From: a virus
Reading direction: 5' to 3' (one strand)
Length of the DNA stretch: 64,000 nucleotides
IMG/VR virus record: IMGVR_UViG_3300022744_000001
Location: 2,022-66,021 of that record
Program-made: the position numbers and the translations under genes
The notes under the pieces: model-generated
The model's input: the letters and a program-made list of their open reading frames with translations, nothing else
Databases searched by the model: none
What the model was told of the DNA's origin: nothing
Shown here: positions 1-64,000 of the stretch, one piece after another
Numbering within the stretch: the stretch's first letter is position 1
How the letters are laid out: every line of letters starts with the position of its first letter

Positions 1-198
1 GCTCTCCACCCAGACGTCTCCGTAGCCGCATTCGAAGAAATCGTAGCCGTGCTTGACAGGGTCAGTGAGCCCTGACGACCGAACGGCCGCTTGGAAGCGC
101 CCGCCGTCCGGACTGCACCCGCCCGACTTCGCGATTATGAAATGCATTACCAGGGCAATGCACCAGCCCCAGAACGTAGCGGATGATTCGCTTGACAT
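1..198 (-). CDS. hypothetical protein, N-terminal part only (ORF runs off window start)
   Basis: ATG at 196-198 on the reverse strand, then 66 sense codons to position 1 without a stop. Hydrophobic stretch ATFWGWCIALVMHFIIA. Absent from the ORF track because the window edge truncates it. Confidence 0.3.
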   Translation of the reverse strand, partial: MSSESSATFWGWCIALVMHFIIAKSGGCSPDGGRFQAAVRSSGLTDPVKHGYDFFECGYGDVWVES

Positions 199-258
199 AG
201 GCCAGGTGGTACACCGGATCTGCTTGATTCCTTCACTAGCTCAGGCTCTAATCGAGCT

Positions 259-504
259 ATGGCTAGGCTGAAATTCTACTACTGTGAATGTGGGTGCAAG
301 GGCGCCCAGGCTTCCGCGGGCCCTCTGCACTACTGGATCTACAACGACCTTCGCGGGACGTTTACGCTCCGCCAGGGGCATGGGCACTTGGGCACCAAGC
401 TCGGGGAGTTCAAATCCCACGAGAGCGCTACATGGGCGGCCAACGACCACGCCAAGGTCGAAGCCGAGAAGATCGTGGAGCAGCTCCAACCCCTCCTCAG
501 CTGA
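259..504 (+). CDS. hypothetical small protein (81 aa)
   Basis: ATG ORF ending in TGA with G/C-rich third positions. Cys cluster YYCECGCKG. No family recognised. Confidence 0.45.
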   Translation: MARLKFYYCECGCKGAQASAGPLHYWIYNDLRGTFTLRQGHGHLGTKLGEFKSHESATWAANDHAKVEAEKIVEQLQPLLS

Positions 505-506
505 AA

Positions 507-583
507 TGGCACCCGCGTAGGGATTCGAACCCCAAACCTCATGGTCCGTAGCCATGTGCTCTATCCAGTTGAGCTACGCGGGC
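507..583 (-). tRNA. tRNA-Arg (anticodon ACG)
   Basis: Reverse complement folds as a 77-nt cloverleaf. Acceptor GCCCGCG/CGCGGGU, D-arm GCUC-AACUGGAUA-GAGC, anticodon arm CAUGG-CUACGGA-CCAUG, T-arm UGGGG-UUCGAAU-CCCUA, encoded GCCA end. Confidence 0.85.
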
Positions 584-589
584 AGAAAA

Positions 590-666
590 TGGCGTCCGCA
601 GGAAGATTCGAACTTCCAACCTTTGGCTTCGTAGGCCACTGCGCTATCCGATTGCGCCATGCGGAC
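590..666 (-). tRNA. tRNA-Arg (anticodon ACG), second copy
   Basis: 77-nt cloverleaf. Acceptor GUCCGCA/UGCGGAC, D-arm GCGC-AAUCGGAUA-GCGC, anticodon loop CUACGAA, T-arm GGAAG-UUCGAAU-CUUCC, GCCA end. Lies 6 nt from the first Arg gene. Confidence 0.8.
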
Positions 667-668
667 AT

Positions 669-744
669 TGGTGGAGAAGAAGGGACTCGAACCCTCAGCC
701 TGTCGCGTGCAAGGCGACTGCTCTTCCAATTGAGCTACTTCCCC
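669..744 (-). tRNA. tRNA-Ala (anticodon UGC)
   Basis: 76 nt. Acceptor GGGGAAG/CUUCUCC includes the G3:U70 alanine identity pair. Anticodon loop CUUGCAC, T-arm GAGGG-UUCGAGU-CCCUU, ACCA end. Confidence 0.9.
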
Positions 745-749
745 AAACT

Positions 750-824
750 TGGCACCCCAGACGGGTTTCGATCCCGCTTGTCCTGCATGAAAGGCAGGCA
801 TCCTAGCCACTAGATGACTGGGGC
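750..824 (-). tRNA. tRNA-Glu (anticodon UUC)
   Basis: 75 nt. The 5' part GCCCCAG-UC-AUC-UAGUGGCUAG-GAU has the bacterial tRNA-Glu architecture. Anticodon arm CCUGC-CUUUCAU-GCAGG, T-loop AUCGAAA, GCCA end. Confidence 0.8.
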
Positions 825-830
825 ATAAAT

Positions 831-907
831 TGGCGTCCCTCCGGGGATTTGAACCCGCGATTTGCAACTTGAGAGGCTGCTGTCCTTGCCAACTAGACGA
901 GAGGGAC
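831..907 (-). tRNA. tRNA-Glu (anticodon CUC), T-stem imperfect
   Basis: 77 nt. Acceptor GUCCCUC/GAGGGAC is perfect, with a Glu-type D region UC-GUC-UAGUUGGCAAGGAC and anticodon arm GCAGC-CUCUCAA-GUUGC. The T-stem gives only 3-4 bp in any register. Confidence 0.6.
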
Positions 908-931
908 AAAATCTGGTGTAACTTCCGGGGC

Positions 932-1261
932 ATGCCTCGCAAGACGCAACCCCCGACCGACCTTGAACGAGCGTTCAAAGCCCAGGTGAAAAACACGCTG
1001 AACGCCCTCATTTTGGGGCGAAACATCAGCCGAAATCAACTCGCCAAACGCATGGGAATCTCGATGTCCCGTCTCACCGAGATGCTGGACATACCCTCGC
1101 TGGGCAACATCTCCCGCATCTGCGAAACTCTGAACGTCGAGCCCCAGATCCGACTCAAGGCCGCGAGCCGCAATCGCCCCCCGCCGAAGCTCGAGGAGGG
1201 GGCCCTCAAAGGACGACCCAAGAATGCGCCACCAGAGGCTGAGGATGAATGTCTCGATTGA
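932..1261 (+). CDS. XRE/Cro-type helix-turn-helix protein
   Basis: 109-aa ORF from ATG 932, just past the tRNA at 831-907. HTH-like segment RNQLAKRMGISMSRLTEMLDIPSLGNISRICETLNV. The track start at 830 would overlap the tRNA. Confidence 0.55.
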   Translation: MPRKTQPPTDLERAFKAQVKNTLNALILGRNISRNQLAKRMGISMSRLTEMLDIPSLGNISRICETLNVEPQIRLKAASRNRPPPKLEEGALKGRPKNAPPEAEDECLD

Positions 1262-1619
1262 GAGGTACCTAGCCGGGTTCGAGCAAACCATCGAACGGCT
1301 CCCCGGCATCCTCGACCGCTGGGAGAGCATCGAAGACATGCTCTGCGGCGAGTACATCGACCAGCTCGAATGGATGCTCGACGTCCGGGAAGACGTCCTC
1401 AACCTCGCCGTGGAGCAAGGCCAGGGCACCCCGGTTCGTGCCCGCATGGACCGAATCAACGCCGGTCTAGGGCGCCTCAGCATCCGGATCAAAGAGGTCA
1501 TGGGCGTCGATGTTCTCGAGACCCTGACTCCAGAGTTGGAGCCCGCAGTGGGAATCGAACCCACAGCCTCCTGTTTACGAAACAGGTGCTCAACCGTTGA
1601 GCTATACGGGCGAAAGTAA
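1245..1619 (+). CDS. hypothetical acidic protein
   Basis: ATG 1245 lies 17 nt upstream of the upstream gene's stop codon, so the two ORFs overlap (...GGATGAATGTCTCGATTGA). 124 aa. The 3' ~80 nt overlap tRNA-Thr on the opposite strand, so the true C-terminus is uncertain. Confidence 0.45.
   Translation: MNVSIERYLAGFEQTIERLPGILDRWESIEDMLCGEYIDQLEWMLDVREDVLNLAVEQGQGTPVRARMDRINAGLGRLSIRIKEVMGVDVLETLTPELEPAVGIEPTASCLRNRCSTVELYGRK
1537..1611 (-). tRNA. tRNA-Thr (anticodon CGU)
   Basis: 75 nt. Acceptor GCCCGUA/UGCGGGC, D-arm GCUC-AACGGUU-GAGC, anticodon arm CCUGU-UUCGUAA-ACAGG, T-arm GUGGG-UUCGAUU-CCCAC, UCCA end. Confidence 0.85.
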
Positions 1620-1641
1620 CAGGGGCACTCGTACCCCTGTT
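1618..1641. terminator. hairpin between convergent genes
   Basis: AACAGGGG-cactcgta-CCCCTGTT, an 8-bp perfect stem between the + ORF ending at 1619 and the - ORF ending at 1646. Confidence 0.4.
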
Positions 1642-1645
1642 GAAA

Positions 1646-2623
1646 TCAGAAGTTGTCCGAAACGACAACCCAGAAGTCGCTGGCCAACTGGGTGTTCTTC
1701 GCGTAGGCGTAGCTCATCCAGAAGTACCCAGCGAGGCCCCAGTTGACGCCCCACGAGTTGCGAACGAGGAATGCACCCGTGGTGCCGTCGGGCATCTTCT
1801 TGGCGTCGTCGTAACCGACGAGCGCGACAGCATGACCGCCCTGCAAGTGTTCCGTGGGACCCGGCAAGCCAAGAAGCGCTTTCTTGGCCATGTCTGCGGT
1901 CATGAAATAATCGTAAACTTGGAACCCAAATCCAACGAGATACCCCATCGCCAACGTGGACTTCATCGTGGCGATGTCCCCGTCCGCGATCGAGTGGTAG
2001 CTCGTGATCAGCTTCGTAGCTGCCTTGGCCCAGAGGTCCGGGGTTGGGTTGACCGTGAACTTCTGGATGTTGTAAGGCCAGCTGGCCTCGTCCAAAATCC
2101 CGTACTTGACTCCGGTCTTGATGGCATCACGAATCGTGGCGCCCGAGTCTTCGTTGACGGTACCTTCGATCTTACGGGTCGCGTAATACTCAAAGAGCCG
2201 CGACACCTGGGTGAACTTCGGGGCGGGAGTCGGGGCCGGGGTCGGCGTGGGAGCCGGAGCCGGGTTGGACACCGCCACGTTGGTCGTGAACGTGACCGAA
2301 CCGTCCGCATTGACCACGACGTTCGAGGTGGTCACCTTGGCGGTAGCCGCGGTAGCTGCCAGCTTCTTCGAAGTCGCCCCGCGGAGGTCGCTGCTCTCGA
2401 TGAGGGCCGCGAACATATTCGCAGTGCAGCTCCCGAGTTCACCTTGGTCCTCGATAGGGCTGCAAATGGGTCGATTGTCGTAAGAGGGTGGGGTAGCAAA
2501 GAAGTTGCCGGACTTGAGACGGTATCCCTCGTCTCGAGCGTCAACAAGCTGCTTCTTCCAACCACCAACATGAACCCTACGAGGGGTCCCGTCCGCATGA
2601 TGTGCAGTCTTGATCATGCACAT
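1646..2623 (-). CDS. papain-family (C1) cysteine peptidase with internal insert
   Basis: 325 aa. Motifs QGELGSCTAN (catalytic Cys), GGHAVALVGYD (His) and VRNSWGVNWGLAGYFW (Asn/Trp block). A ~70-aa insert after the Cys helix ends in PAPAPTPTPAPTPAP. Confidence 0.8.
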   Translation of the reverse strand: MCMIKTAHHADGTPRRVHVGGWKKQLVDARDEGYRLKSGNFFATPPSYDNRPICSPIEDQGELGSCTANMFAALIESSDLRGATSKKLAATAATAKVTTSNVVVNADGSVTFTTNVAVSNPAPAPTPTPAPTPAPKFTQVSRLFEYYATRKIEGTVNEDSGATIRDAIKTGVKYGILDEASWPYNIQKFTVNPTPDLWAKAATKLITSYHSIADGDIATMKSTLAMGYLVGFGFQVYDYFMTADMAKKALLGLPGPTEHLQGGHAVALVGYDDAKKMPDGTTGAFLVRNSWGVNWGLAGYFWMSYAYAKNTQLASDFWVVVSDNF

Positions 2624-2679
2624 ACGCGTGAATAAGAGGGTTAGTTAGCCCGTAAAACTAGCACTTTTGCTAGTCAAAA

Positions 2680-2754
2680 TGGCTCCGAGGGTAGGGGTCG
2701 AACCTACGACCATCCGGTTAACAGCCGGACGCTCTGCCACTGAGCTACCTCGGA
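2680..2754 (-). tRNA. tRNA-Asn (anticodon GUU)
   Basis: 75 nt. Acceptor UCCGAGG/CCUCGGA, D-arm GCUC-AGUGGCA-GAGC, anticodon arm UCCGG-CUGUUAA-CCGGA, T-arm GUAGG-UUCGACC-CCUAC, GCCA end. Confidence 0.9.
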
Positions 2755-2787
2755 ATAGACTCTGTCCCGCAGGACAGGCCGTAAAAA

Positions 2788-3429
2788 CTACCGTGGTTTT
2801 GCAGTGTCACCTTGGATGTAACCCTGCCGGTCAAGCTCTTCCACGGCGAAGTGGTTCTTCCACTTGATGACCAGGTGCTTCTGCCGGAACTCGTCAACGA
2901 CGATCCGATCCGAGAAAATCGTGACGACCGAGTCGTGGTAGCCGGTTCGGTCGAGAACCTCAACTTCCTGACCCTTGCGGTAGACACGAGAGGTCTGGTT
3001 TGACCACTCATACCCAGCAAGCTCGACTTCCTCTGGGCCGAGAAGCTCTTCCAGAGGCGGTTCGGAAGCCGTGACCGAGCTGGCGAACTTGTCGCTCTCT
3101 TTGGCGGAGTCCTCGACCTTCTTTTCGAAGTCGTGAGGGTCCATGGTCCGAATGTCGAACCACAACGACCGTGCGTGATTCAAGTTGTGGCCACCGGCTC
3201 GGCCGGAGCTGTACGAGACGTACACGGCCTGGGCCTTGAACCAAACCCGAATCGTCCCATCCGGAGACGTCGCGTGCGGCACCTTGAGCCCGTCAACCAC
3301 CTTCCAACGCTCCTTCTTCAAGTGCTCGAGGATTTCAGCTCGAGCTTCAAGGAAGGTCTTGCGCTTGGCGGTCTTGTCAGAGAAGGCCGCGGCGACGCGG
3401 AGGGCGATGTCGATGGGGTGGTTGGCCAT
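2788..3429 (-). CDS. hypothetical protein (213 aa)
   Basis: ATG ORF with TAG stop and coding-like composition. No family recognised. Confidence 0.55.
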   Translation of the reverse strand: MANHPIDIALRVAAAFSDKTAKRKTFLEARAEILEHLKKERWKVVDGLKVPHATSPDGTIRVWFKAQAVYVSYSSGRAGGHNLNHARSLWFDIRTMDPHDFEKKVEDSAKESDKFASSVTASEPPLEELLGPEEVELAGYEWSNQTSRVYRKGQEVEVLDRTGYHDSVVTIFSDRIVVDEFRQKHLVIKWKNHFAVEELDRQGYIQGDTAKPR

Positions 3430-3488
3430 GTGTTCCTCTCTCTACGGGCCGCACGAAAAGAGTAGCGCACCGAAGTGCACCCTCGAAA

Positions 3489-3573
3489 TGGCTCCAGGAG
3501 CAGGATTCGAACCTGCGATTGGGTTTCCCCGCGCGGTTAACAGCCGCGTGCACTACCACTATGCGACCCTGGA
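3489..3573 (-). tRNA. tRNA with anticodon GUU (Asn) and a long variable arm
   Basis: 85 nt. Acceptor UCCAGGG/UCCUGGA, D-arm GCAU-AGUGGUA-GUGC, anticodon arm CGCGG-CUGUUAA-CCGCG. The 15-nt variable region CGGGGAAACCCAAUC contains a GGG-AAA-CCC hairpin. T-arm GCAGG-UUCGAAU-CCUGC, GCCA end. Confidence 0.7.
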
Positions 3574-3576
3574 ATA

Positions 3577-3738
3577 GGTGCGCGCGAAGCGCACCGAAAT
3601 AAAATGGGTGGAGGATCCGAGGCCGGGCATCAAAGCACCACGACCGAAGGTTCGAAGCTCTGGCCGCAACACGACGCCAACAGACCTCGGACCCTCCACC
3701 AAGGAAGGCCCCATAAGAGCCTTCCCTCGTTTCTCTTG
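3577..3738 (+). other. structured non-coding segment inside the tRNA cluster
   Basis: Three elements: hairpin GGTGCGC-gcgaa-GCGCACC (3577-3595); a long-range inverted repeat pairing 3607-3622 with 3685-3700 (15 of 16 bp); then GGAAGGC-N9-GCCTTCC followed by CTCGTTTCTCTTG (3703-3738). ORFs in the track here look non-coding. Confidence 0.3.
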
Positions 3739-3951
3739 CCTCAAGCTAGAGTCGTATCGCCCGTCATGTCCCAGCCGCTGGAGCCCCTCAGTATAGTCGA
3801 GGGTCGATCACGCTCTGGCGCTACACGCATGGAGGTACCATGCGCGACGATTCACGCTCTAACCTGTCAGATTTTCAAAGACTTACCCGATGATTTCCAG
3901 CAAGAAGCCCGGAGGCTCGTACCCGAGGGTACCTGTGCACATCGTGTAACT

Positions 3952-4028
3952 TGGTGGGCCTGCGGGGACTCGAACCCCGAACCGTTCGCTTAAGAGGCGA
4001 CTGCACTGACCAGTTGTGCTACAGACCC
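3952..4028 (-). tRNA. tRNA-Lys (anticodon CUU)
   Basis: 77 nt. Acceptor GGGUCUG/CAGGCCC, D-arm GCAC-AACUGGUCA-GUGC, anticodon loop CUCUUAA, T-arm CGGGG-UUCGAGU-CCCCG, ACCA end. Confidence 0.85.
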
Positions 4029-4077
4029 GAAATTCGCTAATCTACGTCTTGGTACCTGTCCGGAGACAAGTGAAACT

Positions 4078-4152
4078 TGGTGAGGCCAGAGAGACTTGAA
4101 CTCTCAACCGTCGGGTTAAAAGCCCGCTGCACTACCATTGTGCTATGACCTC
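4078..4152 (-). tRNA. tRNA-Lys (anticodon UUU)
   Basis: 75 nt. Acceptor GAGGUCA/UGGCCUC, D-arm GCAC-AAUGGUA-GUGC, anticodon arm GCGGG-CUUUUAA-CCCGA, T-arm GAGAG-UUCAAGU-CUCUC, ACCA end. Confidence 0.85.
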
Positions 4153-4154
4153 AT

Positions 4155-4242
4155 TGGTGGAGGATGATGGAGTCGAACCACTCAGCCTTAATGACGCCTC
4201 GTTTACAGCGAGACCTGCCTCCCGGGGCACACGTCACCCTCC
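4155..4242 (-). tRNA. tRNA-Tyr (anticodon GUA), class II
   Basis: 88 nt. Acceptor GGAGGGU/AUCCUCC, anticodon arm UCUCG-CUGUAAA-CGAGG, long variable arm as in bacterial tRNA-Tyr, T-loop UUCGACU, ACCA end. Confidence 0.75.
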
Positions 4243-4438
4243 TCAGATTTGAGAAGAGCTGAGCTTCGATAGCGATCCAACACTCCGTTTTGTGGCTTGC
4301 TCAGCATGGTTGACCCCAGGAAACGTTGAAAAAGATGCAGAAATCCACTCACCCGGAGACACTCCGGGCGTACGAGCCCCAACCCCAAACCGTGGGTTAC
4401 GGTGCAGCTGGAACTAGATTTTTGAGCCTGAAACGACT

Positions 4439-4469
4439 GAAGCCGCCCGAGGTTTCCCAGGGCGGCTTC
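4439..4469 (-). terminator. 10-bp hairpin downstream of small minus-strand ORF
   Basis: GAAGCCGCCC-N11-GGGCGGCTTC, a perfect stem 30 nt past the stop of the ORF at 4499-4696. It lacks a strong U-tract. Confidence 0.35.
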
Positions 4470-4498
4470 GAAGGTACACGGGTTTGTCCCGGTGCTTC

Positions 4499-4696
4499 TT
4501 ATCCGCCCCTTGTTCCCTCCTCCGGCTTGGCATGGCGATACGAGGAGGGTTGCCAGGGATTAAGGGTGCTCAGATCCGTGGCAATGGATGCGACGGCGCT
4601 TTCAAAGCGCTTCGCGGTCACAAACTGACCCTGACCCTGGCCGCCAACGACGACCATCGCCAAACACAAACCAGCGGCCGACGCCATTCTTGGCAT
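4499..4696 (-). CDS. small protein with signal-peptide-like N-terminus
   Basis: 65 aa from ATG 4696, preceded by GAAAGGAACG (SD-like). N-terminus MPRMASAAGLCLAMVVVGG is hydrophobic. A hairpin lies just downstream. Confidence 0.4.
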   Translation of the reverse strand: MPRMASAAGLCLAMVVVGGQGQGQFVTAKRFESAVASIATDLSTLNPWQPSSYRHAKPEEGTRGG

Positions 4697-4949
4697 CGTT
4701 CCTTTCTGGGCTGTGGTGGTGAGTATCGTTGACATGACCGTCTCTCGGTTATCGCCCCGGCGGGGCGTCTTGACACTACAGACCCCTCATAAAAGGGGTA
4801 TTGGGCTAGTCGAGGGCCTTCAAAGCCAATCGGCTAGACACCCTCAAGCTACACCGGCCGTTCCGGGGGCCGCAACCACTTTTTTCGTCACCCCTGTCGA
4901 ATTTTCTCCCAGCCCCCTCTAGTGGAAGTTCTTGTGAACTCGCCCTAGT

Positions 4950-5558
4950 GTGCTGCCCAAGACCGCCCAAGCATTCCTCGATGACGTCTCCAAGTCCGTG
5001 AAAGCATCACGGAAATTCGAGTGCGCCGCCTTCGGCTCCGAGTGGGATCGATTCGTCGAAACTTGGATGCCCACCCTTTACGATTTCGTGGCTCAAGCTC
5101 TCGGGCCCTACGGTCGGGAGCCCCTGCCGACCATCCTTCGCATGGAGGACGGGATGCACATGAGCGGGGCGACCGCGAGCTTTCACATGGGCACGGGGCA
5201 GATCCACATTTGCCAGTCGGTCGAGGGAAACCCCGGGCAAACGCTCGAGAAACTCACCCATGAACTCGTGCATGGGGCCCTGGCCCAGTTCCCGAGCGTG
5301 GACCCGTTTTACGACGAAGGGGCAGTCGATTATTCAACTTGGGTTCTCGCACACGCCCCCATCTACGGCAACCTGCGGGAGAGGGTCATCGCCTCAGCGA
5401 GTTTCAACATCAAGATGCGTCGTGAACGGGCAATGAGGGACTTGTCCGACTATGACCGCAAACGTTGGGCCGGAGGATTGTTCTACAACCTCTCTCACGG
5501 TCCAATGCTCCTAGCCAAACTCAGGATGAAGAAAGAGGCGGGCGACTTCACCTGGTAG
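4950..5558 (+). CDS. putative zincin-type metallopeptidase (HExxH)
   Basis: 202-aa GTG-start ORF with motif LTHELVHGAL and a TAG stop. No further family assignment. Confidence 0.5.
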   Translation: MLPKTAQAFLDDVSKSVKASRKFECAAFGSEWDRFVETWMPTLYDFVAQALGPYGREPLPTILRMEDGMHMSGATASFHMGTGQIHICQSVEGNPGQTLEKLTHELVHGALAQFPSVDPFYDEGAVDYSTWVLAHAPIYGNLRERVIASASFNIKMRRERAMRDLSDYDRKRWAGGLFYNLSHGPMLLAKLRMKKEAGDFTW

Positions 5559-5574
5559 TGGTGTCACCCACGGC

Positions 5575-5979
5575 ATGGAAACCCCATACGCCGTGATCGC
5601 CATCGTGCAAAAGGGCCCACTGCTCCTCGCTGTCTCCCGGAAAAACAACCCGGAAGACTTGGGCTTCCCAGGGGGCAAAGTCGAGCCCGGAGAAGACCCC
5701 GAAGCTGCTATCCGCCGCGAGCTGCTGGAAGAGACGGGGCTCTCCTCAAACCTCGTGCACAAGGTCTACGAGGCCCTCTCCGTGCACAGCAAGCTCCCAA
5801 CCTGGGCGTACCTCATCGTCCCCGGCCCGCCGTACAAACCTCGAGCCTTAGAGGCCGGTACCTGGGTGGGTTGGGTCAACGCCACCAGGATGCTCGACCC
5901 TCGGAACTCATTCGCACCGTACTATGAGGGCTTGTTCAAAGCCTTGGGCATCAAGTACACTGCGAGGCCCTCGAGATGA
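5575..5979 (+). CDS. Nudix hydrolase
   Basis: Nudix box GGKVEPGEDPEAAIRRELLEETGL fits GX5EX7REUXEEXGU. 134 aa. Confidence 0.85.
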   Translation: METPYAVIAIVQKGPLLLAVSRKNNPEDLGFPGGKVEPGEDPEAAIRRELLEETGLSSNLVHKVYEALSVHSKLPTWAYLIVPGPPYKPRALEAGTWVGWVNATRMLDPRNSFAPYYEGLFKALGIKYTARPSR

Positions 5980-5983
5980 AACC

Positions 5984-6124
5984 ATGGAAAAGATTCGAAA
6001 CCCCTACGCGAGCGCAATGGCCCGCCGCTATGGGAAAACCACCAAGGTCATGAAAGACCGCCGCAAAGGACGCGGAGGTTCACGGAACAAGAAGCGGGAG
6101 ATCCTCCACGAGGCAGATCAGTAA
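5984..6124 (+). CDS. small basic protein (46 aa)
   Basis: ATG 5984 lies 5 nt after the upstream stop. Lys/Arg-rich: KDRRKGRGGSRNKKRE. Confidence 0.35.
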   Translation: MEKIRNPYASAMARRYGKTTKVMKDRRKGRGGSRNKKREILHEADQ

Positions 6125-6161
6125 TCCTGTTGTCCCCTATCTTGAACGGGAAGGTTTCACC

Positions 6162-6491
6162 ATGAACTTGATTCTACGCGTAGCCGCCGCCGAGGCCAAA
6201 GCCGCCGCCGAGGATGAGGCCACCTGGGAGGATGCCCAAGCTGTCCTCCGTGACGCGGCCAAGGACATGGGCGTGACCTACGCTGAGAAGGGTGGCAAGG
6301 TCATCTTGACGAACAAGAAGACCAAAGACTATGGCGAGGTCACCTACTCCGGCGGGAAGGTCCACTTCGAACTGTTCGAGGAGGATGAGGACAAGCCCTA
6401 CTCAAAGGGCACCGTCACCCTCCGGTCCTTCAAAGACAGGGACGACTGGAAAGAAAAGCTCGTGATGACCGTCGAAGGTATCGCGATCTGA
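6162..6491 (+). CDS. hypothetical acidic protein (109 aa)
   Basis: ATG preceded by GGGAAGG. Coding-like composition. No family recognised. Confidence 0.55.
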   Translation: MNLILRVAAAEAKAAAEDEATWEDAQAVLRDAAKDMGVTYAEKGGKVILTNKKTKDYGEVTYSGGKVHFELFEEDEDKPYSKGTVTLRSFKDRDDWKEKLVMTVEGIAI

Positions 6492-6510
6492 CCCCGGTGT
6501 AGCCGTACTC

Positions 6511-6903
6511 ATGTGGTACGGAAGATACGACGACAGCGACCTGGCCCCGGCTCTCCCCAAACCGTGCGCCTGCGACAACGGGCCACCTTCCATCCCGCCC
6601 GACGTCGCCATGGCTCTCTGGGCCGGAAACGACGAACCCTCCATGACCATCTGGGCGCAACCCGATCCCTACGAAGGGCAGTGGCACACGGGACACCCAC
6701 GCGCGGAGTACCTATTCCTTCCCACGGCCTCCAAGGAGGAAAAGGAACTCGAGCAAGCCATCTTCAATGCCTTAGACGCGGGGCTCGATGCCATGTTCCT
6801 ACTGAAAGCGACCCAGGACGTCGTCCAGAAGTGGGCAAGGGCTCACGTCATAAAGGGCGAGCGCCTTGCCGACTGGGAACGTCACGTCAGCTCGGATCAG
6901 TAG
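6511..6903 (+). CDS. hypothetical protein (130 aa)
   Basis: ATG ORF with TAG stop. No family recognised. Preferred over the overlapping 389-aa frame at 6513..7682. Confidence 0.5.
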   Translation: MWYGRYDDSDLAPALPKPCACDNGPPSIPPDVAMALWAGNDEPSMTIWAQPDPYEGQWHTGHPRAEYLFLPTASKEEKELEQAIFNALDAGLDAMFLLKATQDVVQKWARAHVIKGERLADWERHVSSDQ

Positions 6904-7241
6904 GGGTCTCGAGGGCAGGGGATTCCGCGCTCCACCCGATCCTTGAGGAACTCTTCGTGGGCCGCGTCCATCTCCTCTGGGGCAAGCGGAGCGCCGAACT
7001 CCCCGCCGTCCATGAGGTCGCGGATCGACATCTTTTCGATCATCATGTCCTCGACGCAGAACATGCCGTAGACCTTTTCCCCGTTCTCGACCATGTAGAC
7101 CTGAACGTAGAGATGCGGGTAGCCGTCCTTGTCGATGACAAGCTGCCAACGCCCGTCCGCAGGTCGAATGACCCCTTGAGCCTGGGGGTCTTCTTCGAAA
7201 CGACTGATCTTGATATCTTGCAGCATGGGGGACTCCTTCAC
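6897..7241 (-). CDS. hypothetical protein (114 aa)
   Basis: ATG ORF convergent with 6511..6903. Coding-like composition. The start could instead be the internal MLQDIK. Confidence 0.5.
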   Translation of the reverse strand: MKESPMLQDIKISRFEEDPQAQGVIRPADGRWQLVIDKDGYPHLYVQVYMVENGEKVYGMFCVEDMMIEKMSIRDLMDGGEFGAPLAPEEMDAAHEEFLKDRVERGIPCPRDPY

Positions 7242-7349
7242 GACCCAACACCGGGTCCGTTAGGGCCGGAGGTCATCCCCCTCACGGCTGTTCATCTACA
7301 AAGTACACCACCTGAACCGGTACCTCAACCCATTTGGTGTCAGAAAAGC

Positions 7350-7682
7350 ATGGCGTGGCTCGGCCCCCGATCGGGCATCCAGTGGTATGTGTACCTTCTC
7401 CGCTCCGAGAAGATCCCCCACCTCTACACGGGCATCACCACCGACCCTGAACGACGCCTGGCCCGCCACAACAACGGCACAGGGGCGAAGTTCACTCGCG
7501 GCCGAGGCCCGTGGTCCATCGCCTACCTCGAGCCCACCATGGACCACCGGGACGCCCTCCGCCGCGAGCGCGAAATCAAAGGCTGGAGCCGAGCCGAGAA
7601 GCTCGAGCTGATCAAGCGACCTTCCGCCGACCCTGTTTCGGCCTCTGCGCCACCGGTGCGACAACGTTCTCGAACTCGGTAA
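7350..7682 (+). CDS. GIY-YIG nuclease superfamily protein (UPF0213/URI-like)
   Basis: WYVYLLRSEKIPHLYTGITTDPERRLARHNNGTGAKFTRGRGPW...ALRREREIKGWSRAEK. The last ~70 nt overlap the convergent helicase ORF. Confidence 0.75.
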   Translation: MAWLGPRSGIQWYVYLLRSEKIPHLYTGITTDPERRLARHNNGTGAKFTRGRGPWSIAYLEPTMDHRDALRREREIKGWSRAEKLELIKRPSADPVSASAPPVRQRSRTR

Positions 7683-10600
7683 GCATGCTGTACAGCTGCT
7701 TCCCGATGCTGAGCCCCACAAGGTAGTTGTCCTCCCCAACGCCCGCCGCTTGAAGAGCCGACTCAGGATCAAGGCCATCCGTGGACACGGACACCGCGAC
7801 CTTTTGCATGAGCAGGTCGTACAGCTGCTCTTGCAGGGTTCCCGCATAGACGGGGAACAAGAGGCGCGTTTCCTTGTCCTGCCCGATGCGGTCAATACGC
7901 CCGCCCGCCTGGCGGAAAATCACCGGGTTGCAAGCAGGGTTCTCCATCCAAATTTCCGTGGAAAAATGGACAAGATTGTTGAGGCCCGTTTGAATGGCCA
8001 CCGGGTTCACGACCAGGATGCGGCGCTTTTTCTTGACGATCTCCCTCGTGATCCAGTCCTGGCGCTTGGCCGTGGGAACCTTGTCCGCGTGCAGGATCGG
8101 GGCCTTTTCCTCCGTGTACTTCTCGAGGAGGGCCGACAGGCGCGGCAACAGGTTCGTGTGCCACGAAAAGACCATCACGTTCCGACCCTCGGCCAGCTCA
8201 TCCAGCACGCGGTCAACGAGCCACTGTTCCTTCGCAAGAAGGGTGTCCCTCGAGAACGGGGCTTGCGACGTGACCAGGTCGCCGCCGACCGACTCCGGAT
8301 AGCGGATCTCGAAATCGCCGCTCTCCACGTTGCCCGTGTCACTGGTCGCCCGGTCCAAGTAGCTCGGAAGCTCGGCAAGCTGCCCAAAGAGCTTGCCCGA
8401 CAGGTCTTCCTTGAAGCGGTCCCGCTTGATACGGTTGACAAGGGCCGTCTGCAACGCCGTGTAGCGCTTGGCCAGCTCTTCACCCGGAGCGACCAGATGC
8501 TTTTCCAGGGTGCACTTGGGCAGATCGATCGCTAGGTCGCTCTTGTGCAACGTGACCGAGATGGGCAAAAGGTGCCGGAGCAGGAAGAGCGGAAGGATGC
8601 CCGGAGCGTCCCCAATCATGCGCTCCGAGCGCTGGACACGATCCGAGTTCGAGCCAAATTCAATGACTTCCCCCTTCTCATCCTTGTCCTGCAAAAGGCG
8701 CTTGCGGTAGCCGTACCGGTCCACGAAGACCGAGCTATCGTCACGGCTGAACTCTTCACGGAATGCGGGCGAAAGAGCCCACATATTCATGAACAGGGAC
8801 TTGGCGTAGCCGTTCATGATCGAGCCGGTTTGAAGGATCGTGGGGATGCCGAGAGACGTCAACCGGTGAGCGGAGATCTCCTGTGCCGAGCCCTCCGTGG
8901 CGTACTCGTGCCCTTCATCGAGCACCAAGAAGTCGAACAGGTCTGGGTAGCGTTCCTTGATGTGTTGAGCCAACGCAACACGGCGAGGCTCCGGAACCGC
9001 CTGATAGAGGTGCTCCCCGCACTCTTCCGACGTCTCGAACCGCGCCACCAAGGCGGCCGAGCGGAGCGCGTTGATCCCCGTGGTCAACCCGTTGCCACGG
9101 CTCCCGTGAACACGAAGCTCCCCGCCGAACCACGAGACCACGACCGAGCCCACCAAGACTTGCTCGTTCTCTTTGGTCACCCGTTCCGCGTTGTTCTTGA
9201 GCACCTGGACCGGAGACCACGACGAGTGCGCGTGCGGGTAAGCCTTAGCCACCTCCGCAAAAGCCGCCGCCTGAACCGGACCCCCCGGAGGCAGGAGCAA
9301 GAGAAGGTCCCGAGCGAAGCTCGAGTACGCCCCGTGACTATCCACCGGGCCCAGCTCCCGCCAAACGCTCACGATCTGCTCAGGAGTCCCGGCCGCGGCG
9401 AGCGCATGGGCCAAAGCCGACTTGACCGCGTCCCCCTGGTGTTCCTTGTACGCCTCGACCAGGAGGCCGATCATATCGTCCAGCTCCCCCGCCTTGAAGC
9501 CAGAGAACACGGGAGGCTTGACCCCATCCTTGAGCTTGGATTCGTAGTGGGTGAGAAACTTCTGGCTCATCCGCTCAGACAAGATCGAGGTCAGGGTGCC
9601 GCTAGTAGGCTTGTGCTTAGCCAGCCGAATCGCCCACTTCTGAACGAGCCGAGCAAGCTCGTTTGCGGAGGTCACCGCCCCGTGCTTGCACCGGGCCCGC
9701 TTTTTGGCCAGGTCCACGACGGGCGTCGTGTGGCCGCACTTGGGGCAACGACCGTTACCCACACCTTCCCAGCCGTGCGAGAGCTTGGCTGTCTCACGCG
9801 AAAGGATGGCGATCACCATCCGGTCACTCGTGTTGGTCGCGACCGCTTCGATGTCCGAAACCGAGGACAGAACCCGAACCTCAGCCTCGGGCACCACCAC
9901 CGCGATCTCGTCCGCCCACGACTTGAGCAAGTGCGGAGGACACATCACAAGGAGCCGACGAACGCCAACCGTCTTGGCTGTCATCAGGGCGACCGTGGTC
10001 TTGCCCGAGCCGATCTCGCCGAGCAGGATTGCACCCTTGCCCTTGCGCTGGGCTCGAGTCGCATTGAGGCCGCCCAGGAGCTTGACCAAAGCGCGCGAGG
10101 CATGGGCCTGGGCCGTGAACAGCTTGCGGGGCGACGAAGCGAGCGGGATGGAGGCCGCATCCCGACGAGGGTCGTACAGGATCGGGCACTGCCGTTCCAT
10201 GACGCCCATGAGAGACTTGCCGTAGTGCTTGAGCAGGTCTGCCACAGTCATGGTTTCGACTGCGACTTTCCCCTTGGTCTCCGACCCCGAACCCAACACG
10301 TGGTACTTGTGGGTTTCCATGTCGAGCACGGTCACAACCAGCTTGGGCTGTTGAACCTGCACAACGCCGACCACATCGCCATCCTTGTTGGTCTTTTCCT
10401 CGACCGTACGGTACTCACGATCAAAGACGCCCTTGACGAGCAGAGGCGGGAGGACCCCGGGCACGTCCGGATCGATACGCGACCCGTTGAAGAGCCCCGA
10501 CGCGATACCAGCCGCGATGTGGGCCGGGCGCGGGGGCGTCGCCACTGGGTAGCGGCGCAAAAGCAGGTCCTGGACAGGTAGAGCCGGAAGGACACCCGAC

Positions 10601-11412
10601 ACCGGGATCTTCTGGCCGCCACGGCTCGTCTGAGTCCAAGGGCGAGCCTTGCTCAGGAGCGTGGTCAGGTCCACGGGCCGGATCTGCCAGCTACCAAGCC
10701 CCGTCTCGTAGTATTCGCCCGTCGGCAGGGTGTACAAGGGCGCGGAGCCCTCTTCTGGCAGCTCCGGAATGCTCGAGGCATCCGCCGCCCAGCCTTGAAC
10801 CTGGGTCACGATGGCCGCGTCAGGCGTAGCAATTGGGTCGCACTTGCGGGCAACCAACACGACTTGCTTGAACCCCTCGAAATCAGCCCCGGGGAACCGG
10901 AAACACTGGACGTTGACGAACTCCCGCCCCAGAAGCTCCACCGAGGCGGCAAGGGCGTAGAAGGGTACAACGAACATGAGCACGCCGCCCGTGGCCAGGA
11001 CGGCCGCAAAGCGGGCCAGGAAACGATGCTCGAGGCGACCATGCACCCGGTCAGTGTCATAGGGCGGGTTCAGGTAGAGAAGCCCGATTCCCTTGCGGCG
11101 GTCGAAATCCCACACAACGCGGAAAGCATCGCCATGGAGGGCGTTTTGACCCGATGTGTAGCTGAACCGAGACAGGTTGGCTTTGGCCGCCGCCGCTCGG
11201 ATCGCTTCCATCTCGCAGACGTACACTTCACTGCTTGCAGCCTGGAGGTGCTCTTTGATGGCCAGGATCGCCGCCGCGTCGCCCGCACAAGGGTCAGCGA
11301 ACGATGTCCGCGCCTCTTTCCCCACCGGCGAGAGAAGGCCCGCGATACGCGGAAGAAGATGGGTCGGGGTTGGGTAATACCCCGCGACTGCTATGGATTC
11401 AGGGCGTGCCAT
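7612..11412 (-). CDS. N6-adenine DNA methyltransferase fused to SNF2-family helicase
   Basis: 1266 aa. The N-terminus has AdoMet motif FADPCAGDAAAIL followed by catalytic LNPPYD. The C-terminal part has GEIGSGKTTVAL (Walker A), LVLDEGHEY (motif II) and QAGGRIDRIGQ (motif VI). A CPKCGH...C zinc ribbon lies between. Confidence 0.85.
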   Translation of the reverse strand: MARPESIAVAGYYPTPTHLLPRIAGLLSPVGKEARTSFADPCAGDAAAILAIKEHLQAASSEVYVCEMEAIRAAAAKANLSRFSYTSGQNALHGDAFRVVWDFDRRKGIGLLYLNPPYDTDRVHGRLEHRFLARFAAVLATGGVLMFVVPFYALAASVELLGREFVNVQCFRFPGADFEGFKQVVLVARKCDPIATPDAAIVTQVQGWAADASSIPELPEEGSAPLYTLPTGEYYETGLGSWQIRPVDLTTLLSKARPWTQTSRGGQKIPVSGVLPALPVQDLLLRRYPVATPPRPAHIAAGIASGLFNGSRIDPDVPGVLPPLLVKGVFDREYRTVEEKTNKDGDVVGVVQVQQPKLVVTVLDMETHKYHVLGSGSETKGKVAVETMTVADLLKHYGKSLMGVMERQCPILYDPRRDAASIPLASSPRKLFTAQAHASRALVKLLGGLNATRAQRKGKGAILLGEIGSGKTTVALMTAKTVGVRRLLVMCPPHLLKSWADEIAVVVPEAEVRVLSSVSDIEAVATNTSDRMVIAILSRETAKLSHGWEGVGNGRCPKCGHTTPVVDLAKKRARCKHGAVTSANELARLVQKWAIRLAKHKPTSGTLTSILSERMSQKFLTHYESKLKDGVKPPVFSGFKAGELDDMIGLLVEAYKEHQGDAVKSALAHALAAAGTPEQIVSVWRELGPVDSHGAYSSFARDLLLLLPPGGPVQAAAFAEVAKAYPHAHSSWSPVQVLKNNAERVTKENEQVLVGSVVVSWFGGELRVHGSRGNGLTTGINALRSAALVARFETSEECGEHLYQAVPEPRRVALAQHIKERYPDLFDFLVLDEGHEYATEGSAQEISAHRLTSLGIPTILQTGSIMNGYAKSLFMNMWALSPAFREEFSRDDSSVFVDRYGYRKRLLQDKDEKGEVIEFGSNSDRVQRSERMIGDAPGILPLFLLRHLLPISVTLHKSDLAIDLPKCTLEKHLVAPGEELAKRYTALQTALVNRIKRDRFKEDLSGKLFGQLAELPSYLDRATSDTGNVESGDFEIRYPESVGGDLVTSQAPFSRDTLLAKEQWLVDRVLDELAEGRNVMVFSWHTNLLPRLSALLEKYTEEKAPILHADKVPTAKRQDWITREIVKKKRRILVVNPVAIQTGLNNLVHFSTEIWMENPACNPVIFRQAGGRIDRIGQDKETRLLFPVYAGTLQEQLYDLLMQKVAVSVSTDGLDPESALQAAGVGEDNYLVGLSIGKQLYSMLTEFENVVAPVAQRPKQGRRKVA

Positions 11413-11656
11413 TGGCCTTCACCTTATCGCGGTAGATTTCAGCACAACTGACACAGGTGTGGTCGAGGTGTTTCTCCGTGATCGGAACCTCAAGATCCCA
11501 ACCCTGCCCCGCCTTCGGGTGACCACAAAGAGCCGCGGTCTGGATGCCGCCCCCGAACTTGAGGGGCATGCCTTCCGAAACCGGTCGGATGTGCCAACGA
11601 GCCAACGGCCCCGCATGGATACTCTCACAGAAGGAGTAGGTAACCTTGTTCGACAC
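11399..11656 (-). CDS. hypothetical small Cys-containing protein (85 aa)
   Basis: Its stop overlaps the start of the helicase gene by 14 nt, consistent with an operon. Contains HTCVSCAEIY. No family recognised. Confidence 0.5.
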   Translation of the reverse strand: MSNKVTYSFCESIHAGPLARWHIRPVSEGMPLKFGGGIQTAALCGHPKAGQGWDLEVPITEKHLDHTCVSCAEIYRDKVKANGTP

Positions 11657-11701
11657 TTGAACCTCTACCCCTAGAACGTGCGAGCCCCAGAGAATCTATA
11701 C

Positions 11702-12523
11702 TCAGACGTGCTCGAAAAACAACGACACCTGCTCAGCCAGGACTTGCTCGATCTGGGCATGGTTCGCACTGAAGGCTACACCTCGGCTGTAGCCCAAGGT
11801 CTCGGCGCGCTCGACACGGAACCCGAGCCGGGATGCCTCCCCGAAAGGAGGCGAGCCGTAGTGATGGCCCGAATTTGGGTAGGAAGCGAGCCCCTGCCCC
11901 AGGCAGGCGATGAGAAGCTGTAGGTAAAACCGCCCGTCCTGCAAGATGGGGCACCGAGTCCGCCGATCCAGGTAGGCCACGAACAGGAAAGCCGTGGGCA
12001 CGAGCTTGGCCAACGCCTCTTCGGACAGGGCCTCAGCCTCCCGCGCCTTCTCAGGCAGCATGGCCCGAACGTGCTGAACGATGGGACCCACCTCCACCCG
12101 CTGCTGAGCAGCCCACGTATCGGTAGGCAGCACGATGAATTTCGCCCCGGCCGGATCCACCATGCCAGGCTCCAGCTCGAACAGCTCAGGCAGGAAAAGG
12201 GTCGCAATTGTGCCCTCCGCCTCTTTCTGCCAAGTCACCTTGAACCCGCTCGACTTCAAGACCTCGAGCCGGTCTTCCTTCTTGCGGTACGAGTGGTCTT
12301 TCTGGGTGAAAGCCGCCTTGCGCCCCGACAGCAGGTTCATGACGAAGGGGCGTAGCTCAGCTTCCGACCCCGCAAAGGACACGTGCACCGGCCGAACGTT
12401 GTCCGTGTCGGTCGCGCCACCCTCCCACAAGGCATCCGCCTCGACCAAGGTCAGGCACGAAGCCGAGAAGGATCTGGACTTCCCCTCTTGTTGCGGCGCG
12501 ATGACGATTTCACGGTGGTTCAT
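11702..12523 (-). CDS. hypothetical protein (273 aa) between the two methyltransferase genes
   Basis: ATG ORF on the same strand as its neighbours with tight spacing. No motif recognised. Confidence 0.6.
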   Translation of the reverse strand: MNHREIVIAPQQEGKSRSFSASCLTLVEADALWEGGATDTDNVRPVHVSFAGSEAELRPFVMNLLSGRKAAFTQKDHSYRKKEDRLEVLKSSGFKVTWQKEAEGTIATLFLPELFELEPGMVDPAGAKFIVLPTDTWAAQQRVEVGPIVQHVRAMLPEKAREAEALSEEALAKLVPTAFLFVAYLDRRTRCPILQDGRFYLQLLIACLGQGLASYPNSGHHYGSPPFGEASRLGFRVERAETLGYSRGVAFSANHAQIEQVLAEQVSLFFEHV

Positions 12524-12578
12524 TTCCCAGACAAACTACTAGGTATTTGACTACCTGGCAATAGGGTAGACCGTAAAT

Positions 12579-14231
12579 TCAATCGTCGGATAGCGCGAGG
12601 TCGAGGATGGAGGTCTCGTTTTGGTCGATGGGTTTGGGTACCTCTACCGGGGCGGGTGGAGGTGCTGACTCCGCTCTCTTTTCGGGGCTTGAGGCTTCGA
12701 TGATGCGGTATTGTGCTCGAGCGATGTACCCCTCGTGCTTCTCGATGGCCACGAAGTTCACCCCCTCGAGAATGGCTGCCACGGCCGTTGTGCCCGAACC
12801 CACGTAGGGGTCGAGGACCACGCCGCCCGGGGGCGTCACGAGGCGCACTAGGTACCTCATCAGCTTGAGAGGCTTCACCGTCGGGTGCTGCTCCGCTCCC
12901 TCGACATCGACCTTCTCCGACGAGGGTGCTTTCGCGCAATAGGTGAACGGGGCATCGGGCTCGAATTGGGCGAAAAAGCGGGAGGCCCCGCCGGAGTCTC
13001 CGCGAGCAATAAAATAAACAGCCCCCTCAAAGGATCGACTTGACCCTCCGCCATGCGAGGTAAGAAGTCCGCTTTGATCATCCAGCTCTTTGCTCGGGCA
13101 CCCAGGGGCGCACTCGTAGACCGGGACTTGCTCTTCCCCGTTCTCATCTCCCGTCTGGGTGCTTGTGTACTCGTGCCCAGCCCCCTCACCAAAGGGTTTC
13201 ATGCCGTCGTCGAACCGGTTGATCACCGGGGCCTTGACCCTCTTGGTACCTACGACTTTGCACCCGTCGCTGTGCACGAGGATGAAGTTCGCAGGCCAAC
13301 GACCCAAAGCCTCAGCCTTGGCAACTTTGGCCGCCATGTCCTGCTTGTAGTCGTCTTTGCGGCCCTCATCGTGCATCCAAGGGCGGTCCCACTCGGGACC
13401 ACCGCACGTGTTGGTCATGTCCGTAGGGCCGCCGAGCCGACCGCCACCCAGAGCGTCGTTTGTCCTGACCCGACACCCGTCGATGTTGATCGCCCCCGTG
13501 CCCGTCGCGAGCACCTGGGCCACCACGGACTTCTCCGCAATGGGCTTGCGGAACACGAGGATGGGCTCCCAGCTCGGCTTCAACGCCGTGCCCCAGCCCT
13601 CCCACTTTTTCGCTTCCTCAGTCGCGGGCTCCGTAACCGGAATGTCGATGCCCACCTGCTTGGCCCCGACCCCATAGGCCCCCACGCCTTTACCGCCCTC
13701 ATCGGTCGTCTGCCGGACCTCTTTACCGTTCACGATGTCATTGAGGTTCTCGCCCCCAACGCCACGCTTGGTACCCACGACCTTGCGCTTGGCCCCCTTC
13801 TTCTTGTCGATGGCCTTGTCGATGCTGTGGGACTTCGGGAAGCCCTGCGACTGCACCCACTGCATGACGCTTTGAGGTCCAAACTGGGTTGCAATCGTGT
13901 CGCGGTTCTCGAACCCCGCCATGCGAATGCCCATCGACATGAGGTCGAAGGTTCGAGTGCCCGCGAACGCGAGAAGATGGCCCCCGGGCTTGAGCACGCG
14001 GAAGCACTCCTTCCAAACCGAGACGGGCGGGATGTCCCACGGCTTGTTCATGAAGTCGCCCGTTTTCAGCTCCGCGCCTTGAAGGTAGGCGATGAGTTCT
14101 TCGGGCGTCGGGTGCTCGTTTCCAAGCCCGTACGGCGGGTCGGTACAGATGGAATCAACCGACTCGTCTGGTAGGGTTTTGAGTATGGCTAAGCAGTCGC
14201 CATGATGCAGGGTGTTCAGCTCGAGGGACAT
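12579..14231 (-). CDS. DNA methyltransferase (beta-order N6A/N4C type) with large insert
   Basis: 550 aa. N-terminal catalytic motif CTDPPYG and C-terminal AdoMet motif VLDPYVGSGTTAVAA. GRWPAN and HPTVKPLKLMRYL blocks are present. A ~250-aa insert lies between the motifs. Confidence 0.85.
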   Translation of the reverse strand: MSLELNTLHHGDCLAILKTLPDESVDSICTDPPYGLGNEHPTPEELIAYLQGAELKTGDFMNKPWDIPPVSVWKECFRVLKPGGHLLAFAGTRTFDLMSMGIRMAGFENRDTIATQFGPQSVMQWVQSQGFPKSHSIDKAIDKKKGAKRKVVGTKRGVGGENLNDIVNGKEVRQTTDEGGKGVGAYGVGAKQVGIDIPVTEPATEEAKKWEGWGTALKPSWEPILVFRKPIAEKSVVAQVLATGTGAINIDGCRVRTNDALGGGRLGGPTDMTNTCGGPEWDRPWMHDEGRKDDYKQDMAAKVAKAEALGRWPANFILVHSDGCKVVGTKRVKAPVINRFDDGMKPFGEGAGHEYTSTQTGDENGEEQVPVYECAPGCPSKELDDQSGLLTSHGGGSSRSFEGAVYFIARGDSGGASRFFAQFEPDAPFTYCAKAPSSEKVDVEGAEQHPTVKPLKLMRYLVRLVTPPGGVVLDPYVGSGTTAVAAILEGVNFVAIEKHEGYIARAQYRIIEASSPEKRAESAPPPAPVEVPKPIDQNETSILDLALSDD

Positions 14232-14255
14232 GCGCGCCCGGAGGTTTACACCGGG

Positions 14256-15548
14256 TCAGTGCCCGCGAAGTTTCGCTTCCCAAGCCTCACGGCAATAGAG
14301 GGCGATGACACTGGGGGAAGCCTGCACAGCGGACATGCTCTTCTTGAGAATGGGGGTCCGGTTGCCCATCACCAGCTCGATGTCCACCTTGTCCCCGAAC
14401 TTGATCTGGACATTGAGGTTCGCATCAAGGTCCTGGTCGGGCAGGATCGGGCTGCTCTTCAACCACACGCGGATCGACCACGTGTCACTTTGCTGGCGAG
14501 GCGACCCGTAATCCCAGTTGAGGAAGCCCGAGACGTTCTCGTACTTCTCGACCCGGCTGAGTTCCTCGTGCAGGGAACGAAGCTGGTTGTTGAGGTACTC
14601 CCCCAGAACGCTCATGAACGTGGACTGGAGCGTAATGAGCTGCGCTTCGTAGTTGAGGCGAAGGACGCTCGAGGGCTCGAGCGCGGTCTTGACCACCAGG
14701 CTGGCAGCAATGTCCTGAGTCGTCTCCGACGCAGTCAACGTGTCCGCCTCATCCAGATCACGCACGTGAAGCGAGGCGGTCTTGAGTTCACGCTTGACCG
14801 TCTCGATGATCTCTTTCTTGTACTTCGTCCAAGCGCCCGGGGTGAACGACGACCGGTCATGCAGGAACGGAAGCATCTTCTGGGAGATGATTTGGCTGTC
14901 CGAGTAGTCCTCGCTGATCAGGTGCAGGTACGTACGAACGTCCTCTTCCGTGATCCCCGCATCCGGCCACTGCCGCTGAATCGCCTTGGCCGCCTCAATC
15001 GCCGCGTGGTCAATCTCCGACTCCGACGCTTCCCCAGGGCCGGAGATGAGGTCCCCCATGTCCGAGAGGTCGTTCTTCACCACGCCACGCTGGCGAACTT
15101 CCTGCCTGCGGTAGGAGTCGCGAAGGTGGTTGATCAGAGTCGTTCGAAGAAGCCTTTGGGCCTCGTCGTAGGTCTTGCCTTCCCAGTGCAGCATGCCTCG
15201 CTTGGCTTTGTCGATGAGCATGCCCATGGCTTCAACCAAGAAGTCCTGGGCCGCTTCTTTGCCCCCCACGTTCTTGATTGCCCACTTGAGCGCCGAGATG
15301 CCGACTTCCCGCCCGTACGTCGGAGGCACGTGGCGGTTGTCGATCTGGCGGATGTTCTGCGGGGGCGTTGCAAGCGGAGGCAGCTCCGTAACGCCCAGGA
15401 GATGGAAGAGCCCCATCGCCACCTGGCCAAAACCATCCGCAACCGACGTGACCGCGATGCGAAGGTGGAAGTACATATTGGCAGTACGTACGCTCCACGG
15501 AGAAGTAGAGGCAGTCCTGCGGAGGAGGTCGGTGGTGAGGTCGAGCAT
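14256..15548 (-). CDS. hypothetical protein, weakly sigma-70 region-2-like
   Basis: 431 aa from ATG 15548, 24 nt downstream of the upstream stop. Segments AAQDFLVEAMGML and TLINHLRDSYRRQEVRQR resemble sigma regions 2.1-2.4. Otherwise unrecognised. Confidence 0.5.
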   Translation of the reverse strand: MLDLTTDLLRRTASTSPWSVRTANMYFHLRIAVTSVADGFGQVAMGLFHLLGVTELPPLATPPQNIRQIDNRHVPPTYGREVGISALKWAIKNVGGKEAAQDFLVEAMGMLIDKAKRGMLHWEGKTYDEAQRLLRTTLINHLRDSYRRQEVRQRGVVKNDLSDMGDLISGPGEASESEIDHAAIEAAKAIQRQWPDAGITEEDVRTYLHLISEDYSDSQIISQKMLPFLHDRSSFTPGAWTKYKKEIIETVKRELKTASLHVRDLDEADTLTASETTQDIAASLVVKTALEPSSVLRLNYEAQLITLQSTFMSVLGEYLNNQLRSLHEELSRVEKYENVSGFLNWDYGSPRQQSDTWSIRVWLKSSPILPDQDLDANLNVQIKFGDKVDIELVMGNRTPILKKSMSAVQASPSVIALYCREAWEAKLRGH

Positions 15549-15571
15549 CACTTCGGCGATGAATAAGAAGA

Positions 15572-15817
15572 TCAGTCGGGGTCTGACTGCCCCGTCGTCT
15601 GTTGCCAGAGCTGGTCTCGAGCCCGGAGCTTCTTGATCTCCGCCACGCACCAGGCCAGGTGGTTGTCGTGTGCCTCGTCCTCGATGCGACCCGTGCCGCT
15701 ACAAGTCGGGCAGGTCCCTTCCGGCTGCCCATACGGACCCAGATAGCCCTCCCCGCCGCAACGGGGGCAGTCAACGGCGAGGAGGGCTTGGATAGCGGGG
15801 AGCCGGTCGTCACTCAT
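15572..15817 (-). CDS. small DnaJ-type CxxCxGxG zinc-finger protein
   Basis: CPRCGGEG and CPTCSGTG repeats. 81 aa. The start overlaps the upstream stop by 4 nt. Confidence 0.6.
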   Translation of the reverse strand: MSDDRLPAIQALLAVDCPRCGGEGYLGPYGQPEGTCPTCSGTGRIEDEAHDNHLAWCVAEIKKLRARDQLWQQTTGQSDPD

Positions 15818-16881
15818 CCGGTGTGGGCCTGGAGCACCTTGGGTCGAATGTTCATCTTGCGAGCCACATCCTGGATGGACTTGCCCGCATCGAACATCTC
15901 GATGACGTCGTTCTCGTTCTCAGGGGTGGACTCGTCGGGGTCGCCGCTACCGGCGAGGTACTCGACCGTCATCTTCAACTCGACGATAGACTCCTGACGT
16001 GCACCGAAGGGGTCACCCAAGGTGTCCTCCCACGCGCGACCCGTCGCCTCGTCGTTGCCCTTGTACTGCTCCTGGTAACGACGCGAACGGGTCCGGCACC
16101 AGTTGGCGTAGATGTTGTGCACGCTGCGCGCGAGATACTGCTTGAACAAGGACTTGGAGAGTACCGAGGCCGGGTCCGCGTTCGGATCCACCGCGTTGTC
16201 CTTCTCGTACTCGAGCACGAGTTTGAGGCGCTCGACGTCCTCGCGATCGTACATGGCAGTTCGGCTCGCCCAGCTGCCCTTGGCAGGCACGGGATACCAG
16301 CGGAACAGGGCCGCCTTGAGGCCGCGGCGTTTTGCACAGAAAACACAAAGGGTCTTCGCCCCCGTGTTGCCCTCGTCCGCGACCCAATAACGCTGAGGAA
16401 GCGAGTCGAGGTCGAGACTTTTCCTCAGCCTGTCCACAACCACCGGGAACACGTCCGGGTTGTTCTGGCGGAGGTGCTCGAGGGAGGCCGCGAACTTGAC
16501 CGTGTCGCACCCGCAGGAGCCGCACACGCCCTTCTCACGACGGTAGATGTCTACTCCGAGCTTCTCCTTCATGGCGCCCCTGTGCACGCGCTGGAGGAAC
16601 GTGAACCACGAGATACGAAGGTAGCTCGCAGCCTGAGCGCCGGTGAGCTGCTTGGGCAGGTGCCCCAGCGAAGCCCGGTGCTTCTCGATGACCCTGTTCT
16701 CGAAGAGCTTCATCCACACGTGTTGGAGAAGATCGTCGAAGTTCGAGTTGACCCGGTTGTGCCTCGTGACGAGACGAGCAACGTAGGTGCCGTAAACACG
16801 AACGAGGTCTTTGTTGTCAACAGGAATGTAGTCGTCCTGGTCAACCAAACCCGTGTCGTTCGCCACTGCCGATGCAAGCAT
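15814..16881 (-). CDS. sigma-70/ECF-like factor with ~200-aa Cys-rich insertion
   Basis: Region-2-like YVARLVTRHNRVNSNFDDLLQHVWMKLFE. Region-2.4-like LFKQYLARSVHNIYANWCRTRSRR. Region-4 HTH-like DVIEMFDAGKSIQDVARKMNIRPKVL. The insert carries CGSCGC and CVFC. Confidence 0.5.
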   Translation of the reverse strand: MLASAVANDTGLVDQDDYIPVDNKDLVRVYGTYVARLVTRHNRVNSNFDDLLQHVWMKLFENRVIEKHRASLGHLPKQLTGAQAASYLRISWFTFLQRVHRGAMKEKLGVDIYRREKGVCGSCGCDTVKFAASLEHLRQNNPDVFPVVVDRLRKSLDLDSLPQRYWVADEGNTGAKTLCVFCAKRRGLKAALFRWYPVPAKGSWASRTAMYDREDVERLKLVLEYEKDNAVDPNADPASVLSKSLFKQYLARSVHNIYANWCRTRSRRYQEQYKGNDEATGRAWEDTLGDPFGARQESIVELKMTVEYLAGSGDPDESTPENENDVIEMFDAGKSIQDVARKMNIRPKVLQAHTG

Positions 16882-16989
16882 GCAGTCCCCCTATGACCAG
16901 CCTCAGCTCCCCTATTTACCCCGCGGGAGCGCCCCAGAGGGGACACCTTTAGCTGATCTGGCGAACACCCGTCAAGGTGTATTTGAGGG

Positions 16990-17601
16990 TTGGACTACAT
17001 GCGTAGGAGAGTATCGGTGGAATGCCCAAACCTCATATCCCATGAGGACCTCCCTGATATCCACGGAGATGTGGAAAGTGTGCTTGCGGAGATGGAAGCC
17101 CAGCGGGTTTTTTTCGACGCGAGCCTTGGTCTAGTTTCAAGCGAAACCGTAAGCGAAACAGCCATTTACGCCCTACGTGTCCGAAGCCAGGACGAGTCCC
17201 TTATCGACCGCCTCACCACCTTTTGTCTATGGCATAGTGTGGGGAGGGTAAAGTTCGACCTTATCCCACATAGGTGGTCACGTTCCACACGGTGGGCGAA
17301 ACGTACAACGGAAGACCTCATTACCTCTTGGATGAGGTGGGTTGCACACGAGGACACGGAGGCCGTTACCCACGCCCTTCATCGGATGGAGCGCGATCGC
17401 GAAGATGCCTCCATTGAGGCACTGCCCCTTCAATATTGGGCAACCGCGATTCAAGCGCTGACTCAATCGGACCAGTTGACCTCGAAACGCTTTTTTGAGC
17501 GTGCCATGGAGGTCTCCTCACAATTCGGTTTCCCGTCCAACCCGCCTATCTGCTGGACGTACGCGCTCAGTTTTCTCCCTCGAGAGCCTCTTTGCGTTTA
17601 G
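16990..17601 (+). CDS. hypothetical protein (203 aa) in lower-GC island
   Basis: ORF with visibly lower GC than the flanks. No family recognised. Confidence 0.4.
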   Translation: MDYMRRRVSVECPNLISHEDLPDIHGDVESVLAEMEAQRVFFDASLGLVSSETVSETAIYALRVRSQDESLIDRLTTFCLWHSVGRVKFDLIPHRWSRSTRWAKRTTEDLITSWMRWVAHEDTEAVTHALHRMERDREDASIEALPLQYWATAIQALTQSDQLTSKRFFERAMEVSSQFGFPSNPPICWTYALSFLPREPLCV

Positions 17602-17935
17602 ACCCTCGGCGATAGCCCGCCAAAAACAACCGGTTTCTCCACGCATGGCCAGGAGGATAGGGGCGAAGGATTTCCTCCAACTCCCTCTCCGCTTGCCCCT
17701 TTGGCCATCCCGCTTGGATGTACGGCCGCCCCGTTTGGCGATCGTAGATAGCCCAAAGCGGAACGCTTTCAACCTTTTGCGTCCGATTTACGCCTCCGCC
17801 CGGAGGGCGTCGGCCAAAATGACTTGGTTTCGGGAGCCATGGCTTCTCAAGAGGCTCTTCTGAGCCTTCACCCTCATTGAGGCTTGACAAGTCCTCGGGA
17901 TCTCCAAGAAAGCCCTCTTCGTCTTCTGGCTTCAT
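17567..17935 (-). CDS. hypothetical protein (122 aa)
   Basis: ATG ORF with an acidic N-terminus and basic C-terminus. Convergent overlap with 16990..17601. Confidence 0.4.
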   Translation of the reverse strand: MKPEDEEGFLGDPEDLSSLNEGEGSEEPLEKPWLPKPSHFGRRPPGGGVNRTQKVESVPLWAIYDRQTGRPYIQAGWPKGQAERELEEILRPYPPGHAWRNRLFLAGYRRGSKRKEALEGEN

Positions 17936-18162
17936 GAACGCTAGTACACCTCGGTTGGTACCCTTTTGGATGTAACCAACCCTCCATCAGGCGCTCCCTC
18001 GCAAGGAACCCTTCCAGATCTCAACCTCCCCTATGGAGGCCCTTTACCAATGAACCCTATGGTTCTCGCTCCATCCCCTGGAGCCCGTTACCGTTTACCG
18101 TACCTGTTGCTTCTACTGTACCTGCATCGTCATCTACTAGGGGTGCATCTTCTGTATCTGCT

Positions 18163-18216
18163 ACGGTTACTGAATCATCTACGGTTACTGAATCATCTAC
18201 GGTTACTGAATCGGTT
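18163..18216. repeat. 18-bp tandem repeat, 3 copies
   Basis: ACGGTTACTGAATCATCT at 18163-18180 and 18181-18198, and ACGGTTACTGAATCGGTT at 18199-18216. Further ACTGA(A/G)TC boxes extend to about 18260. Confidence 0.9.
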
Positions 18217-18295
18217 ACTTCTGAATCTACTGAGTCTGGATCTACTGAATCATCATCTGAGTCTGTTTCGGTTTTTTGTTCCTTAGCTTCACTAC

Positions 18296-18390
18296 TGATC
18301 CCCTAACGGGGATCATATGGATCAAATTAAGATCCTTAAGGATCTAGATCTAGTAGGGATCCATATTGAGCTACTTCGTATCCGGGGATC
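18296..18390. promoter_or_regulatory. GATC-dense palindromic AT-rich segment
   Basis: 8 GATC sites, starting at 18297, 18311, 18320, 18331, 18341, 18347, 18358 and 18387. Hairpin TGATCCCC-taac-GGGGATCA (18296-18315). Palindromes GATCCTTAAGGATC (18331-18344) and GATCTAGATC (18341-18350). Confidence 0.6.
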
Positions 18391-18470
18391 AGAGGGGCTA
18401 CTACCTTCTGTCGCCCGTTACCCAAGGGGTGGTTCCTAAGATCCGATTGCTTCTCTTAGGAGCAGAGCCT

Positions 18471-19028
18471 ATGGGACGGTTCTCGAGAGATACAAACGTG
18501 TCCTTCTCGAGCCAAGGTAACCGGGTCTTTTCTGCTCGCTATGGTTCCAGGGAAGCTCCTGGTAGCGGGATCGATCCGGAGACCGATCGAGGGACCCTAT
18601 ACCCTCACCCCCTTGGACACTTTGGGGGCTGTGACGGACTAGAACACCGAGGGGGACAGGTCAATGGGAAAATTCTCCTATGCCGCCTCTGGGGTAAGAG
18701 GAGCATGGTACCAAGCATCGTTACCTTCTCAGACGTAAAGGACGCTCCTTCTATCCGCATGGAGCTTCCAGCTCTCTTGCCTCTTGGGGAACGAATCAAG
18801 CTCCGGGTGACCCTCCGAAGGAAAAACGGGCACCGTACCGAAGAGCTTCGGGTGGATGGCGAGTACAGGGTCGCAGAGACCTCTGTGGACGCCACGTACG
18901 CCCCTCCCAAGCAGATCGTGAAGGTAGAGGCCACCAAGGTCGCGCCCGCCTGGAAGGCGGTGCGTAACCCCTCCCCGCTTCGTCGGCTCCTCCCTCCCAC
19001 TCACTCGAAAGCGGTCCTAGACGAATGA
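18471..19028 (+). CDS. hypothetical protein (start ambiguous)
   Basis: ATG 18471 lies 8 nt after AGGAG. An in-frame ATG at 18705 follows AAGAGGAG and would give a 107-aa product. The C-terminal half looks more protein-like. Confidence 0.45.
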   Translation: MGRFSRDTNVSFSSQGNRVFSARYGSREAPGSGIDPETDRGTLYPHPLGHFGGCDGLEHRGGQVNGKILLCRLWGKRSMVPSIVTFSDVKDAPSIRMELPALLPLGERIKLRVTLRRKNGHRTEELRVDGEYRVAETSVDATYAPPKQIVKVEATKVAPAWKAVRNPSPLRRLLPPTHSKAVLDE

Positions 19029-19324
19029 TGAACCCGTTCCTCCCGAAAGAGTTCCTGTCCCTCCCAGAAGCCATCTGGGTGCCAAGGCTAGGGCCGAGGG
19101 TCTTCCGGGGGGCCGCAGCCGAGATCGTCCTCCAAATGGCTTCTATGAAGGGCCCACGACCCTCCACGGTGAAGCTGGCGCTCCGGCACCTGGTCGAGGA
19201 TATGTCCTCGACCAATCGCATCCGCGTGAAGATCCCCTGGGAGCAACCCGAAGCCGCCCTCGCTCGAGCATTTCTCCGAGCACTCCTTCAAGCGGGTCTC
19301 TGTTTGCCAGTTCCTTCTGCGTAG
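19025..19324 (+). CDS. hypothetical protein (99 aa)
   Basis: ATGA start-stop overlap with the upstream gene. TAG stop. Confidence 0.5.
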   Translation: MMNPFLPKEFLSLPEAIWVPRLGPRVFRGAAAEIVLQMASMKGPRPSTVKLALRHLVEDMSSTNRIRVKIPWEQPEAALARAFLRALLQAGLCLPVPSA

Positions 19325-19381
19325 GTTGTGCACGGTGTGCGGTTGTACTGAGTGTGCAAGCGGCCCGGTGTAGAGGGCTCC

Positions 19382-20095
19382 ATGCACCAACATGGCGTCC
19401 TCTCCGGCTACGAGATCGAGAAACAGCTCAAGGAGGGGCGAATCCAAATCGACCCCTTCAACCCTGACCACGTGAACCCCGCCTCCGTGGACCTCACTCT
19501 GGGGGATCAGGTTCTGGTCTACCGAGACGCGATCGACTACGAGGAGTACGACGTTACGGACGGGAGCGAGATCATCCCCTCCTTGGACAAGAACGTTCTC
19601 GACAGTCGGCAACCCAATCGCACGGTCAGCTACAAGATCGGGCCTCGCGGCTGGGTCCTCAAGCCGGGCGTCGGGTACCTCATGCACACGGCTGAGCGCG
19701 TCTTCACAGAGAGCTTTGTCCCCGTCCTCGATGGCAAGTCCTCGGTAGGGCGGCTCTTCATCAAGGTGCACGAGACGGCCGGGTATGGCGACCCAGGCTT
19801 CAACGGCCAGTACACACTCGAGGTGACCTCCGTTTACCCGGTCCGGGTCTACACGGGCATGCGCATCTGCCAGGTTCGCTTCCACTCGATTGCAGGCCAG
19901 CCGAAGCTCTACCAAGGGCACTACCGGAACGATACGGCCAAGGGTGCCGTGGCCTCCAGGTCCTGGCAGCAGTTCGAGGAGATGGACGAGGCAGCAGTGG
20001 AGCGGCGAATGCTCGAGTGCAAAGAGGACCATGAGGCCGTCCGCCGCTCCGGCTCCGATGACGGCTGCCTCAAGTGCGGCTACTACGCGAAGTAA
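19382..20095 (+). CDS. dcd: dCTP deaminase family protein with C-terminal extension
   Basis: NPASVDLTLG and GKSSVGRLFIKVHETAGYGDPGFNGQYTLEV are Dcd/dUTPase-fold signatures. About 60 extra C-terminal residues end in CLKCGYY. Confidence 0.85.
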   Translation: MHQHGVLSGYEIEKQLKEGRIQIDPFNPDHVNPASVDLTLGDQVLVYRDAIDYEEYDVTDGSEIIPSLDKNVLDSRQPNRTVSYKIGPRGWVLKPGVGYLMHTAERVFTESFVPVLDGKSSVGRLFIKVHETAGYGDPGFNGQYTLEVTSVYPVRVYTGMRICQVRFHSIAGQPKLYQGHYRNDTAKGAVASRSWQQFEEMDEAAVERRMLECKEDHEAVRRSGSDDGCLKCGYYAK

Positions 20096-20116
20096 TCTTT
20101 CGTTGCCCCGCCTCGA

Positions 20117-20593
20117 GTGATGATCCTTCGTGTCGCCCAAGCCTACCGAGCGGAGTTCGAACAGATGCTCGCCGAGGGGCGAAAGCTCCGCCGGGACTAC
20201 TACGTCCCGGAACGCTACCGGGCTGAGCCTCAGCCCCCGGGGCTCTACGAAGGCCAGCTCCTCGGCCGCAAGATCAAGCGCATGGACGGCGAATGGGTGC
20301 GCGACAACATCGACGTTGACTTCGTCGAAGGTGGGAACCCCTCCCGCTACTCCTATGTGCCCCTCGACGAGCTTTGGGTCGAGATGTCCCTCTCCCCCGT
20401 GGGTCAGACTGCAACCCTTCTCCATGAGGCAGTTGAATGCCACCTCATGGAGAACTACCAGCTGTCCTACAGCAATGCCCATGACATTGCAGCGTTTTTC
20501 GAGTCTCGCTACCGGCAAGACCCCAACACGCCCCTCGATGTTGCGACGGCCGCCGCTGTAACAGAGGCTTTAGAAACGTTAGGTTTGGTGTAA
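20117..20593 (+). CDS. hypothetical protein (158 aa)
   Basis: GTG/ATG start at 20117/20120. Contains LLHEAVECH. No family recognised. Confidence 0.5.
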   Translation: MMILRVAQAYRAEFEQMLAEGRKLRRDYYVPERYRAEPQPPGLYEGQLLGRKIKRMDGEWVRDNIDVDFVEGGNPSRYSYVPLDELWVEMSLSPVGQTATLLHEAVECHLMENYQLSYSNAHDIAAFFESRYRQDPNTPLDVATAAAVTEALETLGLV

Positions 20594-20602
20594 CCTAGCG
20601 CC

Positions 20603-21220
20603 ATGGATCTCTCTGAAACGATTTCTGCCCTTCAACCCGGCGAGATGAAAACCATCATTTCTGCGACGGTTGAGAAACCCAAGCGTGACCTGCAACTTCT
20701 CCCGCTGGTCTACCATCCGAGCCCAATCCTCAACGAGGAGTGCTTTGAGATCCCTGCGGTGACCGAGGACATCGTTTGGTTGGCCAAGGACATGCTCTTC
20801 ACGATGATGAAGCGGCATGGGGTGGGGCTCGCGGCGCCCCAGGTGGGCCACAGCCTTCGACTGTTCGTGGTGGACGTCGGCTGGGTTCGGGGAATCGAGC
20901 ACTCGGACCCCAAGGTGTTCATCAACCCCAGGGTAACTCCCGCGAGCCCGAGCCAGGACAGGGCTCCGGCCGAAATCTCCTCTACCGAGGGCTGCCTCTC
21001 CTTCCCTGGCACGAAGGCTACTTTGCCGCGCTACGAGGTCGTCCACGTTCATGCCCTGGGCATCGACGGCAGGCCATTTGAGCTGTACGCGGACGAGCTT
21101 CTAGGACGCGTGGTGCAGCACGAGAACGACCACTTGAACGGGGTTACCATCCACCCGCACCTCGGTCGCATGCAGCGCCAAGAACTCCGGAAGGGGCTCG
21201 AGAAGGCCCGCCGCGGCTAA
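20603..21220 (+). CDS. def: peptide deformylase
   Basis: All three PDF motifs are present: GVGLAAPQVG, EGCLSFPG and QHENDHLNG. Confidence 0.9.
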   Translation: MDLSETISALQPGEMKTIISATVEKPKRDLQLLPLVYHPSPILNEECFEIPAVTEDIVWLAKDMLFTMMKRHGVGLAAPQVGHSLRLFVVDVGWVRGIEHSDPKVFINPRVTPASPSQDRAPAEISSTEGCLSFPGTKATLPRYEVVHVHALGIDGRPFELYADELLGRVVQHENDHLNGVTIHPHLGRMQRQELRKGLEKARRG

Positions 21221-21241
21221 ACTACCTGTCGCCCGCCCTGG

Positions 21242-22999
21242 GTGATGGACCTCGTACTCCGCGTCGCCTCTCACTTCCTTGTCGGCGGTTTCATCCCCGA
21301 CAAGTTCTTCAAGGCCAAGACGGCCGAGCTGAAGAAGCTCATGCTCACCCCGGCCGGGATGCCCGACGTGACCTCGTTCGAGATTCACGACCGGGTCATC
21401 CCCTTCTACAAGAAGTTCGAGCAGGAGTTGCTCGAGTTCGGGGTGCACCGCTTCGCGGAGGAGTCCATCCGCAGTCGGTTCGAAACCATGCGAGGCATGG
21501 CGGAGAAGATCGCCGAGGGGGCAGCCGGGTTCCACAAGGCCACGAACCAGTTCCCTCCTCGCGGCCCCAAGACCGAAGTCCTGACATCCCTCGAGATGGC
21601 GGTACGAGGCGCCTACGGGGAGAAGGTCAAATATCTCGGGCACGCCTTCAAAACCCAGTGGTTCATCGACGGTGGCCAGCTCGAGGCTTTGGCTGACCGC
21701 CTTTTGAAGAAGGCCACGCCCGCAGAGCTTGGCGCCTTGGAGAGCGCTTCGAACGACGACTTCCGCTCCTCTGTTCTTGACCTCAAGTACGGGTTCTTGA
21801 AGCGAGTGAACGCGGAAGCCGCGGCGCTCAAGCTGGTCAAGAAGACCAAGATCACCTGGGACCCCTTCCAGCGCATCGAGATACTTCGTGCTGCGCTCGA
21901 GGCCAACTACTCGGACAAAGCGGACATGGCGCCTACCGAGTTCGACCTGTTCGGAATGAAGATCGTGGTCAACGACCAATCCGTGGACCAGGACCAGGTC
22001 AATAAGTACGTCGGCTACCTCAAGGAAGCCTACGCTCGCCTCAAGGCCAAGGGGTTTGCCAAGGTCTGGTATGGCACCGTTCTCATCGACTGCCAGCAGT
22101 GCGGGGGCGTCAACTACAACGACGGGGGCGAGGTCGGGGGCCACTACAACATCGGGAAAGACTGGGTGAAGATCTTCGAACGCCCCGGTCCTTTCATCGT
22201 GAAGTTGATGGCTCACGAGCTGGGGCACCGGCACTGGTTCAAGGGCATGTCCTCGGAGCAGCGAGCCCGGTTCAACTCCCTGGTCCGCACGCACGAGGGT
22301 CGAAACCCAAAGAAGGCTGAGGCCAAACTCATCCCTCTCTCCACCGTGGTGAAGCGTCGAAGCACCCTGGACGAAGTTCTCAACCCGCTTGCCAAGGCTC
22401 TCGACCAAGCACTCAAAGACGCTGAAGCACAACGGTTCGACAAGGAGAAGGCCAGGGAGCTTCGGTCTTTCGTCCGCGGGGACGCCCAAGCCCTTTCGAG
22501 GCTGTACCAGTTGGGCTCGAACATGGTCGAGCGGAACGGGGACCTCTACCAAAGCCGTGAGTCACTCCAGCTCGGAACCGAGTTCAGCAAGCTGCTCATG
22601 GATGTGGATGCCGAGTTGGTAGACAAGCTCAACGAGATCCTCAACACGAGCTTGGACTTCAATGAGTCAATCGAGTTCTGGGCGGGCCACTTCCTGACCC
22701 AAACAAAGAAGCTGCACGAGCTGGGCGAGCAGTACCTCATGGCCACGATGAAGGGGCACAACGAGACTGCCAAAATCGAGGCAGAGAAAGCCAAAACCGA
22801 GATCGACACGGCTTGGGGTGCCGACCCCCGCCAAGTCATGCCTGTCTCGGACTACGGCTCATCCAACATCGATGAGGCATTCGCCGAGGTGTTCATGAAG
22901 TACGTCATGGGCGACGACATGAATCGAGACCAGCTCGAGTCGTTCAAGTCTGTGTTCGCCTCGACTGAGGAGTACGACGACCACGACTTCGACGACTAG
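21242..22999 (+). CDS. large hypothetical protein with HExxH motif
   Basis: 585 aa. Contains VKLMAHELGHRHWF. TAG stop. No other family features recognised. Confidence 0.6.
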   Translation: MMDLVLRVASHFLVGGFIPDKFFKAKTAELKKLMLTPAGMPDVTSFEIHDRVIPFYKKFEQELLEFGVHRFAEESIRSRFETMRGMAEKIAEGAAGFHKATNQFPPRGPKTEVLTSLEMAVRGAYGEKVKYLGHAFKTQWFIDGGQLEALADRLLKKATPAELGALESASNDDFRSSVLDLKYGFLKRVNAEAAALKLVKKTKITWDPFQRIEILRAALEANYSDKADMAPTEFDLFGMKIVVNDQSVDQDQVNKYVGYLKEAYARLKAKGFAKVWYGTVLIDCQQCGGVNYNDGGEVGGHYNIGKDWVKIFERPGPFIVKLMAHELGHRHWFKGMSSEQRARFNSLVRTHEGRNPKKAEAKLIPLSTVVKRRSTLDEVLNPLAKALDQALKDAEAQRFDKEKARELRSFVRGDAQALSRLYQLGSNMVERNGDLYQSRESLQLGTEFSKLLMDVDAELVDKLNEILNTSLDFNESIEFWAGHFLTQTKKLHELGEQYLMATMKGHNETAKIEAEKAKTEIDTAWGADPRQVMPVSDYGSSNIDEAFAEVFMKYVMGDDMNRDQLESFKSVFASTEEYDDHDFDD

Positions 23000-23661
23000 C
23001 CCGCTGTGAGCGTGTCGCGGAGCTTCTCAAGCCCCTTCTTCAAGCGGGTCAGTTTGTCGAAGATGTTGACGTTCTTCTCTCGCTTGTCAATGTGCTCGAC
23101 GTCCTCGATGAGGGTCTTCCACTTGGACTTTTCCACGCTGTGGATCATCACTTGAGCCATGTCACTCGTGATGGATTGAACCTTCTCGTAGAAGCGATCC
23201 ATGAACTTCCGGGCCGTGTTGCCCGCGACCAGCTGCGCATCCGCGAACGCCCGAAGGATGGGCCTAGACCGCTCCGGGCGGGGATGGCCGGGACCTTCCC
23301 AGGCTTCTTCCTCCGCTAGGTCAGCTTCCGGGTCGAACACGTCGCCGTGGAAGTCTCCCCCGATGTGGTAAATCTCCCAGGCCGTGTCATCACAGGGCTT
23401 CTTTTTGAAGTCGTCGAAAGCTTTCGCCATCTTTTTGGAGGACTTTTCGGCGTACTTCACCTCGCCCTCAGAGAGCTTGGCTTGCCTCATCTTGGCGATA
23501 GCAGCCTCGAGCGAGTGCTCGGAGTTGGAGGCGTACTTCGCAAGCCACACCTTGGCGGCTTGGGTGTCTTTGTCCACCGTGGAGATCAGGCCGAGCACCG
23601 TGCGAAGGGCTTGGTCTTTGGAGGCGGTTTTGGCCACATGGAGGATCATGGACATGGTCAA
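22996..23661 (-). CDS. hypothetical protein (221 aa)
   Basis: ATG ORF with helical, charged composition. 4-nt overlap with the upstream gene. Confidence 0.55.
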   Translation of the reverse strand: MTMSMILHVAKTASKDQALRTVLGLISTVDKDTQAAKVWLAKYASNSEHSLEAAIAKMRQAKLSEGEVKYAEKSSKKMAKAFDDFKKKPCDDTAWEIYHIGGDFHGDVFDPEADLAEEEAWEGPGHPRPERSRPILRAFADAQLVAGNTARKFMDRFYEKVQSITSDMAQVMIHSVEKSKWKTLIEDVEHIDKREKNVNIFDKLTRLKKGLEKLRDTLTAG

Positions 23662-23918
23662 ACTCCGAACGACTTTCGCTTCTCTGGGTCAGCGTGCCAG
23701 ATGTTGAAGAGGCCCAACGTCTTGTCCTGTTTGCGGCCTTTGGGGACAGGCTCGAGCACAACAATGGGGACCCCACGGTCGTCCACGGAGATGGACTTGA
23801 TGATGGCCTTCTTGTTCTTGTACTTGCCGAACACGACAAGGTCGCCCGGGTTGAAGTAACCCGCAGTTTTCAGGAAGTTCGCCGCAACCCTGAGCGGGGT
23901 GGTTTTCGACGTGGTCAC
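23658..23918 (-). CDS. hypothetical protein (86 aa)
   Basis: ATG ORF. Contains GDLVVFGKYKNKKAIIKSISVDDRGVPIVVLEP. No family recognised. Confidence 0.5.
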   Translation of the reverse strand: MTTSKTTPLRVAANFLKTAGYFNPGDLVVFGKYKNKKAIIKSISVDDRGVPIVVLEPVPKGRKQDKTLGLFNIWHADPEKRKSFGV

Positions 23919-23940
23919 ATCAGGGGCAGCCTAAAAGTAG

Positions 23941-23968
23941 AAAGGGCGGAACTCTCGTCCCGCCCTTT
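23941..23968. terminator. 9-bp hairpin downstream of fibre gene
   Basis: AAAGGGCGG-N10-CCGCCCTTT, flanked by A/T runs on both sides, so a candidate bidirectional terminator. Confidence 0.45.
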
Positions 23969-24066
23969 CACTCACCACTCGTCGGTTCCTACCTGTTGCT
24001 TCCACCTCCGCAATGGGTCACTCACCGTTGTGTAAAACGCGAGTCTCTTCATGCGTCACTACCTCC

Positions 24067-24089
24067 CTGCGGGGAACGAAGCCCCGCAG
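24067..24089. terminator. 8-bp hairpin
   Basis: CTGCGGGG-aacgaag-CCCCGCAG, about 100 nt downstream of the stop of 24190..27192. Confidence 0.3.
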
Positions 24090-24189
24090 ACCCTGCGATG
24101 GGCTTTCTAATGGTGGTTACAGGTGTGAAGGGGACCGACTGAAAATCGCGATGCTCTGTGCACCTTACCTAAGAAGGGGCATAAGAAGA

Positions 24190-27100
24190 TCAGGCCGGTA
24201 CATGGGGCATGATCCACCAGTTGGTCCCGTCGCAAGCTGCATGGAATCCTTGGCGCCCAGATGCCCCGAATGCAACACCGGTAGTGGCCAAAGTTCCGTT
24301 GATGTTTCCGGAGCTGGATTTCAATGTGAAAGTGTTGCTATCCGTGGTGGTCTTCATGAGTGTAAGAGAGTGTCCACCGCTACTAGCAGGTGCAGGCAGC
24401 TGAATGTTTGCGATAGCTCCGCCTGATGTGTCGATCATAGTAAACGCGCCAGAAGACAGAGTTCCGCTGCCTCCGAGTGAGTCTACCTTTGAAAGAATGA
24501 TGGCTCCATACCCAACGCCGAACCCGGACCCGGGCCGACGCCCCACATAGAGGTCTACTGAGTTTGTGGTTAGAACTGCGGTGCCTGCTGCTGGGGCGAT
24601 AACCACTGCGCCGTGGTCGCCAGAGCCAGCAGGGGCGCCCGTGGTCAGCGTGATGTCTCCGCCGTTCTGGTTGCCGCCGACAGCCGAAGTTGCTGTGATG
24701 TTGACCGCGCCGCCGACCCCAGAAGTGGCTGTGGTGCCCGCAGAGATATTTACGGTGCCACCAACACCATTGGCGTTGTTGGCGCCTCGGACCGTGACCG
24801 AGCCAGCGGTTCCAGACCCGGTTGAGACACCGCCTGCGATAGTGATGCTTCCACCATTTTGGTTGCTTCCAGCAGCTGCACCCGCGGTAACGACGATGGC
24901 GCCACCTGTGCCTGAACCGCTAGCAGCACCAGCAGTGATAGTGACTTGGCCGCCAGCCCCCGAGGTTGAACCGCCAGCCCCCGCAAGGAGCAGAGCAGTA
25001 CCTCCGCTACCTGTAGCGCCTCCAGCTCCCGCACGAAGGGACGCGCCACCTCCCCCAGAAGAGCCTCGGCTGCTGCCTGCGGTGAAACTGATATCTCCAC
25101 CGGCGCCGGACGTAGCAGAAGCATTCGCGCTGCCTCCTGTAGCGGTGAAGCTACCGCCGTTGCCGCTACCAGTGCCGCCGGTACCTCCAGTGAAGGTAAA
25201 GGAACCGCCGACACCAGTTTGACCAGCTCCACTCGAGGCCGCTCCCGCGTTGAATGTGAAGCTTCCGCCGTTGTTGGCGCTCAAGCTTCCACCGCTGCCG
25301 CCAGTGAAAGTGATCGAACCGCCAGAGCCGCTCGATGTGCTGCCACAAGTGAGGGCGATGGAGCCACCAGCACCCGATGTTGAAGCGCCCGCAGTGATTT
25401 GAAGGGCTCCGCCAGCACCAGAGGTAGAACCGCCCACGCCTGAGAACAGCTGGAGAACAGCACCTGCTCCCGTTGCGCCCGAGGTACCGGGTTGAACCAG
25501 AAGGGCGCCCGCCGCCGAAGCACCGAAACCATCACCGGTTCGAATCGTGGTGGTTCCGCCAACCGCCGACGAACCGCCAGAGACGGCATCCGCCCCCTTG
25601 ATGGTTACAGAGCCTGCTGTGCCGCCGTTAGTCGGGGAGCCACCCGTGATGGTGATTGCACCACCAGCTTGAGTGGTACCTACGCCCGCTCCGCCCGTGA
25701 TGGAGAGGGCTCCGCCAGCACCAGACGTCGTAGCTGCACCACCCTGGAGAGAAAGGGTGCCTCCAGCTCCAGAAGTGGCACCACCAGGACCGCCTTTGAC
25801 GACTACCGAGCCGCCCGTGTTGGTACCTCCAGGAGTGCCGCCTTGGATGGTGACTGTGCCACCGTTACCCGCGGCAAGAGAGGTGCCTCCGTTGATGTTG
25901 AGGGCACCACCAGCACCGGTCAGGCCCCCGGTACCTCCCTGTGCTGTCAGGGAGTACCCAGTTCCAGCTCCGACAAGATCGGCAGGTTTGATAGTCGGGG
26001 AGGTGCCAGTGGTAACAACCACCCCGCTATCAATCAATGCTGTAGCCGCCGAGCTACTCCAGACGGGGACCCCGTTGGTGTTCCCAGAACCTGGGCCTGT
26101 GACCCCGCCCCCACCTCCGGTTCCTCCAAGAGGGAGCACTCGCCACGCGTTGCTGGTGTAGTCCCGCACTAGCAACGCCGCAGAACCACCAGTCAGGGAG
26201 TAATCGGTTGCCGAAGGGCAAATAAGCCGATTGAATGCAGACGATCCAGCATCTTGGTGTTTGAGGGTCAGTGTCGTACTGGAGCGGTTTACAAGGAAAC
26301 GCTGTGAGTAGGACAGGTCGAGGTCAGTGTCGCGGAAGAAGCCCGTAACGGTTGCACCCGAAGTGACCGCATCAAAAAAGATCGTCCGCGCAAAACGCCA
26401 CTTGTAGATGTCTCCAAGCTTGTAGTCGTTGTTGGTGCCGCTGACCGAGACCGACGCGGTCTGCTCGATGGAGGGGTAAGTGAAAAGGTTGTCACTCGTC
26501 CCGCCAAAGTTGTTGTTCGCGAACTTCGAAGCGTTGTTGTTCGTTGCGTCGGTAGTGACAGGATTGTTGAACAACACGATTGAGGCCGGGGCACCGTCGT
26601 CAACCAAGTACCCAGAGGTTCCGACGTTCGCGTTGAAGATCTGAAGGTACCCTCCGTTGGTAATGAATGGGTACCCTGTGATACCTGCCAACCAAGTGCT
26701 TGCTGGGAATTCACAATAGACGTCGAGCGATCCGCCATTGCCTGCATTAATCCACGAAGACGTTGCGGCCCCATCGGTGTAGAGCTGGGAAAATCTCCCC
26801 AAGGTAATCGAGGGGTAATCGCTGGGGCTCATCGTATAGAGGGCCCCAGACGTCTTGTGGTTGACCATCACTACGTTTTCGATTCGACGAGGCAGCTTAA
26901 CGATGACCGCGGGGTCATAGAAGTTCATGACCGCTGTGCCGAGAGGATCTGTTGACGAGCGGCCAACGATCTCACAGTCCGTGAAGTCAAAGGAGTTGCT
27001 ACCGCTAAGGGGTACATTCGTAAGCAGCGTGATTCGACACGGGCCAGGGTGCCTTGCTGCAAGAAGCAGAGCCATGTCGTTATACGTGTTGCCCGAAGGT

Positions 27101-27192
27101 GAGGCTCCCGAGTCAAACACGAAGTCAGCCACCACGATTTCCTCGAAGGTGTGCCCAGCGGCGCTCGACAAAACTGGATAGCGATTCGACAT
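24190..27192 (-). CDS. glycine-rich repeat fibre/tailspike-like protein (1000 aa)
   Basis: A ~370-aa non-repetitive N-terminal region is followed by ~500 aa of degenerate GGxG/GAGG repeats (for example GGTGGLTGAGGALNINGGTSLAAGNGGTVTIQGG). The C-terminal domain is distinct. Confidence 0.65.
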   Translation of the reverse strand: MSNRYPVLSSAAGHTFEEIVVADFVFDSGASPSGNTYNDMALLLAARHPGPCRITLLTNVPLSGSNSFDFTDCEIVGRSSTDPLGTAVMNFYDPAVIVKLPRRIENVVMVNHKTSGALYTMSPSDYPSITLGRFSQLYTDGAATSSWINAGNGGSLDVYCEFPASTWLAGITGYPFITNGGYLQIFNANVGTSGYLVDDGAPASIVLFNNPVTTDATNNNASKFANNNFGGTSDNLFTYPSIEQTASVSVSGTNNDYKLGDIYKWRFARTIFFDAVTSGATVTGFFRDTDLDLSYSQRFLVNRSSTTLTLKHQDAGSSAFNRLICPSATDYSLTGGSAALLVRDYTSNAWRVLPLGGTGGGGGVTGPGSGNTNGVPVWSSSAATALIDSGVVVTTGTSPTIKPADLVGAGTGYSLTAQGGTGGLTGAGGALNINGGTSLAAGNGGTVTIQGGTPGGTNTGGSVVVKGGPGGATSGAGGTLSLQGGAATTSGAGGALSITGGAGVGTTQAGGAITITGGSPTNGGTAGSVTIKGADAVSGGSSAVGGTTTIRTGDGFGASAAGALLVQPGTSGATGAGAVLQLFSGVGGSTSGAGGALQITAGASTSGAGGSIALTCGSTSSGSGGSITFTGGSGGSLSANNGGSFTFNAGAASSGAGQTGVGGSFTFTGGTGGTGSGNGGSFTATGGSANASATSGAGGDISFTAGSSRGSSGGGGASLRAGAGGATGSGGTALLLAGAGGSTSGAGGQVTITAGAASGSGTGGAIVVTAGAAAGSNQNGGSITIAGGVSTGSGTAGSVTVRGANNANGVGGTVNISAGTTATSGVGGAVNITATSAVGGNQNGGDITLTTGAPAGSGDHGAVVIAPAAGTAVLTTNSVDLYVGRRPGSGFGVGYGAIILSKVDSLGGSGTLSSGAFTMIDTSGGAIANIQLPAPASSGGHSLTLMKTTTDSNTFTLKSSSGNINGTLATTGVAFGASGRQGFHAACDGTNWWIMPHVPA

Positions 27193-27320
27193 GGTCCCTC
27201 AACTGGAAAACAGCTGCTACCCAAGGCTGGTTTGACAGTAGTTTATTGGGGGCTTTCGCTAACCCTTCAAGCTTCGATAAGCCTCTCATGTAGAGCGCTA
27301 GGCATGAAGGTGCGGTACCC

Positions 27321-28517
27321 ATGACTGCCTCAGCTATCTGCCAGGTCCAAGACGGCGCTGGGCCGTTCCTGACCCCTACCAACGGCCTCGACGTCACTCA
27401 AGGCAATACAGTCTCGATCACGCTCGCTTCAACGACTGACGTGTCTGTTTGGACGCTTCAGATCTTTGGCGTGGATGAAGTCACAGCGACGGCTCCAACG
27501 CTTTCAGGGGTAGACCCGGACACGCACCAAGTCACGACCCCAGGGACAACCGTCACGTTCACGGTTCCGGCTGGGGCGGGCATCGGTCGAGCGTTCCTCA
27601 TTCGCTCTTCCGTGAATGGTGGTGGGTCGAGCCTCACCACGACTTTCGGGCTGTACACGCTGACGTCTTCTGGGCGACGGGTTGGCGCAGTCGGAGAGCG
27701 CTTTGAAGGCAACAACCTTTTCGGGTGGGCCTCGACGGTCAACTCCATCATCCGTGCCGGTGGCGGGGGTGGCGGACTCCCTCCGTTGGCGGGGGTGCAG
27801 TACGCAGTTTTGATGGAAGACCCAGTCGGGGTCCTCACCTTCCAGCAACTGACTCAGAACATGATTGCCCCGGCTTTCGCGATTGCGTCTTTCGCGAAAA
27901 CCGCCCCCAGCGGTTCCGCAACCTTGGTTCGCCGCGGGCAGCTGCTCTCAGGTCTCACAGCAGCCGCGACCTACACTTCCGGGCCCCCAACCTCGGCGAG
28001 CATCGCCAACACGTTAGGGGGCAGCTCAGACGTCGGGGACAACCCCCCGGGGCCTTGGACGATCAACGCCCCTTACGCCACGGCTTCCATGTCTGGGGCG
28101 ATCAGGCGGATCGGTTCTGACCTTGGGTTGAACCCAACCTGGACCTTCACTCTGACCGCCACGAAAAACGCACTCTCGGTTCAGAGCGGCGTGACCGTCA
28201 CATGGACCCGAGACGTGTACTGGGGCGTCGGCCCGGCTGGCTTTTCCACAGAAGCGGACATCGTGGGGTTGGCGGGTAGCACGCTTCAAGTCGGGCGAAA
28301 CCGCATCATCACGGTGAGCCCCTCGAACGAGAAAGTCTACTACGCCTACCCCAAGGCAGATGGCCTCGCCACATTCACTTTGAACAACTTCCCAGCCTCG
28401 TTCCTGGCTCCGGTCGAGGTGCAAGTCACCAACGTCAACAGCGTGACGAGCACCTACTACCTCTACGAGTCAACGAACCTCCTCACCGGTTCCAACCTCA
28501 ACTTCGTGGTGACGTGA
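27321..28517 (+). CDS. structural-like hypothetical protein (398 aa)
   Basis: Divergent from the fibre gene. Thr/Ser/Gly-rich, beta-like composition. Translationally coupled (TGACATG) to the next fibre-like gene. Confidence 0.55.
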   Translation: MTASAICQVQDGAGPFLTPTNGLDVTQGNTVSITLASTTDVSVWTLQIFGVDEVTATAPTLSGVDPDTHQVTTPGTTVTFTVPAGAGIGRAFLIRSSVNGGGSSLTTTFGLYTLTSSGRRVGAVGERFEGNNLFGWASTVNSIIRAGGGGGGLPPLAGVQYAVLMEDPVGVLTFQQLTQNMIAPAFAIASFAKTAPSGSATLVRRGQLLSGLTAAATYTSGPPTSASIANTLGGSSDVGDNPPGPWTINAPYATASMSGAIRRIGSDLGLNPTWTFTLTATKNALSVQSGVTVTWTRDVYWGVGPAGFSTEADIVGLAGSTLQVGRNRIITVSPSNEKVYYAYPKADGLATFTLNNFPASFLAPVEVQVTNVNSVTSTYYLYESTNLLTGSNLNFVVT

Positions 28518-28518
28518 C

Positions 28519-29820
28519 ATGGCCATCGGGTTAACTGACATTCTCGTTGCGCTTGGCAACTTCCCGCTGCTCGAGGACATCTTCTTGAAGGGGGGTTTTC
28601 GGGCGGTAGATAACCCCGAAGCGAGAGACGACATTGACCCCAGCATGCAGAAAAGCGGGATGCTCGTTTGGGTGGAGTCCGAAGGGAAGCTCTACCAAAT
28701 GGCAGAAGGGTGGGTTGAGGTCTCTCTTGGGCCAGGCAACGGCTCTACTAACACAGTCCCCGTTTGGTCAAACCCCTCGAACACTCTGGCAAACAGCACA
28801 GATTCGATCGGGGCGGTTAGGTTAGGCTCAAGTGCCGGACAAAACATCATCGTACAACCCACAGCATCCCTTGATGCTGGAGGTGCGAACGTAGAGGTCA
28901 ACGGAGGGGCGGGCGGGCCGACTTCCAATGGAGGTTATGCCTTACTTTACGGCGGTGCTGGTGGGGAGACATCTGGAGATGGCGGCAACGCCTATGTGGC
29001 AGCAGGCGATGCGACCACCGAGGGTCACGGCGGGTACGTTACAATCAATGGTGGTTATGCCGAAGGCACTGACAAAAACGGCGGAAGTGTTCATCTTGAA
29101 GGCGGGCTCCCAACTGGACTCGGGTCACCTGGGAGTATATCGCTCCAAGCGGCGGGCAACACTTCAACAGTTGGCGGCAACGTTGTCCTTAGTGTTGGAG
29201 AGGGCTCGTCCGCCGCTAATGATGGTACCGTACTAATTGCTACCGTAGGAAACTCCAGTCGCGCAGCCCGTCTTCAGTTCCTTGGGAGTAACACTAACCC
29301 CATCAGCATCAAAGCCCCGGCAACGGTCACCACCTACGAGATGACGCTTCCTAGCTCCCAAGGCGGAGCAGGTACCGTTCTGACCAACGATGGTAGCGGC
29401 GGTTTGACTTGGTCCGCTGGTGGCGGAGGCATGGGGGACTATCAGATTAACGCTTCTGTAACGTCCCCTGACGCCACTCCCTTGACGGTTCACACTTACA
29501 CGGACCCAGTGAACACTGATCGTGCCATTATTTGCTATGACATTTTAGCGACGGCGATTGGGCCTTTCGGGAACCGCTACGCGTCGTTCAAAATCAATGC
29601 AGTGTTCGAAATGGACGCCATTTCCGAAGTGATCCACCCTCGAGAAGTCACATACCTAAACGGCCCTGTTCGGACAAACCCCGCTTGGAATGTGCAGTTT
29701 GACATCGTGGGGGCTGACATCAATCTTCAAGTGGTTGGCGAGTCCAATGGTACCGAAGGAACACGATGGCGGATCGTCGGGTTCATTACTCGCAGCGGCT
29801 TCACGTTCTCCGAGGCGTGA
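28519..29820 (+). CDS. glycine-rich tail-fibre-like protein (433 aa)
   Basis: GGAGGPTSNGGYALLYGGAGGETSGDGGNAYVAAGD repeats resemble those in 24190..27192. Also contains ISIKAPATVTTYEMTLPSSQGGAGTVLTNDGSGGLTWS. Confidence 0.6.
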   Translation: MAIGLTDILVALGNFPLLEDIFLKGGFRAVDNPEARDDIDPSMQKSGMLVWVESEGKLYQMAEGWVEVSLGPGNGSTNTVPVWSNPSNTLANSTDSIGAVRLGSSAGQNIIVQPTASLDAGGANVEVNGGAGGPTSNGGYALLYGGAGGETSGDGGNAYVAAGDATTEGHGGYVTINGGYAEGTDKNGGSVHLEGGLPTGLGSPGSISLQAAGNTSTVGGNVVLSVGEGSSAANDGTVLIATVGNSSRAARLQFLGSNTNPISIKAPATVTTYEMTLPSSQGGAGTVLTNDGSGGLTWSAGGGGMGDYQINASVTSPDATPLTVHTYTDPVNTDRAIICYDILATAIGPFGNRYASFKINAVFEMDAISEVIHPREVTYLNGPVRTNPAWNVQFDIVGADINLQVVGESNGTEGTRWRIVGFITRSGFTFSEA

Positions 29821-30262
29821 TGAGCTTCGATAGCACGTCGAGGAATCCGACGTTGTAGAGCGCGTTGGGTCGTCGCTCCTGGACGACCCGAATGCACTCC
29901 TCCCCGGTCATGCCCGTGAGCATGTGCAAGGCCAGGGCACTCACGAGCCCACTACGGTTCCACCCCATCTGGCAGGTGACCAGCACCGGTCTCTTGGCTT
30001 GGAGGGCCAGGGTGACGCCCCGAGCCCCCTTTACAGCGATGTGCAGCTCCCGCTCCGTGATGGGGCGCTCTTGGTCCTCGTTTGGGGCGTAGATGACCTC
30101 GAGCCCAGGGAACCGCTTCTCCGGGGGCTGGTTCTCTTTGGCGCAGAGAACGAGCACCTTGAACCCCACGGAAGCCAAGTAGCTCCCCTCGGGGGGCTTG
30201 GAGCCTTGCCAGAGGCCAGGGTGGATTTCGTTGACATCGAGCCCTGCGGGGTAAACCTTCAT
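29801..30262 (-). CDS. dual-specificity/tyrosine-type protein phosphatase (CX5R)
   Basis: Active-site loop VLVTCQMGWNRSGLVSA fits C-X5-R-S. 153 aa. Confidence 0.7.
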   Translation of the reverse strand: MKVYPAGLDVNEIHPGLWQGSKPPEGSYLASVGFKVLVLCAKENQPPEKRFPGLEVIYAPNEDQERPITERELHIAVKGARGVTLALQAKRPVLVTCQMGWNRSGLVSALALHMLTGMTGEECIRVVQERRPNALYNVGFLDVLSKLITPRRT

Positions 30263-30290
30263 GCCTCAGTGACACCGGTATAGAAACTCC

Positions 30291-30319
30291 AGGGCTCCTG
30301 CGTTACCAGGGCAAGGAGA
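30291..30319 (+). promoter_or_regulatory. conserved upstream motif, copy 1
   Basis: AGGGCTCCTGCGTTACCAGGGCAAGGAGA sits immediately 5' of ATG 30327. It shares GGGCTC..GCGTTACCAGGGCAAGGA with 35163-35193. Confidence 0.5.
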
Positions 30320-30326
30320 ACGAGCC

Positions 30327-30584
30327 ATGTCGAAGTGTCAAGCCGGAACCCACATCACCATCGAACGCGACGGTCGCGAAATCGACGTCCTGGTCAACGG
30401 GTTCGTCATCCTGGAAGAGGGTCAGGTTGTTGATGCGGAGTTCACCGACGCCCACGACGACAACGGCGAGATCAAGCTCACCGAGAGCGAAATCGATACC
30501 GCTACCGACGAACTGATGGGCTCCTATGACAACCATCTCGAGGACGGGGAGGAGTTCCCGGAGCATGGCTACGACCACGACTGA
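30327..30584 (+). CDS. small acidic protein (85 aa)
   Basis: ATG lies 8 nt after AAGGAG. Highly acidic. Confidence 0.55.
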   Translation: MSKCQAGTHITIERDGREIDVLVNGFVILEEGQVVDAEFTDAHDDNGEIKLTESEIDTATDELMGSYDNHLEDGEEFPEHGYDHD

Positions 30585-30695
30585 GGGTTTGTTTTAGGTA
30601 GACGATCGCAGGCATTCTGGAGTACAACATCCAGACTGATCTTTTGTGACATCCCTGTGTCAGACCATGCGCAACATATAGCGCCGCTGACCATG

Positions 30696-30721
30696 AGGCT
30701 CTACTACTCCTAGTAGAGCCT
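30696..30721 (+). terminator. 11-bp hairpin
   Basis: AGGCTCTACTA-ctcc-TAGTAGAGCCT, about 110 nt downstream of 30327..30584. Confidence 0.35.
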
Positions 30722-30742
30722 GTAAATTCGTTACGTCAAGGG

Positions 30743-30771
30743 TTGACGCGTTACAAAATGCGGGATACGTT
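30743..30771 (+). promoter_or_regulatory. sigma-70-like promoter
   Basis: TTGACG, a 17-nt spacer, then TACGTT. The -35 context TTGACGCGT recurs at 63150. Confidence 0.4.
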
Positions 30772-30777
30772 GCGGGT

Positions 30778-30874
30778 ACTTTCCAAGGTTCATTGCCACC
30801 TTGAAGCGCAAGCCCCCAACTCCAAAACCCCCGGAAAGTGAAAGCGGCTGACCCCCTCAGCCGCTTTCGTCTTT
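30778..30874 (+). ncRNA. candidate small RNA (promoter to terminator, ~95 nt)
   Basis: Downstream of the promoter: hairpin CAAGGT-N8-ACCTTG (30784-30803), the C-rich stretch CCCCCAACTCCAAAACCCCC, then AAAGCGGCTGA-ccccc-TCAGCCGCTTT followed by CGTCTTT (30841-30874). No ORF. Confidence 0.3.
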
Positions 30875-31156
30875 ATGCATGCAGGGGAAGCAAATCCGGT
30901 AGGTCGTGAACCGGCCATTGAGCGGGCGATACGCTTCTCCTTTGGCAGGGATGGCTCTCGCGCACAAGCAGCACTCCCAAGGCTTTTTGGTGATGGTCCG
31001 GGCCCAGAGGACTCGGACAGTGCAGCCCTCGACGGTCAGGTTGGAGAGGTAGGAGGTCCCGGGGAGGAACTCCTTCTTGTTCGTGATTGAGACCACAGAG
31101 TAGGTTTGGCACAGAACCGGTGTCAGTGTCACCGATGCGTGATGCCCCCGCCCCAC
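30857..31156 (-). CDS. hypothetical Cys-rich protein (start uncertain)
   Basis: 99-aa ORF containing CCLCARAIP...CFPCMH. Its N-terminal ~20 nt overlap the divergent ARH gene, so an internal start is possible. Confidence 0.35.
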   Translation of the reverse strand: MGRGHHASVTLTPVLCQTYSVVSITNKKEFLPGTSYLSNLTVEGCTVRVLWARTITKKPWECCLCARAIPAKGEAYRPLNGRFTTYRICFPCMHKDESG

Positions 31157-32049
31157 TTCTTGGTCAAGCCATCGCTGATGCCCTGGGTATGCCGTTCGAG
31201 TTGTGTGGTCCCGAAGATCCCAAGTTGAAGGACTGGGATGGGCAGACCTACCACTCGAGCGAGTACCACAAGCTCATGCCAGGGCAGTGGTCCGACGACA
31301 CGATGATGGCCAAGCTCCTGGCCGAAAGCCTTCTCCAGGTGGGCGGGTATGACCCGGAGAACGCAGCCAAACGCTACCTGGGTTGGTACAAGAGCGGGGA
31401 CCACCGGGGGATGGGGACGGCGACCAGGACCGCCCTCGGTCGCCTGGACGAGGGCAAGGATTGGTCGGAGTCCGGAGTCGAGAACGCCCAGGGGAACGGG
31501 ACCGCCATGAGGGCGATCCCTCTCGGGGTTTTCTTCCGGAACCGTCTCGACCTCCTCGTCGAGGCTGCAAGCTTGGACTCTCACATCACCCATCGGTCGG
31601 ACGAGGCTGAGGAGGGGGCGATCGCAATCGCCCTGGCTGCCGCATACCTCTACCGTGGCCTCCCGAAGGATGAGCTTCCAGAGGCTATCTCGAGGCGGCT
31701 CAAAGACGGCCCCATCAAGACCGGAGTCATGAAGTGCGAGTTCTACCTTCGCACCGGCGGAGTCTCGGTTGGGGAAGCACTCCGAGTCATTGGCACGAAA
31801 CCCCACGTGGTCCAGACCGTGCCCGCTGCCCTGGCCGCGTTCCTTTTGTCCAAGACCTACCTGGAGGCTGTCCAAGCTGCGATTCGGGCCGGGGGCGATA
31901 CGGACACCACAGCCGCCATCGCCGGTGGCCTGGCGGGCATCTACTACGGTCGCCAAGCCATCCCCGCGGACCTCATCCCTCCGCTCGAGGCCGCAGACGC
32001 CCTCAGTGGGCTCGACTTCCAACTCAACACCCCTGCCCGTGAACTCTGA
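31135..32049 (+). CDS. ADP-ribosylglycohydrolase (DraG/ARH family)
   Basis: GQAIADALGMPFE, QWSDDTMM, GNGTAMRAIPLG and GGDTDTTAAIAGGLAG blocks. ATG 31135 chosen within the track ORF that starts at 31087. Confidence 0.85.
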   Translation: MRDAPAPLLGQAIADALGMPFELCGPEDPKLKDWDGQTYHSSEYHKLMPGQWSDDTMMAKLLAESLLQVGGYDPENAAKRYLGWYKSGDHRGMGTATRTALGRLDEGKDWSESGVENAQGNGTAMRAIPLGVFFRNRLDLLVEAASLDSHITHRSDEAEEGAIAIALAAAYLYRGLPKDELPEAISRRLKDGPIKTGVMKCEFYLRTGGVSVGEALRVIGTKPHVVQTVPAALAAFLLSKTYLEAVQAAIRAGGDTDTTAAIAGGLAGIYYGRQAIPADLIPPLEAADALSGLDFQLNTPAREL

Positions 32050-32062
32050 GACCCTCCGCTGC

Positions 32063-32290
32063 ATGGGGCTGGGGATTTGCCCCCAGTGCAAAGGGCCAGC
32101 TCGGAATGAGCCACCCTCGGGCTACTTCTGGTGTCCAAAGTGCAAGCGAATTCTTTGGCATTTGCGCCGGATAGCGGCTACCACTGCCAAATCGGAGGGT
32201 TCGGGGGATGCTGGAAGACAACAAGCTGAGGATTTTCGAGAGGTTCTCGGTAGACAAGGAGCTTCCGAAGTTCCAAAAGCCGAAGGGTGA
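32063..32290 (+). CDS. possible small zinc-ribbon protein
   Basis: ATG 32063. CPQCKG...CPKCKR. The 3' third overlaps the next gene, so its extent is uncertain. Confidence 0.3.
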   Translation: MGLGICPQCKGPARNEPPSGYFWCPKCKRILWHLRRIAATTAKSEGSGDAGRQQAEDFREVLGRQGASEVPKAEG

Positions 32291-33047
32291 GAACGTAGAA
32301 CTCGTTCGAGCGGACGGGTCCACGGACCACGCCGTGATTTACGAGTTTGCGATCGACCTGGTCAATAGAGGCTGGACAGAGGGCATCGAAATCACGGAAG
32401 CCGTCGCGGACCGGATTACGTTGCGGGGCCGAGTCAAAGGGTTTCGTGGCTGGCTCCGGAAGCTGCTCCATTGGGTCACCCAGAGGCCGAGCATCACCAT
32501 CCCTCAGTTCTTCACCCTCGTGAAGGGTTCCGTGAAGGACCTCGAGATCGTGGAGGCGCGTGCCAAGGGGTACGAGGAGGCCATCTCCAACGCCCGCAAG
32601 TTCGGCCAGAAAGCCCTCGTTGAGGAGCTGACACAGAACCTGGTTGCGGTCCGGCTCGAGGCGCACTTGGTCACGATGGGGCTGACCAAGTACCTGACCG
32701 AGGACAAGCTCGTCGAATTCGTGAAGCTGTGCCCGAAGGGGCTCCGGCTCGACTGGATCGCGAACTTTGGGCGTCGCATCCCCACAGAGCTGCTCGAGCG
32801 CAAGCTCGCCTGCGACGAACGGTTCCTCTTCGACAACTACGTCATCCTCCACTACGACCCCAAAGGCAAGAGCTGGAAGGAAACGGAAGCCGAGAAGGCC
32901 GCCCGCAAAGACCCGATCCTCTTCGGGGTCATGAAGGGGCGCCGCCAGCTCTACTACCTCGGGGACTGGGTCGATGAGCTTTGCGACCTCACGCTCGACC
33001 AGATTGCAGATACGATTGGGAAGAGTGCGATCGGGGAGCTGAAATAA
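32208..33047 (+). CDS. hypothetical protein (279 aa)
   Basis: ATG ORF with TAA stop and good coding-like composition. No family recognised. Confidence 0.6.
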   Translation: MLEDNKLRIFERFSVDKELPKFQKPKGENVELVRADGSTDHAVIYEFAIDLVNRGWTEGIEITEAVADRITLRGRVKGFRGWLRKLLHWVTQRPSITIPQFFTLVKGSVKDLEIVEARAKGYEEAISNARKFGQKALVEELTQNLVAVRLEAHLVTMGLTKYLTEDKLVEFVKLCPKGLRLDWIANFGRRIPTELLERKLACDERFLFDNYVILHYDPKGKSWKETEAEKAARKDPILFGVMKGRRQLYYLGDWVDELCDLTLDQIADTIGKSAIGELK

Positions 33048-33051
33048 CCCA

Positions 33052-33729
33052 GTGGACAGTAGCGCAGAAGAGTTTGAGCAGATAGTGCGCGAGAGTTTAT
33101 CCGCTGCACAAGCCCTACGAAAACTGGACCGGGCTACCGTGGGGTCCAACTACGACTGGGTGCGTCGGGAGGTTCAACGGTTTGGGCTCGACACATCTCA
33201 CTGGGGAAGAGCTGGTGCTCGCAATACAACCCCGAACCTCGATGAGGTTTTCATTGAGAATGGTGCCTACTCAACAGGTCTTGTTAAGACGATCATTCTT
33301 CGTGAACGTTTACTCCCGGAGCTGTGTGCTGAGTGTGGATTAGGACCCTCCTGGAGGGGTAAGAAATTAGTCCTCCGCCTTGACCACAAAAACGGGAAAC
33401 GAAGTGATCACCGGCTCGGAAACTTGCGTTTTCTGTGTCCGAACTGCGACTCTCAAACAGAGACATTTTGCGGTCGCAACAAACGTCTCCCAGCCAAGCT
33501 GTGTAAATGCGGGGTGGCAATAGGGCAGCAGTCCGCAGCTTGCAGGTCGTGCACGGCAAAAAGCAGAAAACCAACAACGAAAATCGTTTGGCCTCCATTC
33601 GAGGAAGTGCAGGAAAGGGTCAAAAACACCTCCTTCCTTGCCACAGCCAAACATCTTGGTGTATCAGATAATGCAGTTCGGAAGTTTTTACGCTCCCGTG
33701 CCCGAGTGGTTGAAGGGGCAGGATTCTAA
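33052..33729 (+). CDS. HNH homing-endonuclease-like protein
   Basis: LRLDHKNGKRSDHRLGNLRFLCPNCDSQ is an HNH core. N-terminal ...GLDTSHWGR and C-terminal LGVSDNAVRKFL are HTH-like. Visibly lower GC than the flanks. The last 38 nt overlap the tRNA. Confidence 0.75.
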   Translation: MDSSAEEFEQIVRESLSAAQALRKLDRATVGSNYDWVRREVQRFGLDTSHWGRAGARNTTPNLDEVFIENGAYSTGLVKTIILRERLLPELCAECGLGPSWRGKKLVLRLDHKNGKRSDHRLGNLRFLCPNCDSQTETFCGRNKRLPAKLCKCGVAIGQQSAACRSCTAKSRKPTTKIVWPPFEEVQERVKNTSFLATAKHLGVSDNAVRKFLRSRARVVEGAGF

Positions 33730-33783
33730 ATCCTTGGGGCCGCAAGGCCCACGCCGCAGGTTCGAACCCTGCCGGGAGCGCCA
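33692..33783 (+). tRNA. suppressor tRNA, anticodon CUA (reads UAG), serine-type architecture
   Basis: 92 nt: GCUCCCG-UG-CCC-GAGUGGUUGAA-GGG-G-CAGGA-UUCUAAA-UCCUU-[20-nt variable arm G-GGGCC-GCAA-GGCCC-ACGCC]-GCAGG-UUCGAAC-CCUGC-CGGGAGC-G-CCA. The acceptor and T stems pair perfectly. Confidence 0.8.
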
Positions 33784-33784
33784 G

Positions 33785-34111
33785 TCAAGAGCGTAAAGCG
33801 AGAGGAAGCCGCTGAACAAGTCGTTTTGCGGCGGGCTCGAGCGCGATGGCGGTCACCTCGTTGTCTCGGTCCGGCTCCCGAAACAAGCTGACCCTGAACC
33901 CTCGACGGGTCGCATCCTCCGCGAGACGAGTCAGGGAAGGCTCATCAGGGCTCTCGAGGAGAGCGAGGTAGTTCGACTGCTCGAACCACTCCCGCTCGAC
34001 CTCCGGGTGCTCCGCGACGAACCCTCGCATGGCGTGAGCTGCTTGGACAGCTTGCGCGCCAAGAGGGAGGTCGCTTCGGACAATGAGGTAGAGTTTGTCA
34101 CCCATCCTCAT
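33785..34111 (-). CDS. Pth2-like peptidyl-tRNA hydrolase family protein
   Basis: 108 aa. KLYLIVRSDLPLGAQAVQAAHA... and ...NEVTAIALEP follow the PTH2 pattern (vvR.DL...aQ..HA ... T.lai.P). Confidence 0.6.
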   Translation of the reverse strand: MRMGDKLYLIVRSDLPLGAQAVQAAHAMRGFVAEHPEVEREWFEQSNYLALLESPDEPSLTRLAEDATRRGFRVSLFREPDRDNEVTAIALEPAAKRLVQRLPLALRS

Positions 34112-34535
34112 CGTCGGTACCTTCCTCGTCTTCGTCGTCGCTCAGGTGCAACCCAACCCTGTGAATGACCTCCTCTGGAATCCCGGCCGCCCGGAGCTTC
34201 CCGTCCCAGTCAGCGTAGGGGCGGTCCCCGCCACCCCACTTGCGCTCGCCCACGAAGAACATGGGAGGGTCACTGTGGATTTTCCCGTGAGGGGTCTCAA
34301 CGTAGGGCCAGATCTCCAAGGGCGAGTCGTTGCAGCACCCGCAGTTGTGCCGCATGTCGAACTTGGTCACCTGGCTGTTCACTGAGGCTGAGCAGTAGGC
34401 GACCTTGTTCCAGCGGCCGACATGCTTGCGCAGATCAGGGTAGAGTTCGGCCAGTTTGGCCAACCTCTCCGCTTCCTGGTCCTTTGCCCGGGCTTCCCCC
34501 CGGGCTTGTTGGATCTCTTCAGCGATGGTACCCAT
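34098..34535 (-). CDS. hypothetical protein (145 aa)
   Basis: ATG ORF with a coiled-coil-like N-terminus, a CGCC motif and an acidic tail. Overlaps the next gene by 14 nt. Confidence 0.55.
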   Translation of the reverse strand: MGTIAEEIQQARGEARAKDQEAERLAKLAELYPDLRKHVGRWNKVAYCSASVNSQVTKFDMRHNCGCCNDSPLEIWPYVETPHGKIHSDPPMFFVGERKWGGGDRPYADWDGKLRAAGIPEEVIHRVGLHLSDDEDEEGTDDEDG

Positions 34536-34538
34536 GGC

Positions 34539-34991
34539 TCAGGCCGCCTTCCGCTCAAACTTCGGGCGGAGACCCGCAAGCCACATACCGATGTCGTCCT
34601 CGGAGATAGCGGCTCCGCCCCCGAAGCTCTGGAGAAGGCTGTGGAGCGCTCGAGGGCTCAAGACCTCCGCGGTCGTTCGCTCGATTTGGACATACTCGAG
34701 GCCCCGGAGCATTCCGAGCAGCACCAGGTGCAGTCGGATCCAGTACCGGCCATCCCGCTTCTGGTCCCACAGGCGAGACCGGTCGTAACCGGTCTCGGGG
34801 CGGCGGTAGGGTTTGAGGGCTCGTTTGCCGTTGACCCTCCTACCATCCTCACCCCGCTGGGAGCGGAGGGTGGCGATGGCGTCGGCCGACCCGGGCGTCC
34901 AAGCCAGCTCTTGGAGCTGGCGGCGGATCCCCATCTGGGCGTCGGTCAGGGTCTTGAGTTCAGTGCGCAGCTTCTTGATAGTTTCCTTCAT
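34539..34991 (-). CDS. hypothetical protein (150 aa)
   Basis: ATG preceded by GGAGGAAATC on the reverse strand. No family recognised. Confidence 0.55.
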   Translation of the reverse strand: MKETIKKLRTELKTLTDAQMGIRRQLQELAWTPGSADAIATLRSQRGEDGRRVNGKRALKPYRRPETGYDRSRLWDQKRDGRYWIRLHLVLLGMLRGLEYVQIERTTAEVLSPRALHSLLQSFGGGAAISEDDIGMWLAGLRPKFERKAA

Positions 34992-35162
34992 GATTTCCTC
35001 CAGTTCGCGTTGTGTTCAGGTCGATGACGAGACTGAACGGCGCGTGGAGGACCACGAGGAGCGTGCGCTAAAGGATGTAGCTAGTGACCCATGACTTCCA
35101 TCCTAAACACCGGACCGCGGGGGTCAAGAGGGGAAATTCGATCTGGTCGGTTTAGGCTCGAG

Positions 35163-35193
35163 GGGGCTCGCGCGTTACCAGGGCAAGGAAGGC
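35163..35193 (+). promoter_or_regulatory. conserved upstream motif, copy 2
   Basis: GGGGCTCGCGCGTTACCAGGGCAAGGAAGG sits immediately 5' of ATG 35203. Confidence 0.5.
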
Positions 35194-35202
35194 TGGTGTC
35201 AG

Positions 35203-35415
35203 ATGGCAACGAAGAGCGGATTCGTGTTCAAGAAGGAAGGGTTCGTGATCGAGTTCAAGCAGGACGACGGTCGTTGGACCGACGACTTGGGAGGCGTGAC
35301 CCTCAACGAGTTCAGCGCCGAATCGGACGCGCAGGTTGTCCTGGACTCTCTTCGCACCCTGGAAGGGGTTTGGGCGAGCCGGGAGTACCGCATCAGCCCG
35401 GTGTGGTTCGAGTGA
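35203..35415 (+). CDS. small hypothetical protein (70 aa)
   Basis: ATG lies 10 nt after AAGGAAGG. Acidic. Confidence 0.5.
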   Translation: MATKSGFVFKKEGFVIEFKQDDGRWTDDLGGVTLNEFSAESDAQVVLDSLRTLEGVWASREYRISPVWFE

Positions 35416-35653
35416 GCTTGTAGAGGGGGTTCCGTTCCCTCTCGCGCTCGACAAGGTCACGACAGAACTCGCACTCGGCTGCATGGCCGGACAGGGGCTC
35501 GTGGCTAAAAACCACCCGCTCCAAGTTGGCGGCGGACAAATGAGAGGAGGCGTCCTGCTCGAGAGCTGAGGCCACCTTCAATAGGGCTTGGCGGAGTTCT
35601 TCGTCCATGCTCCTTAAGACGCTCGAGCCCGCCTGAAACTGAGCAGTGGTCAT
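35393..35653 (-). CDS. hypothetical protein (86 aa)
   Basis: Internal ATG 35653 chosen (MTTAQFQAG...). Contains CEFC. The N-terminal region overlaps the 3' end of 35505..36146. Confidence 0.4.
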   Translation of the reverse strand: MTTAQFQAGSSVLRSMDEELRQALLKVASALEQDASSHLSAANLERVVFSHEPLSGHAAECEFCRDLVERERERNPLYKLTRTTPG

Positions 35654-36146
35654 ACTCTTTTCTGGCCCATCGCCCCCGCTCCTCGGCCCGGTAGGCCACC
35701 AGCTCGGGGTCGCTCCCGTGCACAACGGCCCGGGTGTCGAAGTCGATGAGGTAGTCCTCCTCGTTGAAGGGGAGGGGCCATTTGATAAGGGTCTCGCAGA
35801 CCACCGGGTGGTCGTTCGCGCTCATGTTTTGGCGCAGGACCCGGTTTCGCCCCGCAAGAGCGTTAGGCACCTCCTCGTAACGCCGAACCCGTCCGCCCAC
35901 GAACACGACGCCCGATTCGTCCACACGCGACCCCTGGACTCGAGTCGAGAACCGGAAGCCATAAGGCCGCGCGCCAACCCGGGCCTCGGCTTCTTGGGTC
36001 AAATCCAAAGCCAGGCGAAGGTCCCAAACCGGAACGGGGATCGCCCGCTCCTCGATGTACATGGAGCCTTGGAAGAGAAACAGGACGTGGTGGGTCTCTC
36101 CGTACCCCACGACTCTTCCGCTATCGGGATGCAGTAGCTCGGACAA
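35505..36146 (-). CDS. hypothetical protein (213 aa)
   Basis: ATG ORF. No family recognised. The last ~150 nt overlap the next ORF in a different frame. Confidence 0.5.
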   Translation of the reverse strand: MSELLHPDSGRVVGYGETHHVLFLFQGSMYIEERAIPVPVWDLRLALDLTQEAEARVGARPYGFRFSTRVQGSRVDESGVVFVGGRVRRYEEVPNALAGRNRVLRQNMSANDHPVVCETLIKWPLPFNEEDYLIDFDTRAVVHGSDPELVAYRAEERGRWARKEYDHCSVSGGLERLKEHGRRTPPSPIEGGLSSRAGRLLSFVRRQLGAGGF

Positions 36147-36408
36147 GAGGAATCTCCTTCGGCAAAGTGTTCACGTACGCCTCGAGCTTGGAGCGCTCGG
36201 CGGCGGTGAGTTGTAAAAAGGTAGACACCTGGCGAAGGTCGGCGGCAAGGCGGTCTTTGCTGCTGAACGGAAACATTCCGCTCTCAATCATGATGGCTTT
36301 CGCCATCATCGAAACAAATCCGCCGTTGTTGTACGAGTTTGTAAGCGCGCTCCGGACACACAGCATAGGGGCCTCCGGGGGTAGGCAACCGATGACGTGC
36401 AGTAACAT
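36121..36408 (-). CDS. hypothetical small protein (start uncertain)
   Basis: 95-aa ORF. The internal start MMAKAIMIESG is equally plausible. Confidence 0.35.
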   Translation of the reverse strand: MLLHVIGCLPPEAPMLCVRSALTNSYNNGGFVSMMAKAIMIESGMFPFSSKDRLAADLRQVSTFLQLTAAERSKLEAYVNTLPKEIPLVRATASR

Positions 36409-36461
36409 GCCACAATAGCCGGAACTTCCCGAGCGCGCCAGGGCCCGGTGTCCAAGAGGGC

Positions 36462-36956
36462 ATGATCAAGTACCTCAAGGGCGACGCTACCGAACCCCAG
36501 GGCGCCGGAACCAAGTTCATCATCCACGTGGTCAACGACCGAGGCGGTTGGGGCGCAGGTTTCGTTTTGGCCCTCTCCCGCAAGTGGAAGGGGCCCGAGC
36601 AGTCGTATCGGAAGTACAGCCCACTCACTCTCGGCCAGATTCAGGTGGTGCCCGTCGAGCGACATCCGGGAGGCGTCCCGTACCTCTACGTCGTGAATAT
36701 GTGTGCCCAAACGGGGTACGGCCGCGGCAACCGGAACCTCCACCGTACCAACGAACCCGACGACCAGATCCCGTTGCGGTACGACGCCCTCCAGACGTGT
36801 CTTGAGCAAGTTGCAGAAGAGGCCACTGTCCTCGGCGCTGCAATCCACGCTCCTCGGTTCGGGTGCGGGCTCGCCGGGGGAAAGTGGGAGCTTGTCGAGC
36901 CCATCATTCAAAGTGCCCTTGAAGACCTTCCCGTTTTCATCTACGACCTGCCGTGA
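36462..36956 (+). CDS. macro-domain protein (ADP-ribose binding/hydrolase type)
   Basis: FIIHVVNDRGGWGAGFVLALSRKW... and ...APRFGCGLAGGKWELVEPII fit the viral/phage macro-like pattern. Confidence 0.7.
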   Translation: MIKYLKGDATEPQGAGTKFIIHVVNDRGGWGAGFVLALSRKWKGPEQSYRKYSPLTLGQIQVVPVERHPGGVPYLYVVNMCAQTGYGRGNRNLHRTNEPDDQIPLRYDALQTCLEQVAEEATVLGAAIHAPRFGCGLAGGKWELVEPIIQSALEDLPVFIYDLP

Positions 36957-37339
36957 TGGACACGAAAAAGCTCATGAAGCAGCTCATGGAGATGACCGAA
37001 GACTACATGCAAAAGCTGCTCTTCAAGTCGTGGTGCCTTCAGCAACGCGACGAACGGAAAGCACGCTTGGCTGCTGTTATGGAGCTTTCCGTGGAACTCG
37101 ACAAAATCCGACGGGTCAACCAGTTCGGCACAGGGTTGGCGGAGACGGTGCTCGAGAACATCATCCAAGGCGAATGGGAGCGAGCGCATGAAGGGGCTCA
37201 ACTCTTTCGCTTCAACGAAGAGAACCAAGAGTTGCGAAACCAGTTCGCGCCCCTTTGGAACAAGTTCGTTGTCTTGACCGAGGCAGCCTGCGTCTTGACT
37301 CGAGTACGGGAGCAAGTAGGGAGTGTGAAGCCGAGCTGA
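36953..37339 (+). CDS. hypothetical helical protein (128 aa)
   Basis: ATGA overlap with the macro gene. No family recognised. Confidence 0.55.
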   Translation: MMDTKKLMKQLMEMTEDYMQKLLFKSWCLQQRDERKARLAAVMELSVELDKIRRVNQFGTGLAETVLENIIQGEWERAHEGAQLFRFNEENQELRNQFAPLWNKFVVLTEAACVLTRVREQVGSVKPS

Positions 37340-37355
37340 TGGTGTACCCGCCCTC

Positions 37356-37838
37356 ATGCGACCTGCTACGCGAGAGGGTTGGAAGATCATCTCTATCACG
37401 GCTCACCGAACGTTGACCGGGCAAGACCGAACGTTCATCCGAGCTGGGATGAAGCTGCTGGTACAAAACCCCACCGTCGATGCGATCTACGTCGGGGGCG
37501 CTCGAGGGGGAGATACGATCGCGCTCCAAGCCGCCGCAGAGTTCCGAAAGGGCTCGAGGCCGCAGTTGGTTGTCGTCTGTCCCGACACAGAGGCGGCCCA
37601 ACCTTTTCAGGCCCGCCAATGGTTTCACTTGGCTGACGAGGTCATCGAGCTTGGAAACCCCATCACTCGAGAGGACGGCTTTGAGTCCTACCGCATCCGC
37701 AACAAGTACCTTGTTGATCACTGCACCACTCTCGTCGCCTTCTACAACGGAGACAAAGACACGGGCACCGGGCATGCCGTCCAGTATGCCGAGTCTCTCG
37801 GTGTTGTTGTCCGTACAGTCCCGATTGTCGGAAGGTAA
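37356..37838 (+). CDS. SLOG-fold protein (DUF2493/YpsA-like)
   Basis: IYVGGARGGDTIALQAAAE, YRIRNKYLV and LVAFYNGDKDTGTGHAVQYAESLGVVV follow the GGA.GaD ... RN ... GT pattern of DUF2493. Confidence 0.6.
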   Translation: MRPATREGWKIISITAHRTLTGQDRTFIRAGMKLLVQNPTVDAIYVGGARGGDTIALQAAAEFRKGSRPQLVVVCPDTEAAQPFQARQWFHLADEVIELGNPITREDGFESYRIRNKYLVDHCTTLVAFYNGDKDTGTGHAVQYAESLGVVVRTVPIVGR

Positions 37839-37841
37839 AAC

Positions 37842-38243
37842 ATGCTCACAGCTATCCTGCTCCTCTGCATCGCCATCGTTGCCATGGTGGGCGTTCTGAT
37901 CTTCGAAACGGCCAACCTCCGAGGGGCGTTCCACGAGATGCAGAAAGCTCTCCAAGACGCCGTTCGAACGAGTGAAGAACTCGACGCGAAGGAGGACGAA
38001 GAGGGGGATCAGCTCGAGATTGAATGGCGAGACAGGTTCAACGAGATGCAAGACACGCTGAACCGCCTCGAGTTGAACCTGGGGCGGGTCAATCAGCGTG
38101 TGGCCCGGCTACAAGCCAAGTCAAAGGCGGGCAGCACGAAGAAGAAGGCCAAGTTCGACCTCATCCAAGGGGGCCAGAAGAACCCCCAAGAGGAGCGTCC
38201 GCAGGTGATTCAGCTTCACCCTGAGCCTCGAGACCCAAGCTGA
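37842..38243 (+). CDS. membrane-anchored coiled-coil protein
   Basis: N-terminal TM segment MLTAILLLCIAIVAMVGVLIF followed by a charged helical region. Confidence 0.55.
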   Translation: MLTAILLLCIAIVAMVGVLIFETANLRGAFHEMQKALQDAVRTSEELDAKEDEEGDQLEIEWRDRFNEMQDTLNRLELNLGRVNQRVARLQAKSKAGSTKKKAKFDLIQGGQKNPQEERPQVIQLHPEPRDPS

Positions 38244-39036
38244 AAATCTTGCTCACTTGGGGGTTGCCGTAATCAGAATGCCCCGTGTAGACGGTGAGGT
38301 TTTCAAAATGCTTGTACTCCCCCGGTGAGTGCGTGTGCCCGCAGAGCACGGTGAACTTGACCTCGGGGAACAGGGACGCGACGTCCGCCAACATGGCGCC
38401 GAACGTGAGGTTCGTGAACCACGGGAGCCAGTTCTTGTCGGAGATGCGGTCCCGGTAAAAGCAGGACTCCCGAAAGGGCGGGATGTGCGTTGCAAAGAAA
38501 ACCTGCTTGTACTTCCGAGCCGCGGCGACGAGGTTCGGCCGAGCTTCCTCAGCCATTTGCTTGGCCACCTCCCTGCACTTTTCGATGTGCCCGTATCGCT
38601 CCTTGTCTCGAAACTCCTCGATGACCTTGAAGTCGTTCATGATGACGTTCGACCCTTCGGGGTCCCCCGAACGAGCGTCGTACCAACCCCCGTGGCCAAC
38701 GAGCGCGATTTCCGGAGTCAGCTCCACGACGCCCGCGGCGTTCAGCCAGGAGAGGTTCTTCACGGCTTGGCTGTCATGGAGAACCTGTGCGATCAGGCGA
38801 CCCTTCTCGAGAGAGCCGTTATAGAAGTCGTGGTTTCCGAGCACGAAATAAACGGGGATCTCAACCTTCGATGCGAACAAGACCAGGTTGAAGGCGAGTG
38901 AGGGGCACTCCGCGATATCCCCGGTCATCACGATGGCGTCCGCTTGGGTCAGTCTGCGAACGTACTTCGCGAACTTCGCGGTACCCGCGGGAGGTAGGAA
39001 ATTGAAATGGGGGTCCGTGATCCAGGCGAGGCGCAT
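38161..39036 (-). CDS. calcineurin-like metallophosphoesterase
   Basis: WITDPHFN, VMTGDIAE, VLGNHDF, GHGGW and LCGHTHSPG motifs. The 3' ~80 nt overlap the convergent gene. Confidence 0.8.
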   Translation of the reverse strand: MRLAWITDPHFNFLPPAGTAKFAKYVRRLTQADAIVMTGDIAECPSLAFNLVLFASKVEIPVYFVLGNHDFYNGSLEKGRLIAQVLHDSQAVKNLSWLNAAGVVELTPEIALVGHGGWYDARSGDPEGSNVIMNDFKVIEEFRDKERYGHIEKCREVAKQMAEEARPNLVAAARKYKQVFFATHIPPFRESCFYRDRISDKNWLPWFTNLTFGAMLADVASLFPEVKFTVLCGHTHSPGEYKHFENLTVYTGHSDYGNPQVSKIFSLGLEAQGEAESPADAPLGGSSGPLG

Positions 39037-39055
39037 GGAAGCGGGTACACCGAGG

Positions 39056-39493
39056 TCAACGAACTCGAACCCACTTCACCGAAGGCCGCAGAGTGGAAAT
39101 CCTCATCGCTCGGTCTACGGGGTCCACCGCGGTGTGAACTCGAGCGTCCCCGTTCGAGCCCGGGTAGTAGTGGATCGTGACTGCCTTCTTTGGCTCGTGA
39201 GCCGGGAGTGCGGGAGGCGGTGTCCACTGGGGCTCGAGGGATTCGATGTGTTTCTGCACCAGGACCGCAACCCGCAAAAGCTCTTGCTTCGCTTGGTCCC
39301 CTCTGGTCGCGTCTGCGTACAGGGTTTTCAGGAGTTGACGAAAGCCAACCTTGAATTTAGCTTTGAGCCCGCCAAGCAGCTTTTCTGCTTGGGCTTTCGA
39401 CTCAGCCAAACGAACCATCTCAAAGTCCCGGGGGGACAGCCCAGAGGCACGCAAAAGCCCGATCACGACTTGAGGGTTTTCGCGCTCCAACAC
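39056..39493 (-). CDS. hypothetical protein (145 aa)
   Basis: ATG ORF. No family recognised. Confidence 0.5.
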   Translation of the reverse strand: MLERENPQVVIGLLRASGLSPRDFEMVRLAESKAQAEKLLGGLKAKFKVGFRQLLKTLYADATRGDQAKQELLRVAVLVQKHIESLEPQWTPPPALPAHEPKKAVTIHYYPGSNGDARVHTAVDPVDRAMRISTLRPSVKWVRVR

Positions 39494-39543
39494 AGGGCCT
39501 CCTAGTACGCCGGTGTATCAAGAGAAACCGCAGGACAAAGGAA

Positions 39544-40431
39544 ATGTTGCGCTACACCGACCAGACCCTGAACTGTCGTGATTGCCCCTCCACGTTCGTC
39601 TTCACCGCTGCTGAGCAAGAGCGGTTCGCCAAGACGACCACTGAAGATGGCTCTCCGCTCTCCCCTCCCAAACGCTGTGCCGAGTGTCGGCAGAAGAAGC
39701 GCGAGAGAAACAACCAGCAAGGGGCGGGGTCGGCGGATACCGGAACCCAGCCGGGGCAGGTGGGCAGCACTCGGCTTCGCGTCACCCGTCCAACGGCAAT
39801 GCCCGGACACAGGCTCCTGTCATCCAGTATCGCCGTGGGGTTGGGGACAGCGCTCCGCCCCGCCAACAAGGAATGTCCGAGAGTTTTTCGCAGGGCTACG
39901 GGCGCCAAGCAGCTCCTGACCGGGGTAAGAAGGTCCAAGGAGAGCGAAGAACTGATGCCTACTCGGAAAGGCGTTCGCGCAAGCGCAACGACTGGCAAGA
40001 TCAGGACCAAGACGGCTGACAAGATCGACACGTCAGAACACGACCTGGTCATCACCTTCCGCGGCGTTCGAGTCGTCGAAAGCGGCCCTTACAAAGGAAC
40101 CAAGTCCGTAGACCGGACCGAGGTCTACGTGAAGGGCAAGAAACTCGCTATGGTGTCGCGAATCGAGTTCGTGCACGGCGCCGGGGAGCCGCTACCTCAC
40201 GTGCAGTTCACGTTCAGCACCCTCGACCCACAACTCGTGAAGGCCAACCCAGCTATCAAAGAGCTGTACGAGCGGAACGTGGAGCCCGTTAAAAGCGTGC
40301 TGCCCTGGGCCTTCTACACGAGCCCAGTGGGCAACCGTGAGCCTGGCCAGGCATTGAACGTGCTCGACTTGGGGATGGTCAAACCTGCCGCCCCCGAGCC
40401 AACCAAGGAAAAGAAACGGCGCAAGAGATGA
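39544..40431 (+). CDS. protein with N-terminal CxxC...CxxC zinc ribbon; possibly composite
   Basis: The N-terminus LNCRDCPSTFVFTAAEQERFAK...PKRCAECRQKKRE resembles small zinc-ribbon proteins. The middle ~90 aa are low-complexity. The C-terminal 160 aa, from MPTRKG at about 39955, look like an independent domain. Confidence 0.45.
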   Translation: MLRYTDQTLNCRDCPSTFVFTAAEQERFAKTTTEDGSPLSPPKRCAECRQKKRERNNQQGAGSADTGTQPGQVGSTRLRVTRPTAMPGHRLLSSSIAVGLGTALRPANKECPRVFRRATGAKQLLTGVRRSKESEELMPTRKGVRASATTGKIRTKTADKIDTSEHDLVITFRGVRVVESGPYKGTKSVDRTEVYVKGKKLAMVSRIEFVHGAGEPLPHVQFTFSTLDPQLVKANPAIKELYERNVEPVKSVLPWAFYTSPVGNREPGQALNVLDLGMVKPAAPEPTKEKKRRKR

Positions 40432-40434
40432 GGG

Positions 40435-40638
40435 TCAGTCCACGTCGTCAACCGGGCGCGGCCACACCAGGCGACCCATTTCCGAGCCGCAGGAGCTGCA
40501 CGCCCGAACCTCGTGCACAGCCCCGTCCACCGTCACCGGACGATGAGGTAGGGCGTTGAACTCGGTGCGAGAATACGGGAAACCACACTGACACAGCCGG
40601 TGGGCGATCGAGCGAAGACGTAGCGTTGCAGTACCCAT
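40435..40638 (-). CDS. small Cys-containing protein (67 aa)
   Basis: CQCG...CSSCG pairs. Convergent with 39544..40431. Confidence 0.45.
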   Translation of the reverse strand: MGTATLRLRSIAHRLCQCGFPYSRTEFNALPHRPVTVDGAVHEVRACSSCGSEMGRLVWPRPVDDVD

Positions 40639-40830
40639 ATGGACCCTCCCTTCGATGAGTCCGTTCCATCTACTGGCAAATATAAGCCATGTTCCAAAAA
40701 ATGTGAAGTGGAAAATGTCGATTTCGCTTGACTAGCTTTTTCCGCTACGTCCTGCACACGCAGGGGAGGGGTTTTCTTCCAACTGGGTTGAGATTCGGAC
40801 CCTCTCGCGCGTTCTAGGGGTGAGGAGATT

Positions 40831-41199
40831 TTGATGTCACAGGAAACAGCAATCGAGACCCGCCCTTGTGAACTGTGCAAGGGGAGCGGAAGAAGGACCG
40901 GAACCAACCACCCGTGCTTGGTTTGCGATGGGATCGCCAGATTCCCGTCTTTCGATTCGGAGCGCATCCTGGGGCTCATCTTGACCCAAGGCCGCCTTAC
41001 GTCCGAGATTCATGCGATGACCGAGGACGAGACCTTGAACAGTCGGGCCTTTTTCGTCTGGGCGACCATCAGGAAACTCAAAGGGGTGTCCGACCCCATG
41101 GAACAAGTCCACGCCGGGCTCGCCATTACAGGGGACCCCTTCCGTACGGAGCTGGAAACTTTGGCTGGAGAGCTTTACACGAAAGAGGTTGCGGCGTGA
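40831..41199 (+). CDS. hypothetical protein with CxxCxGxG-type zinc finger
   Basis: GAGGAG lies 8 nt upstream of the ATG. CELCKGSG...CLVCDG. Confidence 0.55.
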   Translation: MMSQETAIETRPCELCKGSGRRTGTNHPCLVCDGIARFPSFDSERILGLILTQGRLTSEIHAMTEDETLNSRAFFVWATIRKLKGVSDPMEQVHAGLAITGDPFRTELETLAGELYTKEVAA

Positions 41200-41840
41200 A
41201 CGCAGCACAGTACCTGGGCAAGCGGTGGGAGAAAACGTTGCAGGTGCTTCGGGTGCCTTCAGCCCCCGCCACCACGGCAATGATCTCAGAGATCCTTCAC
41301 CAGTACGCTGAGCCCGGCCGGGCCTACCACAACCTCGAGCACCTTCGCTTTTGCTTCACCGTGATAGACGACGTCATGGCGAAGCTCCCCGGCATCGGCG
41401 CCGTAGAACTCGCGCTCTGGTACCACGATTTCTTCTACGACACGCACGCTCAAGACAACGAGGAGCGAAGTGCTGCTCACGCTCGAGACCAACTCATTGG
41501 TTCTGGGTTCGGCCGCGGCTTCGCCAACCAAGTCGAAAACCTGATCCTCGCCACGAAGCACTCGAACGAGCCGAAGACACGGGAAGCCAAAGTCCTGCTC
41601 GACGTGGACATCTCCATTTTCAGCGCGACCACAGAAGAGTACGACGCCTACGAGACCGGGATTCGTCGCGAATACCACTGGGTCCCTGAAGAACAGTTCC
41701 GGGCCCGCCGTGTTGAAGTGCTCGAGCGCTTCCTGTCTCGGCAGTGGATTTATGCTACGCCCGAGTTCAGAAGCGGGCCGTACGAGACGCTCGCTCGAGC
41801 CAACCTCACGCGCGCCATTGCGGCACTGAAGGCCCCATGA
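41196..41840 (+). CDS. HD-domain-like metal-dependent phosphohydrolase (COG4339-like)
   Basis: GTG start overlaps the upstream stop (GTGA). AYHNLEHL...LALWYHDFFYD pattern. Confidence 0.55.
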   Translation: MNAAQYLGKRWEKTLQVLRVPSAPATTAMISEILHQYAEPGRAYHNLEHLRFCFTVIDDVMAKLPGIGAVELALWYHDFFYDTHAQDNEERSAAHARDQLIGSGFGRGFANQVENLILATKHSNEPKTREAKVLLDVDISIFSATTEEYDAYETGIRREYHWVPEEQFRARRVEVLERFLSRQWIYATPEFRSGPYETLARANLTRAIAALKAP

Positions 41841-41989
41841 ACAGCCCTTTGTTCAAGCACTCCGCGAAATACTGCACTCACTGCCAGAAAAACTCGAGGG
41901 AGCAGGTTCACTACCAGCGAGGCTTCAACAAGGGTGTGCACTGGCAATGCAAGATCTGTGGGAGAAAGTCCGTGCGTTGCTCTAAGTGA
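41837..41989 (+). CDS. small zinc-ribbon protein (50 aa)
   Basis: ATGA overlap with the upstream gene. CTHCQ...CKICG. Confidence 0.45.
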   Translation: MNSPLFKHSAKYCTHCQKNSREQVHYQRGFNKGVHWQCKICGRKSVRCSK

Positions 41990-43628
41990 ATCGGTGCCCG
42001 CCGGACTCCTTGGAGTCGTACATGGCGGCATCCGCGATCCGTACAAGGCTCTCAGGCTCACGCCCGTGCGTTGGGAACAAGGCCAGACCGATGCTGGCGC
42101 GAACCCCAACCTCTTCTCCGGAGGGCAGCTCGATAGGCTCCCCTACCAAGTTGAGGATCTTCGTCGCCACTGGGCCTGCATCGCCTTCTTGCGCAAGGTC
42201 GTCCAGCACAACGACGTACTCGTCGCCCCCTAGTCTGGCCACGACGTCGGTTCTTCGCACGCAAGCTCGGAGCCGGGCCGCGACCTCCTTGAGCACGATG
42301 TCTCCAGCGTCATGGCCGTGAGTGTCATTGACCTCTTTGAAGCCGTCGAGGTCGATGAACAGGACTGCGAGCTTGCTGTCGTACTGCTCTGCTCGAGCGA
42401 GCTTCGAAGCCAACGTGTTCATCAGCGTCGCCCGGTTCTGGAGCCCCGTGAGCGGGTCAGTATGGGCTGCTTTGATGAGGGCTGCCTCGGTCCTCTTTCG
42501 CTCAGTTACGTCACGGGCCACAACATAGAGCTTCCCCTCCACGTGAGCAGGGAAGTGCCAGGAGAGCCATCGCCACGTCCCATCTTTGCACCGGGCCCTG
42601 CACTCGAACTTCACCCCGTCGTAACCGCTGGCGAGCTTTGAGAGCTGCTCCTGCATGTCCATCCGGTCATCCGGGTGGAGCAGGTCGAAGATGGGGCGGC
42701 AAAGCAGCTCGTCCTCGGAGAAGCCCAGGACGCGAGTGAACGAGGGGTTCACTCGGATGAAGTAGCCGTCAAGCCGTGCGACACAGATGAGGTCAAGGCT
42801 CACGGTGAAGAGTCGATCGCGCTCTTCCTCGGCTCGTTTGCGGTCCGTGACGTCGGTGGCGGCCCAAAGGTAGCCAACGAGGTCTCCGGTGTCTTCTCGC
42901 ATGACCACCGTCTTCGCGCTGACCCAGAGAATGGATCCGTCGGGCCGAAGAAATCGGAACTCATGCTCGAACGAGAGGCCGAGGTCTGTGAGCCGCCGCC
43001 ACGCCATCATGACCGCTCGTCGGTCGTCTGGGTGCACAGCTCGAGTCCAGCCTTGCCCGTAGCACTCCTCGAGAGACAGGCCGCACATCTCCGACCAGGT
43101 TCGGTTCACAAACCCGCACCGGCCATGCTCGTTGGTCATGAGGGTGCCCGCGGGGGTCTCGTGGATGAACGCTCGGAGCTTGCTCTCGCTCTCGCGAAGG
43201 GCCCGCTCCATGTTCTTGGTGGCAGAGATGTCCCGGAAGGTGAGTAGAGCCCCGTGCGGTTTCTGCCCAGGCTTCTGAAGCGGGCGCGTGTTCGTGCTGA
43301 CCCAAACGGCAGTCCCATTCGGGCGAGCAACCTCCAGCACAACACTCGAGAGGGCGATGCCCGTGCGCAGGGACACTACGGCCGGGTGGTCATCCTTCGA
43401 AAGGAGAGACCCGTCCTCGCATGAAATACGAGGCGCATCGGACATATACTTTCCGATCAGGTCCTTCTCTGTAACCCCGAGGATCCGGGCCGCACAAGGG
43501 TTCGCCTCAACGATCTGTTCGGTTGCATCGATGACGAAGACCCCCTCCTCCATTGATTCGATCAAGGAGCGGTAGAATGCCTCATCTAACTGCAATCCCG
43601 CACTTTTGGTTACGTCTGAGTTCGGCAT
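41982..43628 (-). CDS. PAS-PAS-PAS-GGDEF diguanylate cyclase
   Basis: 548 aa. Three PAS-like repeats, each ending in a ...DVT(D/E)RK-type linker. The GGDEF domain has LFIDLDGFKEVNDTHGH, the active site RLGGDEYVV, and an RxxD (RRTD) 5 residues upstream. Confidence 0.85.
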   Translation of the reverse strand: MPNSDVTKSAGLQLDEAFYRSLIESMEEGVFVIDATEQIVEANPCAARILGVTEKDLIGKYMSDAPRISCEDGSLLSKDDHPAVVSLRTGIALSSVVLEVARPNGTAVWVSTNTRPLQKPGQKPHGALLTFRDISATKNMERALRESESKLRAFIHETPAGTLMTNEHGRCGFVNRTWSEMCGLSLEECYGQGWTRAVHPDDRRAVMMAWRRLTDLGLSFEHEFRFLRPDGSILWVSAKTVVMREDTGDLVGYLWAATDVTDRKRAEEERDRLFTVSLDLICVARLDGYFIRVNPSFTRVLGFSEDELLCRPIFDLLHPDDRMDMQEQLSKLASGYDGVKFECRARCKDGTWRWLSWHFPAHVEGKLYVVARDVTERKRTEAALIKAAHTDPLTGLQNRATLMNTLASKLARAEQYDSKLAVLFIDLDGFKEVNDTHGHDAGDIVLKEVAARLRACVRRTDVVARLGGDEYVVVLDDLAQEGDAGPVATKILNLVGEPIELPSGEEVGVRASIGLALFPTHGREPESLVRIADAAMYDSKESGGHRFT

Positions 43629-43679
43629 GCACCTACTGTCCCCACGGATGGAGCCATTTTAGCGGTGCAAAAGAAGGTT

Positions 43680-44135
43680 CTAGGCGGCGGTTTCCCACAT
43701 TAGAGTGTAGCGGAGCCGATAGCCTTTTCCGCGGACGTATTCGATCTGCCCTTCCTGAACTTGCGCTCGTAGCGCTTGCCGGAGGTAGTGCAGGAAGACT
43801 TCCCGATGTTCTACAGCTAACGTCCCGTCTTGAACGGCCCGATCAACCAAGGTTTTGGCCTCGTACGAGGGGTACGTGCCATCCGTTGCCTTGCGCCGCA
43901 GGAAAGCGATGAAACGCCACGCTTTTTGGTACGCTTGCGTCTTGATTTTTTCGCGGGACTGTCGAGGAGAAGGGCGGGGAGCGCGAGATTCCGCGTAGGA
44001 GGCGAACATAAGCGACTCGAGCACCTTATGTTCCTTGATAAGTTTCACAGCTGCTACCGCTGCGTTACGCCCCTCTTCCCCGCTGGTGGATTCGGTCAGG
44101 TCGATAAGCTTCTGGATCTTTTCCAGGATGTTCAC
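43680..44135 (-). CDS. hypothetical protein, DUF2786-like N-terminus
   Basis: ILEKIQKLIDLTESTSGEEGRNAAVAAVKLIKEH resembles the DUF2786 helix pair. Assigned from recall only. Confidence 0.45.
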   Translation of the reverse strand: MNILEKIQKLIDLTESTSGEEGRNAAVAAVKLIKEHKVLESLMFASYAESRAPRPSPRQSREKIKTQAYQKAWRFIAFLRRKATDGTYPSYEAKTLVDRAVQDGTLAVEHREVFLHYLRQALRAQVQEGQIEYVRGKGYRLRYTLMWETAA

Positions 44136-44475
44136 GTCTGTCCCCCAATTTTCGCAACGATCCCCTTACAGCCGCTGCGAGGCCATACGCAATACACCAT
44201 GTTGGCCAGCCGTCACCATTTTTCCGCGGCCTTTGTTGCGCTTTTGTTCTAAACCGTTGAAACCAAACGGTTTTGAACGAGTCACAACACGATTGAACAG
44301 GGCGGCCAGGCGTTTTTGGTGTTTTCCCTTTCGTTGCTGCTACTTACAGTGGTTTTCCACAGCTTATCGTACCATGTGGGATTATACCGATACGCGAAAA
44401 AGGGCCTGTGTCAGGATCATTTCGAGTGTGTCCCTTTGGACACACCCGTTTCAACAATTCCCTAATCATTCCAAT

Positions 44476-45090
44476 ATGGAGGCTATGCCGCAGAGCCTCG
44501 ATTGGACGCCCGTTTTTTCCCCGCCGCCCGAGCCCATTTCGGTTCGGTTGAAGGTGCCGTGGCTGGTTCAGCTCGGTGCGAAGTGTCCTGGTTGTGGGGT
44601 GCCCGTTTCCAATTTGGGCTCGATCACGCACGAGTGCGGCGAGGTTCTGGAGGTCGTCGATTCCGCTCCGGCCCTGGTGCTGTTGGTCAGGTATCCCGCG
44701 GGGTATCTCGTGGTGAGATCCGACCGTTGGGACAGGTATCTCATCAAAGTGCCATGCACGAGCCCTATCGAAGGTGACTCGCGGGTGCCGCTCAGCACTT
44801 TGCATGGCGAGCCTTGGGTTATTTGGGATCGCACTGGAACGAAAGAACCGCACTGGGAGCGAGCACACCACTGCCCTGAATGCGGAAAAGCCCACGACCA
44901 CCCGATCTCGGACACCGTGTTCAGGTGTGAATGTCGTACGAGGTTACTCCCCTTGCCCGCGGAAATCATTGTTGGATTTACCCCCGCAGACGTTGTGGGA
45001 AAACTGTGGGATGAACGCGCCCTCGTGGTCAAACATCGAGGGCGACACCTTTTGTGGTCCATGTTGAACTTCCCCCGTCCAGAGGTGTAG
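44476..45090 (+). CDS. hypothetical Cys-rich protein (204 aa)
   Basis: Internal ATG 44476 chosen after a 340-nt lower-GC intergenic region. CPGCG...HECG and CPECG...CEC pairs. Confidence 0.5.
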   Translation: MEAMPQSLDWTPVFSPPPEPISVRLKVPWLVQLGAKCPGCGVPVSNLGSITHECGEVLEVVDSAPALVLLVRYPAGYLVVRSDRWDRYLIKVPCTSPIEGDSRVPLSTLHGEPWVIWDRTGTKEPHWERAHHCPECGKAHDHPISDTVFRCECRTRLLPLPAEIIVGFTPADVVGKLWDERALVVKHRGRHLLWSMLNFPRPEV

Positions 45091-45097
45091 TCCAGTT

Positions 45098-45340
45098 GTG
45101 ACCTGTCAGCGGTGCAGCTCAGCTCGAGTAGCGTTCATGGTTGCCACCACGACGGGGGTCCGGTTCACCCAAGTAGGCGAATCCTTCGCTGAGGTCGTTC
45201 CTCACGGCATGGGCATCACGGATATGGGGGACTCGCTCCGGATGCGCTGGTGCCTTGACTGCGGTCAAATTCAAGGGCAGTGGCCGGTCAAACGAACGCC
45301 GCTCGAGCCGCCGCCCTTGAAACGCCCTCACTCGAAATAG
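45098..45340 (+). CDS. small zinc-ribbon protein (80 aa)
   Basis: CQRC...CLDCG. Confidence 0.45.
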   Translation: MTCQRCSSARVAFMVATTTGVRFTQVGESFAEVVPHGMGITDMGDSLRMRWCLDCGQIQGQWPVKRTPLEPPPLKRPHSK

Positions 45341-45561
45341 GCGACAATCTTCGACATATGGATGGGCCCTGGGAGGCCCTCCCCGTTTACTCGAACCACC
45401 CTCCAAGCCTTGATCCCAGAGGCGGTCGCTTTCTCACTGAAAGACTGAGCGGCGGCTCGAGCGGTGTTGGCCCCAACAGCGAGGGCAACTGCGCCGAGGG
45501 TAAGGGCTCCGAGAAATCCCCTTCGTGTAAGGGCTGTGGTTTGACGAGCTTGGATTTTCAT
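45328..45561 (-). CDS. small exported protein with twin-arginine-like signal
   Basis: From ATG 45561: MKIQARQTTALTRRGFLGALTLGAVALAVGANTARAAAQ (RRxFL followed by a hydrophobic core and AxA). Confidence 0.5.
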   Translation of the reverse strand: MKIQARQTTALTRRGFLGALTLGAVALAVGANTARAAAQSFSEKATASGIKAWRVVRVNGEGLPGPIHMSKIVAYFE

Positions 45562-45584
45562 ACCGCCTCTTTCGCAGCAAAGGA

Positions 45585-45776
45585 CTATAGCCGGAGAAAC
45601 TTGCGCCGCTCTTTGAGTCTCGACCTCCACAGGTCGAACTTCAACTTGCCATCGTCCCTCTTTTGCACAAGAAGGCGCTCAACGCCAGCGCCGACGAGAA
45701 GACTCGCAAACATCCAAGCCACGAGATCCATGGTTTCCCATACACCGCAGTTCCTTTGCTGGAACTGCTTAGGCAT
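45585..45776 (-). CDS. small membrane protein (start uncertain)
   Basis: Hydrophobic segment MDLVAWMFASLLVGAGV followed by a basic tail. Confidence 0.35.
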   Translation of the reverse strand: MPKQFQQRNCGVWETMDLVAWMFASLLVGAGVERLLVQKRDDGKLKFDLWRSRLKERRKFLRL

Positions 45777-46239
45777 GCAGATCTGGTTTGGTATCGGTGA
45801 CCACGAGGTTCAAATTAGCCTGCACGGCCCCGGGCTCAGGCTGTCCTTGGCCAAACCCGGACTCCTCGAGCAGGACGGGTGCTCCATTCTCCCCGATGCT
45901 GAAATTGAAGAGGGGTGGGAGTATGAGATTCGACCCATTGATCGGGGCTACCTCACTGAGGTGAACTCGCGAGGCTGGGCGTACGAGGCAAGCTATCTCT
46001 GGGTCAACCCCAACACGCAAGTCCCGGAGTTGGCTGAGACTCGGCTGGTCCTCTGCCGAGAAGAGGATGCTAGCTGGGGCCTCTACATCTACCCGGAAGG
46101 CGGCACAGACCTGGTGCTTGCGCTTCCCCTCGCAGTGGCTGAGACATTGGAAGCAGTGTTCCGGTCTTACCCCGCACCTCATGGCTTCGTTCCTGTGCTC
46201 ATTCCAGGGGGCGCATCGGAAGATGGGGCGGCCCCATAA
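45775..46239 (+). CDS. hypothetical protein (154 aa)
   Basis: Internal ATG 45775 of the track ORF 45280..46239. The upstream part of that ORF overlaps minus-strand genes. Confidence 0.5.
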   Translation: MQIWFGIGDHEVQISLHGPGLRLSLAKPGLLEQDGCSILPDAEIEEGWEYEIRPIDRGYLTEVNSRGWAYEASYLWVNPNTQVPELAETRLVLCREEDASWGLYIYPEGGTDLVLALPLAVAETLEAVFRSYPAPHGFVPVLIPGGASEDGAAP

Positions 46240-46279
46240 TTCGACCTGGCCTCGGTCGAAGTTTGGGGTAGGTAGCGGC

Positions 46280-46744
46280 ATGCCCCTGATCGCGTTGGAT
46301 GACGTTGGTCGTTTACTCCACCAGCACCCCAAACACGCATTTCTCTCGGGGGACCCGAAGGAAACGCTACCCAAAGCCGCACACTCGCTCGTTCAATCCC
46401 TGGGCCTCAAGCAGCTGTGGCAGGTGCTGACTTTCTCTCCGCGAGAGTTGCTCGCGCACGACCCCTCGAGTCAAACCCTTCTCGAGCCCATCGCAAACGC
46501 CTTGGCTCCCTACAGCTTGGCGTTGCGGGAGAACGCCCCGTTCGCGCTCCGGACGGGCAATCGTTACGTCAAATCCATCTCAGAGGGCACCAACATTTTG
46601 ATGCCCTTCTACGAGGACACGACGTTCTACTGGACACGGTGGACGGCCATGACCGCCGCTACGAAGCTGGCGATAGCCTTCCCCGGGATTACTCCCGTCT
46701 TCCGCTCAGAGACGTTGCGGCTTGGTTATGTGCTTCGCCCCTAG
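46280..46744 (+). CDS. hypothetical protein (154 aa)
   Basis: Internal ATG 46280 of the track ORF 46067..46744. Confidence 0.5.
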   Translation: MPLIALDDVGRLLHQHPKHAFLSGDPKETLPKAAHSLVQSLGLKQLWQVLTFSPRELLAHDPSSQTLLEPIANALAPYSLALRENAPFALRTGNRYVKSISEGTNILMPFYEDTTFYWTRWTAMTAATKLAIAFPGITPVFRSETLRLGYVLRP

Positions 46745-47739
46745 ACGTTCGCGACCGCGGGCCTCACGGGCATGATGGCGTTGGGCCCGTCGAACAAAGC
46801 CCAAGGCCAGAGACCGGAACGAATCGCGGCGTCTCGAGTACGCTGCCAACGACCTCCGGGGATGTTGGCGTTCCATCGTCCGAAGTTCGAGGTTCCGAGC
46901 ATCTGGAGCAGGACTCGCGGGAGCAGCTCGCGGCTACCGCTTGCCACCTTCCAGGCGTTTTGAAGGCACGTGACCGCAATGGCCGGGGCGTTCACGGAGT
47001 TCGAGTACCACACCGCGAAGGCAAGCTCGAGAGCTGGTGTTAGGGTTGCAGTGGTGACGTCCGCCCCAATCACCTGCTCGACGGTCGAGATGCCGTTGAG
47101 GTTGAGTCGGCGACTCTGGAATGCCTTCTCCATGTGCTCGAGCCCGTAGAGCCGCTGTGTGGTGAACGTAGCAGGGTCCGAGAAGAGCTGAGAGAACAGG
47201 GTCGCCCATCGAGCGGCTTGGTCCCACTGGGGTCCGTTCGGAGGAACCCGACCTCCCGCGGGCGTCAACTCGTTCCGGATCAATGCCCCATGAACCGTTG
47301 CCCCAGCTTTCACTTGAAGCTGCTTGCCTGCAACCGTCACCGTCTGGTCGGCGGCGTAGCGAAGCACTCCGGACGGGGAAAGGACCCACCCCCGGGCCCT
47401 GAAGCCCGCCTGGATGGCCGCCGCCGCAGGTGTGGTGGCCACGGCAAGGACTCGAGCGAGCAGGGCGCCTAGCGGTCCCTGGTCGTCCTCTGCGTTGAAG
47501 TCCTCATTCGCGAGTTCCTTCGGGTAGACGATGATGAACTGGTCCGGCCCAGCCGTGAGCCCCGTCCCATCGAACATCACCACGGTGCCAAAAGTCCCGT
47601 TGGTCTCTACCTTGGTAGTGAGCCAGTAGAACCGCTCCGCGGACAACTTGCTCGTTGGAACCGGGATAGCTGTAGCCCCGACAACCATCGGTCCCGAGTA
47701 ATCCCCAAACTGCCTCCATTGAACGTTCGGCATGGCCAC
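46741..47739 (-). CDS. hypothetical protein (332 aa)
   Basis: ATG ORF with good coding-like composition. No family recognised. Confidence 0.6.
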   Translation of the reverse strand: MAMPNVQWRQFGDYSGPMVVGATAIPVPTSKLSAERFYWLTTKVETNGTFGTVVMFDGTGLTAGPDQFIIVYPKELANEDFNAEDDQGPLGALLARVLAVATTPAAAAIQAGFRARGWVLSPSGVLRYAADQTVTVAGKQLQVKAGATVHGALIRNELTPAGGRVPPNGPQWDQAARWATLFSQLFSDPATFTTQRLYGLEHMEKAFQSRRLNLNGISTVEQVIGADVTTATLTPALELAFAVWYSNSVNAPAIAVTCLQNAWKVASGSRELLPRVLLQMLGTSNFGRWNANIPGGRWQRTRDAAIRSGLWPWALFDGPNAIMPVRPAVANV

Positions 47740-47768
47740 CTCACGGTGTAGGGGCCATAAGAAAGCTG

Positions 47769-47796
47769 TTGACTACGATGTAGTGGCAGCTATGCT
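47769..47796 (+). promoter_or_regulatory. sigma-70-like promoter
   Basis: TTGACT, a 16-nt spacer, then TATGCT, about 40 nt upstream of ATG 47836. Confidence 0.4.
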
Positions 47797-47835
47797 TCTA
47801 GGCTCGCCTTAAGGGCAGAAAGCGTTTCCCTAGTC

Positions 47836-48612
47836 ATGCGCCAGGACATGCCCAAAGTCGTTGTTGAACGTGGGCGCACCAACGCCACGTACAGCTACCG
47901 CGACCACCGCTCCTCTCGGAAAAAGGCAGAGGATGACCTCCCTCGCAACGAGGGGATGCGTCGTCCTTATGGCTGGGAGAAGAAGCAGCTGAACGAGACG
48001 CTCGCACCATTGCGTCGGTTCCTGCGTAGCCGAGTCGGGCAGCCGTGGGACAAGGTCTACTCCGAAATCAGCGAGAACCTGAAAGCCTCGAATCCGGTTC
48101 AGCAGCACGTCCGCGACCACCTGAAGGACTACGTGTTCTTCACCGTCGTTGTGAAGAACGGGCGTTACGAGGGACCTCGTCGTGGTGACCTCGGCTGGAC
48201 CGTTCGCCTGCGCAAGGGTGACCTTTACGTGAACGAGGCTGGCATCCTCTGCCAGCTCCGCCATGACGGGCCTAAGAAGGGCGACTCCCGGTACAAGTCG
48301 TACGTGGTCTCGGCCATCACTGAGAAGGCGGGCGGGAGCCGCCACCTTCACCGGACGAAGACGACCTACTTCCTGGCCCGGAAGAAGGACTATGCACCCG
48401 CGAGCGGTGAGGTCGTTGTCGAAACCATCGAAGCTGTGTCCTTCGAATCGGCCCGGGACCTCTTCAACGAGCGCTACCGCAAAAACCCCGTGGTGGCGGA
48501 GAGCTGGGTGTCCTCGGTCAACTGTCGCTGCACGAAGTGCATCCAATACCAGTCCGAGAGCCACCAGATGAGGCAAGCTCGCGAGCGAGAGAAGCTCAGC
48601 GCAGCTGGATAG
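47836..48612 (+). CDS. hypothetical basic protein (258 aa)
   Basis: ATG ORF. No family recognised. Confidence 0.6.
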   Translation: MRQDMPKVVVERGRTNATYSYRDHRSSRKKAEDDLPRNEGMRRPYGWEKKQLNETLAPLRRFLRSRVGQPWDKVYSEISENLKASNPVQQHVRDHLKDYVFFTVVVKNGRYEGPRRGDLGWTVRLRKGDLYVNEAGILCQLRHDGPKKGDSRYKSYVVSAITEKAGGSRHLHRTKTTYFLARKKDYAPASGEVVVETIEAVSFESARDLFNERYRKNPVVAESWVSSVNCRCTKCIQYQSESHQMRQAREREKLSAAG

Positions 48613-49153
48613 GGGCAGCCTTCTTTGTCGTGAACGCCTGCTCGGTTTCCTCGTTCGTCACGATGCCGATGTTCTTGATCTTGTCCGTGGGGAAGCCGAA
48701 GAAGCCCGAGAACATGGCGCCCATGCCTGTCTCGTATTGGTCTCGGTAGGCTTGCTGGCGCGCGATCAAGGACTTCTGGTCAGCTTCGAAGCTCTGGCGG
48801 CCCGACTGGATTTGCAGCTGGATTCGCTCATACATCTTCGAATCGAAGTTCGGGTTGTGCTCCTTGATGAACTGCACCAGGGCCTTTGACCCATCCGCCC
48901 CGTAGCGGCTTTGGATGGCCCCGTCGTAGACCTTCTTGAGGTCGTCCGTGTACATGGACGGGACCTGAGCCATCTCTTTGAGGGTGGAGAAGTAGTTCGA
49001 GTAGTTGTTCTTGTCTTGGTCGTACTGGGCAACGAGCCCGTTCTCCATGCGCACGCACGTGTTGTAGAAGCCGAACAGAACGAACGCGAAAATGATCACC
49101 ACCAGGAAAAGCCCAGCGATGCCTGCCAACAGAAACTTCATAGCCGTAGACAT
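48596..49153 (-). CDS. LemA-like membrane protein
   Basis: N-terminal TM LLAGIAGLFLVVIIFAFVLFGF followed by YNTCVRMENGLVAQ, and a C-terminal ...QQAYRDQYETGMGAMFSGFFGFP, parallel to the LemA layout. Confidence 0.5.
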   Translation of the reverse strand: MSTAMKFLLAGIAGLFLVVIIFAFVLFGFYNTCVRMENGLVAQYDQDKNNYSNYFSTLKEMAQVPSMYTDDLKKVYDGAIQSRYGADGSKALVQFIKEHNPNFDSKMYERIQLQIQSGRQSFEADQKSLIARQQAYRDQYETGMGAMFSGFFGFPTDKIKNIGIVTNEETEQAFTTKKAAPIQLR

Positions 49154-49165
49154 TGTCTCTCCTCT

Positions 49166-50056
49166 TCAACCCTCAAGGGTTTGGTAGAACTTTTCGACGT
49201 CGAGTGCGATGGTGACCGGGTAGGGCCCTGGCTCGCCCACGAACGTGAAGTCCGTATCGGGGCGGGTCCCCCACTCACCCTTTTCTCGGTAGGGGAAGCC
49301 TCGGACCCAAGTAGCGGCCGACGGGTTGATAGCCAGCGCAACTGCGATGACGTCATGCAGGGCTTTGCCGTTCGGGTGCTTCTGAAAGTAGGTGAGCATC
49401 CCAAGCTTCAAGAGGTCGAGTCCTGGGTGAGCCCCGTCCGGAAGCTGAACGCTCTGGTCGTAGATGATCCCGTGGCACACGTTCTTGGTGACAAATCGCT
49501 TGGTAGGGATGGCTTCAGTTGAGATCAGGGCTTTGGCCGCGGGAACGTCCCCGTTGAGGTTGAACGTCGGGCAGGTGATGCGGCCTTCGAATTTGGGAAG
49601 GCGGAATTCCGGCGGCACCACGTTGTCGCCTGCAAACCCGCCCTGGCAGGTCCAATTCTGGAAGAACGGTTTGGCTCCTCGAGCTTGGAGGGCCTCGTGG
49701 ACATTGGTCAGGGCGGCCCCCGTGACAAGGTGGGTTGCGCCCCCATCGAGAGCCCCGTGGATGACCTCGACCGCGGTCCCGTCTGGGATGCAAGGACCAA
49801 AGCCCCCCAACCAGTCACGGTAGAACCCAGCCACTCGAGGCGCTTCCTTCTTGGGTGTCCCAGCCCCTACAAGCACGTCTGGGCGGCCCAGAAGCGCCAG
49901 GACGTGCTTGGCCAACCCGACCTGGTCGTGACCTCCAGGGAAGACTGTGATGGCCCGCAAATCCACTCGAGGGTGGGTTGCGAGGATGCAGAGGGCCATG
50001 GCGTCATCGGGGTCGCCGGTCTCCATGTCGAAGACCATCTTGATTCGTTTGGCCAT
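49166..50056 (-). CDS. inosine/uridine-preferring nucleoside hydrolase family protein
   Basis: The N-terminal metal-binding motif FDMETGDPDDAMAL fits DxDxxxDD. ATG 50056 overlaps the upstream stop (ATGA). Confidence 0.7.
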   Translation of the reverse strand: MAKRIKMVFDMETGDPDDAMALCILATHPRVDLRAITVFPGGHDQVGLAKHVLALLGRPDVLVGAGTPKKEAPRVAGFYRDWLGGFGPCIPDGTAVEVIHGALDGGATHLVTGAALTNVHEALQARGAKPFFQNWTCQGGFAGDNVVPPEFRLPKFEGRITCPTFNLNGDVPAAKALISTEAIPTKRFVTKNVCHGIIYDQSVQLPDGAHPGLDLLKLGMLTYFQKHPNGKALHDVIAVALAINPSAATWVRGFPYREKGEWGTRPDTDFTFVGEPGPYPVTIALDVEKFYQTLEG

Positions 50057-51189
50057 CACCGGTGCCTCTTGTGTGTGGGCTTCTCGTCCCCGAACACGTC
50101 GTGGTAGTGGAACACGAACATCAGCCCAATCGAGATCGCTAACCCGATGATCACGGACACGACCCACTGGGTTGTTGTGGGTACAACGCTCGCGGCGAGG
50201 TACTCGAAGTCCTTCATGGGCTTGCGTTGGTAGTTCTGAATCACATGAGAACGAAAGAGCCCGAGGATGGGTTCGCGCTCGAGAGGGAGCCCTTGAACCG
50301 CGGCCTCCAGCTCGACTTCGAAGTTCTTCCTCACGGTCCAAGCCATGACCTCGGCCCACACGATCTGGTTCGTTTGGTCGAGACCTAGAACCAGCACCGC
50401 GTCATTTTTCTTCGCTCCAACCCAGAACTCTTCCAGGGCGTAGAAGAAGTCACGCGGCTTGTGGGACACGACCACGATGAGGTTGACCTGTTTTTTCGGC
50501 CCCACCTCGCCGTTGATTTTCTCGAGCTGCCGGTTCCACTCGTCCGCATCAGGCAAGGCCACCCCCACCTGCACGAGCCTCTTCAAGTGCCAGTAGTCGT
50601 AGACCTGGTCCGGGTAAGCAGGCAGGACATCCTGATACTTCTCCGTGAGCCCTTGGTGGCGGAATACGGAGTCGGGAGAGGCTTTGACGTAGTTCTCGTA
50701 CGAGTGGGTCCGAGCTACCGGCTCGCCCACCTTCGTGGCACCCCAACGGGGAGGCGTGATCGTGCCTTGCCGGTCGATACGGGAGATCTCGAATTGGCCG
50801 AGTGACGTGTAGACATCCCAGTCGAAATCATACGGGTGGTCGTAACACGTCTCGTAGCAGGTGTCATAGCAACGGTCGTAGCAGTAGCTGGGGTTCTTGG
50901 CCGTGCCTCCGCACTTGCGTCGGTTGCAGTTGTGCGGGTTGCATTTGTACGGGTGGCATCGGTAGCTGTGTTCGCAGCTCACCCGCTCTTGCTTTTTGCC
51001 GGTCACTGTACCGTTGAGGACTTCAACGTCGCCGGTGTCCTGGTAGTAAACGATCGCGGCCGAGCCGCCCGCTACCATGGCTTGAGCGGCCAAGTGGAGC
51101 GCGAATTCCTTCCACGTGATGCCGTGGAAGAAAGCGCGGCCAACGATAGCCGGGAGAATGGCGACTGCGAATAGAAGTAGGAAGACCAT
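50056..51189 (-). CDS. membrane protein with Cys/Tyr-rich ectodomain
   Basis: TM segments at both ends. Cluster CEHSYRCHPYKCNPHNCNRRKCGG...YCYDRCYDTCYETCYDHPYD. No family recognised. Confidence 0.6.
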   Translation of the reverse strand: MVFLLLFAVAILPAIVGRAFFHGITWKEFALHLAAQAMVAGGSAAIVYYQDTGDVEVLNGTVTGKKQERVSCEHSYRCHPYKCNPHNCNRRKCGGTAKNPSYCYDRCYDTCYETCYDHPYDFDWDVYTSLGQFEISRIDRQGTITPPRWGATKVGEPVARTHSYENYVKASPDSVFRHQGLTEKYQDVLPAYPDQVYDYWHLKRLVQVGVALPDADEWNRQLEKINGEVGPKKQVNLIVVVSHKPRDFFYALEEFWVGAKKNDAVLVLGLDQTNQIVWAEVMAWTVRKNFEVELEAAVQGLPLEREPILGLFRSHVIQNYQRKPMKDFEYLAASVVPTTTQWVVSVIIGLAISIGLMFVFHYHDVFGDEKPTHKRHR

Positions 51190-51236
51190 CGGTGCCCACT
51201 AAAGACACCGATGGTTTGACAATTTGCTGGTTTTTC

Positions 51237-51461
51237 TCACCAGTAGTCCCACCGGATGTGGCGGGGGTAGCGGTCGGGGATACGCTCGAACTGGCGGGTT
51301 CGGAGGGCGTCGTGGACGAGACGCCGAGCGCTTTTCCAGTTCATCCGTTGTGCCCACCGGCAGTAACCGATGGTCATAACGCTGTAGCCTCGCAGCTTCT
51401 TATGCCTTGAACGCTTCTTTCGACGGTAGTTCGTGTGCACTCGTCCCTCGTAGGGCGCCAA
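51237..51461 (-). CDS. small basic protein (74 aa)
   Basis: ATG ORF, Arg/Lys-rich. No family recognised. Confidence 0.4.
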   Translation of the reverse strand: MAPYEGRVHTNYRRKKRSRHKKLRGYSVMTIGYCRWAQRMNWKSARRLVHDALRTRQFERIPDRYPRHIRWDYW

Positions 51462-51470
51462 AGGGGCGTC

Positions 51471-51737
51471 CTAACGGGGCTTCGTGTCGGTCGTAGATGG
51501 TCGGCATGGGTCGTCTACACCATAGATGGTTTCGCCGCTGGCGACAAACTCTTCCGCCCACCGCACGAGAACCTGGTCCTCAACGTAGTAAAGGGCGGTC
51601 CCGTCGTTGCCCTTCTGCTGGTTGATGCTGTTCGAGATGAGCTGACCCAGGCGTAAATGAGGGCTGCTCACCCAGGCCGCGTAGAGGCGGTTGATGACTT
51701 CCTTCTTCTGTTCTGGTGTAAAGGCTCTATCTTGCAT
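51471..51737 (-). CDS. hypothetical protein (88 aa)
   Basis: Internal ATG 51737 chosen (MQDRAFTPEQKKEV...). Confidence 0.45.
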   Translation of the reverse strand: MQDRAFTPEQKKEVINRLYAAWVSSPHLRLGQLISNSINQQKGNDGTALYYVEDQVLVRWAEEFVASGETIYGVDDPCRPSTTDTKPR

Positions 51738-51758
51738 GACTACTTCCTGGAGGGTCGC

Positions 51759-52106
51759 ATGGCATTTCCGAAAAGCAAACGCAGAAAAATCACAGTGGAT
51801 GGGGTCACCTATCACTACGTGATCGTTCCCGCCGCCGCGGGCCTCACGCGCACCATGACCTTAAGAGTGCAACGGGTCGCCGACGGGGAGCACTTCGTGT
51901 TCAGGGCGATCGACACAACTTACGACCCGGGAAAAGCGGTACGCGAGTTCGTGAGCCCCATCTCGGGGGAAGTGTCGAACGACTCCAATGGGGTCACTCC
52001 GAAGGATGTGGCCGCGGCGATTCGTGGCGAACGCATCTCCGGTGTGTGGCAGCTCAGCCCGGTCACCGGTCAAAAGCAGCCTGCATCAATGGGCGGAGTT
52101 TGTTGA
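51759..52106 (+). CDS. hypothetical protein (115 aa)
   Basis: Internal ATG 51759 (MAFPKSKRRKITVDGVTYHY...). Divergent from 51471..51737. Confidence 0.45.
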   Translation: MAFPKSKRRKITVDGVTYHYVIVPAAAGLTRTMTLRVQRVADGEHFVFRAIDTTYDPGKAVREFVSPISGEVSNDSNGVTPKDVAAAIRGERISGVWQLSPVTGQKQPASMGGVC

Positions 52107-52638
52107 GGTCCTCCTCGAAACCCTCGCCCACTCGAATCTTGAATACGTTCGGGTGGGCGAAGTCCAGGTTCCAAGGAGACTCCAACATCACGCCGAGACC
52201 ACGAGGGCGCCACTGCAACCAACGCAGCATGTACGCAGGCCAGTCGTCGAACAAGACACGCCCGTAGACGAGCCCTTTGTCCTCCGTGATGGTCACAGGA
52301 ACGTTGGGTAGGTATTTGCGGCACCACTCGACCTTTTCAGTCCAAGCACTCGCTGTACGAAAAGGCCCCTTCGTCAGTACCGTGGTTTGAAACCCCATCT
52401 GCTGCATCGTGAGGACAACCCGAAAACCCTCTCGGATTGGAGGCAACCTCCGCCAGAACCCTGGTTGTGACTTGATGAGAGTTTTGCGGGCATCGAGCCA
52501 CGCTGGTATATCCTCCCCCTCGAACTTTGGCTCGCCAGGGTAAGCGATCTTCTCGAGAGCTGCTTTCATCCCGCCGTAGTAGTCGGCGATGGTGCCGTCC
52601 ATGTCTATAAGGGCGATTTTCTCAGGTGCTTGTTCCAT
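52063..52638 (-). CDS. HAD-family 5'(3')-deoxyribonucleotidase-like protein
   Basis: N-terminal motif IALIDMDGTIADY (DxDGT) and a later VLFDDW motif. 191 aa. Confidence 0.6.
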   Translation of the reverse strand: MEQAPEKIALIDMDGTIADYYGGMKAALEKIAYPGEPKFEGEDIPAWLDARKTLIKSQPGFWRRLPPIREGFRVVLTMQQMGFQTTVLTKGPFRTASAWTEKVEWCRKYLPNVPVTITEDKGLVYGRVLFDDWPAYMLRWLQWRPRGLGVMLESPWNLDFAHPNVFKIRVGEGFEEDLNKLRPLMQAAFDR

Positions 52639-52656
52639 TGGTGTAGAGGTACACCG

Positions 52657-52935
52657 ATGGAACCCACAACAAAGATGTTGCAGCTTCTACCCGCCACTCC
52701 TGAGTGGAGCGCAGCCTTCCTTGAACCCTCCAGCAAAGACGTCACCTTTCGCCCTGTACTCATGTGGGCGCTTTGCGCGGACGGCGAACGAACCAAGGTT
52801 CACGGGGTTGTTTGCATCGAGGGGCAAATCCTTCCCGTTTCAGATTGCCCAGCATTTGTCGGGTACCTTGATCCGACCCTTACCGTGACCGAACGGAAAA
52901 AACGCATCAGCATGTTTCGTGGGGTCACGGTGTAG
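52657..52935 (+). CDS. hypothetical protein (92 aa)
   Basis: Internal ATG 52657. Divergent from the nucleotidase gene. Confidence 0.4.
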   Translation: MEPTTKMLQLLPATPEWSAAFLEPSSKDVTFRPVLMWALCADGERTKVHGVVCIEGQILPVSDCPAFVGYLDPTLTVTERKKRISMFRGVTV

Positions 52936-52946
52936 AGGGGCCTATC

Positions 52947-53504
52947 ATGCCTGACCTGGACCTGACCGAGGAGGAATGGGCTGCTTTGCTTCGGGCCTCG
53001 GATGAAACCTCCCCCAAGAAACAAGAGCCAAAACCGTCCACTGGGGTTCCAACTCAACCCTTACGAACCCGGTACGAGTTGGACGAGCAGTTCCCGAACC
53101 AACGACGGGACCTCGTTTGCCCTGAGTGCGGTAGCCAAATGACGCTCAAAGACAGCCGGAATGGCGTCTTCTATGGGTGCGTGCGTTGGCATGAGACCCG
53201 GTGCAAAGGCTCGCACTCAGCTCACCGAAGCACGGGGCTGCCTATGGGCATTCCCGCGACCGCGAACACGAAGAAACTCCGGATGGATGCCCACGCCTCA
53301 TTCGACCAGCTGTGGAAGACCGGTCGAATGAAGAGACCCGAAGCATACGCCTGGTTGTCCAAACAACTCGAGCTACCCCCGGCGCAAACCCACATCTCCA
53401 TGTTCGACGATGAGATGTGTCGAAAAGTTATACGGGTAGTTGAACGTGAGTTCACACCTCAGAGTCGATTCGACTTGATGGATGAGTGGGACGGTACCCT
53501 ATGA
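52947..53504 (+). CDS. zinc-ribbon protein, DUF3268-like
   Basis: CPECGSQMTLKDSRNGVFYGCVRWHETRCKGSHSAH followed by ...RMDAHASFDQLW...AYAWLSKQL...HISMFDDEMC. Family assigned from recall only. Confidence 0.45.
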   Translation: MPDLDLTEEEWAALLRASDETSPKKQEPKPSTGVPTQPLRTRYELDEQFPNQRRDLVCPECGSQMTLKDSRNGVFYGCVRWHETRCKGSHSAHRSTGLPMGIPATANTKKLRMDAHASFDQLWKTGRMKRPEAYAWLSKQLELPPAQTHISMFDDEMCRKVIRVVEREFTPQSRFDLMDEWDGTL

Positions 53505-53701
53505 CCATTGATGAGTCAGCCAAACTGAGTAAACTACGCGCCACAGAGAACCAACGTTGGGCAGAAATGGAGAGGGCCCTAGACCGATTCAATCAATCCC
53601 TAGCTCGGTTTGAGGGTTGGGTTACCTGCGAAGCGATTCGAGTAAGGAAGTTAGCGTTAGCAACCCCGGTGGCCGAGGATAGCCCCCGCAAGAAAACTTG
53701 A
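53486..53701 (+). CDS. small coiled-coil protein (71 aa)
   Basis: ATG ORF overlapping the upstream stop region. Confidence 0.4.
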   Translation: MGRYPMTIDESAKLSKLRATENQRWAEMERALDRFNQSLARFEGWVTCEAIRVRKLALATPVAEDSPRKKT

Positions 53702-53780
53702 CGCCCTCGAGAGGGTGACTAATCAAGGTTGCCTGCGCCCCGCAAATTCCGTGTAAATTCGGCGTGTCACGTCTTTTCAG

Positions 53781-54137
53781 TTGGCGAGTTTGTGCCACAC
53801 TCGCAGGATGCTTAGGCAGCTCTTCTCCCCCCGAACCAAACTCGACAAGCCCGCTCTGGACCGCCAAACCCAAGAGGCCCTTCGCTGGGAGCGAATGGGG
53901 GAACTCTGGGCAGAGGACCAGTTCGGGAGCGTCTATGGCAGAGAGGCATCGCTGAGGCTTCTGGCTGAGCGCCTTTCGACCTCTCGAACCGCACCCAATC
54001 AACACCAGTGGTCCCGGCTCATCCTCGCCTATGAGCGGCGCTGGGACGCTTTGCGTCGAGACTGGGCTCTGCGGCGAAGCTACGAGCCCAAACCCTACCT
54101 CTACCGAGCGCTAGGGTTTCTCCGCAATCACAGTTGA
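53781..54137 (+). CDS. hypothetical protein (118 aa; start uncertain)
   Basis: Arg/Trp-rich. MLRQLF at 53808 is an alternative start. Confidence 0.4.
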   Translation: MASLCHTRRMLRQLFSPRTKLDKPALDRQTQEALRWERMGELWAEDQFGSVYGREASLRLLAERLSTSRTAPNQHQWSRLILAYERRWDALRRDWALRRSYEPKPYLYRALGFLRNHS

Positions 54138-54153
54138 AAACGAGCACGTTTGC

Positions 54154-54729
54154 GTGCATAACTCCGCCTTGATGCACGCAAATCCTACGAAATCCTCCAT
54201 CGGCTTCCTCGCAGCCCCAAGTGACGCGACCCTGACCGCGCTCTGCGCCAAGCACACCTCACTCACTCGTGTGCAATGGAATCTGCGACCTTTCGGCCCG
54301 GAGTTCATGGGACGGGTCTGGGTGGATGAGATGGAGCACCTCCAGTTCAGGAGAACTCACCACTACTTCCACACGTACTTCCGGTCTCCCAGCGAGGTCG
54401 CTGTACGTGTAGCCCTCGCCCTCGCCCTCGAAGCCACGGAACCAGCACTATCTCCCGCTCGGGCCGCCGCGCTTCTCTCCAAATCCGAGACCGTGGTCAT
54501 CCGGAAGATCGACCGAGAACTCAAGGTCAAGATCAACCGAAGTAGCCCGCTCGAGCACTTCAGCGTCTGGGTGCACCCTAAGAGCAGAGAGCAAGTGCGC
54601 GTCTCCAGTGTCAACTTCGGTGAAGTCCGCGTCATGTATGTGGGCAGAACGCTTGAAACCGACACTCAGCGTGAACCTAGCTTTGTATCCAACTTCCGCC
54701 TCCTTGGGGTTGAGCAGTTAGCGGTGTAG
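54154..54729 (+). CDS. hypothetical protein (191 aa)
   Basis: ATG ORF with TAG stop. Confidence 0.5.
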   Translation: MHNSALMHANPTKSSIGFLAAPSDATLTALCAKHTSLTRVQWNLRPFGPEFMGRVWVDEMEHLQFRRTHHYFHTYFRSPSEVAVRVALALALEATEPALSPARAAALLSKSETVVIRKIDRELKVKINRSSPLEHFSVWVHPKSREQVRVSSVNFGEVRVMYVGRTLETDTQREPSFVSNFRLLGVEQLAV

Positions 54730-54737
54730 CGTGGTGA

Positions 54738-54956
54738 GTGACTCTCGAGGAAGATGAGGATACCGGGGTTCTTGTGCAGATTGGGGCGGAAGAGGTCGGG
54801 TATTATCCTGACGGGACGCCCATGATCATGTACTTCCCTCTGGATTTTGATTACCCGCCCAAGCCCGGCACTCTGGAACACCAGGAGGCCATCGCCCCCT
54901 ACGTCCACGCTCTCATTTTCGCGTTCGCCCCAGGCCCCCAGGACATCGACTTCTGA
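54738..54956 (+). CDS. small acidic protein (72 aa)
   Basis: GTG start. Confidence 0.4.
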   Translation: MTLEEDEDTGVLVQIGAEEVGYYPDGTPMIMYFPLDFDYPPKPGTLEHQEAIAPYVHALIFAFAPGPQDIDF

Positions 54957-54958
54957 CT

Positions 54959-55621
54959 ATGAACACCCGCACGCTCTACAAGCGGCTCCGCCGCGCCAGC
55001 AAGAACCCGTTCGAGACTGCGTTTGGCAGCCGCTTCGGCATCGACATTCTTCTCCCCACCTCTCTGCTCGCAGAGCAACAACCGCCCAAGCCCGAGCTGC
55101 CTCCCGACCTCATGCAAGGGGTGTTCATCGGGGACTTTGTCCCTGCCAAGGAGGAGGAAGAGGAAAAGCCCCATACCCGAATCGTAAGCGTTTACGCGGC
55201 GGATGGCGACGGCCCGGAAAAACGAGAAGCGCTCGTCCCGGGGAGCGTGCGCGAGATTGAGCCCATCGAGGGGCGACGTCGATTCACTTGGTACGAGGCC
55301 ACTGATTGGAGAGACGATGGTTCGAAGCTTGGAACGCACACGCCCTATTTTGAACCTTGGGTTCTACAGGAGATCGCGTACCAGGAGTGGCAGCAAAAAG
55401 CACAGGATGATGTTGCGCACCCCGTGCTGGCGAGACTCAAAGAGATTCACCGGCACGCATCGAAACGAACCGTGTACGTGCTCAACGACGGGCTTCATGT
55501 GACCTACCTGTTCAAGACGTATGACAGGGACCGCGAGCACCTCATGGACATTGCTCGCACGGCGAGCCGGGCCATCCGCTTCGCAGAGCGGCAAGGGGTT
55601 CCGATTCGAGTCCGGGTCTAG
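54959..55621 (+). CDS. hypothetical protein (220 aa)
   Basis: ATG lies 2 nt after the upstream stop. Confidence 0.55.
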   Translation: MNTRTLYKRLRRASKNPFETAFGSRFGIDILLPTSLLAEQQPPKPELPPDLMQGVFIGDFVPAKEEEEEKPHTRIVSVYAADGDGPEKREALVPGSVREIEPIEGRRRFTWYEATDWRDDGSKLGTHTPYFEPWVLQEIAYQEWQQKAQDDVAHPVLARLKEIHRHASKRTVYVLNDGLHVTYLFKTYDRDREHLMDIARTASRAIRFAERQGVPIRVRV

Positions 55622-55863
55622 TTCGGCAAGCTCTGAATCCGAAGGGTCGAACGCAGCTTGAGCAGCTCCTCGTAGGGCAGCTCGACCCGGTCCCCCTCAA
55701 CGTCCAAGGCCACCGGGTAGCCGTGCACCTCGGGCATCTGCTCGACGTCTTCGACTATGTCCATGAAGACCTGCTCCGGCATCTTCACCGACTGCTCGAA
55801 TCCGTTCTCCCACACAGAGAGGACTACGTCCTCGCCCACGCGCTTGATTCGGTAGCTGATCAT
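55618..55863 (-). CDS. hypothetical protein (81 aa)
   Basis: ATG ORF convergent with 54959..55621. Confidence 0.5.
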   Translation of the reverse strand: MISYRIKRVGEDVVLSVWENGFEQSVKMPEQVFMDIVEDVEQMPEVHGYPVALDVEGDRVELPYEELLKLRSTLRIQSLPN

Positions 55864-55949
55864 TCACCCAAGGTTTCCCACAAGTGAACTAACAGGGATT
55901 TACCAGCACTTCTCGTACGTTGTAGTGCATTATCCCCGTTTTCTCCACA

Positions 55950-56168
55950 TCACCCGTTCAGACGAGCCAAGACCTGGGTGTACAGCTCCTCCGGCACCTC
56001 AACCCAGTAGTCGCCCTTCTGAGGCGCTCGCAGCTGAAGGCGGTAGTTCTTCCCTGTCACCGACTGACCGACAACCTGGCCAGATTCCCCGTAGTGGAAC
56101 TTGAGCACGTCGCGTACCTCATGGCCGACGACCAGCACTCCAACCTCTCGCATCTTCTTCTCTGTCAT
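55950..56168 (-). CDS. hypothetical protein (72 aa)
   Basis: Internal ATG 56168 (MTEKKMREVGVLVVGHEV...). Confidence 0.45.
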   Translation of the reverse strand: MTEKKMREVGVLVVGHEVRDVLKFHYGESGQVVGQSVTGKNYRLQLRAPQKGDYWVEVPEELYTQVLARLNG

Positions 56169-56200
56169 GCTCCAGTTTACACCGCGGTGTACTAGGGCGC

Positions 56201-56407
56201 ATGGGCGACGATACCGTGAGCTTGGATGACGTGGAGTGCATCCGAGAGACCAACAGTGCAATCCTCTGCCGGATCGGGGACAAGAGGAAGCGGGAGGTTT
56301 GGATACCTCAGAGCCAAGTACATGACGACAGCGAAGTGTACGCCAAAGGCCACAAAGGCAAGCTTGTGGTCACCCAGTGGTTTGCAGAACAAGAGGGGCT
56401 CGAGTGA
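56201..56407 (+). CDS. small hypothetical protein (68 aa)
   Basis: ATG ORF containing SAILCRIGDKRKREVWIPQSQV. Confidence 0.5.
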   Translation: MGDDTVSLDDVECIRETNSAILCRIGDKRKREVWIPQSQVHDDSEVYAKGHKGKLVVTQWFAEQEGLE

Positions 56408-56835
56408 ACTTTCAGTTCGGGGTTTACGCAGAGATTGAACTACTCGTTGATTTGACCTACTCGGGCGTCACTGTGGCGCTCGCGGACGGCCATGACGCTG
56501 AGGCCCAGCTCTGGATGGGGGAAGGGAAGAAGCGGAGGGTCTACGAGCCTTTTCGAGTCGATGACCGTGTCCGCCAGTACAACATCGTCCCGCTCATCCC
56601 AGATGTGAAAGAGGGTGGCGTTTACCTATGGACCTGGATCGCTCACTACTACTGGACCCCGCCAAACTCGAACGTTACGATCCGCCGCTCCGATATCACG
56701 CTCGCCCGCACCGGGAGGATGCGCTATCGGCTCGAGGTCAAGACGTGGCAAAACGAAGCGATTCAGTATCTTCTTGACAAGTACACGTCACAAATTATGG
56801 AAGAGTCCTATCGAGCCACGAACGTGCGCGGCTAA
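56404..56835 (+). CDS. hypothetical protein (143 aa)
   Basis: GTG start overlaps the upstream stop (GTGA). Confidence 0.5.
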   Translation: MNFQFGVYAEIELLVDLTYSGVTVALADGHDAEAQLWMGEGKKRRVYEPFRVDDRVRQYNIVPLIPDVKEGGVYLWTWIAHYYWTPPNSNVTIRRSDITLARTGRMRYRLEVKTWQNEAIQYLLDKYTSQIMEESYRATNVRG

Positions 56836-56843
56836 GGACGGCC

Positions 56844-57260
56844 ATGGACCTGACCATTACAGCGGTATGCGTGCTTGTCATCAACCCCAAGGGCCAGGTG
56901 CTCCAGGTAGCTCGCCGGGGCACCACCGACCAGTGGGGCATCGTTGGCGGCAAGGTGGAGCCCCCGGACAAGTCCCCAGCTCACGCCGCAGCGCGCGAGG
57001 TCCGGGAGGAGTCAGGGGTCATCGTCAAGGTGCACCACCTCATCCCGCTTTTCACGAGCATGGCGGACGAGGAGTTCGTCTGCCAAACCTTCCTCGCGCT
57101 CGAGTACGACGACACGGACATGGTGACCGAGACCGAAGAGGGGCCTGTCCAGTGGGGCTCCTACAGCAACGTCATCGAAGGTCCGTTTGGAGAGTACAAC
57201 CGTCGGCTCCTCGAGAAGTTCTCCATGGTCAAGGCGGTCCTTGGGCGATTGGCCTACTGA
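56844..57260 (+). CDS. Nudix hydrolase (second copy)
   Basis: Nudix box GGKVEPPDKSPAHAAAREVREESGV. Confidence 0.85.
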   Translation: MDLTITAVCVLVINPKGQVLQVARRGTTDQWGIVGGKVEPPDKSPAHAAAREVREESGVIVKVHHLIPLFTSMADEEFVCQTFLALEYDDTDMVTETEEGPVQWGSYSNVIEGPFGEYNRRLLEKFSMVKAVLGRLAY

Positions 57261-57289
57261 CCTGGAGGGGTAGGGGGTACACTGCGGGT

Positions 57290-57649
57290 ATGACTCGCAG
57301 CATCAACTCCCTACGCGACCTCTTCTCGGGCACCCCTGTGGTCAACCCGACGCTCCAAGAGCTGGCGAACGAACGGCCGCCGCACACCATCTACGAGCAG
57401 TCAGGGAACGACATCACGGCGCGGATGCCCGGAGAGACCGCTGAGGACCACCCAGCCTACCCGCATGAATTGGTAGCCATGGCTCGAGCCCAGCGCTCCC
57501 AAGTTCGAGGCAGGCTCGAGGCGGAGGGGGCCGGGACCTATGTGGCGCCGCCGGTACCCGAGTTCAACGAGGAGGAGTTCCACCCGCCGGTAGACCCCAA
57601 CGCTTGTCCGTTGCGTCCCGGTGATGTATGGCCTTGGCCGAAGGAGTGA
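57290..57649 (+). CDS. hypothetical protein (119 aa)
   Basis: Internal ATG 57290 of the track ORF 56615..57649. Confidence 0.45.
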   Translation: MTRSINSLRDLFSGTPVVNPTLQELANERPPHTIYEQSGNDITARMPGETAEDHPAYPHELVAMARAQRSQVRGRLEAEGAGTYVAPPVPEFNEEEFHPPVDPNACPLRPGDVWPWPKE

Positions 57650-57652
57650 CCT

Positions 57653-57916
57653 TTGGCGACCCACAGCGACCTTACCCCCGAGATGATCGCGAACGCTGAA
57701 CAGAAGCTGGCTCGACGGATCGAGTTGCTCATGGGGTTCGAGGAGGGGCGGGTCACCGTCAAGCTCTTTGACCCCGCCATGCCCGGCAAAACCGGCATGG
57801 AGTTCAACGCCACCCCTCCCCTGACCCAACAAGAGGAGGCACAGATCTTGAGCTACATCAAGGCCATGAACGCAATGATGGGTGGGAGCCCCATCATTGA
57901 ACCCGGCAAAGCCTAG
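57653..57916 (+). CDS. hypothetical protein (87 aa)
   Basis: TTG start 6 nt after AAGGAG. Confidence 0.45.
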   Translation: MATHSDLTPEMIANAEQKLARRIELLMGFEEGRVTVKLFDPAMPGKTGMEFNATPPLTQQEEAQILSYIKAMNAMMGGSPIIEPGKA

Positions 57917-59031
57917 TAGCCTCGTTCCGGGGACGTCGCGCCCTTCTTGTCGTCGCCCACGAGCCAACCGATGGAGGGTCGGATCGCCCCAGACTCCATC
58001 TGGTGTGCGCCCACGAACCCACCAAGGAACTCCATCTCGAACTTCTGGTCGAAGTAGAACCAGGTGAACGGGGCGCGCGAGAGCCCAAGAGGGAGGTCGT
58101 CTGGGCTGGGGCCGTGCCATCCAGCTCCGCCCTTGAGGTGCTCCCCAAAGGCATAGGAGTTCCTCCTCGGACTGTCGTACCGAAGGTACGGGAAGAACTG
58201 GTTGATCCACCCCGTTACGAACGGGCCGCCCGACCCACCGCTCTCCTTGTAGAGGCTCTGCCAGAACTTCGCGTTGGCGCGGCCCTCGGCCGCCCGTACG
58301 AACTCGTCGAGGGTCGGCACAAGGTCGTTGACCCACCAGCTCAGGTCGAACTCGGCCAACGCCTGGGCACGCGCTACAACGTCCTTCCAGTCCTGCACCG
58401 TCCCGAGCAACGTGATCTCGGGGATGCCGCAGCAGGTGCGGACCGCGTAGGTGAAGTACGCACTCATCGACTCCATGAGCACCACTTCGGAGGCCGCCTT
58501 CTCGACACCGCCCGTGGTCGAGAAATTCGAGCGCACAAGCTTCACCTTCTCCTGTCCGATGTTCTCCCCGATCTTCGCGGAGAACTCGTCGAAGGCACCG
58601 GGCCAGTCGTTGTGCGGGCTGCCCTTCACGAAGCCGTCTCGGCGGATCTCGATGAGCTTCTTCTCGCCCTCCTTCGAGCCCAGAACAAACCGCTGGCGAA
58701 GCGCCTCAGCGTTCTTCAGGACGTGCTGGGAGAATCCCTGGGCGATGGCCAGCCAGATGTCGTCCGGGGACAGGACGAGCGGGTAGTGGTCGGCAAACGC
58801 TATGTGGACGGCCTGCAAAAAGCCGTTCTTGGGGGCGTACACCTTGATGACGTCGGGAGTGTTCGCGCCGAACGCTTCGGCCCCGGCTTCGTTGATGATG
58901 CTCTGACCTTTGACTGCGCTCTGTGTTCTGGGGTTCACCCAAGGGGGCATTGTGAGCCGCTCGAGCACCGTTGCCGCGGGAAGCCGCTCCGTGTTTTGCT
59001 TGACGTTCGTTACTTGGAATGTGGTGGGCAT
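57913..59031 (-). CDS. hypothetical protein, DUF4419-like
   Basis: 372 aa. FLQAVHIAFADHYPLVLSPDDIWLAIAQGFSQHVLKNAEALRQRFV resembles my recollection of DUF4419. Confidence 0.55.
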   Translation of the reverse strand: MPTTFQVTNVKQNTERLPAATVLERLTMPPWVNPRTQSAVKGQSIINEAGAEAFGANTPDVIKVYAPKNGFLQAVHIAFADHYPLVLSPDDIWLAIAQGFSQHVLKNAEALRQRFVLGSKEGEKKLIEIRRDGFVKGSPHNDWPGAFDEFSAKIGENIGQEKVKLVRSNFSTTGGVEKAASEVVLMESMSAYFTYAVRTCCGIPEITLLGTVQDWKDVVARAQALAEFDLSWWVNDLVPTLDEFVRAAEGRANAKFWQSLYKESGGSGGPFVTGWINQFFPYLRYDSPRRNSYAFGEHLKGGAGWHGPSPDDLPLGLSRAPFTWFYFDQKFEMEFLGGFVGAHQMESGAIRPSIGWLVGDDKKGATSPERGY

Positions 59032-59068
59032 TCCGCCTTATACACCGCGCCGCGGATTTTGCAGCGAA

Positions 59069-59551
59069 TCAGCGACCGAGGTCGCGTTCCTTGCGCTCCC
59101 ACATGGCTTCATGGGCCAGGTGCATCTCGAGGCCGCAGGAATAACCCTCCTCCACAGCGCGACGTTCGTTGTAGTCGTAGAGCTTGTCCTGAGCGATCAT
59201 TTCGGCTGTGTCCACCCAAAGCTCGGGGGTCACCTTCTTGCCCGCCAGAGCGCGAATCACGAGAGCCTTGAACTCTTCGGCCGTTCCACCCGCGGACACA
59301 AACATTCCGCGGAAGTGCATGGCGGCGTTGCGGTGAATCCGGAGGTGGTGAGCGCGAGCTTCCGCCTCGCTGAGCCGATCCCCGTCACGGTCGTATTCCG
59401 GATGAGGGACGTTCCCGCCGTGAAAGCGGCACTTGTGCCAGGTATCAAGGTCCGAGTTGAGCCAGCCACCGCCACGGCAAGGGCACTTGGAGGGGTTGAC
59501 TTCCGCCCACATCCCGCGCTCAAGCTCGTTGTATTCGTGCTGCATGCTCAT
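59069..59551 (-). CDS. hypothetical protein (160 aa)
   Basis: ATG ORF containing CPCRGGGW...HKCRFH. Confidence 0.55.
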   Translation of the reverse strand: MSMQHEYNELERGMWAEVNPSKCPCRGGGWLNSDLDTWHKCRFHGGNVPHPEYDRDGDRLSEAEARAHHLRIHRNAAMHFRGMFVSAGGTAEEFKALVIRALAGKKVTPELWVDTAEMIAQDKLYDYNERRAVEEGYSCGLEMHLAHEAMWERKERDLGR

Positions 59552-59659
59552 CTTCGTACCCGTCCTTCCTTGCCTAAAGAACGCGGAAGGCCCTCAGAAT
59601 CTATACTGGGAGCAGCGATTTTTCGAGAGCTGTGAGCAAGCCAGCGGAATCAAAAGCGT

Positions 59660-60292
59660 TTACCGTCCAGCCTCACGAGCTGCCCGGCGGCGGTTGTCGA
59701 TGGGGATGAGTCCGGACCAACCCGTTCCCAGGGCTTCGATGGCTTTATAGATGGCCGCGGCGTGGGGTTGCAGCACGTCGTACGGGGCGTTGGCGATCCA
59801 GAACATCTGGGACGCGCAGAAGGTCCCAGGCTCTTGCACGGAGTGGTCTACCCGGAGCAGGCCCTCCATGTGGTTGAACGCCGGACTGTCGAGCATGTCC
59901 TCGGTGATCTCGGCCATCTTCTCCCCGGGTTTGAACTGGGGTGGCGGGCGCAGCATTGCGTGGCGGAACCCATTCCCACCCTCGTCGTACTCTTTGGCCT
60001 CTCCCAGGTAAATGTAAGGCTGCACGTTCTCGAACGCCCAGCGGGTCGGGTCAAGGATGCTCTTGTCCTTGAGGACGACCCAGCCGTGGTGAACCCAACC
60101 CACGTGGGAGAGATGGCCGAACACCGGGGACTCGGGGCTGACCTTGCCACGGAAGTGCCCGTACACGGCCGTTGCCCCTTCCACGAGCTTGGCGGCTTCG
60201 GTCGCGAGCCAGAAGCACTGTCCTGCCCAATACGCAGCGGGTCGCTTCGTCACCTTCTCGAGCATTTCAAGGGTGAGTTGTTCAGGTCGCAT
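59660..60292 (-). CDS. hypothetical protein (210 aa)
   Basis: Internal ATG 60292 (MRPEQLTLEML...). Confidence 0.55.
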   Translation of the reverse strand: MRPEQLTLEMLEKVTKRPAAYWAGQCFWLATEAAKLVEGATAVYGHFRGKVSPESPVFGHLSHVGWVHHGWVVLKDKSILDPTRWAFENVQPYIYLGEAKEYDEGGNGFRHAMLRPPPQFKPGEKMAEITEDMLDSPAFNHMEGLLRVDHSVQEPGTFCASQMFWIANAPYDVLQPHAAAIYKAIEALGTGWSGLIPIDNRRRAAREAGR

Positions 60293-60521
60293 TGGGAGTC
60301 TCCTTGTGGTCCTCGTGCTCTGCCATGAACTTGAGTCGCCCCCTGACGCCATGGGACTCGACCCACACCTGGCAGTGCTCGCACCAGCGCTCGACCACGG
60401 TCATCGTGGTCATGGCCAACGGACCAAGGTCAATGACTCGCCCGTCAGCTGTTTGGCATTCGAAACTCTTCCCAGGGGAGGTCTCGAGTCGGCGGTTCCG
60501 CTCTTCTCCATGCTTCGGCAT
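60282..60521 (-). CDS. hypothetical protein (79 aa)
   Basis: ATG ORF containing CEHC. Its stop overlaps the next start by 11 nt. Confidence 0.45.
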   Translation of the reverse strand: MPKHGEERNRRLETSPGKSFECQTADGRVIDLGPLAMTTMTVVERWCEHCQVWVESHGVRGRLKFMAEHEDHKETPNAT

Positions 60522-60590
60522 TCGCTCCTACCAGCCGAGGCCAATATACCTCAGCATCTTGGTAACGCGCGAGCGAATCCGAACCTAAAC

Positions 60591-60887
60591 TCAGGCGGGA
60601 CGTTTTCCGAGGATATCGATGAGCTGCAATTCCTGTATGCTGGTCAACCCCATGCAGTAGAGGTAGCCTTGCACGAACCCTACCCATTGAAGGGCTCGCT
60701 CTGGTTTGCCTCGACCCACCATGTCCCGGGCCTCCCCGAGCATCCAACGGAGGTGAGCGTAGACGTCCCGTGGGTGGGTTGAGTGAGGGTTTCTGACCGG
60801 GGCCAAGCTGTCGCCAGCGGCTTCCAAGATGATCTGGTCCATGGCGTCAATCACGCCCTCGAGCCAGCCTTCTGGGCACTCTTCCAT
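60591..60887 (-). CDS. hypothetical protein (98 aa)
   Basis: ATG 60887 overlaps the upstream stop (ATGA). Confidence 0.5.
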   Translation of the reverse strand: MEECPEGWLEGVIDAMDQIILEAAGDSLAPVRNPHSTHPRDVYAHLRWMLGEARDMVGRGKPERALQWVGFVQGYLYCMGLTSIQELQLIDILGKRPA

Positions 60888-61198
60888 CACAACCCTCCCG
60901 CTGGGCCAAGGAACTTCTGCAAGCGACGCTGGAAGTCTCGCACGGCCACCTCGAGCTTGCCTGTGGTCGCGAGGGCAGTCAGCCCGAACACGGACACGGT
61001 CGGGCCGTCCCGGCCACTGTTGGGCCCCTCGTAGGTGAGGGTCCCGCGCCACTGCTTGTCATCATAGGGCCAGACCTCGACACATTGCCCGTGGGCGATG
61101 AGTTCGTACCCACCTCCCATCTCCGCTTTCTTCATCCTACGGCCCATGAAAACCGGCGGCTTTTCCGTGGGAACCACCCGTAATGGCGTTCGCATCAC
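60887..61198 (-). CDS. hypothetical protein (103 aa)
   Basis: ATGA overlap with the upstream gene at 61195-61198. Confidence 0.5.
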   Translation of the reverse strand: MMRTPLRVVPTEKPPVFMGRRMKKAEMGGGYELIAHGQCVEVWPYDDKQWRGTLTYEGPNSGRDGPTVSVFGLTALATTGKLEVAVRDFQRRLQKFLGPAGGL

Positions 61199-61458
61199 AC
61201 ACCCACCTCGCGGTTTTCAGCTACACCGGGTAGCGCCCACAGCGGCGGGTAGATCGACCTTTTGCCAGTGGGCTCGAACTGCTCGAGCACCTCAGCAAGG
61301 GAAAGCGTCAGCTTCGAATCACCTTCGATGAGAAGGTCCAGGGTTTCTAACCTCCCCTCGCCCCAGTGAGTGCACGAAACCCACCCAACTTTGGATGTGG
61401 TTTTGTGCTGAAGGTAAGCGCCTCGATACAACCAAATAGGCGGAAGCTCGACCTGCAT
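61195..61458 (-). CDS. hypothetical protein (87 aa)
   Basis: Internal ATG 61458 (MQVELPPIWLY...). The longer track ORF would cross the divergent intergenic hairpin. Confidence 0.45.
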   Translation of the reverse strand: MQVELPPIWLYRGAYLQHKTTSKVGWVSCTHWGEGRLETLDLLIEGDSKLTLSLAEVLEQFEPTGKRSIYPPLWALPGVAENREVGV

Positions 61459-61485
61459 ACAAACGTGACCCCCAGCAATAGAACA

Positions 61486-61525
61486 CCGGCCTCTGAGCTG
61501 ACTAGGGGGCAGTCTCAGAGGCCGG
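61486..61525. promoter_or_regulatory. perfect 12-bp inverted repeat in divergent intergenic region
   Basis: CCGGCCTCTGAG-N16-CTCAGAGGCCGG lies between the minus operon start (61458) and the plus operon start (61544). Confidence 0.5.
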
Positions 61526-61543
61526 TGGAGACCACGGAGGGGG

Positions 61544-61879
61544 ATGGGTCTCCGTTCTATTACACCGGTGTCAGGGTTTAAGTGCAAGGGGGTAGTTTTG
61601 ATCCTGTATTTGGGTAAGGGGCACGTTCGAGGTCTACAGTTTGAGCTTGAGTCGCAAGAGGCCGTGCTCTGGGTGCGTGAAGGGGACGACTTTCAGGCAA
61701 CTCTGGTCTCAGACAAAGGCCCTCTTCTGCACACAGCAGTGCAAGATGAATGGCGGATCTTCGTCCTTCCAGGGCCTGGGGAATGGCGGGCCACTTTCCT
61801 TGGCCCTAAAAAAGCCCCCGAGACCGTGTTCGTTGGCGTGCGGTGTACGGATCAAGGCAAGGTTCTCACAGTTTTCTGA
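61544..61879 (+). CDS. hypothetical protein (111 aa; start uncertain)
   Basis: ATG lies only 3 nt after GGAGG. No family recognised. Confidence 0.4.
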   Translation: MGLRSITPVSGFKCKGVVLILYLGKGHVRGLQFELESQEAVLWVREGDDFQATLVSDKGPLLHTAVQDEWRIFVLPGPGEWRATFLGPKKAPETVFVGVRCTDQGKVLTVF

Positions 61880-61884
61880 GGTGT

Positions 61885-62547
61885 ATGCCAGATTGGGTCT
61901 GCCGAACGTGCGGGGAATGGACGGGAGACGGTCGCGGGGGCGACGGCCCTCCTTCGTTTTGCCGGTGCGATCGAGAGCGAATCCGCTCGAGCGGGGAGCC
62001 CATCCCGCCCGAAACTCAACGGGCCATGACTAACTCCGAGCGTGCGGCACCGGAGCCTCGTCGCCCCATCCCGCCACCCCCGCCACCCCAGGTGACCAAA
62101 AAGTGCTACATTTGCGGCTCGGACGATGTCGCCACGGAGATTGCGGCTAGGTCGGGACAAGTCCCTCTGGGGCCCGAGATTTTCTACCGAGCGGTCGAAG
62201 ACACGTGCCGCAACTGCGGGGAGACCGGGGACTTCAACCGGGAGAACGACTTCCGAATTGAGGCCGCGTACCTCGAGTCAGGGGTTCGGTTTGTGCGCGA
62301 GACCCTGGCTTGGTTTGAGTCCGAGGGCACCTCGATGGTCGAAATCGACCGCTGCCTTCGCATGAAGATCGGCACCTGCGGGAAGTGGGCTCAGGGGAAG
62401 TCCATCACGGCCGAGGCCGTAGCGCTCATGCAGATCTTGAAGACCTTCCCATGGCTGCTCAACGTGGCAGACAACGACTTCTCCGATGCGGACGGGGAAA
62501 TTGCGAAGATGCTTCGGGAGCACCTGCTGATCGACGTCCCTCAGTAG
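61885..62547 (+). CDS. zinc-ribbon + HTH protein, MqsA-antitoxin-like C-terminus
   Basis: ATG 61885 lies after the upstream stop and GAGGTG. CRTCGEW...CRC and CYICG...CRNCG ribbons. C-terminal segment GKWAQGKSITAEAVALMQILKTFPWLL. Confidence 0.45.
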   Translation: MPDWVCRTCGEWTGDGRGGDGPPSFCRCDRERIRSSGEPIPPETQRAMTNSERAAPEPRRPIPPPPPPQVTKKCYICGSDDVATEIAARSGQVPLGPEIFYRAVEDTCRNCGETGDFNRENDFRIEAAYLESGVRFVRETLAWFESEGTSMVEIDRCLRMKIGTCGKWAQGKSITAEAVALMQILKTFPWLLNVADNDFSDADGEIAKMLREHLLIDVPQ

Positions 62548-62708
62548 GGCAGGTTGTCCTGGGGGTCGGTGGGCGGGAGCGTCGGAACGCTCTGGGCGTA
62601 GCGCACCCACGCCTCGAACGAGAGAGGGGTGGTGTGCTTTTCGGCGCAGGACGAGACGTAGTCGTCGTAGGCGGCTCGGGCTTCTTGTTCTTGGATCAGG
62701 CTGGTCAT
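62541..62708 (-). CDS. small hypothetical protein (55 aa)
   Basis: My own translation; below the track size cutoff. MTSLIQEQEARAAYDDYVSSCAEKHTTPLSFEAWVRYAQSVPTLPPTDPQDNLPY, with strongly G/C-biased third positions. Confidence 0.45.
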   Translation of the reverse strand: MTSLIQEQEARAAYDDYVSSCAEKHTTPLSFEAWVRYAQSVPTLPPTDPQDNLPY

Positions 62709-62763
62709 GTCCACCTAACGCATGGGGCTCGACGATTCTGAACCGGAATCGTAGGCTCCGCCC

Positions 62764-62982
62764 ATGGATTACGACCAGCAGCCCGACCGAGACACGGAAG
62801 CACTCAAAACCGCATGGGGTTCTGTCCGCGAGGCCGCTACCGCCGTGGAGGCCGCCCAATCCGCTATGCGGTCCGTAGGGGTGCGCCTCACAGTGAACGT
62901 GAGTTTGCCACCGGGCGTGCCCCTTTACACGGAAGTTCCGGCTCCTTCCGAGCGCCCCAAAAGAGTCGGCCGGAACGATTGA
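62764..62982 (+). CDS. hypothetical protein (72 aa)
   Basis: ATG ORF. Confidence 0.4.
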   Translation: MDYDQQPDRDTEALKTAWGSVREAATAVEAAQSAMRSVGVRLTVNVSLPPGVPLYTEVPAPSERPKRVGRND

Positions 62983-63007
62983 CTTCCTTTGTTTTTACGG
63001 ATAGTTT
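62979..63007 (+). promoter_or_regulatory. sigma-70-like promoter of tRNA-like element A
   Basis: TTGACT, a 17-nt spacer, then TAGTTT. The -10 ends 6 nt before GGAAGCG at 63014. Confidence 0.5.
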
Positions 63008-63013
63008 GCGATC

Positions 63014-63099
63014 GGAAGCGTCTTGGTAGTCCAGGCCCCCGTCTTCTTCTTCGCAGCCAGCGGGGGCCTGGGGTGCAGGTTCGATTCCTGCCGCTTCCT
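63014..63099 (+). ncRNA. tRNA-like RNA A (acceptor + T-arm intact, no normal anticodon arm)
   Basis: Acceptor GGAAGCG/CGCUUCC (7/7) and T-arm GCAGG-UUCGAUU-CCUGC. The centre is an 11-bp stem CCAGGCCCCCG/CGGGGGCCUGG around the 19-nt loop UCUUCUUCUUCGCAGCCAG. No CCA is encoded. Confidence 0.5.
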
Positions 63100-63149
63100 C
63101 TTTACCCCGGCGCGAGGGTTCAGCCGCCCATAAAAAAGGGCAAGCGGGC

Positions 63150-63178
63150 TTGACGCGTGTAGGATCAATTACTACTTT
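63150..63178 (+). promoter_or_regulatory. sigma-70-like promoter of tRNA-like element B
   Basis: TTGACG, a 17-nt spacer, then TACTTT. The -10 ends 5 nt before GGAAGCG at 63184. The -35 context TTGACGCGT is identical to 30743. Confidence 0.45.
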
Positions 63179-63183
63179 CTGAG

Positions 63184-63258
63184 GGAAGCGCTCGGTGGCC
63201 AGGCGTCCCCCATGTCCCCCATGTGGCGTCCGGTGAGGGTTCGAATCCCCCGCTTCAG
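63184..63258 (+). ncRNA. tRNA-like element B (degenerate copy of A)
   Basis: Same 5' GGAAGCG and 3' CGCTTC, with a T-loop-like GAGGG-TTCGAAT-CCCCC. The centre holds the tandem 9-mer GTCCCCCAT x2 and does not fold as an anticodon arm. Confidence 0.35.
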
Positions 63259-63263
63259 CTTTA

Positions 63264-63830
63264 TCAGCACTCCTCGAGCTGTCCGTCTCGCAACCACCCG
63301 TGATACGAACCGCAGATGATGCTGGGGGTCACGGTGATGTTGGGTGGGGTCCCGGTTCGGGTCCACCAGCCGCCCCCGCTGGCAGGGCCGTCCACGACCC
63401 AATCGCCCCCGGGCGTACGCACCACCAGGACGTCGCCGTCAGGGCTCTTCGCGAAGCTTGTGCCTTTGAGCCAGCTCGCAATCCACATCGAGCCCACTGG
63501 GGCTTGTCCGAGCACCGTGAGGTCGCCCGTCCCCGGGTGCCGGTACATCCGGGTCTTGCCCACCTGCCACTGGTCCGCGGGCATGAACTCGTACTGGCAC
63601 GCCACGCAATGAGTCGGCCACCGGGGGTCGGCCCGGTCCACGCCGTCCAAGGTGTGCTCCCCCTCGAGCTGATTTGCAAAGGGGTATGGCATCTGACCGA
63701 TGGTTGCTTTTGCGTCGTGCCCCCACTCGTGAACACACGGGGTGGCGCTCGAGGAGTAGGTGAAGCGCCGCAAGGACACCTCAGCTACTTCGGTAGGTTC
63801 AAGTAGGTAACAGGTAATCTTGCGGGTCAT
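63264..63830 (-). CDS. hypothetical protein, possibly DUF6527-like
   Basis: 188 aa. The C-terminal WWTRTGTPPNITVTPSIICGSYHGWLRDGQLEEC resembles my recollection of DUF6527. Confidence 0.55.
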   Translation of the reverse strand: MTRKITCYLLEPTEVAEVSLRRFTYSSSATPCVHEWGHDAKATIGQMPYPFANQLEGEHTLDGVDRADPRWPTHCVACQYEFMPADQWQVGKTRMYRHPGTGDLTVLGQAPVGSMWIASWLKGTSFAKSPDGDVLVVRTPGGDWVVDGPASGGGWWTRTGTPPNITVTPSIICGSYHGWLRDGQLEEC

Positions 63831-63853
63831 GCCTAAGACGGTGCATAAAAAGA

Positions 63854-63881
63854 AGGAGGGGAGGCTTTCACCTCCCCTCCT
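63854..63881 (-). terminator. intrinsic terminator
   Basis: AGGAGGGGAGG-ctttca-CCTCCCCTCCT is an 11-bp perfect stem. On the minus strand it is followed by TTCTTTTT. It lies 78 nt downstream of the stop at 63959-63961. Confidence 0.65.
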
Positions 63882-63958
63882 TTGGGCTTTGTTTCAAGAC
63901 GGGATGCCAGCAGCCGCTGTCCTGAGTTCTCCCCAGGCACCATACGCCCCGGATAGTC

Positions 63959-64000
63959 TTAGAGGGTGACCTCGTCGTTGATCCCACGGAAGCCGTGGAA
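63959..64000 (-). CDS. C-terminal end of an ORF entering from beyond the window
   Basis: The reverse strand reads ...FHGFRGINDEVTL-TAA, followed by the terminator hairpin. Too short to assess. Confidence 0.3.
   Translation of the reverse strand, partial: FHGFRGINDEVTL

Follow-up and report, generated by a model that had tools for sequence, protein, structure and literature searches.

The window analyzed here is a 64-kb stretch of a 448-kb metagenomic contig. The relatives of its phage are IMG/VR contigs of 200–530 kb; therefore, the source is most likely a huge phage. Two of its genes encode a DSP-fold cysteine phosphatase (DSP; 29801..30262, minus strand) and an ARH/DraG-fold ADP-ribosylhydrolase (ARH; 31135..32049, plus strand), both from families that are common on huge-phage contigs. 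Related loci are numbered with the prefix L.

Two predicted enzymes

DSP consists of 153 aa, and the 3′ end of its gene overlaps a convergent tail-fiber-like gene (28519..29820) by 20 bp; such genes always abut the DSP gene. The protein matches Pfam DSPc (37.9 bits, cut-off 33.5; E = 1.9e-9) and PHROG 10650, "dual specificity phosphatase." The P-loop CQMGWNRS, from which an earlier sequence-only reading had recognized a phosphatase, is encoded at 29951..29974 on the minus strand (Cys97 to Ser104, CX5R-S). Cys97-X5-Arg103 is accompanied by the general acid Asp63, and Asp63, Cys97, Gly100, Asn102, Arg103, Ser104, and Gly105 are invariant across 52 relatives, whose P-loop consensus is LVTC-x2-G-x-NRSGLV. 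The AF2 model has a pLDDT of 95.4, and its best Foldseek matches are DUSP16, Tk-PTP, and DUSP8/28/23 (TM about 0.75). The family comprises at least 733 distinct clusters at 50% identity (E ≤ 1e-30), and the viral members occupy approximately 35 loci, on contigs similar to those of the ARH loci. The phosphatase is real and, judged from its sequence and model, looks catalytically complete; its activity is predicted.

The 304-aa ARH matches Pfam ADP_ribosyl_GH over profile positions 3–287 of 287 (246.5 bits, cut-off 26.2; E = 5.7e-73). The motif set of this superfamily had also been read correctly from the sequence and includes the metal-binding motif GGDTDTTAAIAGG (Gly253–Gly265; 31891..31929, plus strand). 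The start codon at 31135 is backed by the N terminus MRD..APLLGQAIADALGMPFE, which is conserved in L006. Catalytic residues are present and invariant here as in DSP: across 47 ARH relatives, Glu22, Asp54, Asp55, His153, Asp255, and Asp257 do not vary, nor do Gly253, Gly254, and Thr256 of the motif, and Thr56 and Thr258 are conserved in at least 90%. The AF2 model (pLDDT 96.2) is most similar to MJ1187 (TM 0.87), followed by a Thermus thermophilus ARH, ARH3, Lmo0067, Tri1, and DraG; thus, both models are confident and find their best structural matches in the expected families. ARH has a full binuclear-metal active site and looks catalytically complete, with predicted activity, although the sequence does not reveal whether its substrates are of the Arg, Ser, nucleic-acid, or small-molecule class. 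Viral ARHs were found at approximately 42 loci (38–55% identity), mostly on IMG/VR contigs of 200–530 kb, and the best of 567 bacterial-genome matches has 39% identity.

The interval between the genes

The two genes had been described as flanking a non-coding gap, but the interval is mostly coding. Gene callers agree on the small acidic gene already listed there (85 aa; 30327..30584, plus strand), and a gene for a 79-aa zinc-ribbon protein (CxxC...CxxC; 30857..31096, minus strand), divergent from the ARH gene and likewise predicted by the gene callers, had been missed. L006 has an 81-aa counterpart of the latter in the same position (56% identical, phmmer 8e-25). The acidic protein has no Pfam, PHROG, or PADLOC match and no homolog among the ORFs of 161 related loci (L006, L008, and L091–L249); on this sequence comparison, the gene is specific to the window's lineage. 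The 12-mer TTACCAGGGCAA (30303..30314, plus strand) lies 13 nt upstream of its ATG and is followed by GGAG. It corresponds to the conserved upstream motif of the sequence-only reading and recurs exactly in the window, with copies at 147, 30303, and 35175; the second and third of these three lie a short way upstream of start codons.

The intergenic space proper is 272 bp long (30585..30856), and the hairpins and sRNA candidate reported from it are indeed present. For the 296-nt intergenic RNA, the folding z-score is −5.1. A perfect 11-bp hairpin, AGGCTCTACTA-ctcc-TAGTAGAGCCT, lies at 30696..30721, and an sRNA-like unit occupies 30743..30876 on the plus strand. The unit opens with the promoter-like TTGACG-N17-TACGTT (30743..30771), continues with CUUUCC...CCCCCAACUCC...GGAAAG, and ends with a 12-bp GC-rich terminator hairpin (30840..30868) and a U-rich tail; the terminator hairpin and the stop codon of the zinc-ribbon gene on the minus strand overlap. 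The pattern matches no Rfam family and was found only in the window's phage and in L006, where it is kept with two compensatory stem changes.

Gene neighborhood in related phages

The DSP and ARH genes are divergently transcribed, each from a separate start region, and stand head to head in nine genomes (the window, L006, L092, L094, L095, L118, L124, L130, and L176). Approximately 35 loci have ARH without DSP within 10 kb, and approximately 29 have DSP without ARH. Because each is also found without the other, they are not an obligate pair or a fixed two-gene system, and the idea that they form a unit was not upheld. The commonest single neighbor of the DSP gene is an unrelated ~200-aa protein. 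The interval between DSP and ARH is an insertion hot spot; depending on the genome, a GHKL-like ATPase, Ro60, or small genes are found there.

Genes that recur beside the two encode a TARG1-like macrodomain, NAMPT, NadM-Nudix, and PTH2, the last with a suppressor tRNA. In L124/L173 and L176, the macrodomain gene directly follows ARH (gaps of 17–28 bp), and DSP lies upstream in divergent orientation. In L187 and L202, the order on one strand is NadM, NAMPT, DSP, macrodomain (4-bp overlap), and PTH2. In 16–21 other huge-phage loci, the genes for NadM-Nudix, NAMPT, a NADAR-like protein, ARH, UvrD, PTH2, and Thg1 share one orientation. The window's own block holds a macrodomain protein, a metallophosphoesterase, and two Nudix genes. 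The macrodomain protein (BT1257/SCO6735/TARG1-like; 36462..36956, plus strand) was assigned by phmmer against the PDB (2afc, 5e-39; 5e3b, 1.4e-34; ALC1 macrodomain, 9e-9; ADPR-1″-P phosphatase, 9e-5) and by phrog_335 (3.7e-27), with Pfam Macro at only 0.06. It is a predicted second ADP-ribose eraser in the conserved block. A possible SLOG-like protein is encoded at 37356..37838 on the plus strand (weak; Pfam YpsA SLOG 0.005, below the cut-off; phrog_289, 4e-8), and in L093 and L094 its gene comes immediately after that for the macrodomain. A calcineurin-like metallophosphoesterase (38161..39036, minus strand; Pfam Metallophos, phrog_1649) and NUDIX hydrolases at 5575..5979 (Pfam NUDIX, 6e-15) and 56844..57260, both on the plus strand, complete this set.

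The arrangement can also be read as that of mere neighbors, ARH being an ADP-ribose eraser and DSP an ordinary protein Tyr/Ser/Thr phosphatase that acts on host or phage phosphoproteins, for example, by blunting kinase signaling or kinase-based defense; their adjacency would then be inherited order with no functional link. The separate start regions, the occurrence of each gene without the other in most relatives, the insertion hot spot, and the constant abutment of DSP on tail-fiber-like genes agree with this reading, as do the general-acid Asp of DSP and its best structural matches, which are protein-directed DUSPs and an archaeal PTP. However, Pfam detected no protein kinase in the 76 kb around the two genes, and DSP is wedged between NAMPT and the macrodomain gene in L187/L202, where stop and start codons overlap. 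A compact trio of DSP, ARH, and the macrodomain also occurs in L176 and L124, and Cys phosphatases are the commonest bacterial partners of ARH (PMC9503650). We regard this neighbors-only reading as somewhat unlikely. The link to kinase-based defense proposed in the sequence-only reading found no backing, the recurrent neighbors being ADP-ribose/NAD genes and not kinases.

Translation- and RNA-related genes recur around ARH as well. In the window, the ARH gene and a 279-aa/HNH insertion are followed by a suppressor tRNA (anticodon CUA; 33692..33783, plus strand; ARAGORN, Rfam tRNA 52 bits) and then by the peptidyl-tRNA hydrolase PTH2 (33785..34111, minus strand; Pfam PTH2). PTH2 is the most constant neighbor of the ARH clade, within 10 kb in 28 of the 42 viral loci (Thg1 in 18), and a CUA or UUA tRNA adjoins the 3′ end of ARH in L006, L092, L093, L094, and L095 too, six genomes with the window. 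In L092 and L095, a Ro60 gene separates DSP from ARH; in L093, Ro60 adjoins ARH; and in L251, DSP is near RtcB, Ro60, and RlaP. These genes could point to an RNA/tRNA repair or translation module in which ARH strips ADP-ribose from RNA phosphate ends or translation components and DSP trims RNA-end phosphates. ARH-like enzymes free RNA and DNA phosphate ends of ADP-ribose (PMC11833690), and the G-x-N-R-[ST] of the DSP P-loop also occurs in RNA triphosphatases (HCTHGxNRT; PMC5785229). On the other hand, DSP has no H-C-T-H in its P-loop, retains the general-acid Asp, and in its best fold matches resembles protein DUSPs rather than DUSP11 or capping enzymes. Neither Ro60 nor RtcB was found in the window by similarity, and synteny with translation genes may be inherited order. 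We consider this module very improbable.

Comparison with known systems

The best sequence and structure matches of the phage ARH are MJ1187 (PDB ID: 1t5j) and the T. thermophilus ARH-related protein (2cwc/2yzv), stand-alone prokaryotic ARHs of the same length, with the same all-helical fold and acidic metal ligands (E = 2e-28 to 4e-28, 30–32% identity, TM 0.79–0.87). To our knowledge, neither has an established physiological substrate. These proteins are cellular, whereas the phage ARHs form a separate clade, with at least 38% identity within huge phages and no more than 39% to the bacterial genomes sampled. The same superfamily includes DraG (dinitrogenase reductase-activating glycohydrolase) and human ARH3/ARH1 (~23% identity). 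Asp54 and Asp55 align with Asp77 and Asp78 of ARH3 (query 52–175 versus 2foz chain 59–188), and the DxDT corresponds to Asp314/Asp316/Thr317 of ARH3. Unlike DraG, the phage ARH has no DraT/nitrogenase context.

Tri1 (Serratia, 6dre) and Lmo0067 (Listeria, 8za7), immunity proteins of ART toxins that enzymatically detoxify an ADP-ribosylating toxin, have the ARH fold and catalytic residues in common with the phage protein. Together with DraG, they raise the possibility of self-regulation: ARH would serve as the antidote to, or the timer of, an ADP-ribosyltransferase encoded in another part of the 448-kb genome, as in DraT/DraG, Tre1/Tri1, and Aeromonas phage ART–ARG pairs, and would limit or reverse the modification of host proteins by the phage itself. 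ARTs occur widely in large phages, some of which have ART–ARG pairs (PMC9503650), and the inspected part is 76 of the 448 kb. However, the search for a transferase partner advised in the sequence-only reading yielded no ART family by Pfam in these 76 kb or in the Pfam-annotated relatives L006 and L008; no ART gene is adjacent, whereas the genes of characterized ART–ARH pairs are. The scores are far under the equivalog cut-offs (Tri1, 108.7 versus 490 bits; DraG TIGR02662, 96.9 versus 337), and the N-terminal extension of Tri1 has no counterpart, the match beginning at profile position 73. With these 76 kb and two relatives covered, self-regulation appears quite improbable.

Tk-PTP (Thermococcus, 5z5a/b) and the small atypical DUSPs (DUSP23/VHZ, DUSP28, and the DUSP16 catalytic domain) have the ~150-aa minimal DSP fold of the phage enzyme and place C-X5-R-S and the general-acid Asp as it does. 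The phage DSP differs in its P-loop (T-C-x2-G-x-N-R-S-G; the Cys is preceded by Thr rather than His, and the Arg by an invariant Asn), an extra near-invariant Cys40, and its viral context.

A parallel in gene content is offered by the bacterial ARG(ARH)-centered conflict systems with phosphatases of the rhodanese-phosphatase superfamily (Iyer, Burroughs, Anantharaman, and Aravind 2022, PMC9503650, section 3.8). As in the phage, an ARH without a coupled ART lies beside a Cys phosphatase, a pairing found in >55% of cases, with calcineurin-like phosphatase, Nudix, and Macro genes nearby; the phosphatases were proposed to process released ADP-ribose (PMC9503650). These systems are operons of the host whose predicted role is to reverse ADP-ribosylation by viruses, with Nudix/WYL-HTH repressors and often chaperones or nucleases (PMC9503650), whereas the phage genes are divergent, lack those regulators, and may have as much as 5 kb of cargo between them. 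Phage NADAR and Macro enzymes include proven counter-defenses: AdfN (NADAR, anti-DarTG1) and Adpp (Macro-type ADPR-1″-P phosphatase in NARP1-AP) are orphan hydrolases encoded by phages, and they reverse what an NAD+-consuming defense of the host has produced (PMC11825919; 10.64898/2026.01.28.702374). The present proteins may be likened to them, although the folds are ARH and DSP instead of NADAR and Macro and the activity here is predicted. Adpp illustrates how decisive the dephosphorylation of an ADP-ribose derivative can be.

Proposed function

Here, we propose that DSP and ARH, each transcribed separately, belong to a loosely clustered huge-phage toolkit for ADP-ribose/NAD+ conflict, with putative substrates, and assign this reading a probability of about 40%. 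During infection, ARH and the macrodomain protein would hydrolyze the bond between ribose and acceptor in ADP-ribose attached to phage or host macromolecules, the modification having been placed by ADP-ribosyltransferase-type defenses or toxins of the host. Alternatively, ARH may act on ADP-ribose derivatives; free ADP-ribose would be released either way, and the Nudix and phosphoesterase enzymes encoded nearby could then break it down or recycle it. DSP would join the same theme via a phospho-cysteine intermediate, acting most likely on a phosphorylated molecule of the ADP-ribose/NAD type or on the end of a nucleic acid, and less likely on a phosphoprotein. The domain assignments and the "eraser" theme of the sequence-only reading stand, in contrast to its suggested kinase link. 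The theme is strengthened by the macrodomain protein, a third eraser that had not been listed, and by the relatives with DSP, ARH, macrodomain, NAMPT, and NadM-Nudix side by side.

The proposal rests on gene neighborhood in related genomes, and the shared order may reflect inheritance rather than selection because the whole DCD-PDF-tail fiber-DSP-ARH-PTH2-... block is syntenic across them. The closeness of the DSP fold to protein-directed DUSPs counts against it, as do the many loci with only one of the two genes, the unrelated top neighbor of DSP, and the absence of a PADLOC match. The two enzymes are new members of known enzyme kinds, and the conserved block of ADP-ribose/NAD-handling genes in which they lie probably helps the virus to undo host defenses.

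Phage context and recovery of relatives

Proteins identical to the phosphatase (DSP; 29801..30262, minus strand) and the ADP-ribosylhydrolase (ARH; 31135..32049, plus strand) are encoded on a 448,224-bp contig (ena:ERZ27252002:k141_47206). Relatives of both proteins sit on IMG/VR viral contigs, mostly of 200–530 kb. The window has a G+C content of 59.8% and carries 12 tRNA genes, tail-fiber/baseplate-like genes, an HNH endonuclease gene, and many ORFs with PHROG matches only; a weak T4_gp9_10_N match was seen in the homolog of a tail-fiber/baseplate-like gene in L006, the locus of the closest relative. Here, the source is treated as a huge phage. The assignment was made because the relatives are IMG/VR-listed viral contigs, not from a capsid or terminase gene in the window, and it is from these relatives that we infer the viral status. 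A near-identity DNA search with positions 27000..35000 gave no match among 50,697 GenBank phages. Single-protein IMG/VR scans with DSP or ARH were empty; alignment-based scans recovered the relatives. ORFs of the fetched loci are mechanical calls.

Other genes of the window were noted in passing. An array of 11 tRNAs (Arg ×2, Ala, Glu ×2, Thr, Asn ×2, Lys ×2, and Tyr) lies at 507..4239 on the minus strand. The gene at 41982..43628 (minus strand) encodes a diguanylate cyclase with three PAS domains and a GGDEF domain (E = 8e-45), and a GAF-GGDEF protein is encoded ~8 kb past the right end of the window (L250 1..716), which suggests that this huge phage carries c-di-GMP signaling genes. In the stretch 7612..14231 (minus strand), a 1266-aa protein with DUF6094 and an SNF2-like helicase (PHROG 62) gave weak matches to DpdE, BrxH, ZorD, and DrmD; a 550-aa N6_N4 methyltransferase (12579..14231) is encoded close to it, with a 273-aa ORF in between.

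ARH is an ARH/DraG-fold hydrolase

ARH (304 amino acids) matches Pfam ADP_ribosyl_GH (PF03747) from end to end, with 246.5 bits against a cut-off of 26.2 and residues 8–279 spanning positions 3–287 of the 287-position profile. ARH has both motifs that supply acidic ligands to the binuclear Mg/Mn site, S/T-D-D-T and G-G-D-T-D-T, together with the N-terminal Glu and the TH motif. In 47 relatives, Glu22, Asp54, Asp55, His153, Asp255, Thr256, and Asp257 are invariant, and Thr56 and Thr258 are conserved in at least 90%. The AF2 model (pLDDT 96.2, pTM 0.94) has the all-helical fold of the family, with Foldseek TM scores of 0.79–0.87 to MJ1187, TTHA ARH, ARH3, and DraG. MJ1187 (TM 0.87) and the Thermus thermophilus ARH ranked best, followed by ARH3, Lmo0067, Tri1, and DraG. 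According to the reported alignment ranges, Asp54 and Asp55 coincide in position with Asp77 and Asp78 of ARH3. By motif content and predicted structure, ARH is a clear member of the ARH/DraG superfamily with a complete active site, and it is predicted to hydrolyze the bond between ADP-ribose and an acceptor.

Two more specific identities were rejected. ARH scored 96.9 bits with the DraG equivalog (TIGR02662; cut-off 337), and no ART or nif gene that could represent a DraT/nitrogenase partner was found within 76 kb. It scored 108.7 bits with the equivalog of Tri1-type ART immunity proteins (NF041672; cut-off 490). Tri1 has a toxin-occluding N-terminal extension, whereas ARH lacks it, the alignment beginning at profile position 73 of 361; the Tri1 gene adjoins an ART toxin gene, whereas ARH is flanked by a zinc-ribbon gene and an insertion encoding a 279-aa protein and an HNH endonuclease.

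The alignment-based IMG/VR scan found ARH relatives at ~42 viral loci with 38–55% identity, and some genomes have two paralogs. In bacteria (one genome per species), the best of the at least 567 confirmed matches listed showed 39% identity and was located on a 5-kb MAG contig; the remaining matches listed showed 36% or less. The maximum among the 50,697 GenBank phages was 38.8%, to an uncultured 485-kb phage (LR745208.1). Judged by identity (47–51% versus 39–44%), the window ARH groups with the NAMPT-linked type.

DSP is a small cysteine phosphatase

DSP (153 amino acids) passed the curated cut-off of Pfam DSPc (PF00782) marginally (37.9 bits versus 33.5, E = 1.9e-9), and several relatives score just under it; its PHROG match is PHROG 10650, "dual specificity phosphatase." The P-loop, read from the sequence at 29951..29974 (minus strand), has the C-X5-R-(S/T) pattern with the nucleophilic cysteine (Cys97-QMGWN-Arg103-Ser104). 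In the alignment of 52 relatives, Asp63, Cys97, Gly100, Asn102, Arg103, Ser104, and Gly105 are invariant. Asp63 occupies the general-acid position, ~30–35 residues ahead of the cysteine, and aligns with the Asp of the PIPDF motif in Tk-PTP and ShufPTP. The AlphaFold (AF2) model, built on the alignment of relatives (pLDDT 95.4), has the expected α/β fold (Foldseek TM 0.71–0.78 to DUSP16, DUSP8, DUSP28, DUSP23, and Tk-PTP). As judged from motif and model, DSP is a clear member of the Cys-based PTP/DSP superfamily with a complete active site. The phosphatase and ARH assignments of the sequence-only reading are thus upheld: both Pfam cut-offs were passed, both models are confident and match the expected families, and the catalytic residues, whose absence would have spoken against the assignments, are invariant in the relatives.

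The RNA 5'-triphosphatases (DUSP11/PIR1, BVP, and the metazoan capping enzyme) were considered because Asn precedes Arg in the P-loop, and this identity was rejected on the motif and the fold ranking. The consensus of cysteine-phosphatase RNA 5'-triphosphatases is HCTHGxNRT (PMC5785229), whereas DSP reads T-C-Q-M-G-W-N-R-S and shares only the G-x-N-R-S part; DUSP11, BVP, and the capping enzyme are absent from its top 50 PDB fold matches. Neither protein falls in the DraG, Tri1, or RNA-triphosphatase subgroup.

Relatives of DSP were found at ~35 viral loci with at least 35% identity (alignment-based IMG/VR scan), and a full profile search gave 733 distinct 50%-identity clusters at E ≤ 1e-30. 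The family is large, mostly unannotated, and composed of stand-alone proteins of ~150 amino acids. A tblastn search of the 50,697 GenBank phages with DSP gave no match. PF22741, which covers DSP-type phosphatases fused to NAD kinase, gave a nonsignificant match (E = 0.14) to a relative.

The top PDB fold matches of DSP are small protein-directed DUSPs and the archaeal Tk-PTP (TM ~0.75). In the viral structure library, it sits near DUSPs from poxviruses, baculoviruses, and giant viruses of eukaryotes, with no phage protein among the named top matches. That protein DUSPs are the nearest folds favors a reading in which DSP is a protein phosphatase lying beside ARH with no functional tie to it. 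We consider this reading possible, though rather unlikely.

The interval between DSP and ARH contains two genes

DSP and ARH are divergent and 872 bp apart. The sequence-only reading placed a non-coding gap between them; the interval holds an acidic 85-aa gene (30327..30584, plus strand) and a 79-aa zinc-ribbon gene with a CxxC...CxxC pattern (30857..31096, minus strand), which was detected by the gene callers, is divergent from ARH, and had been missed. The true intergenic DNA amounts to 272 bp (30585..30856). The zinc-ribbon gene is kept at the same position in L006 only (81 aa, 56% identity). A separate, apparently unrelated 92-aa zinc-ribbon gene lies ~2 kb upstream of ARH in 14 other huge-phage loci. 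No homolog of the acidic protein was found in the fetched related loci; an acidic ORF of L094 that resembled it by eye failed confirmation. PADLOC matched neither DSP nor ARH, and likewise neither of the two small proteins encoded between them nor the GHKL-like protein found in relatives.

The intergenic stretch folds unusually well (z = −5.1), and an sRNA-like unit of ~100 nt lies at 30743..30876 (plus strand; L006 counterpart at 6770..6900, reverse strand); the putative RNA itself would span 30778..30876. The first element is a promoter-like TTGACG-N17-TACGTT; a C-rich CCCCCAACUCC follows, enclosed by CUUUCC and GGAAAG, and then comes a 12-bp terminator hairpin. Every element is kept in L006, where two changes in the hairpin stem are compensatory; the unit was found only in these two phages. 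The intergenic region had no family match in Rfam, and a sigma-70 consensus scan detected no promoter at the thresholds used, with weak terminator matches. Because the acidic gene, the zinc-ribbon gene, and the terminator region lie between DSP and ARH, the layout is not one operon but two divergent pairs (DSP with the acidic gene and the zinc ribbon with ARH) that meet at a common terminator region.

Across the 64 kb there are three copies of the 9-mer CCGGTGTCA, against 0.8 expected. One copy (30270..30278, minus strand) lies 7 nt upstream of the DSP start codon, and another (31117..31125, plus strand) lies 9 nt upstream of that of ARH. Co-regulation was not concluded from this, since a related element, (C)GGTGT[CA][AG], is retained ahead of ARH in four relatives (L006, L093, L095, and L124) but is absent upstream of DSP in relatives. 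The 12-mer TTACCAGGGCAA is found in three exact copies, at 147, 30303, and 35175 (plus strand). The latter two have GCG on the 5' side and GGA on the 3' side, with an ATG 13–20 nt downstream, and the 12-mer may be a common 5'-leader or promoter element.

Gene neighborhoods in huge phages

All functional links were drawn from gene neighborhood in related genomes, and since the genomes are related, the counts are not independent events. In the subclade of the window, a syntenic block at ~50% protein identity consists of DCD, PDF, p86, tail-fiber 398, (tail-fiber 433), DSP (minus strand), a variable insert, ARH (plus strand), a suppressor tRNA, PTH2 (minus strand), p145, p150, a macrodomain gene, a SLOG-like gene, and, farther on, Nudix. 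Nine genomes have DSP and ARH head to head at a spacing of 0.3–5.3 kb, and in most relatives each stands alone. L091 and L093 have the block without DSP, and L174, L186, L187, L202, and L203 have DSP and PTH2 without ARH. The cargo between DSP and ARH varies: a GHKL-like ATPase of 441–488 aa with a weak HATPase_c_3 match (L006 7883..9349, minus strand; L094 8133..9458 and L124 8220..9659, plus strand), Ro60 (L092 and L095), or, in the window, the two small genes and the sRNA-like unit.

Three other arrangements bring in further ADP-ribose or NAD genes. In L176 and L124/L173, a macrodomain gene follows ARH after 17–28 bp, and DSP is divergent immediately upstream. In L187 and L202, one strand carries NadM-Nudix, NAMPT, DSP, a macrodomain gene that overlaps DSP by 4 bp, PTH2, a tRNA-binding protein, and an HD_4 protein. 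In 16–21 low-GC huge-phage loci (IMG/VR; L096–L113, L115, L129, and L131), a co-directional array contains NadM-Nudix, NAMPT, a zinc ribbon, a DUF6939/NADAR-like protein (188 aa, weak NADAR-DarT1 match), ARH, the helicase UvrD, PTH2, and Thg1; a second ARH paralog lies beside a CYTH protein ~32–35 kb off in four of these contigs.

The window has its own macrodomain gene (36462..36956, plus strand; 164 aa), 4.4 kb from ARH, for which the precomputed Pfam annotation was blank. A phmmer search against the PDB gave BT1257 (5e-39), SCO6735 (1.4e-34), the ALC1 macrodomain (9e-9), and an ADPR-1''-P phosphatase (9e-5), and the protein also matches phrog_335. SCO6735 is TARG1-like and acts on thymine-linked DNA ADP-ribosylation and RNA phosphate-end ADP-ribosylation (PMC11833690). 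The macrodomain gene directly adjoins ARH or DSP in L124, L176, L187, and L202, and its product is a candidate second ADP-ribose eraser. Genes for a calcineurin-like phosphoesterase, an NT5C nucleotidase, a nucleoside hydrolase, and two stand-alone Nudix proteins (134–138 aa, ~25 kb from the locus on each side) are also in the window.

RNA-related genes are the other recurrent company of the locus. The suppressor tRNA between the ARH 3' end and PTH2 is kept in six related huge-phage genomes. It has the anticodon CUA in the window (33692..33783, plus strand), L006 (5167..5241), L092 (10932..11004), L093 (10922..10994), and L094 (10928..11004 and 11263..11336), and UUA in L095 (10915..11003). 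Ro60 genes (TROVE/vWA_Ro60) lie on the minus strand directly upstream of ARH in L092 (8163..9872), L093 (8225..9862), and L095 (8163..9848), and L251 has a Ro60 gene (5145..6884) near RtcB, RlaP, thymidine kinase, and a DSP-family gene. Tblastn and phmmer searches of the window with its flanks gave no Ro60, RtcB, NAMPT, or NadM. With PTH2, the suppressor tRNA, Ro60, RtcB, and Thg1 nearby, a module for RNA or translation repair is another reading; we judge it very improbable.

The Ro60 and RtcB neighbors give the ARH/DSP region an RNA-repair flavor. Odd tRNAs with the anticodon given as "ttca" (one as "tc") were called in L187 and L202. The window shows no sign of TAG recoding: coding density with the standard code is 89%, and TAG terminates 16 of 50 well-behaved genes. 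Recoding could be limited to genes elsewhere in the genome. Between ARH and PTH2, 32208..33729 (plus strand) encodes a 279-aa protein (PHROG 10081 "transposase," 1e-17) and a 225-aa HNH endonuclease (PHROG 10822, 5e-42), whose ORF overlaps the suppressor tRNA at its 3' end. The pair looks like a mobile insertion because L006 lacks it at that position.

Proposed roles of DSP and ARH

Diverse viral proteins make up each of the two families, and DSP and ARH turn up repeatedly among ADP-ribose and NAD genes. We propose that DSP, ARH, and their neighbors are loosely clustered, separately transcribed parts for ADP-ribose/NAD+ conflict, with a probability of roughly 0.4; this is set against the protein-phosphatase reading because the fold of DSP is most like protein DUSPs. 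Two metal ions in ARH would hydrolyze the C1'' bond joining ADP-ribose to its acceptor, and the macrodomain would perform the same hydrolysis on other linkages. Freed ADP-ribose would be degraded or recycled via Nudix enzymes and phosphoesterases. DSP would remove phosphate through a thiophosphate intermediate at Cys97, and Asp63 would serve as general acid.

The neighborhoods and published precedent point to a substrate of DSP that may be related to ADP-ribose or NAD. A Cys phosphatase is present in >55% of bacterial ARH systems (PMC9503650), and DNA viruses have SLOG, Macro, or NADAR domains fused to another rhodanese-phosphatase clade. The NAD kinase fusions of PF22741 are a further precedent. 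A bolder proposal, improbable as it stands, is that the DSP family (T-C-x2-G-x-N-R-S-G) is a non-protein phosphatase for a phosphorylated ADP-ribose- or NAD-type substrate, which would restore NAD+ or detoxify ADP-ribose derivatives together with ARH and the macrodomain, and with NAMPT and NadM-Nudix in some phages. Candidate substrates would be ADPR-1''-phosphate, NADP(H), and ribose phosphate, and the derivatives detoxified would be those made by host defenses.

Alternatively, ARH could be a self-regulatory antidote to an ART of the phage itself, a reading that lacks an ART close by. Pfam annotation detected no ART, sirtuin, or protein kinase family in L006, in L008, or, in precomputed form, in record positions 324,362–400,562 (76 of 448 kb), where divergent ARTs could escape; the ART partner envisaged in the sequence-only reading thus did not appear across these 76 kb. 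We regard self-regulation as quite improbable. A counter-defense role is favored over it, because of the lack of a nearby ART and by analogy with the proven phage enzymes AdfN and Adpp. AdfN is a phage NADAR enzyme against DarTG1 (PMC11825919), and Adpp is a Macro-type ADPR-1''-P phosphatase against aRES (10.64898/2026.01.28.702374).

The locus can be compared with ARG-centered systems (PMC9503650), which contain ARH without ART and a phosphatase that is fused or adjacent in the same operon; DSP and ARH are adjacent but divergent. Those systems are host-encoded with a Nudix or WYL-HTH repressor and chaperone or nuclease modules, whereas the present element is viral, and no WYL or Nudix-HTH was found in the DSP/ARH locus. 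ARH domains have been catalogued in ~5% of jumbo phages, where action on macromolecular adducts was suggested (PMC9503650). Among the papers searched, none joined "dual specificity phosphatase" with "jumbo phage." What seems new here is that members of the DSP family repeatedly lie, in huge phages, among genes for ARH, macrodomains, and NAD salvage.

ADP-ribosylation is a central theme of bacterial immunity, and so is the depletion of NAD+, as in the DarTG, CmdTAC, Thoeris, SIR2/TIR, and RES systems. The answers proven so far in phages are enzymes of the NADAR and Macro types and pathways that rebuild NAD+; to our knowledge, ARH-fold erasers of phages have only been catalogued. The locus provides a well-defined huge-phage ARH clade with apparently intact catalytic residues and a large family of small Cys phosphatases found repeatedly among macrodomain, NAMPT, and NadM-Nudix genes. 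The natural arrangements, in which ARH is followed by Macro with DSP divergent, or NadM is followed by NAMPT, DSP, and Macro, guide the first choice of substrates and defense systems. If DSP does act on ADP-ribose derivatives, it would represent a new enzyme class in the NAD+ arms race, a cysteine-phosphatase analog of the Macro-type Adpp, which defeats RES-type NAD+ depletion, and the gene set would mirror, on the viral side, the ARH-phosphatase systems of bacteria.

Follow-up and report, generated by a model that had tools for sequence, protein, structure and literature searches.

A recurrent bipartite cassette of promoter-like geometry precedes unrelated small genes in a likely huge phage

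In ECF promoters, transcription starts 5-9 nt downstream of the -10 element. Housekeeping sigma-70 promoters are built as TTGACA-N17-TATAAT, whose -10 hexamer has A as its second and T as its sixth base, and sigma-54 promoters as GG-N10-GC (TGGCAC-N5-TTGC). Promoters of the T7/SP6 type are conserved without interruption over ~23 bp, from -17 to +6, and the motif TATAG(A/G) is found in those of SP6 (…CACTATAGAAG) and T7 (…CACTATAGGG). In T4, the sites of RegA are short and degenerate and overlap the AUG, and RegB cleaves at GGAG. Promoter-plus-gene cassettes are represented among phages by the T4-type early promoters with PeSL elements and by the morons of lambdoid phages. The genes of uncultured huge phages are, to our knowledge, almost entirely unannotated.

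The EcfG general-stress promoters of Alphaproteobacteria follow the consensus GGAAC-N16-CGTT (PMC7083833, PMC8103513). In ECF promoters, the AAC triplet of the -35 element is nearly invariant (PMC7083833), variants of the -10 box are tolerated, and the transcript is expected to begin only a short way from it (PMC7083833, PMC8103513). Huge phages have been found to encode sigma-70-family factors of their own (PMC7162821).

We analysed a stretch of 64,000 nt (hereafter the window), which matches part of a 448,224-bp metagenome contig (ENA ERZ27252002:k141_47206, roughly positions 326,750-390,730) at 99.9-100% identity, together with flanks of ~10 kb on each side, making up 84 kb of scanned DNA with 116 called genes. 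The window carries 12 tRNA genes (an 11-gene cluster and a suppressor tRNA) and also encodes a peptide deformylase, a PTH2-type peptidyl-tRNA hydrolase, NUDIX and nucleotide-metabolism enzymes, DNA methyltransferases and many ORFans. A 377-aa protein, which we used as a marker, matches phrog_2087 (E = 6e-101) and has homologues in 504 deposited phage genomes, the best of which is that of the Xanthomonas jumbo phage XacN1. Further homologues are found on numerous metagenome contigs 340-470 kb long and on 39 IMG/VR viral contigs reaching 510 kb in length. Given the tRNA cluster, the phrog_2087 match and the homologues in phages and on large contigs, the source is likely an uncultured huge phage; no capsid or terminase gene was found within the 84 kb. 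An origin from a plasmid or ICE, suggested by DUF6094/SNF2 and the N6/N4 methylases, was dropped in view of the 12 tRNA genes, the PHROG match, the 504 phage records and the 39 IMG/VR relatives.

A preliminary description of the window had reported a conserved element of ~27 nt directly upstream of two unrelated small genes, at 30291-30319 and 35163-35193. Both sequences are present at these positions. The 18-mer GCGTTACCAGGGCAAGGA occurs exactly at two sites on the + strand (30300-30317 and 35172-35189; 0.03 expected), directly preceded in both by GGGCTC-NN, and with up to three mismatches it has three matches (again 0.03 expected), a number that was reached in none of 100 dinucleotide-preserving shuffles. 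The repeat is indeed beyond chance, both copies end in the Shine-Dalgarno (SD) sequence of the following gene, and the start codons are the ATGs at 30327 and 35203, all as first described. The length given for the element did not stand: conservation extends 22 nt further 5', to a box reading G-TATAGA in the first copy and G-TTTAGG in the second, and the repeat is the downstream half of a promoter-like cassette of ~50 nt. Beyond the two copies first described, at least seven further members exist. The 18-nt identity of the two copies reflects subfamily structure within this family: the variant GCGTTACCARG is found in four members and GGCAAGGA in three, and GTTCTAGGGGT is common to two others (m1 and m4 below).

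A repeat search also returned a second pair, two similar 30-mers at 11673-11702 and 59578-59607, whose - strand reading resembles the sequence just 5' of and inside the first copy. From a gapless alignment of ten sites anchored on (G/A)CGTT, the cassette takes the form G-T(A/T)TAG(A/G), N7, a GGGCTC-like segment, N2, (G/A)CGTT(CT/AC), N6-7, an AGGAG-like SD, N5-14 and a start codon. The distance from the box to CGTT is exactly 16 nt, and the 3' part of this spacer reads GGGCTC-gc. Nine robust copies are present in the 84 kb. The pattern T[AT]TAG[AG]-N16-CGTT occurs there eight times against 0.14 expected, and the same two boxes at spacings of N14, N15, N17 or N18 do not occur in the 84 kb at all. 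With a position weight matrix (PWM), the nine robust members have leave-one-out scores of 16-34 bits, the best match within a gene scores 13 bits and the best match in 353 kb of unrelated DNA 14.8 bits.

CGTT is invariant in all nine robust members and in both sites found in relatives (see below). In the upstream box, the AG at positions 4-5 is invariant, position 2 takes A or T, and T is never found at position 6. Both the N7 segment and the sequence 5' of the G-TATAGA box carry next to no information, conservation continues for 29 nt downstream of the box, and the positions of highest information are located 20-45 nt 5' of the SD. In eight of ten sites (the nine robust members and a doubtful one at 66649), the SD starts 6-7 nt past the hexamer, and its distance to the start codon varies from 5 to 14 nt. 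All members lie within the 17.5% of the sequence that is intergenic, with a co-oriented gene start at most ~45 nt downstream, and some of these gaps are so tight that the stop codon of the upstream gene is the TAG inside the box. Rigid spacing and consistent placement support the earlier proposal of a shared cis-element. The concern raised at the same time, that a search with mismatches could reveal a longer dispersed repeat unrelated to gene starts, holds by half: the 18-mer is part of a longer dispersed element, but this element is closely tied to gene starts.

Six members lie in the window, with their alignment anchors at 11679(-), 30300(+), 35172(+), 40809(+), 59584(-) and 60568(-); we refer to them as m1 to m6. 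Member m1 (11654..11701, - strand; 29.9 bits, this and the following scores being leave-one-out) comprises GTATAGA at 11701-11695, ACGTTCT at 11679-11673, the SD AGAGG and a GTG start at 11656, and stands before an 85-aa gene whose end overlaps the gene for a 1266-aa DUF6094 methyltransferase/SNF2 helicase. The first copy of the repeat is m2 (30278..30329, + strand; 24.9 bits), located in a divergent intergenic region of 64 nt, with GTATAGA at 30278-30284, GGGCTC at 30292-30297, GCGTTAC at 30300-30306 and the SD AGGAG at 30314-30318, followed by the ATG given above. The second is m3 (35150..35205, + strand; 26.0 bits), in a divergent intergenic region of 211 nt, with GTTTAGG at 35150-35156, GGGCTC at 35164-35169, GCGTTAC at 35172-35178 and the SD AAGGAAGG. 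Member m4 (40787..40836, + strand; 20.6 bits) has GTTGAGA, GCGTTCT at 40809-40815, the SD GAGGAG and an ATG at 40834. Member m5 (59549..59606, - strand; 33.7 bits) has GTATAGA at 59606-59600, GCGTTCT at 59584-59578, again the SD AAGGAAGG and an ATG at 59551 opening a gene of 160 aa, which is followed by a DUF4419 gene. Finally, m6 (60519..60590, - strand; 25.6 bits) has GTTTAGG at 60590-60584, GCGTTAC at 60568-60562, a 9-codon mini-ORF, AGGAG and an ATG at 60521; its gene has 79 aa in one of two gene calls, and the two assemblies disagree on the start codon, which is therefore uncertain.

Three robust members lie in the right flank, with anchors at 64275(-), 67781(-) and 68045(-), which correspond to positions 9556, 6050 and 5786 of L013. 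The doubtful site at 66649 (- strand) has a leave-one-out score of 0.5 bits, and a weak additional candidate at 68985 (+ strand) scores 15.7 bits. In total, six or seven copies are clustered between 59.5 and 69 kb. In the member at 67781, the ATG follows CGTTAC by exactly 6 nt and there is no usable SD; a match to DUF6573 over its full length, with model positions 3-138 aligned to residues 6-137, validates this start.

The proteins encoded downstream of the members have 63-160 aa and are mutually unrelated, so the repeats are not remnants of gene duplication. As the preliminary description had it, the products following m2 (85 aa, 30327..30584, + strand) and m3 (70 aa, 35203..35415, + strand) are acidic (pI 4.1 and 4.6) and dissimilar to each other (best E = 0.05 over 32 aa). 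Both are ORFans: among 5.8 billion proteins each matched only itself, and the 85-aa protein again found nothing but itself when 1.84 billion cluster representatives were searched exhaustively with HMMER. Its AlphaFold model has a mean pLDDT of 56 and is too poor for a fold search. A terminator-like hairpin with a T-run is located 3' of the m2 gene (30616-30645); it is the only one of its kind after a member's gene, and several other members run straight into co-directional genes.

Megablast and blastn against phage and plasmid collections yielded no close DNA relatives, and an IMG/VR locus search with two flanking proteins retrieved none. Via the 377-aa marker protein, we reached three syntenic contigs at 68%, 62% and 59% identity, and the module recurs, with its N16 spacing retained, in the two closest related phage contigs, L071 and L072. 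In L072 (62% marker identity), a 20.1-bit site, GTTTAGG-N7-AGGGTC-gc-ACGTTAT-ctaggggt-AGGAG-N7-ATG, lies upstream of the orthologue of the m4 gene (40834-41199; 36% aa identity, E = 6e-16), and the orthologue of 41196-41840 (52%) comes next. The box, the 'TC-gc', the CGTT core and the N16 are kept between the two phages, whereas the N7 segment and the GGG positions differ, and this pattern of divergence matches what the family's own information profile predicts. In L071, a 16.2-bit site stands in front of a 92-aa ORFan, and both are placed between the orthologues of 54172-54729 and 54738-54956, two genes separated by 8 nt in the window. This single case indicates that the module and its ORFan form a present-or-absent cassette. 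The purine tract AGGGnnAGGAG of the L071 site travels with the SD and not with the hexamer.

No convincing site of the family was found in L073, in two relatives at ~50% identity, in the 39 IMG/VR relatives (32-51%) or in XacN1, and the module is therefore confined to a narrow subclade. XacN1 proved unsuitable as a comparator, having only a two-gene block in common with the window and neither this motif nor the second start signal described below; it carries T4-like late-promoter boxes instead. 'Moraphage' belongs to a different lineage, and its description holds no promoter analysis (PMC12619734). Searches by sequence pattern were equally negative. In IMG/VR viral contigs, neither the 18-mer nor the extended pattern has any match; the eight matches of the extended pattern in JGI metagenomes are all single-copy and attributable to chance; and the 47 matches of the 18-mer in GTDB genomes are all coding (R-Y-Q-G-K), none of them with the upstream box.

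Two short boxes held at a rigid distance, with free sequence between them, point to a DNA site that is read by one protein complex, and we consider it likely that the module is a promoter of some kind. The preliminary description had offered a phage-specific promoter for a sigma-like factor as one of two possibilities, and geometry, position and orthologous conservation in a relative make a putative phage-specific promoter the best-supported reading. The module resembles ECF/EcfG promoters in its bipartite build, its rigid 16-nt spacer and its identical CGTT -10 core. Of the features by which ECF promoters are recognised, it has the CGT(T/C) -10 core and the fixed spacer of 16-17 nt (eight sites at N16) and lacks the AAC of the -35 element, its boxes being GTATAGA, GTTTAGG and GTTGAGA. 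It further differs from them in its box G-T(A/T)TAG(A/G), in the conserved GGGCTC-gc, which makes part of the spacer more conserved than spacers usually are, and in the SD fixed 6-7 nt further on. It is also set in a phage genome, and neither a cognate sigma nor an anti-sigma gene came to light: precomputed Pfam matches of the 116 genes in the 84 kb contain no sigma or RNA polymerase domain and so do not bear out the sigma-like factors of the preliminary description.

Other known promoter classes fit less well. A scan of the + strand at m2 and m3 with the sigma-70 consensus gave no site, and the TATAGA box makes a poor housekeeping -10 element, having A or T at position 2 and never T at position 6. 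For sigma-54, inspection shows that GGGCTC-NN-GCGTTCT/AC has TTCT or TTAC in place of TTGC and would place the predicted start inside the SD. Like T7/SP6-type promoters, the module is a strongly conserved phage-specific sequence with TATAG(A/G) that runs into the presumed transcript start; unlike them, it lacks conservation 5' of the box, leaves N7 free and is conserved for 29 nt downstream. The near-zero information upstream of the box and in N7 excludes a promoter of this type.

The absence of RNA structure (see below), the rigid spacing, the ECF-like geometry and the SD or ATG at the predicted start together favour a sigma-dependent bipartite promoter with very short leaders. What the sequences show is the motif with its rigid geometry, its placement and orientation, its conservation in relatives and its lack of RNA structure; that it acts as a promoter, which box serves as -35 and which as -10, where transcripts begin and what factor reads it we infer. 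The best explanation, in our view, is a lineage-specific bipartite promoter cassette with ECF-sigma-like geometry but a different -35 box, an explanation to which we give roughly even weight; the narrower assignment of the upstream box as -35 and of CGTT(CT/AC) as -10 seems to us just as evenly poised. A sigma-70-family, ECF-like factor, whether the phage's own or one taken from its host, would read the first as its -35 and the second as its -10 element; transcription would start ~7 nt after the hexamer, and the mRNAs would begin at or just before the SD. If the hexamer is the -10 element, the mRNA of the member at 67781 would begin at the AUG itself and be leaderless. It is unusual, however, for an mRNA to carry an SD at its extreme 5' end. 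Against this explanation also speak the absence of sigma and RNA polymerase genes from the 84 kb, the conserved spacer segment, the lack of AAC in the -35-like box and the base composition of TATAGA, which should melt like a -10 element. In L071, moreover, AGGGnnAGGAG has remained with the SD, a hint that the 3' part of the module may act at the RNA level.

The main rival to the bipartite promoter takes up these last points. TATAGA would be the -10 or initiator element, transcription would start ~7 nt later near GGGCTC, and the 27-mer would be a conserved leader of ~35 nt that a translational repressor or activator, or else a nuclease, would bind as linear RNA, in the manner of RegA/RegB. Within the module, TATAGA is richest in AT and melts most readily, m2 and m3 are conserved without interruption between GGGCTC and the SD, AGGGnnAGGAG keeps its place beside the SD in L071 and L072, where its distance to the hexamer has changed, and the CTC-containing box can pair with the SD in some members. 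As with RegA and RegB, the conserved sequence lies at the ribosome-binding sites of several unrelated phage genes with GGAG-type SDs. However, the box lacks the two key positions of a sigma-70 -10 element noted above, and there is neither a conserved -35 candidate nor a T7-type upstream region 5' of it. Nor did RNA-level tests reveal a structured RNA: single-sequence folds are unremarkable (z-scores from -2.1 to +1.6, with no trend), RNAalifold finds no pairs and no consensus structure across the members, the box-SD helix is paired in 60% of cells versus 58% in shuffles, and Rfam at the gathering threshold returns only tRNAs. The member at 67781 would carry a 27-nt leader without a usable SD. 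Overall, we regard a conserved leader as unlikely. The RegA-type operator proposed in the preliminary description is not supported: in contrast to RegA sites, the informative positions lie far 5' of the SD with a rigid, DNA-like spacing and no RNA structure, the distance from the element to the AUG varies from 5 to 14 nt or more, and precomputed Pfam matches of the 116 genes include no RegA-type (Translat_reg) domain.

The module might instead be kept mainly as a recombination substrate or cassette boundary, like T4-type PeSL cassettes and phage morons, its copies mediating the shuffling, gain and loss of small genes and expression being secondary. The insertion of module and ORFan between genes that adjoin in the window, the ORFan nature of the genes behind the modules, the identical stretches in m2/m3 (18 nt) and in m1/m4 (GTTCTAGGGGT), and the grouping of copies at 59.5-69 kb would all suit such a role. 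There is likeness to these systems in the highly similar modules placed before small, unrelated, fast-evolving ORFans and in the presence or absence of cassette and gene between conserved neighbours (L071 versus the window); at least the m2 unit ends with a terminator-like hairpin, but terminators are not evident after most units. Unlike T4 early promoters with PeSL, the sequence is unrelated to sigma-70 early promoters and has no conserved stem-loop. Position-specific conservation with a free N7 and a rigid N16 is, however, typical of a site recognised by a protein, not of one that recombines through homology, for which identical stretches of 18 nt or less are short, and the module has been kept at an orthologous position while the protein behind it drifted to 36% identity. 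Recombination as the main role thus appears improbable, and it does not exclude a promoter. Even less credit can be given to an operator for a dimeric DNA-binding repressor, formed by the core TTACCAGGGCAA, overlapping the promoters of the genes at 30327 and 35203, with 147-158 as its third copy. The core is partly dyad-symmetric (TTaCC-AG-GGcAA), there are six occurrences of TTNCCNNGGNAA against 1.14 expected, the third site (AATGCATTACCAGGGCAATGCA, 141..162, + strand) is bordered by a perfect 6-bp inverted repeat around the 12-mer core (TGCATT...AATGCA), and an Xre-type HTH gene is located at 932-1261. But these inverted-repeat arms are missing from m2 and m3, the three remaining TTNCCNNGGNAA matches have nothing else in common with the core, and the features of the 18-mer are accounted for by the subfamily variation described above. 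As for the third site, the sequence is present as first reported; its membership of the family does not hold, as it has no upstream box, scores below the cut-off (<12 bits), sits inside a called - strand gene (nt 38-55) and is weak evidence, some exact 12-mer of the 18-mer appearing in 20 of 600 shuffles (p ~0.03). With the arms absent from the two main copies and the third site coding and of this chance probability, we rejected the dimeric operator as a very remote prospect.

A different start signal was noted in the same DNA. The motif cGGTGT(A/C) lies 8-11 nt (mode 9) upstream of ATG and opens 24 ORFs of at least 60 codons in the 84 kb versus three in 252 kb of GC-matched unrelated DNA. None of the 18 called genes with this signal has a strong SD, versus 30 of the 98 other genes. 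Genes with divergent starts carry it, and so do genes within operons, behind gaps as short as 9 nt; it is common to relatives down to ~48% marker-protein identity and absent in more distant ones. It is commoner than the cassette family and possibly more interesting. Huge phages with genes for ribosomal proteins and initiation factors have been proposed to use non-SD initiation signals. One may speculate, at a level that makes it a rather doubtful proposition for now, that the clade marks its gene starts by two private and mutually exclusive signals, namely the cassette (an ECF-like promoter with a strong SD, in front of small ORFans) and cGGTGT(A/C)-N9-ATG, which would replace the SD in about one fifth of the genes, and that the two jointly form a code for temporal or translational gene classes. 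The latter signal would then be either a minimal promoter giving leaderless mRNAs or a phage-specific non-SD translation-initiation signal.

The module is best described as a putative lineage-specific, previously undescribed member of the broad class of phage and alternative-sigma promoters, useful for annotation of the clade and unsurprising in kind. Its presumed function is closest to that of ECF-type promoters, and its behaviour in the genome to that of promoter-plus-gene cassettes. Since promoter families specific to phages and cassettes of this sort are well known, its scientific reach is modest. For this phage and its close relatives, the functional unit would be one of ~50 nt rather than 27, and each cassette may act with its gene as a unit that can be gained or lost. 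A promoter class that is statistically clean and conserved in relatives would give unrelated small ORFan genes and the operon genes downstream of them a common transcriptional programme, m1 being placed to drive the methyltransferase/SNF2 helicase operon. It would predict a matching sigma-like factor and supply a compact part for reporter assays. In a genome of this kind, it would group ORFans into a co-regulated set, whose role is probably in host takeover or anti-defence.

A second gene-start signal, the heptamer cGGTGT(A/C) (family 2), is spread throughout the window and is followed 8-11 nt downstream by an ATG, at a near-fixed distance with a mode of 9. Sites of this kind that open ORFs of at least 60 codons number 24 in 84 kb (the window and its ~10-kb flanks), and the GC-matched controls, 252 kb in all, contain 3. 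Examples lie at 5560-5565, 6496-6501, 19367-19372, 20587-20592, 30271-30276 (- strand), 36447-36452, 39046-39051 (- strand), 56178-56191 (both strands) and 59041-59046 (- strand). The signal is placed at operon starts as well as in operon interiors, and is conserved among relatives down to ~48% marker identity (contigs L071-L077, L079, L084, L091 and L104). The heptamer and a strong SD are mutually exclusive, a strong SD being present in none of the 18 genes with the heptamer versus 30 of the 98 others. The heptamer could act either as a minimal promoter that yields leaderless mRNAs or as a non-SD translation-initiation signal.

The two signals meet at copy 1 of the family-1 module (the proposed bipartite promoter), where the divergent intergenic region 30263-30326 (64 nt) is wholly occupied by two back-to-back signals: the family-1 module on the + strand, and on the - strand TCTATA-CCGGTGTC-N8-ATG, serving a dual-specificity phosphatase gene. 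On the opposite strand, the family-2 heptamer directly adjoins the TATAGA box of copy 1. Upstream of m4, the module before gene 40834-41199, the divergent intergenic region 40639-40786 holds further blocks conserved with the relative L072 at 13705-13883 (- strand), namely AAATATA, GTGAAG.GG.A.A.GTCGA.TT and TTT..GCTACGT; these may carry the signals of the divergent 67-aa gene, or of some other element. At the - strand module m6, a 9-codon mini-ORF (60555-60527, - strand; ATG CTG AGG TAT ATT GGC CTC GGC TGG TAG) begins 4 nt past the hexamer and ends immediately 5' of the AGGAG SD of a 79-aa gene; it might encode a leader peptide, or its presence might be coincidental.

At 18150-18273, in a long stretch devoid of genes (17602-18365), lies a tandem repeat with an 18-nt unit, TACTGAATCATCTACGGT-like. 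Loci mapped on either side of the repeat region have offsets between window and ENA contig coordinates that differ by 18 nt; judged from these offsets, the two sequences may differ by one repeat unit at this place.

Eleven tRNA genes are clustered at 507-4239 on the - strand (Arg x2, Ala, Glu x2, Thr, Asn x2, Lys x2 and Tyr); clusters of this sort typify very large phages. The window also carries, at 33692-33783 (+ strand), a suppressor tRNA whose anticodon is CTA and whose variable arm is long; it is labelled 'Pyl' by ARAGORN. This tRNA notwithstanding, the stop codons of the 116 genes of the region give no sign of TAG recoding, because TAG serves as an ordinary stop in 26 of them.

A 1000-aa protein encoded at 24190-27192 (- strand) has many degenerate internal repeats of ~15 to 50 aa, which correspond to the DNA repeat families D1 and D2. 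The protein is without a match in Pfam or PHROG, and may be structural, of the fibre or beta-helix type. The phage also encodes diguanylate cyclases, PAS-GGDEF and GAF-GGDEF, with genes at 41982-43628 (- strand) and at 1-716 of the right-flank sequence L013. The PAS-GGDEF gene is kept in the relatives L071 and L073, and this conservation suggests that the phage manipulates the c-di-GMP signalling of its host.
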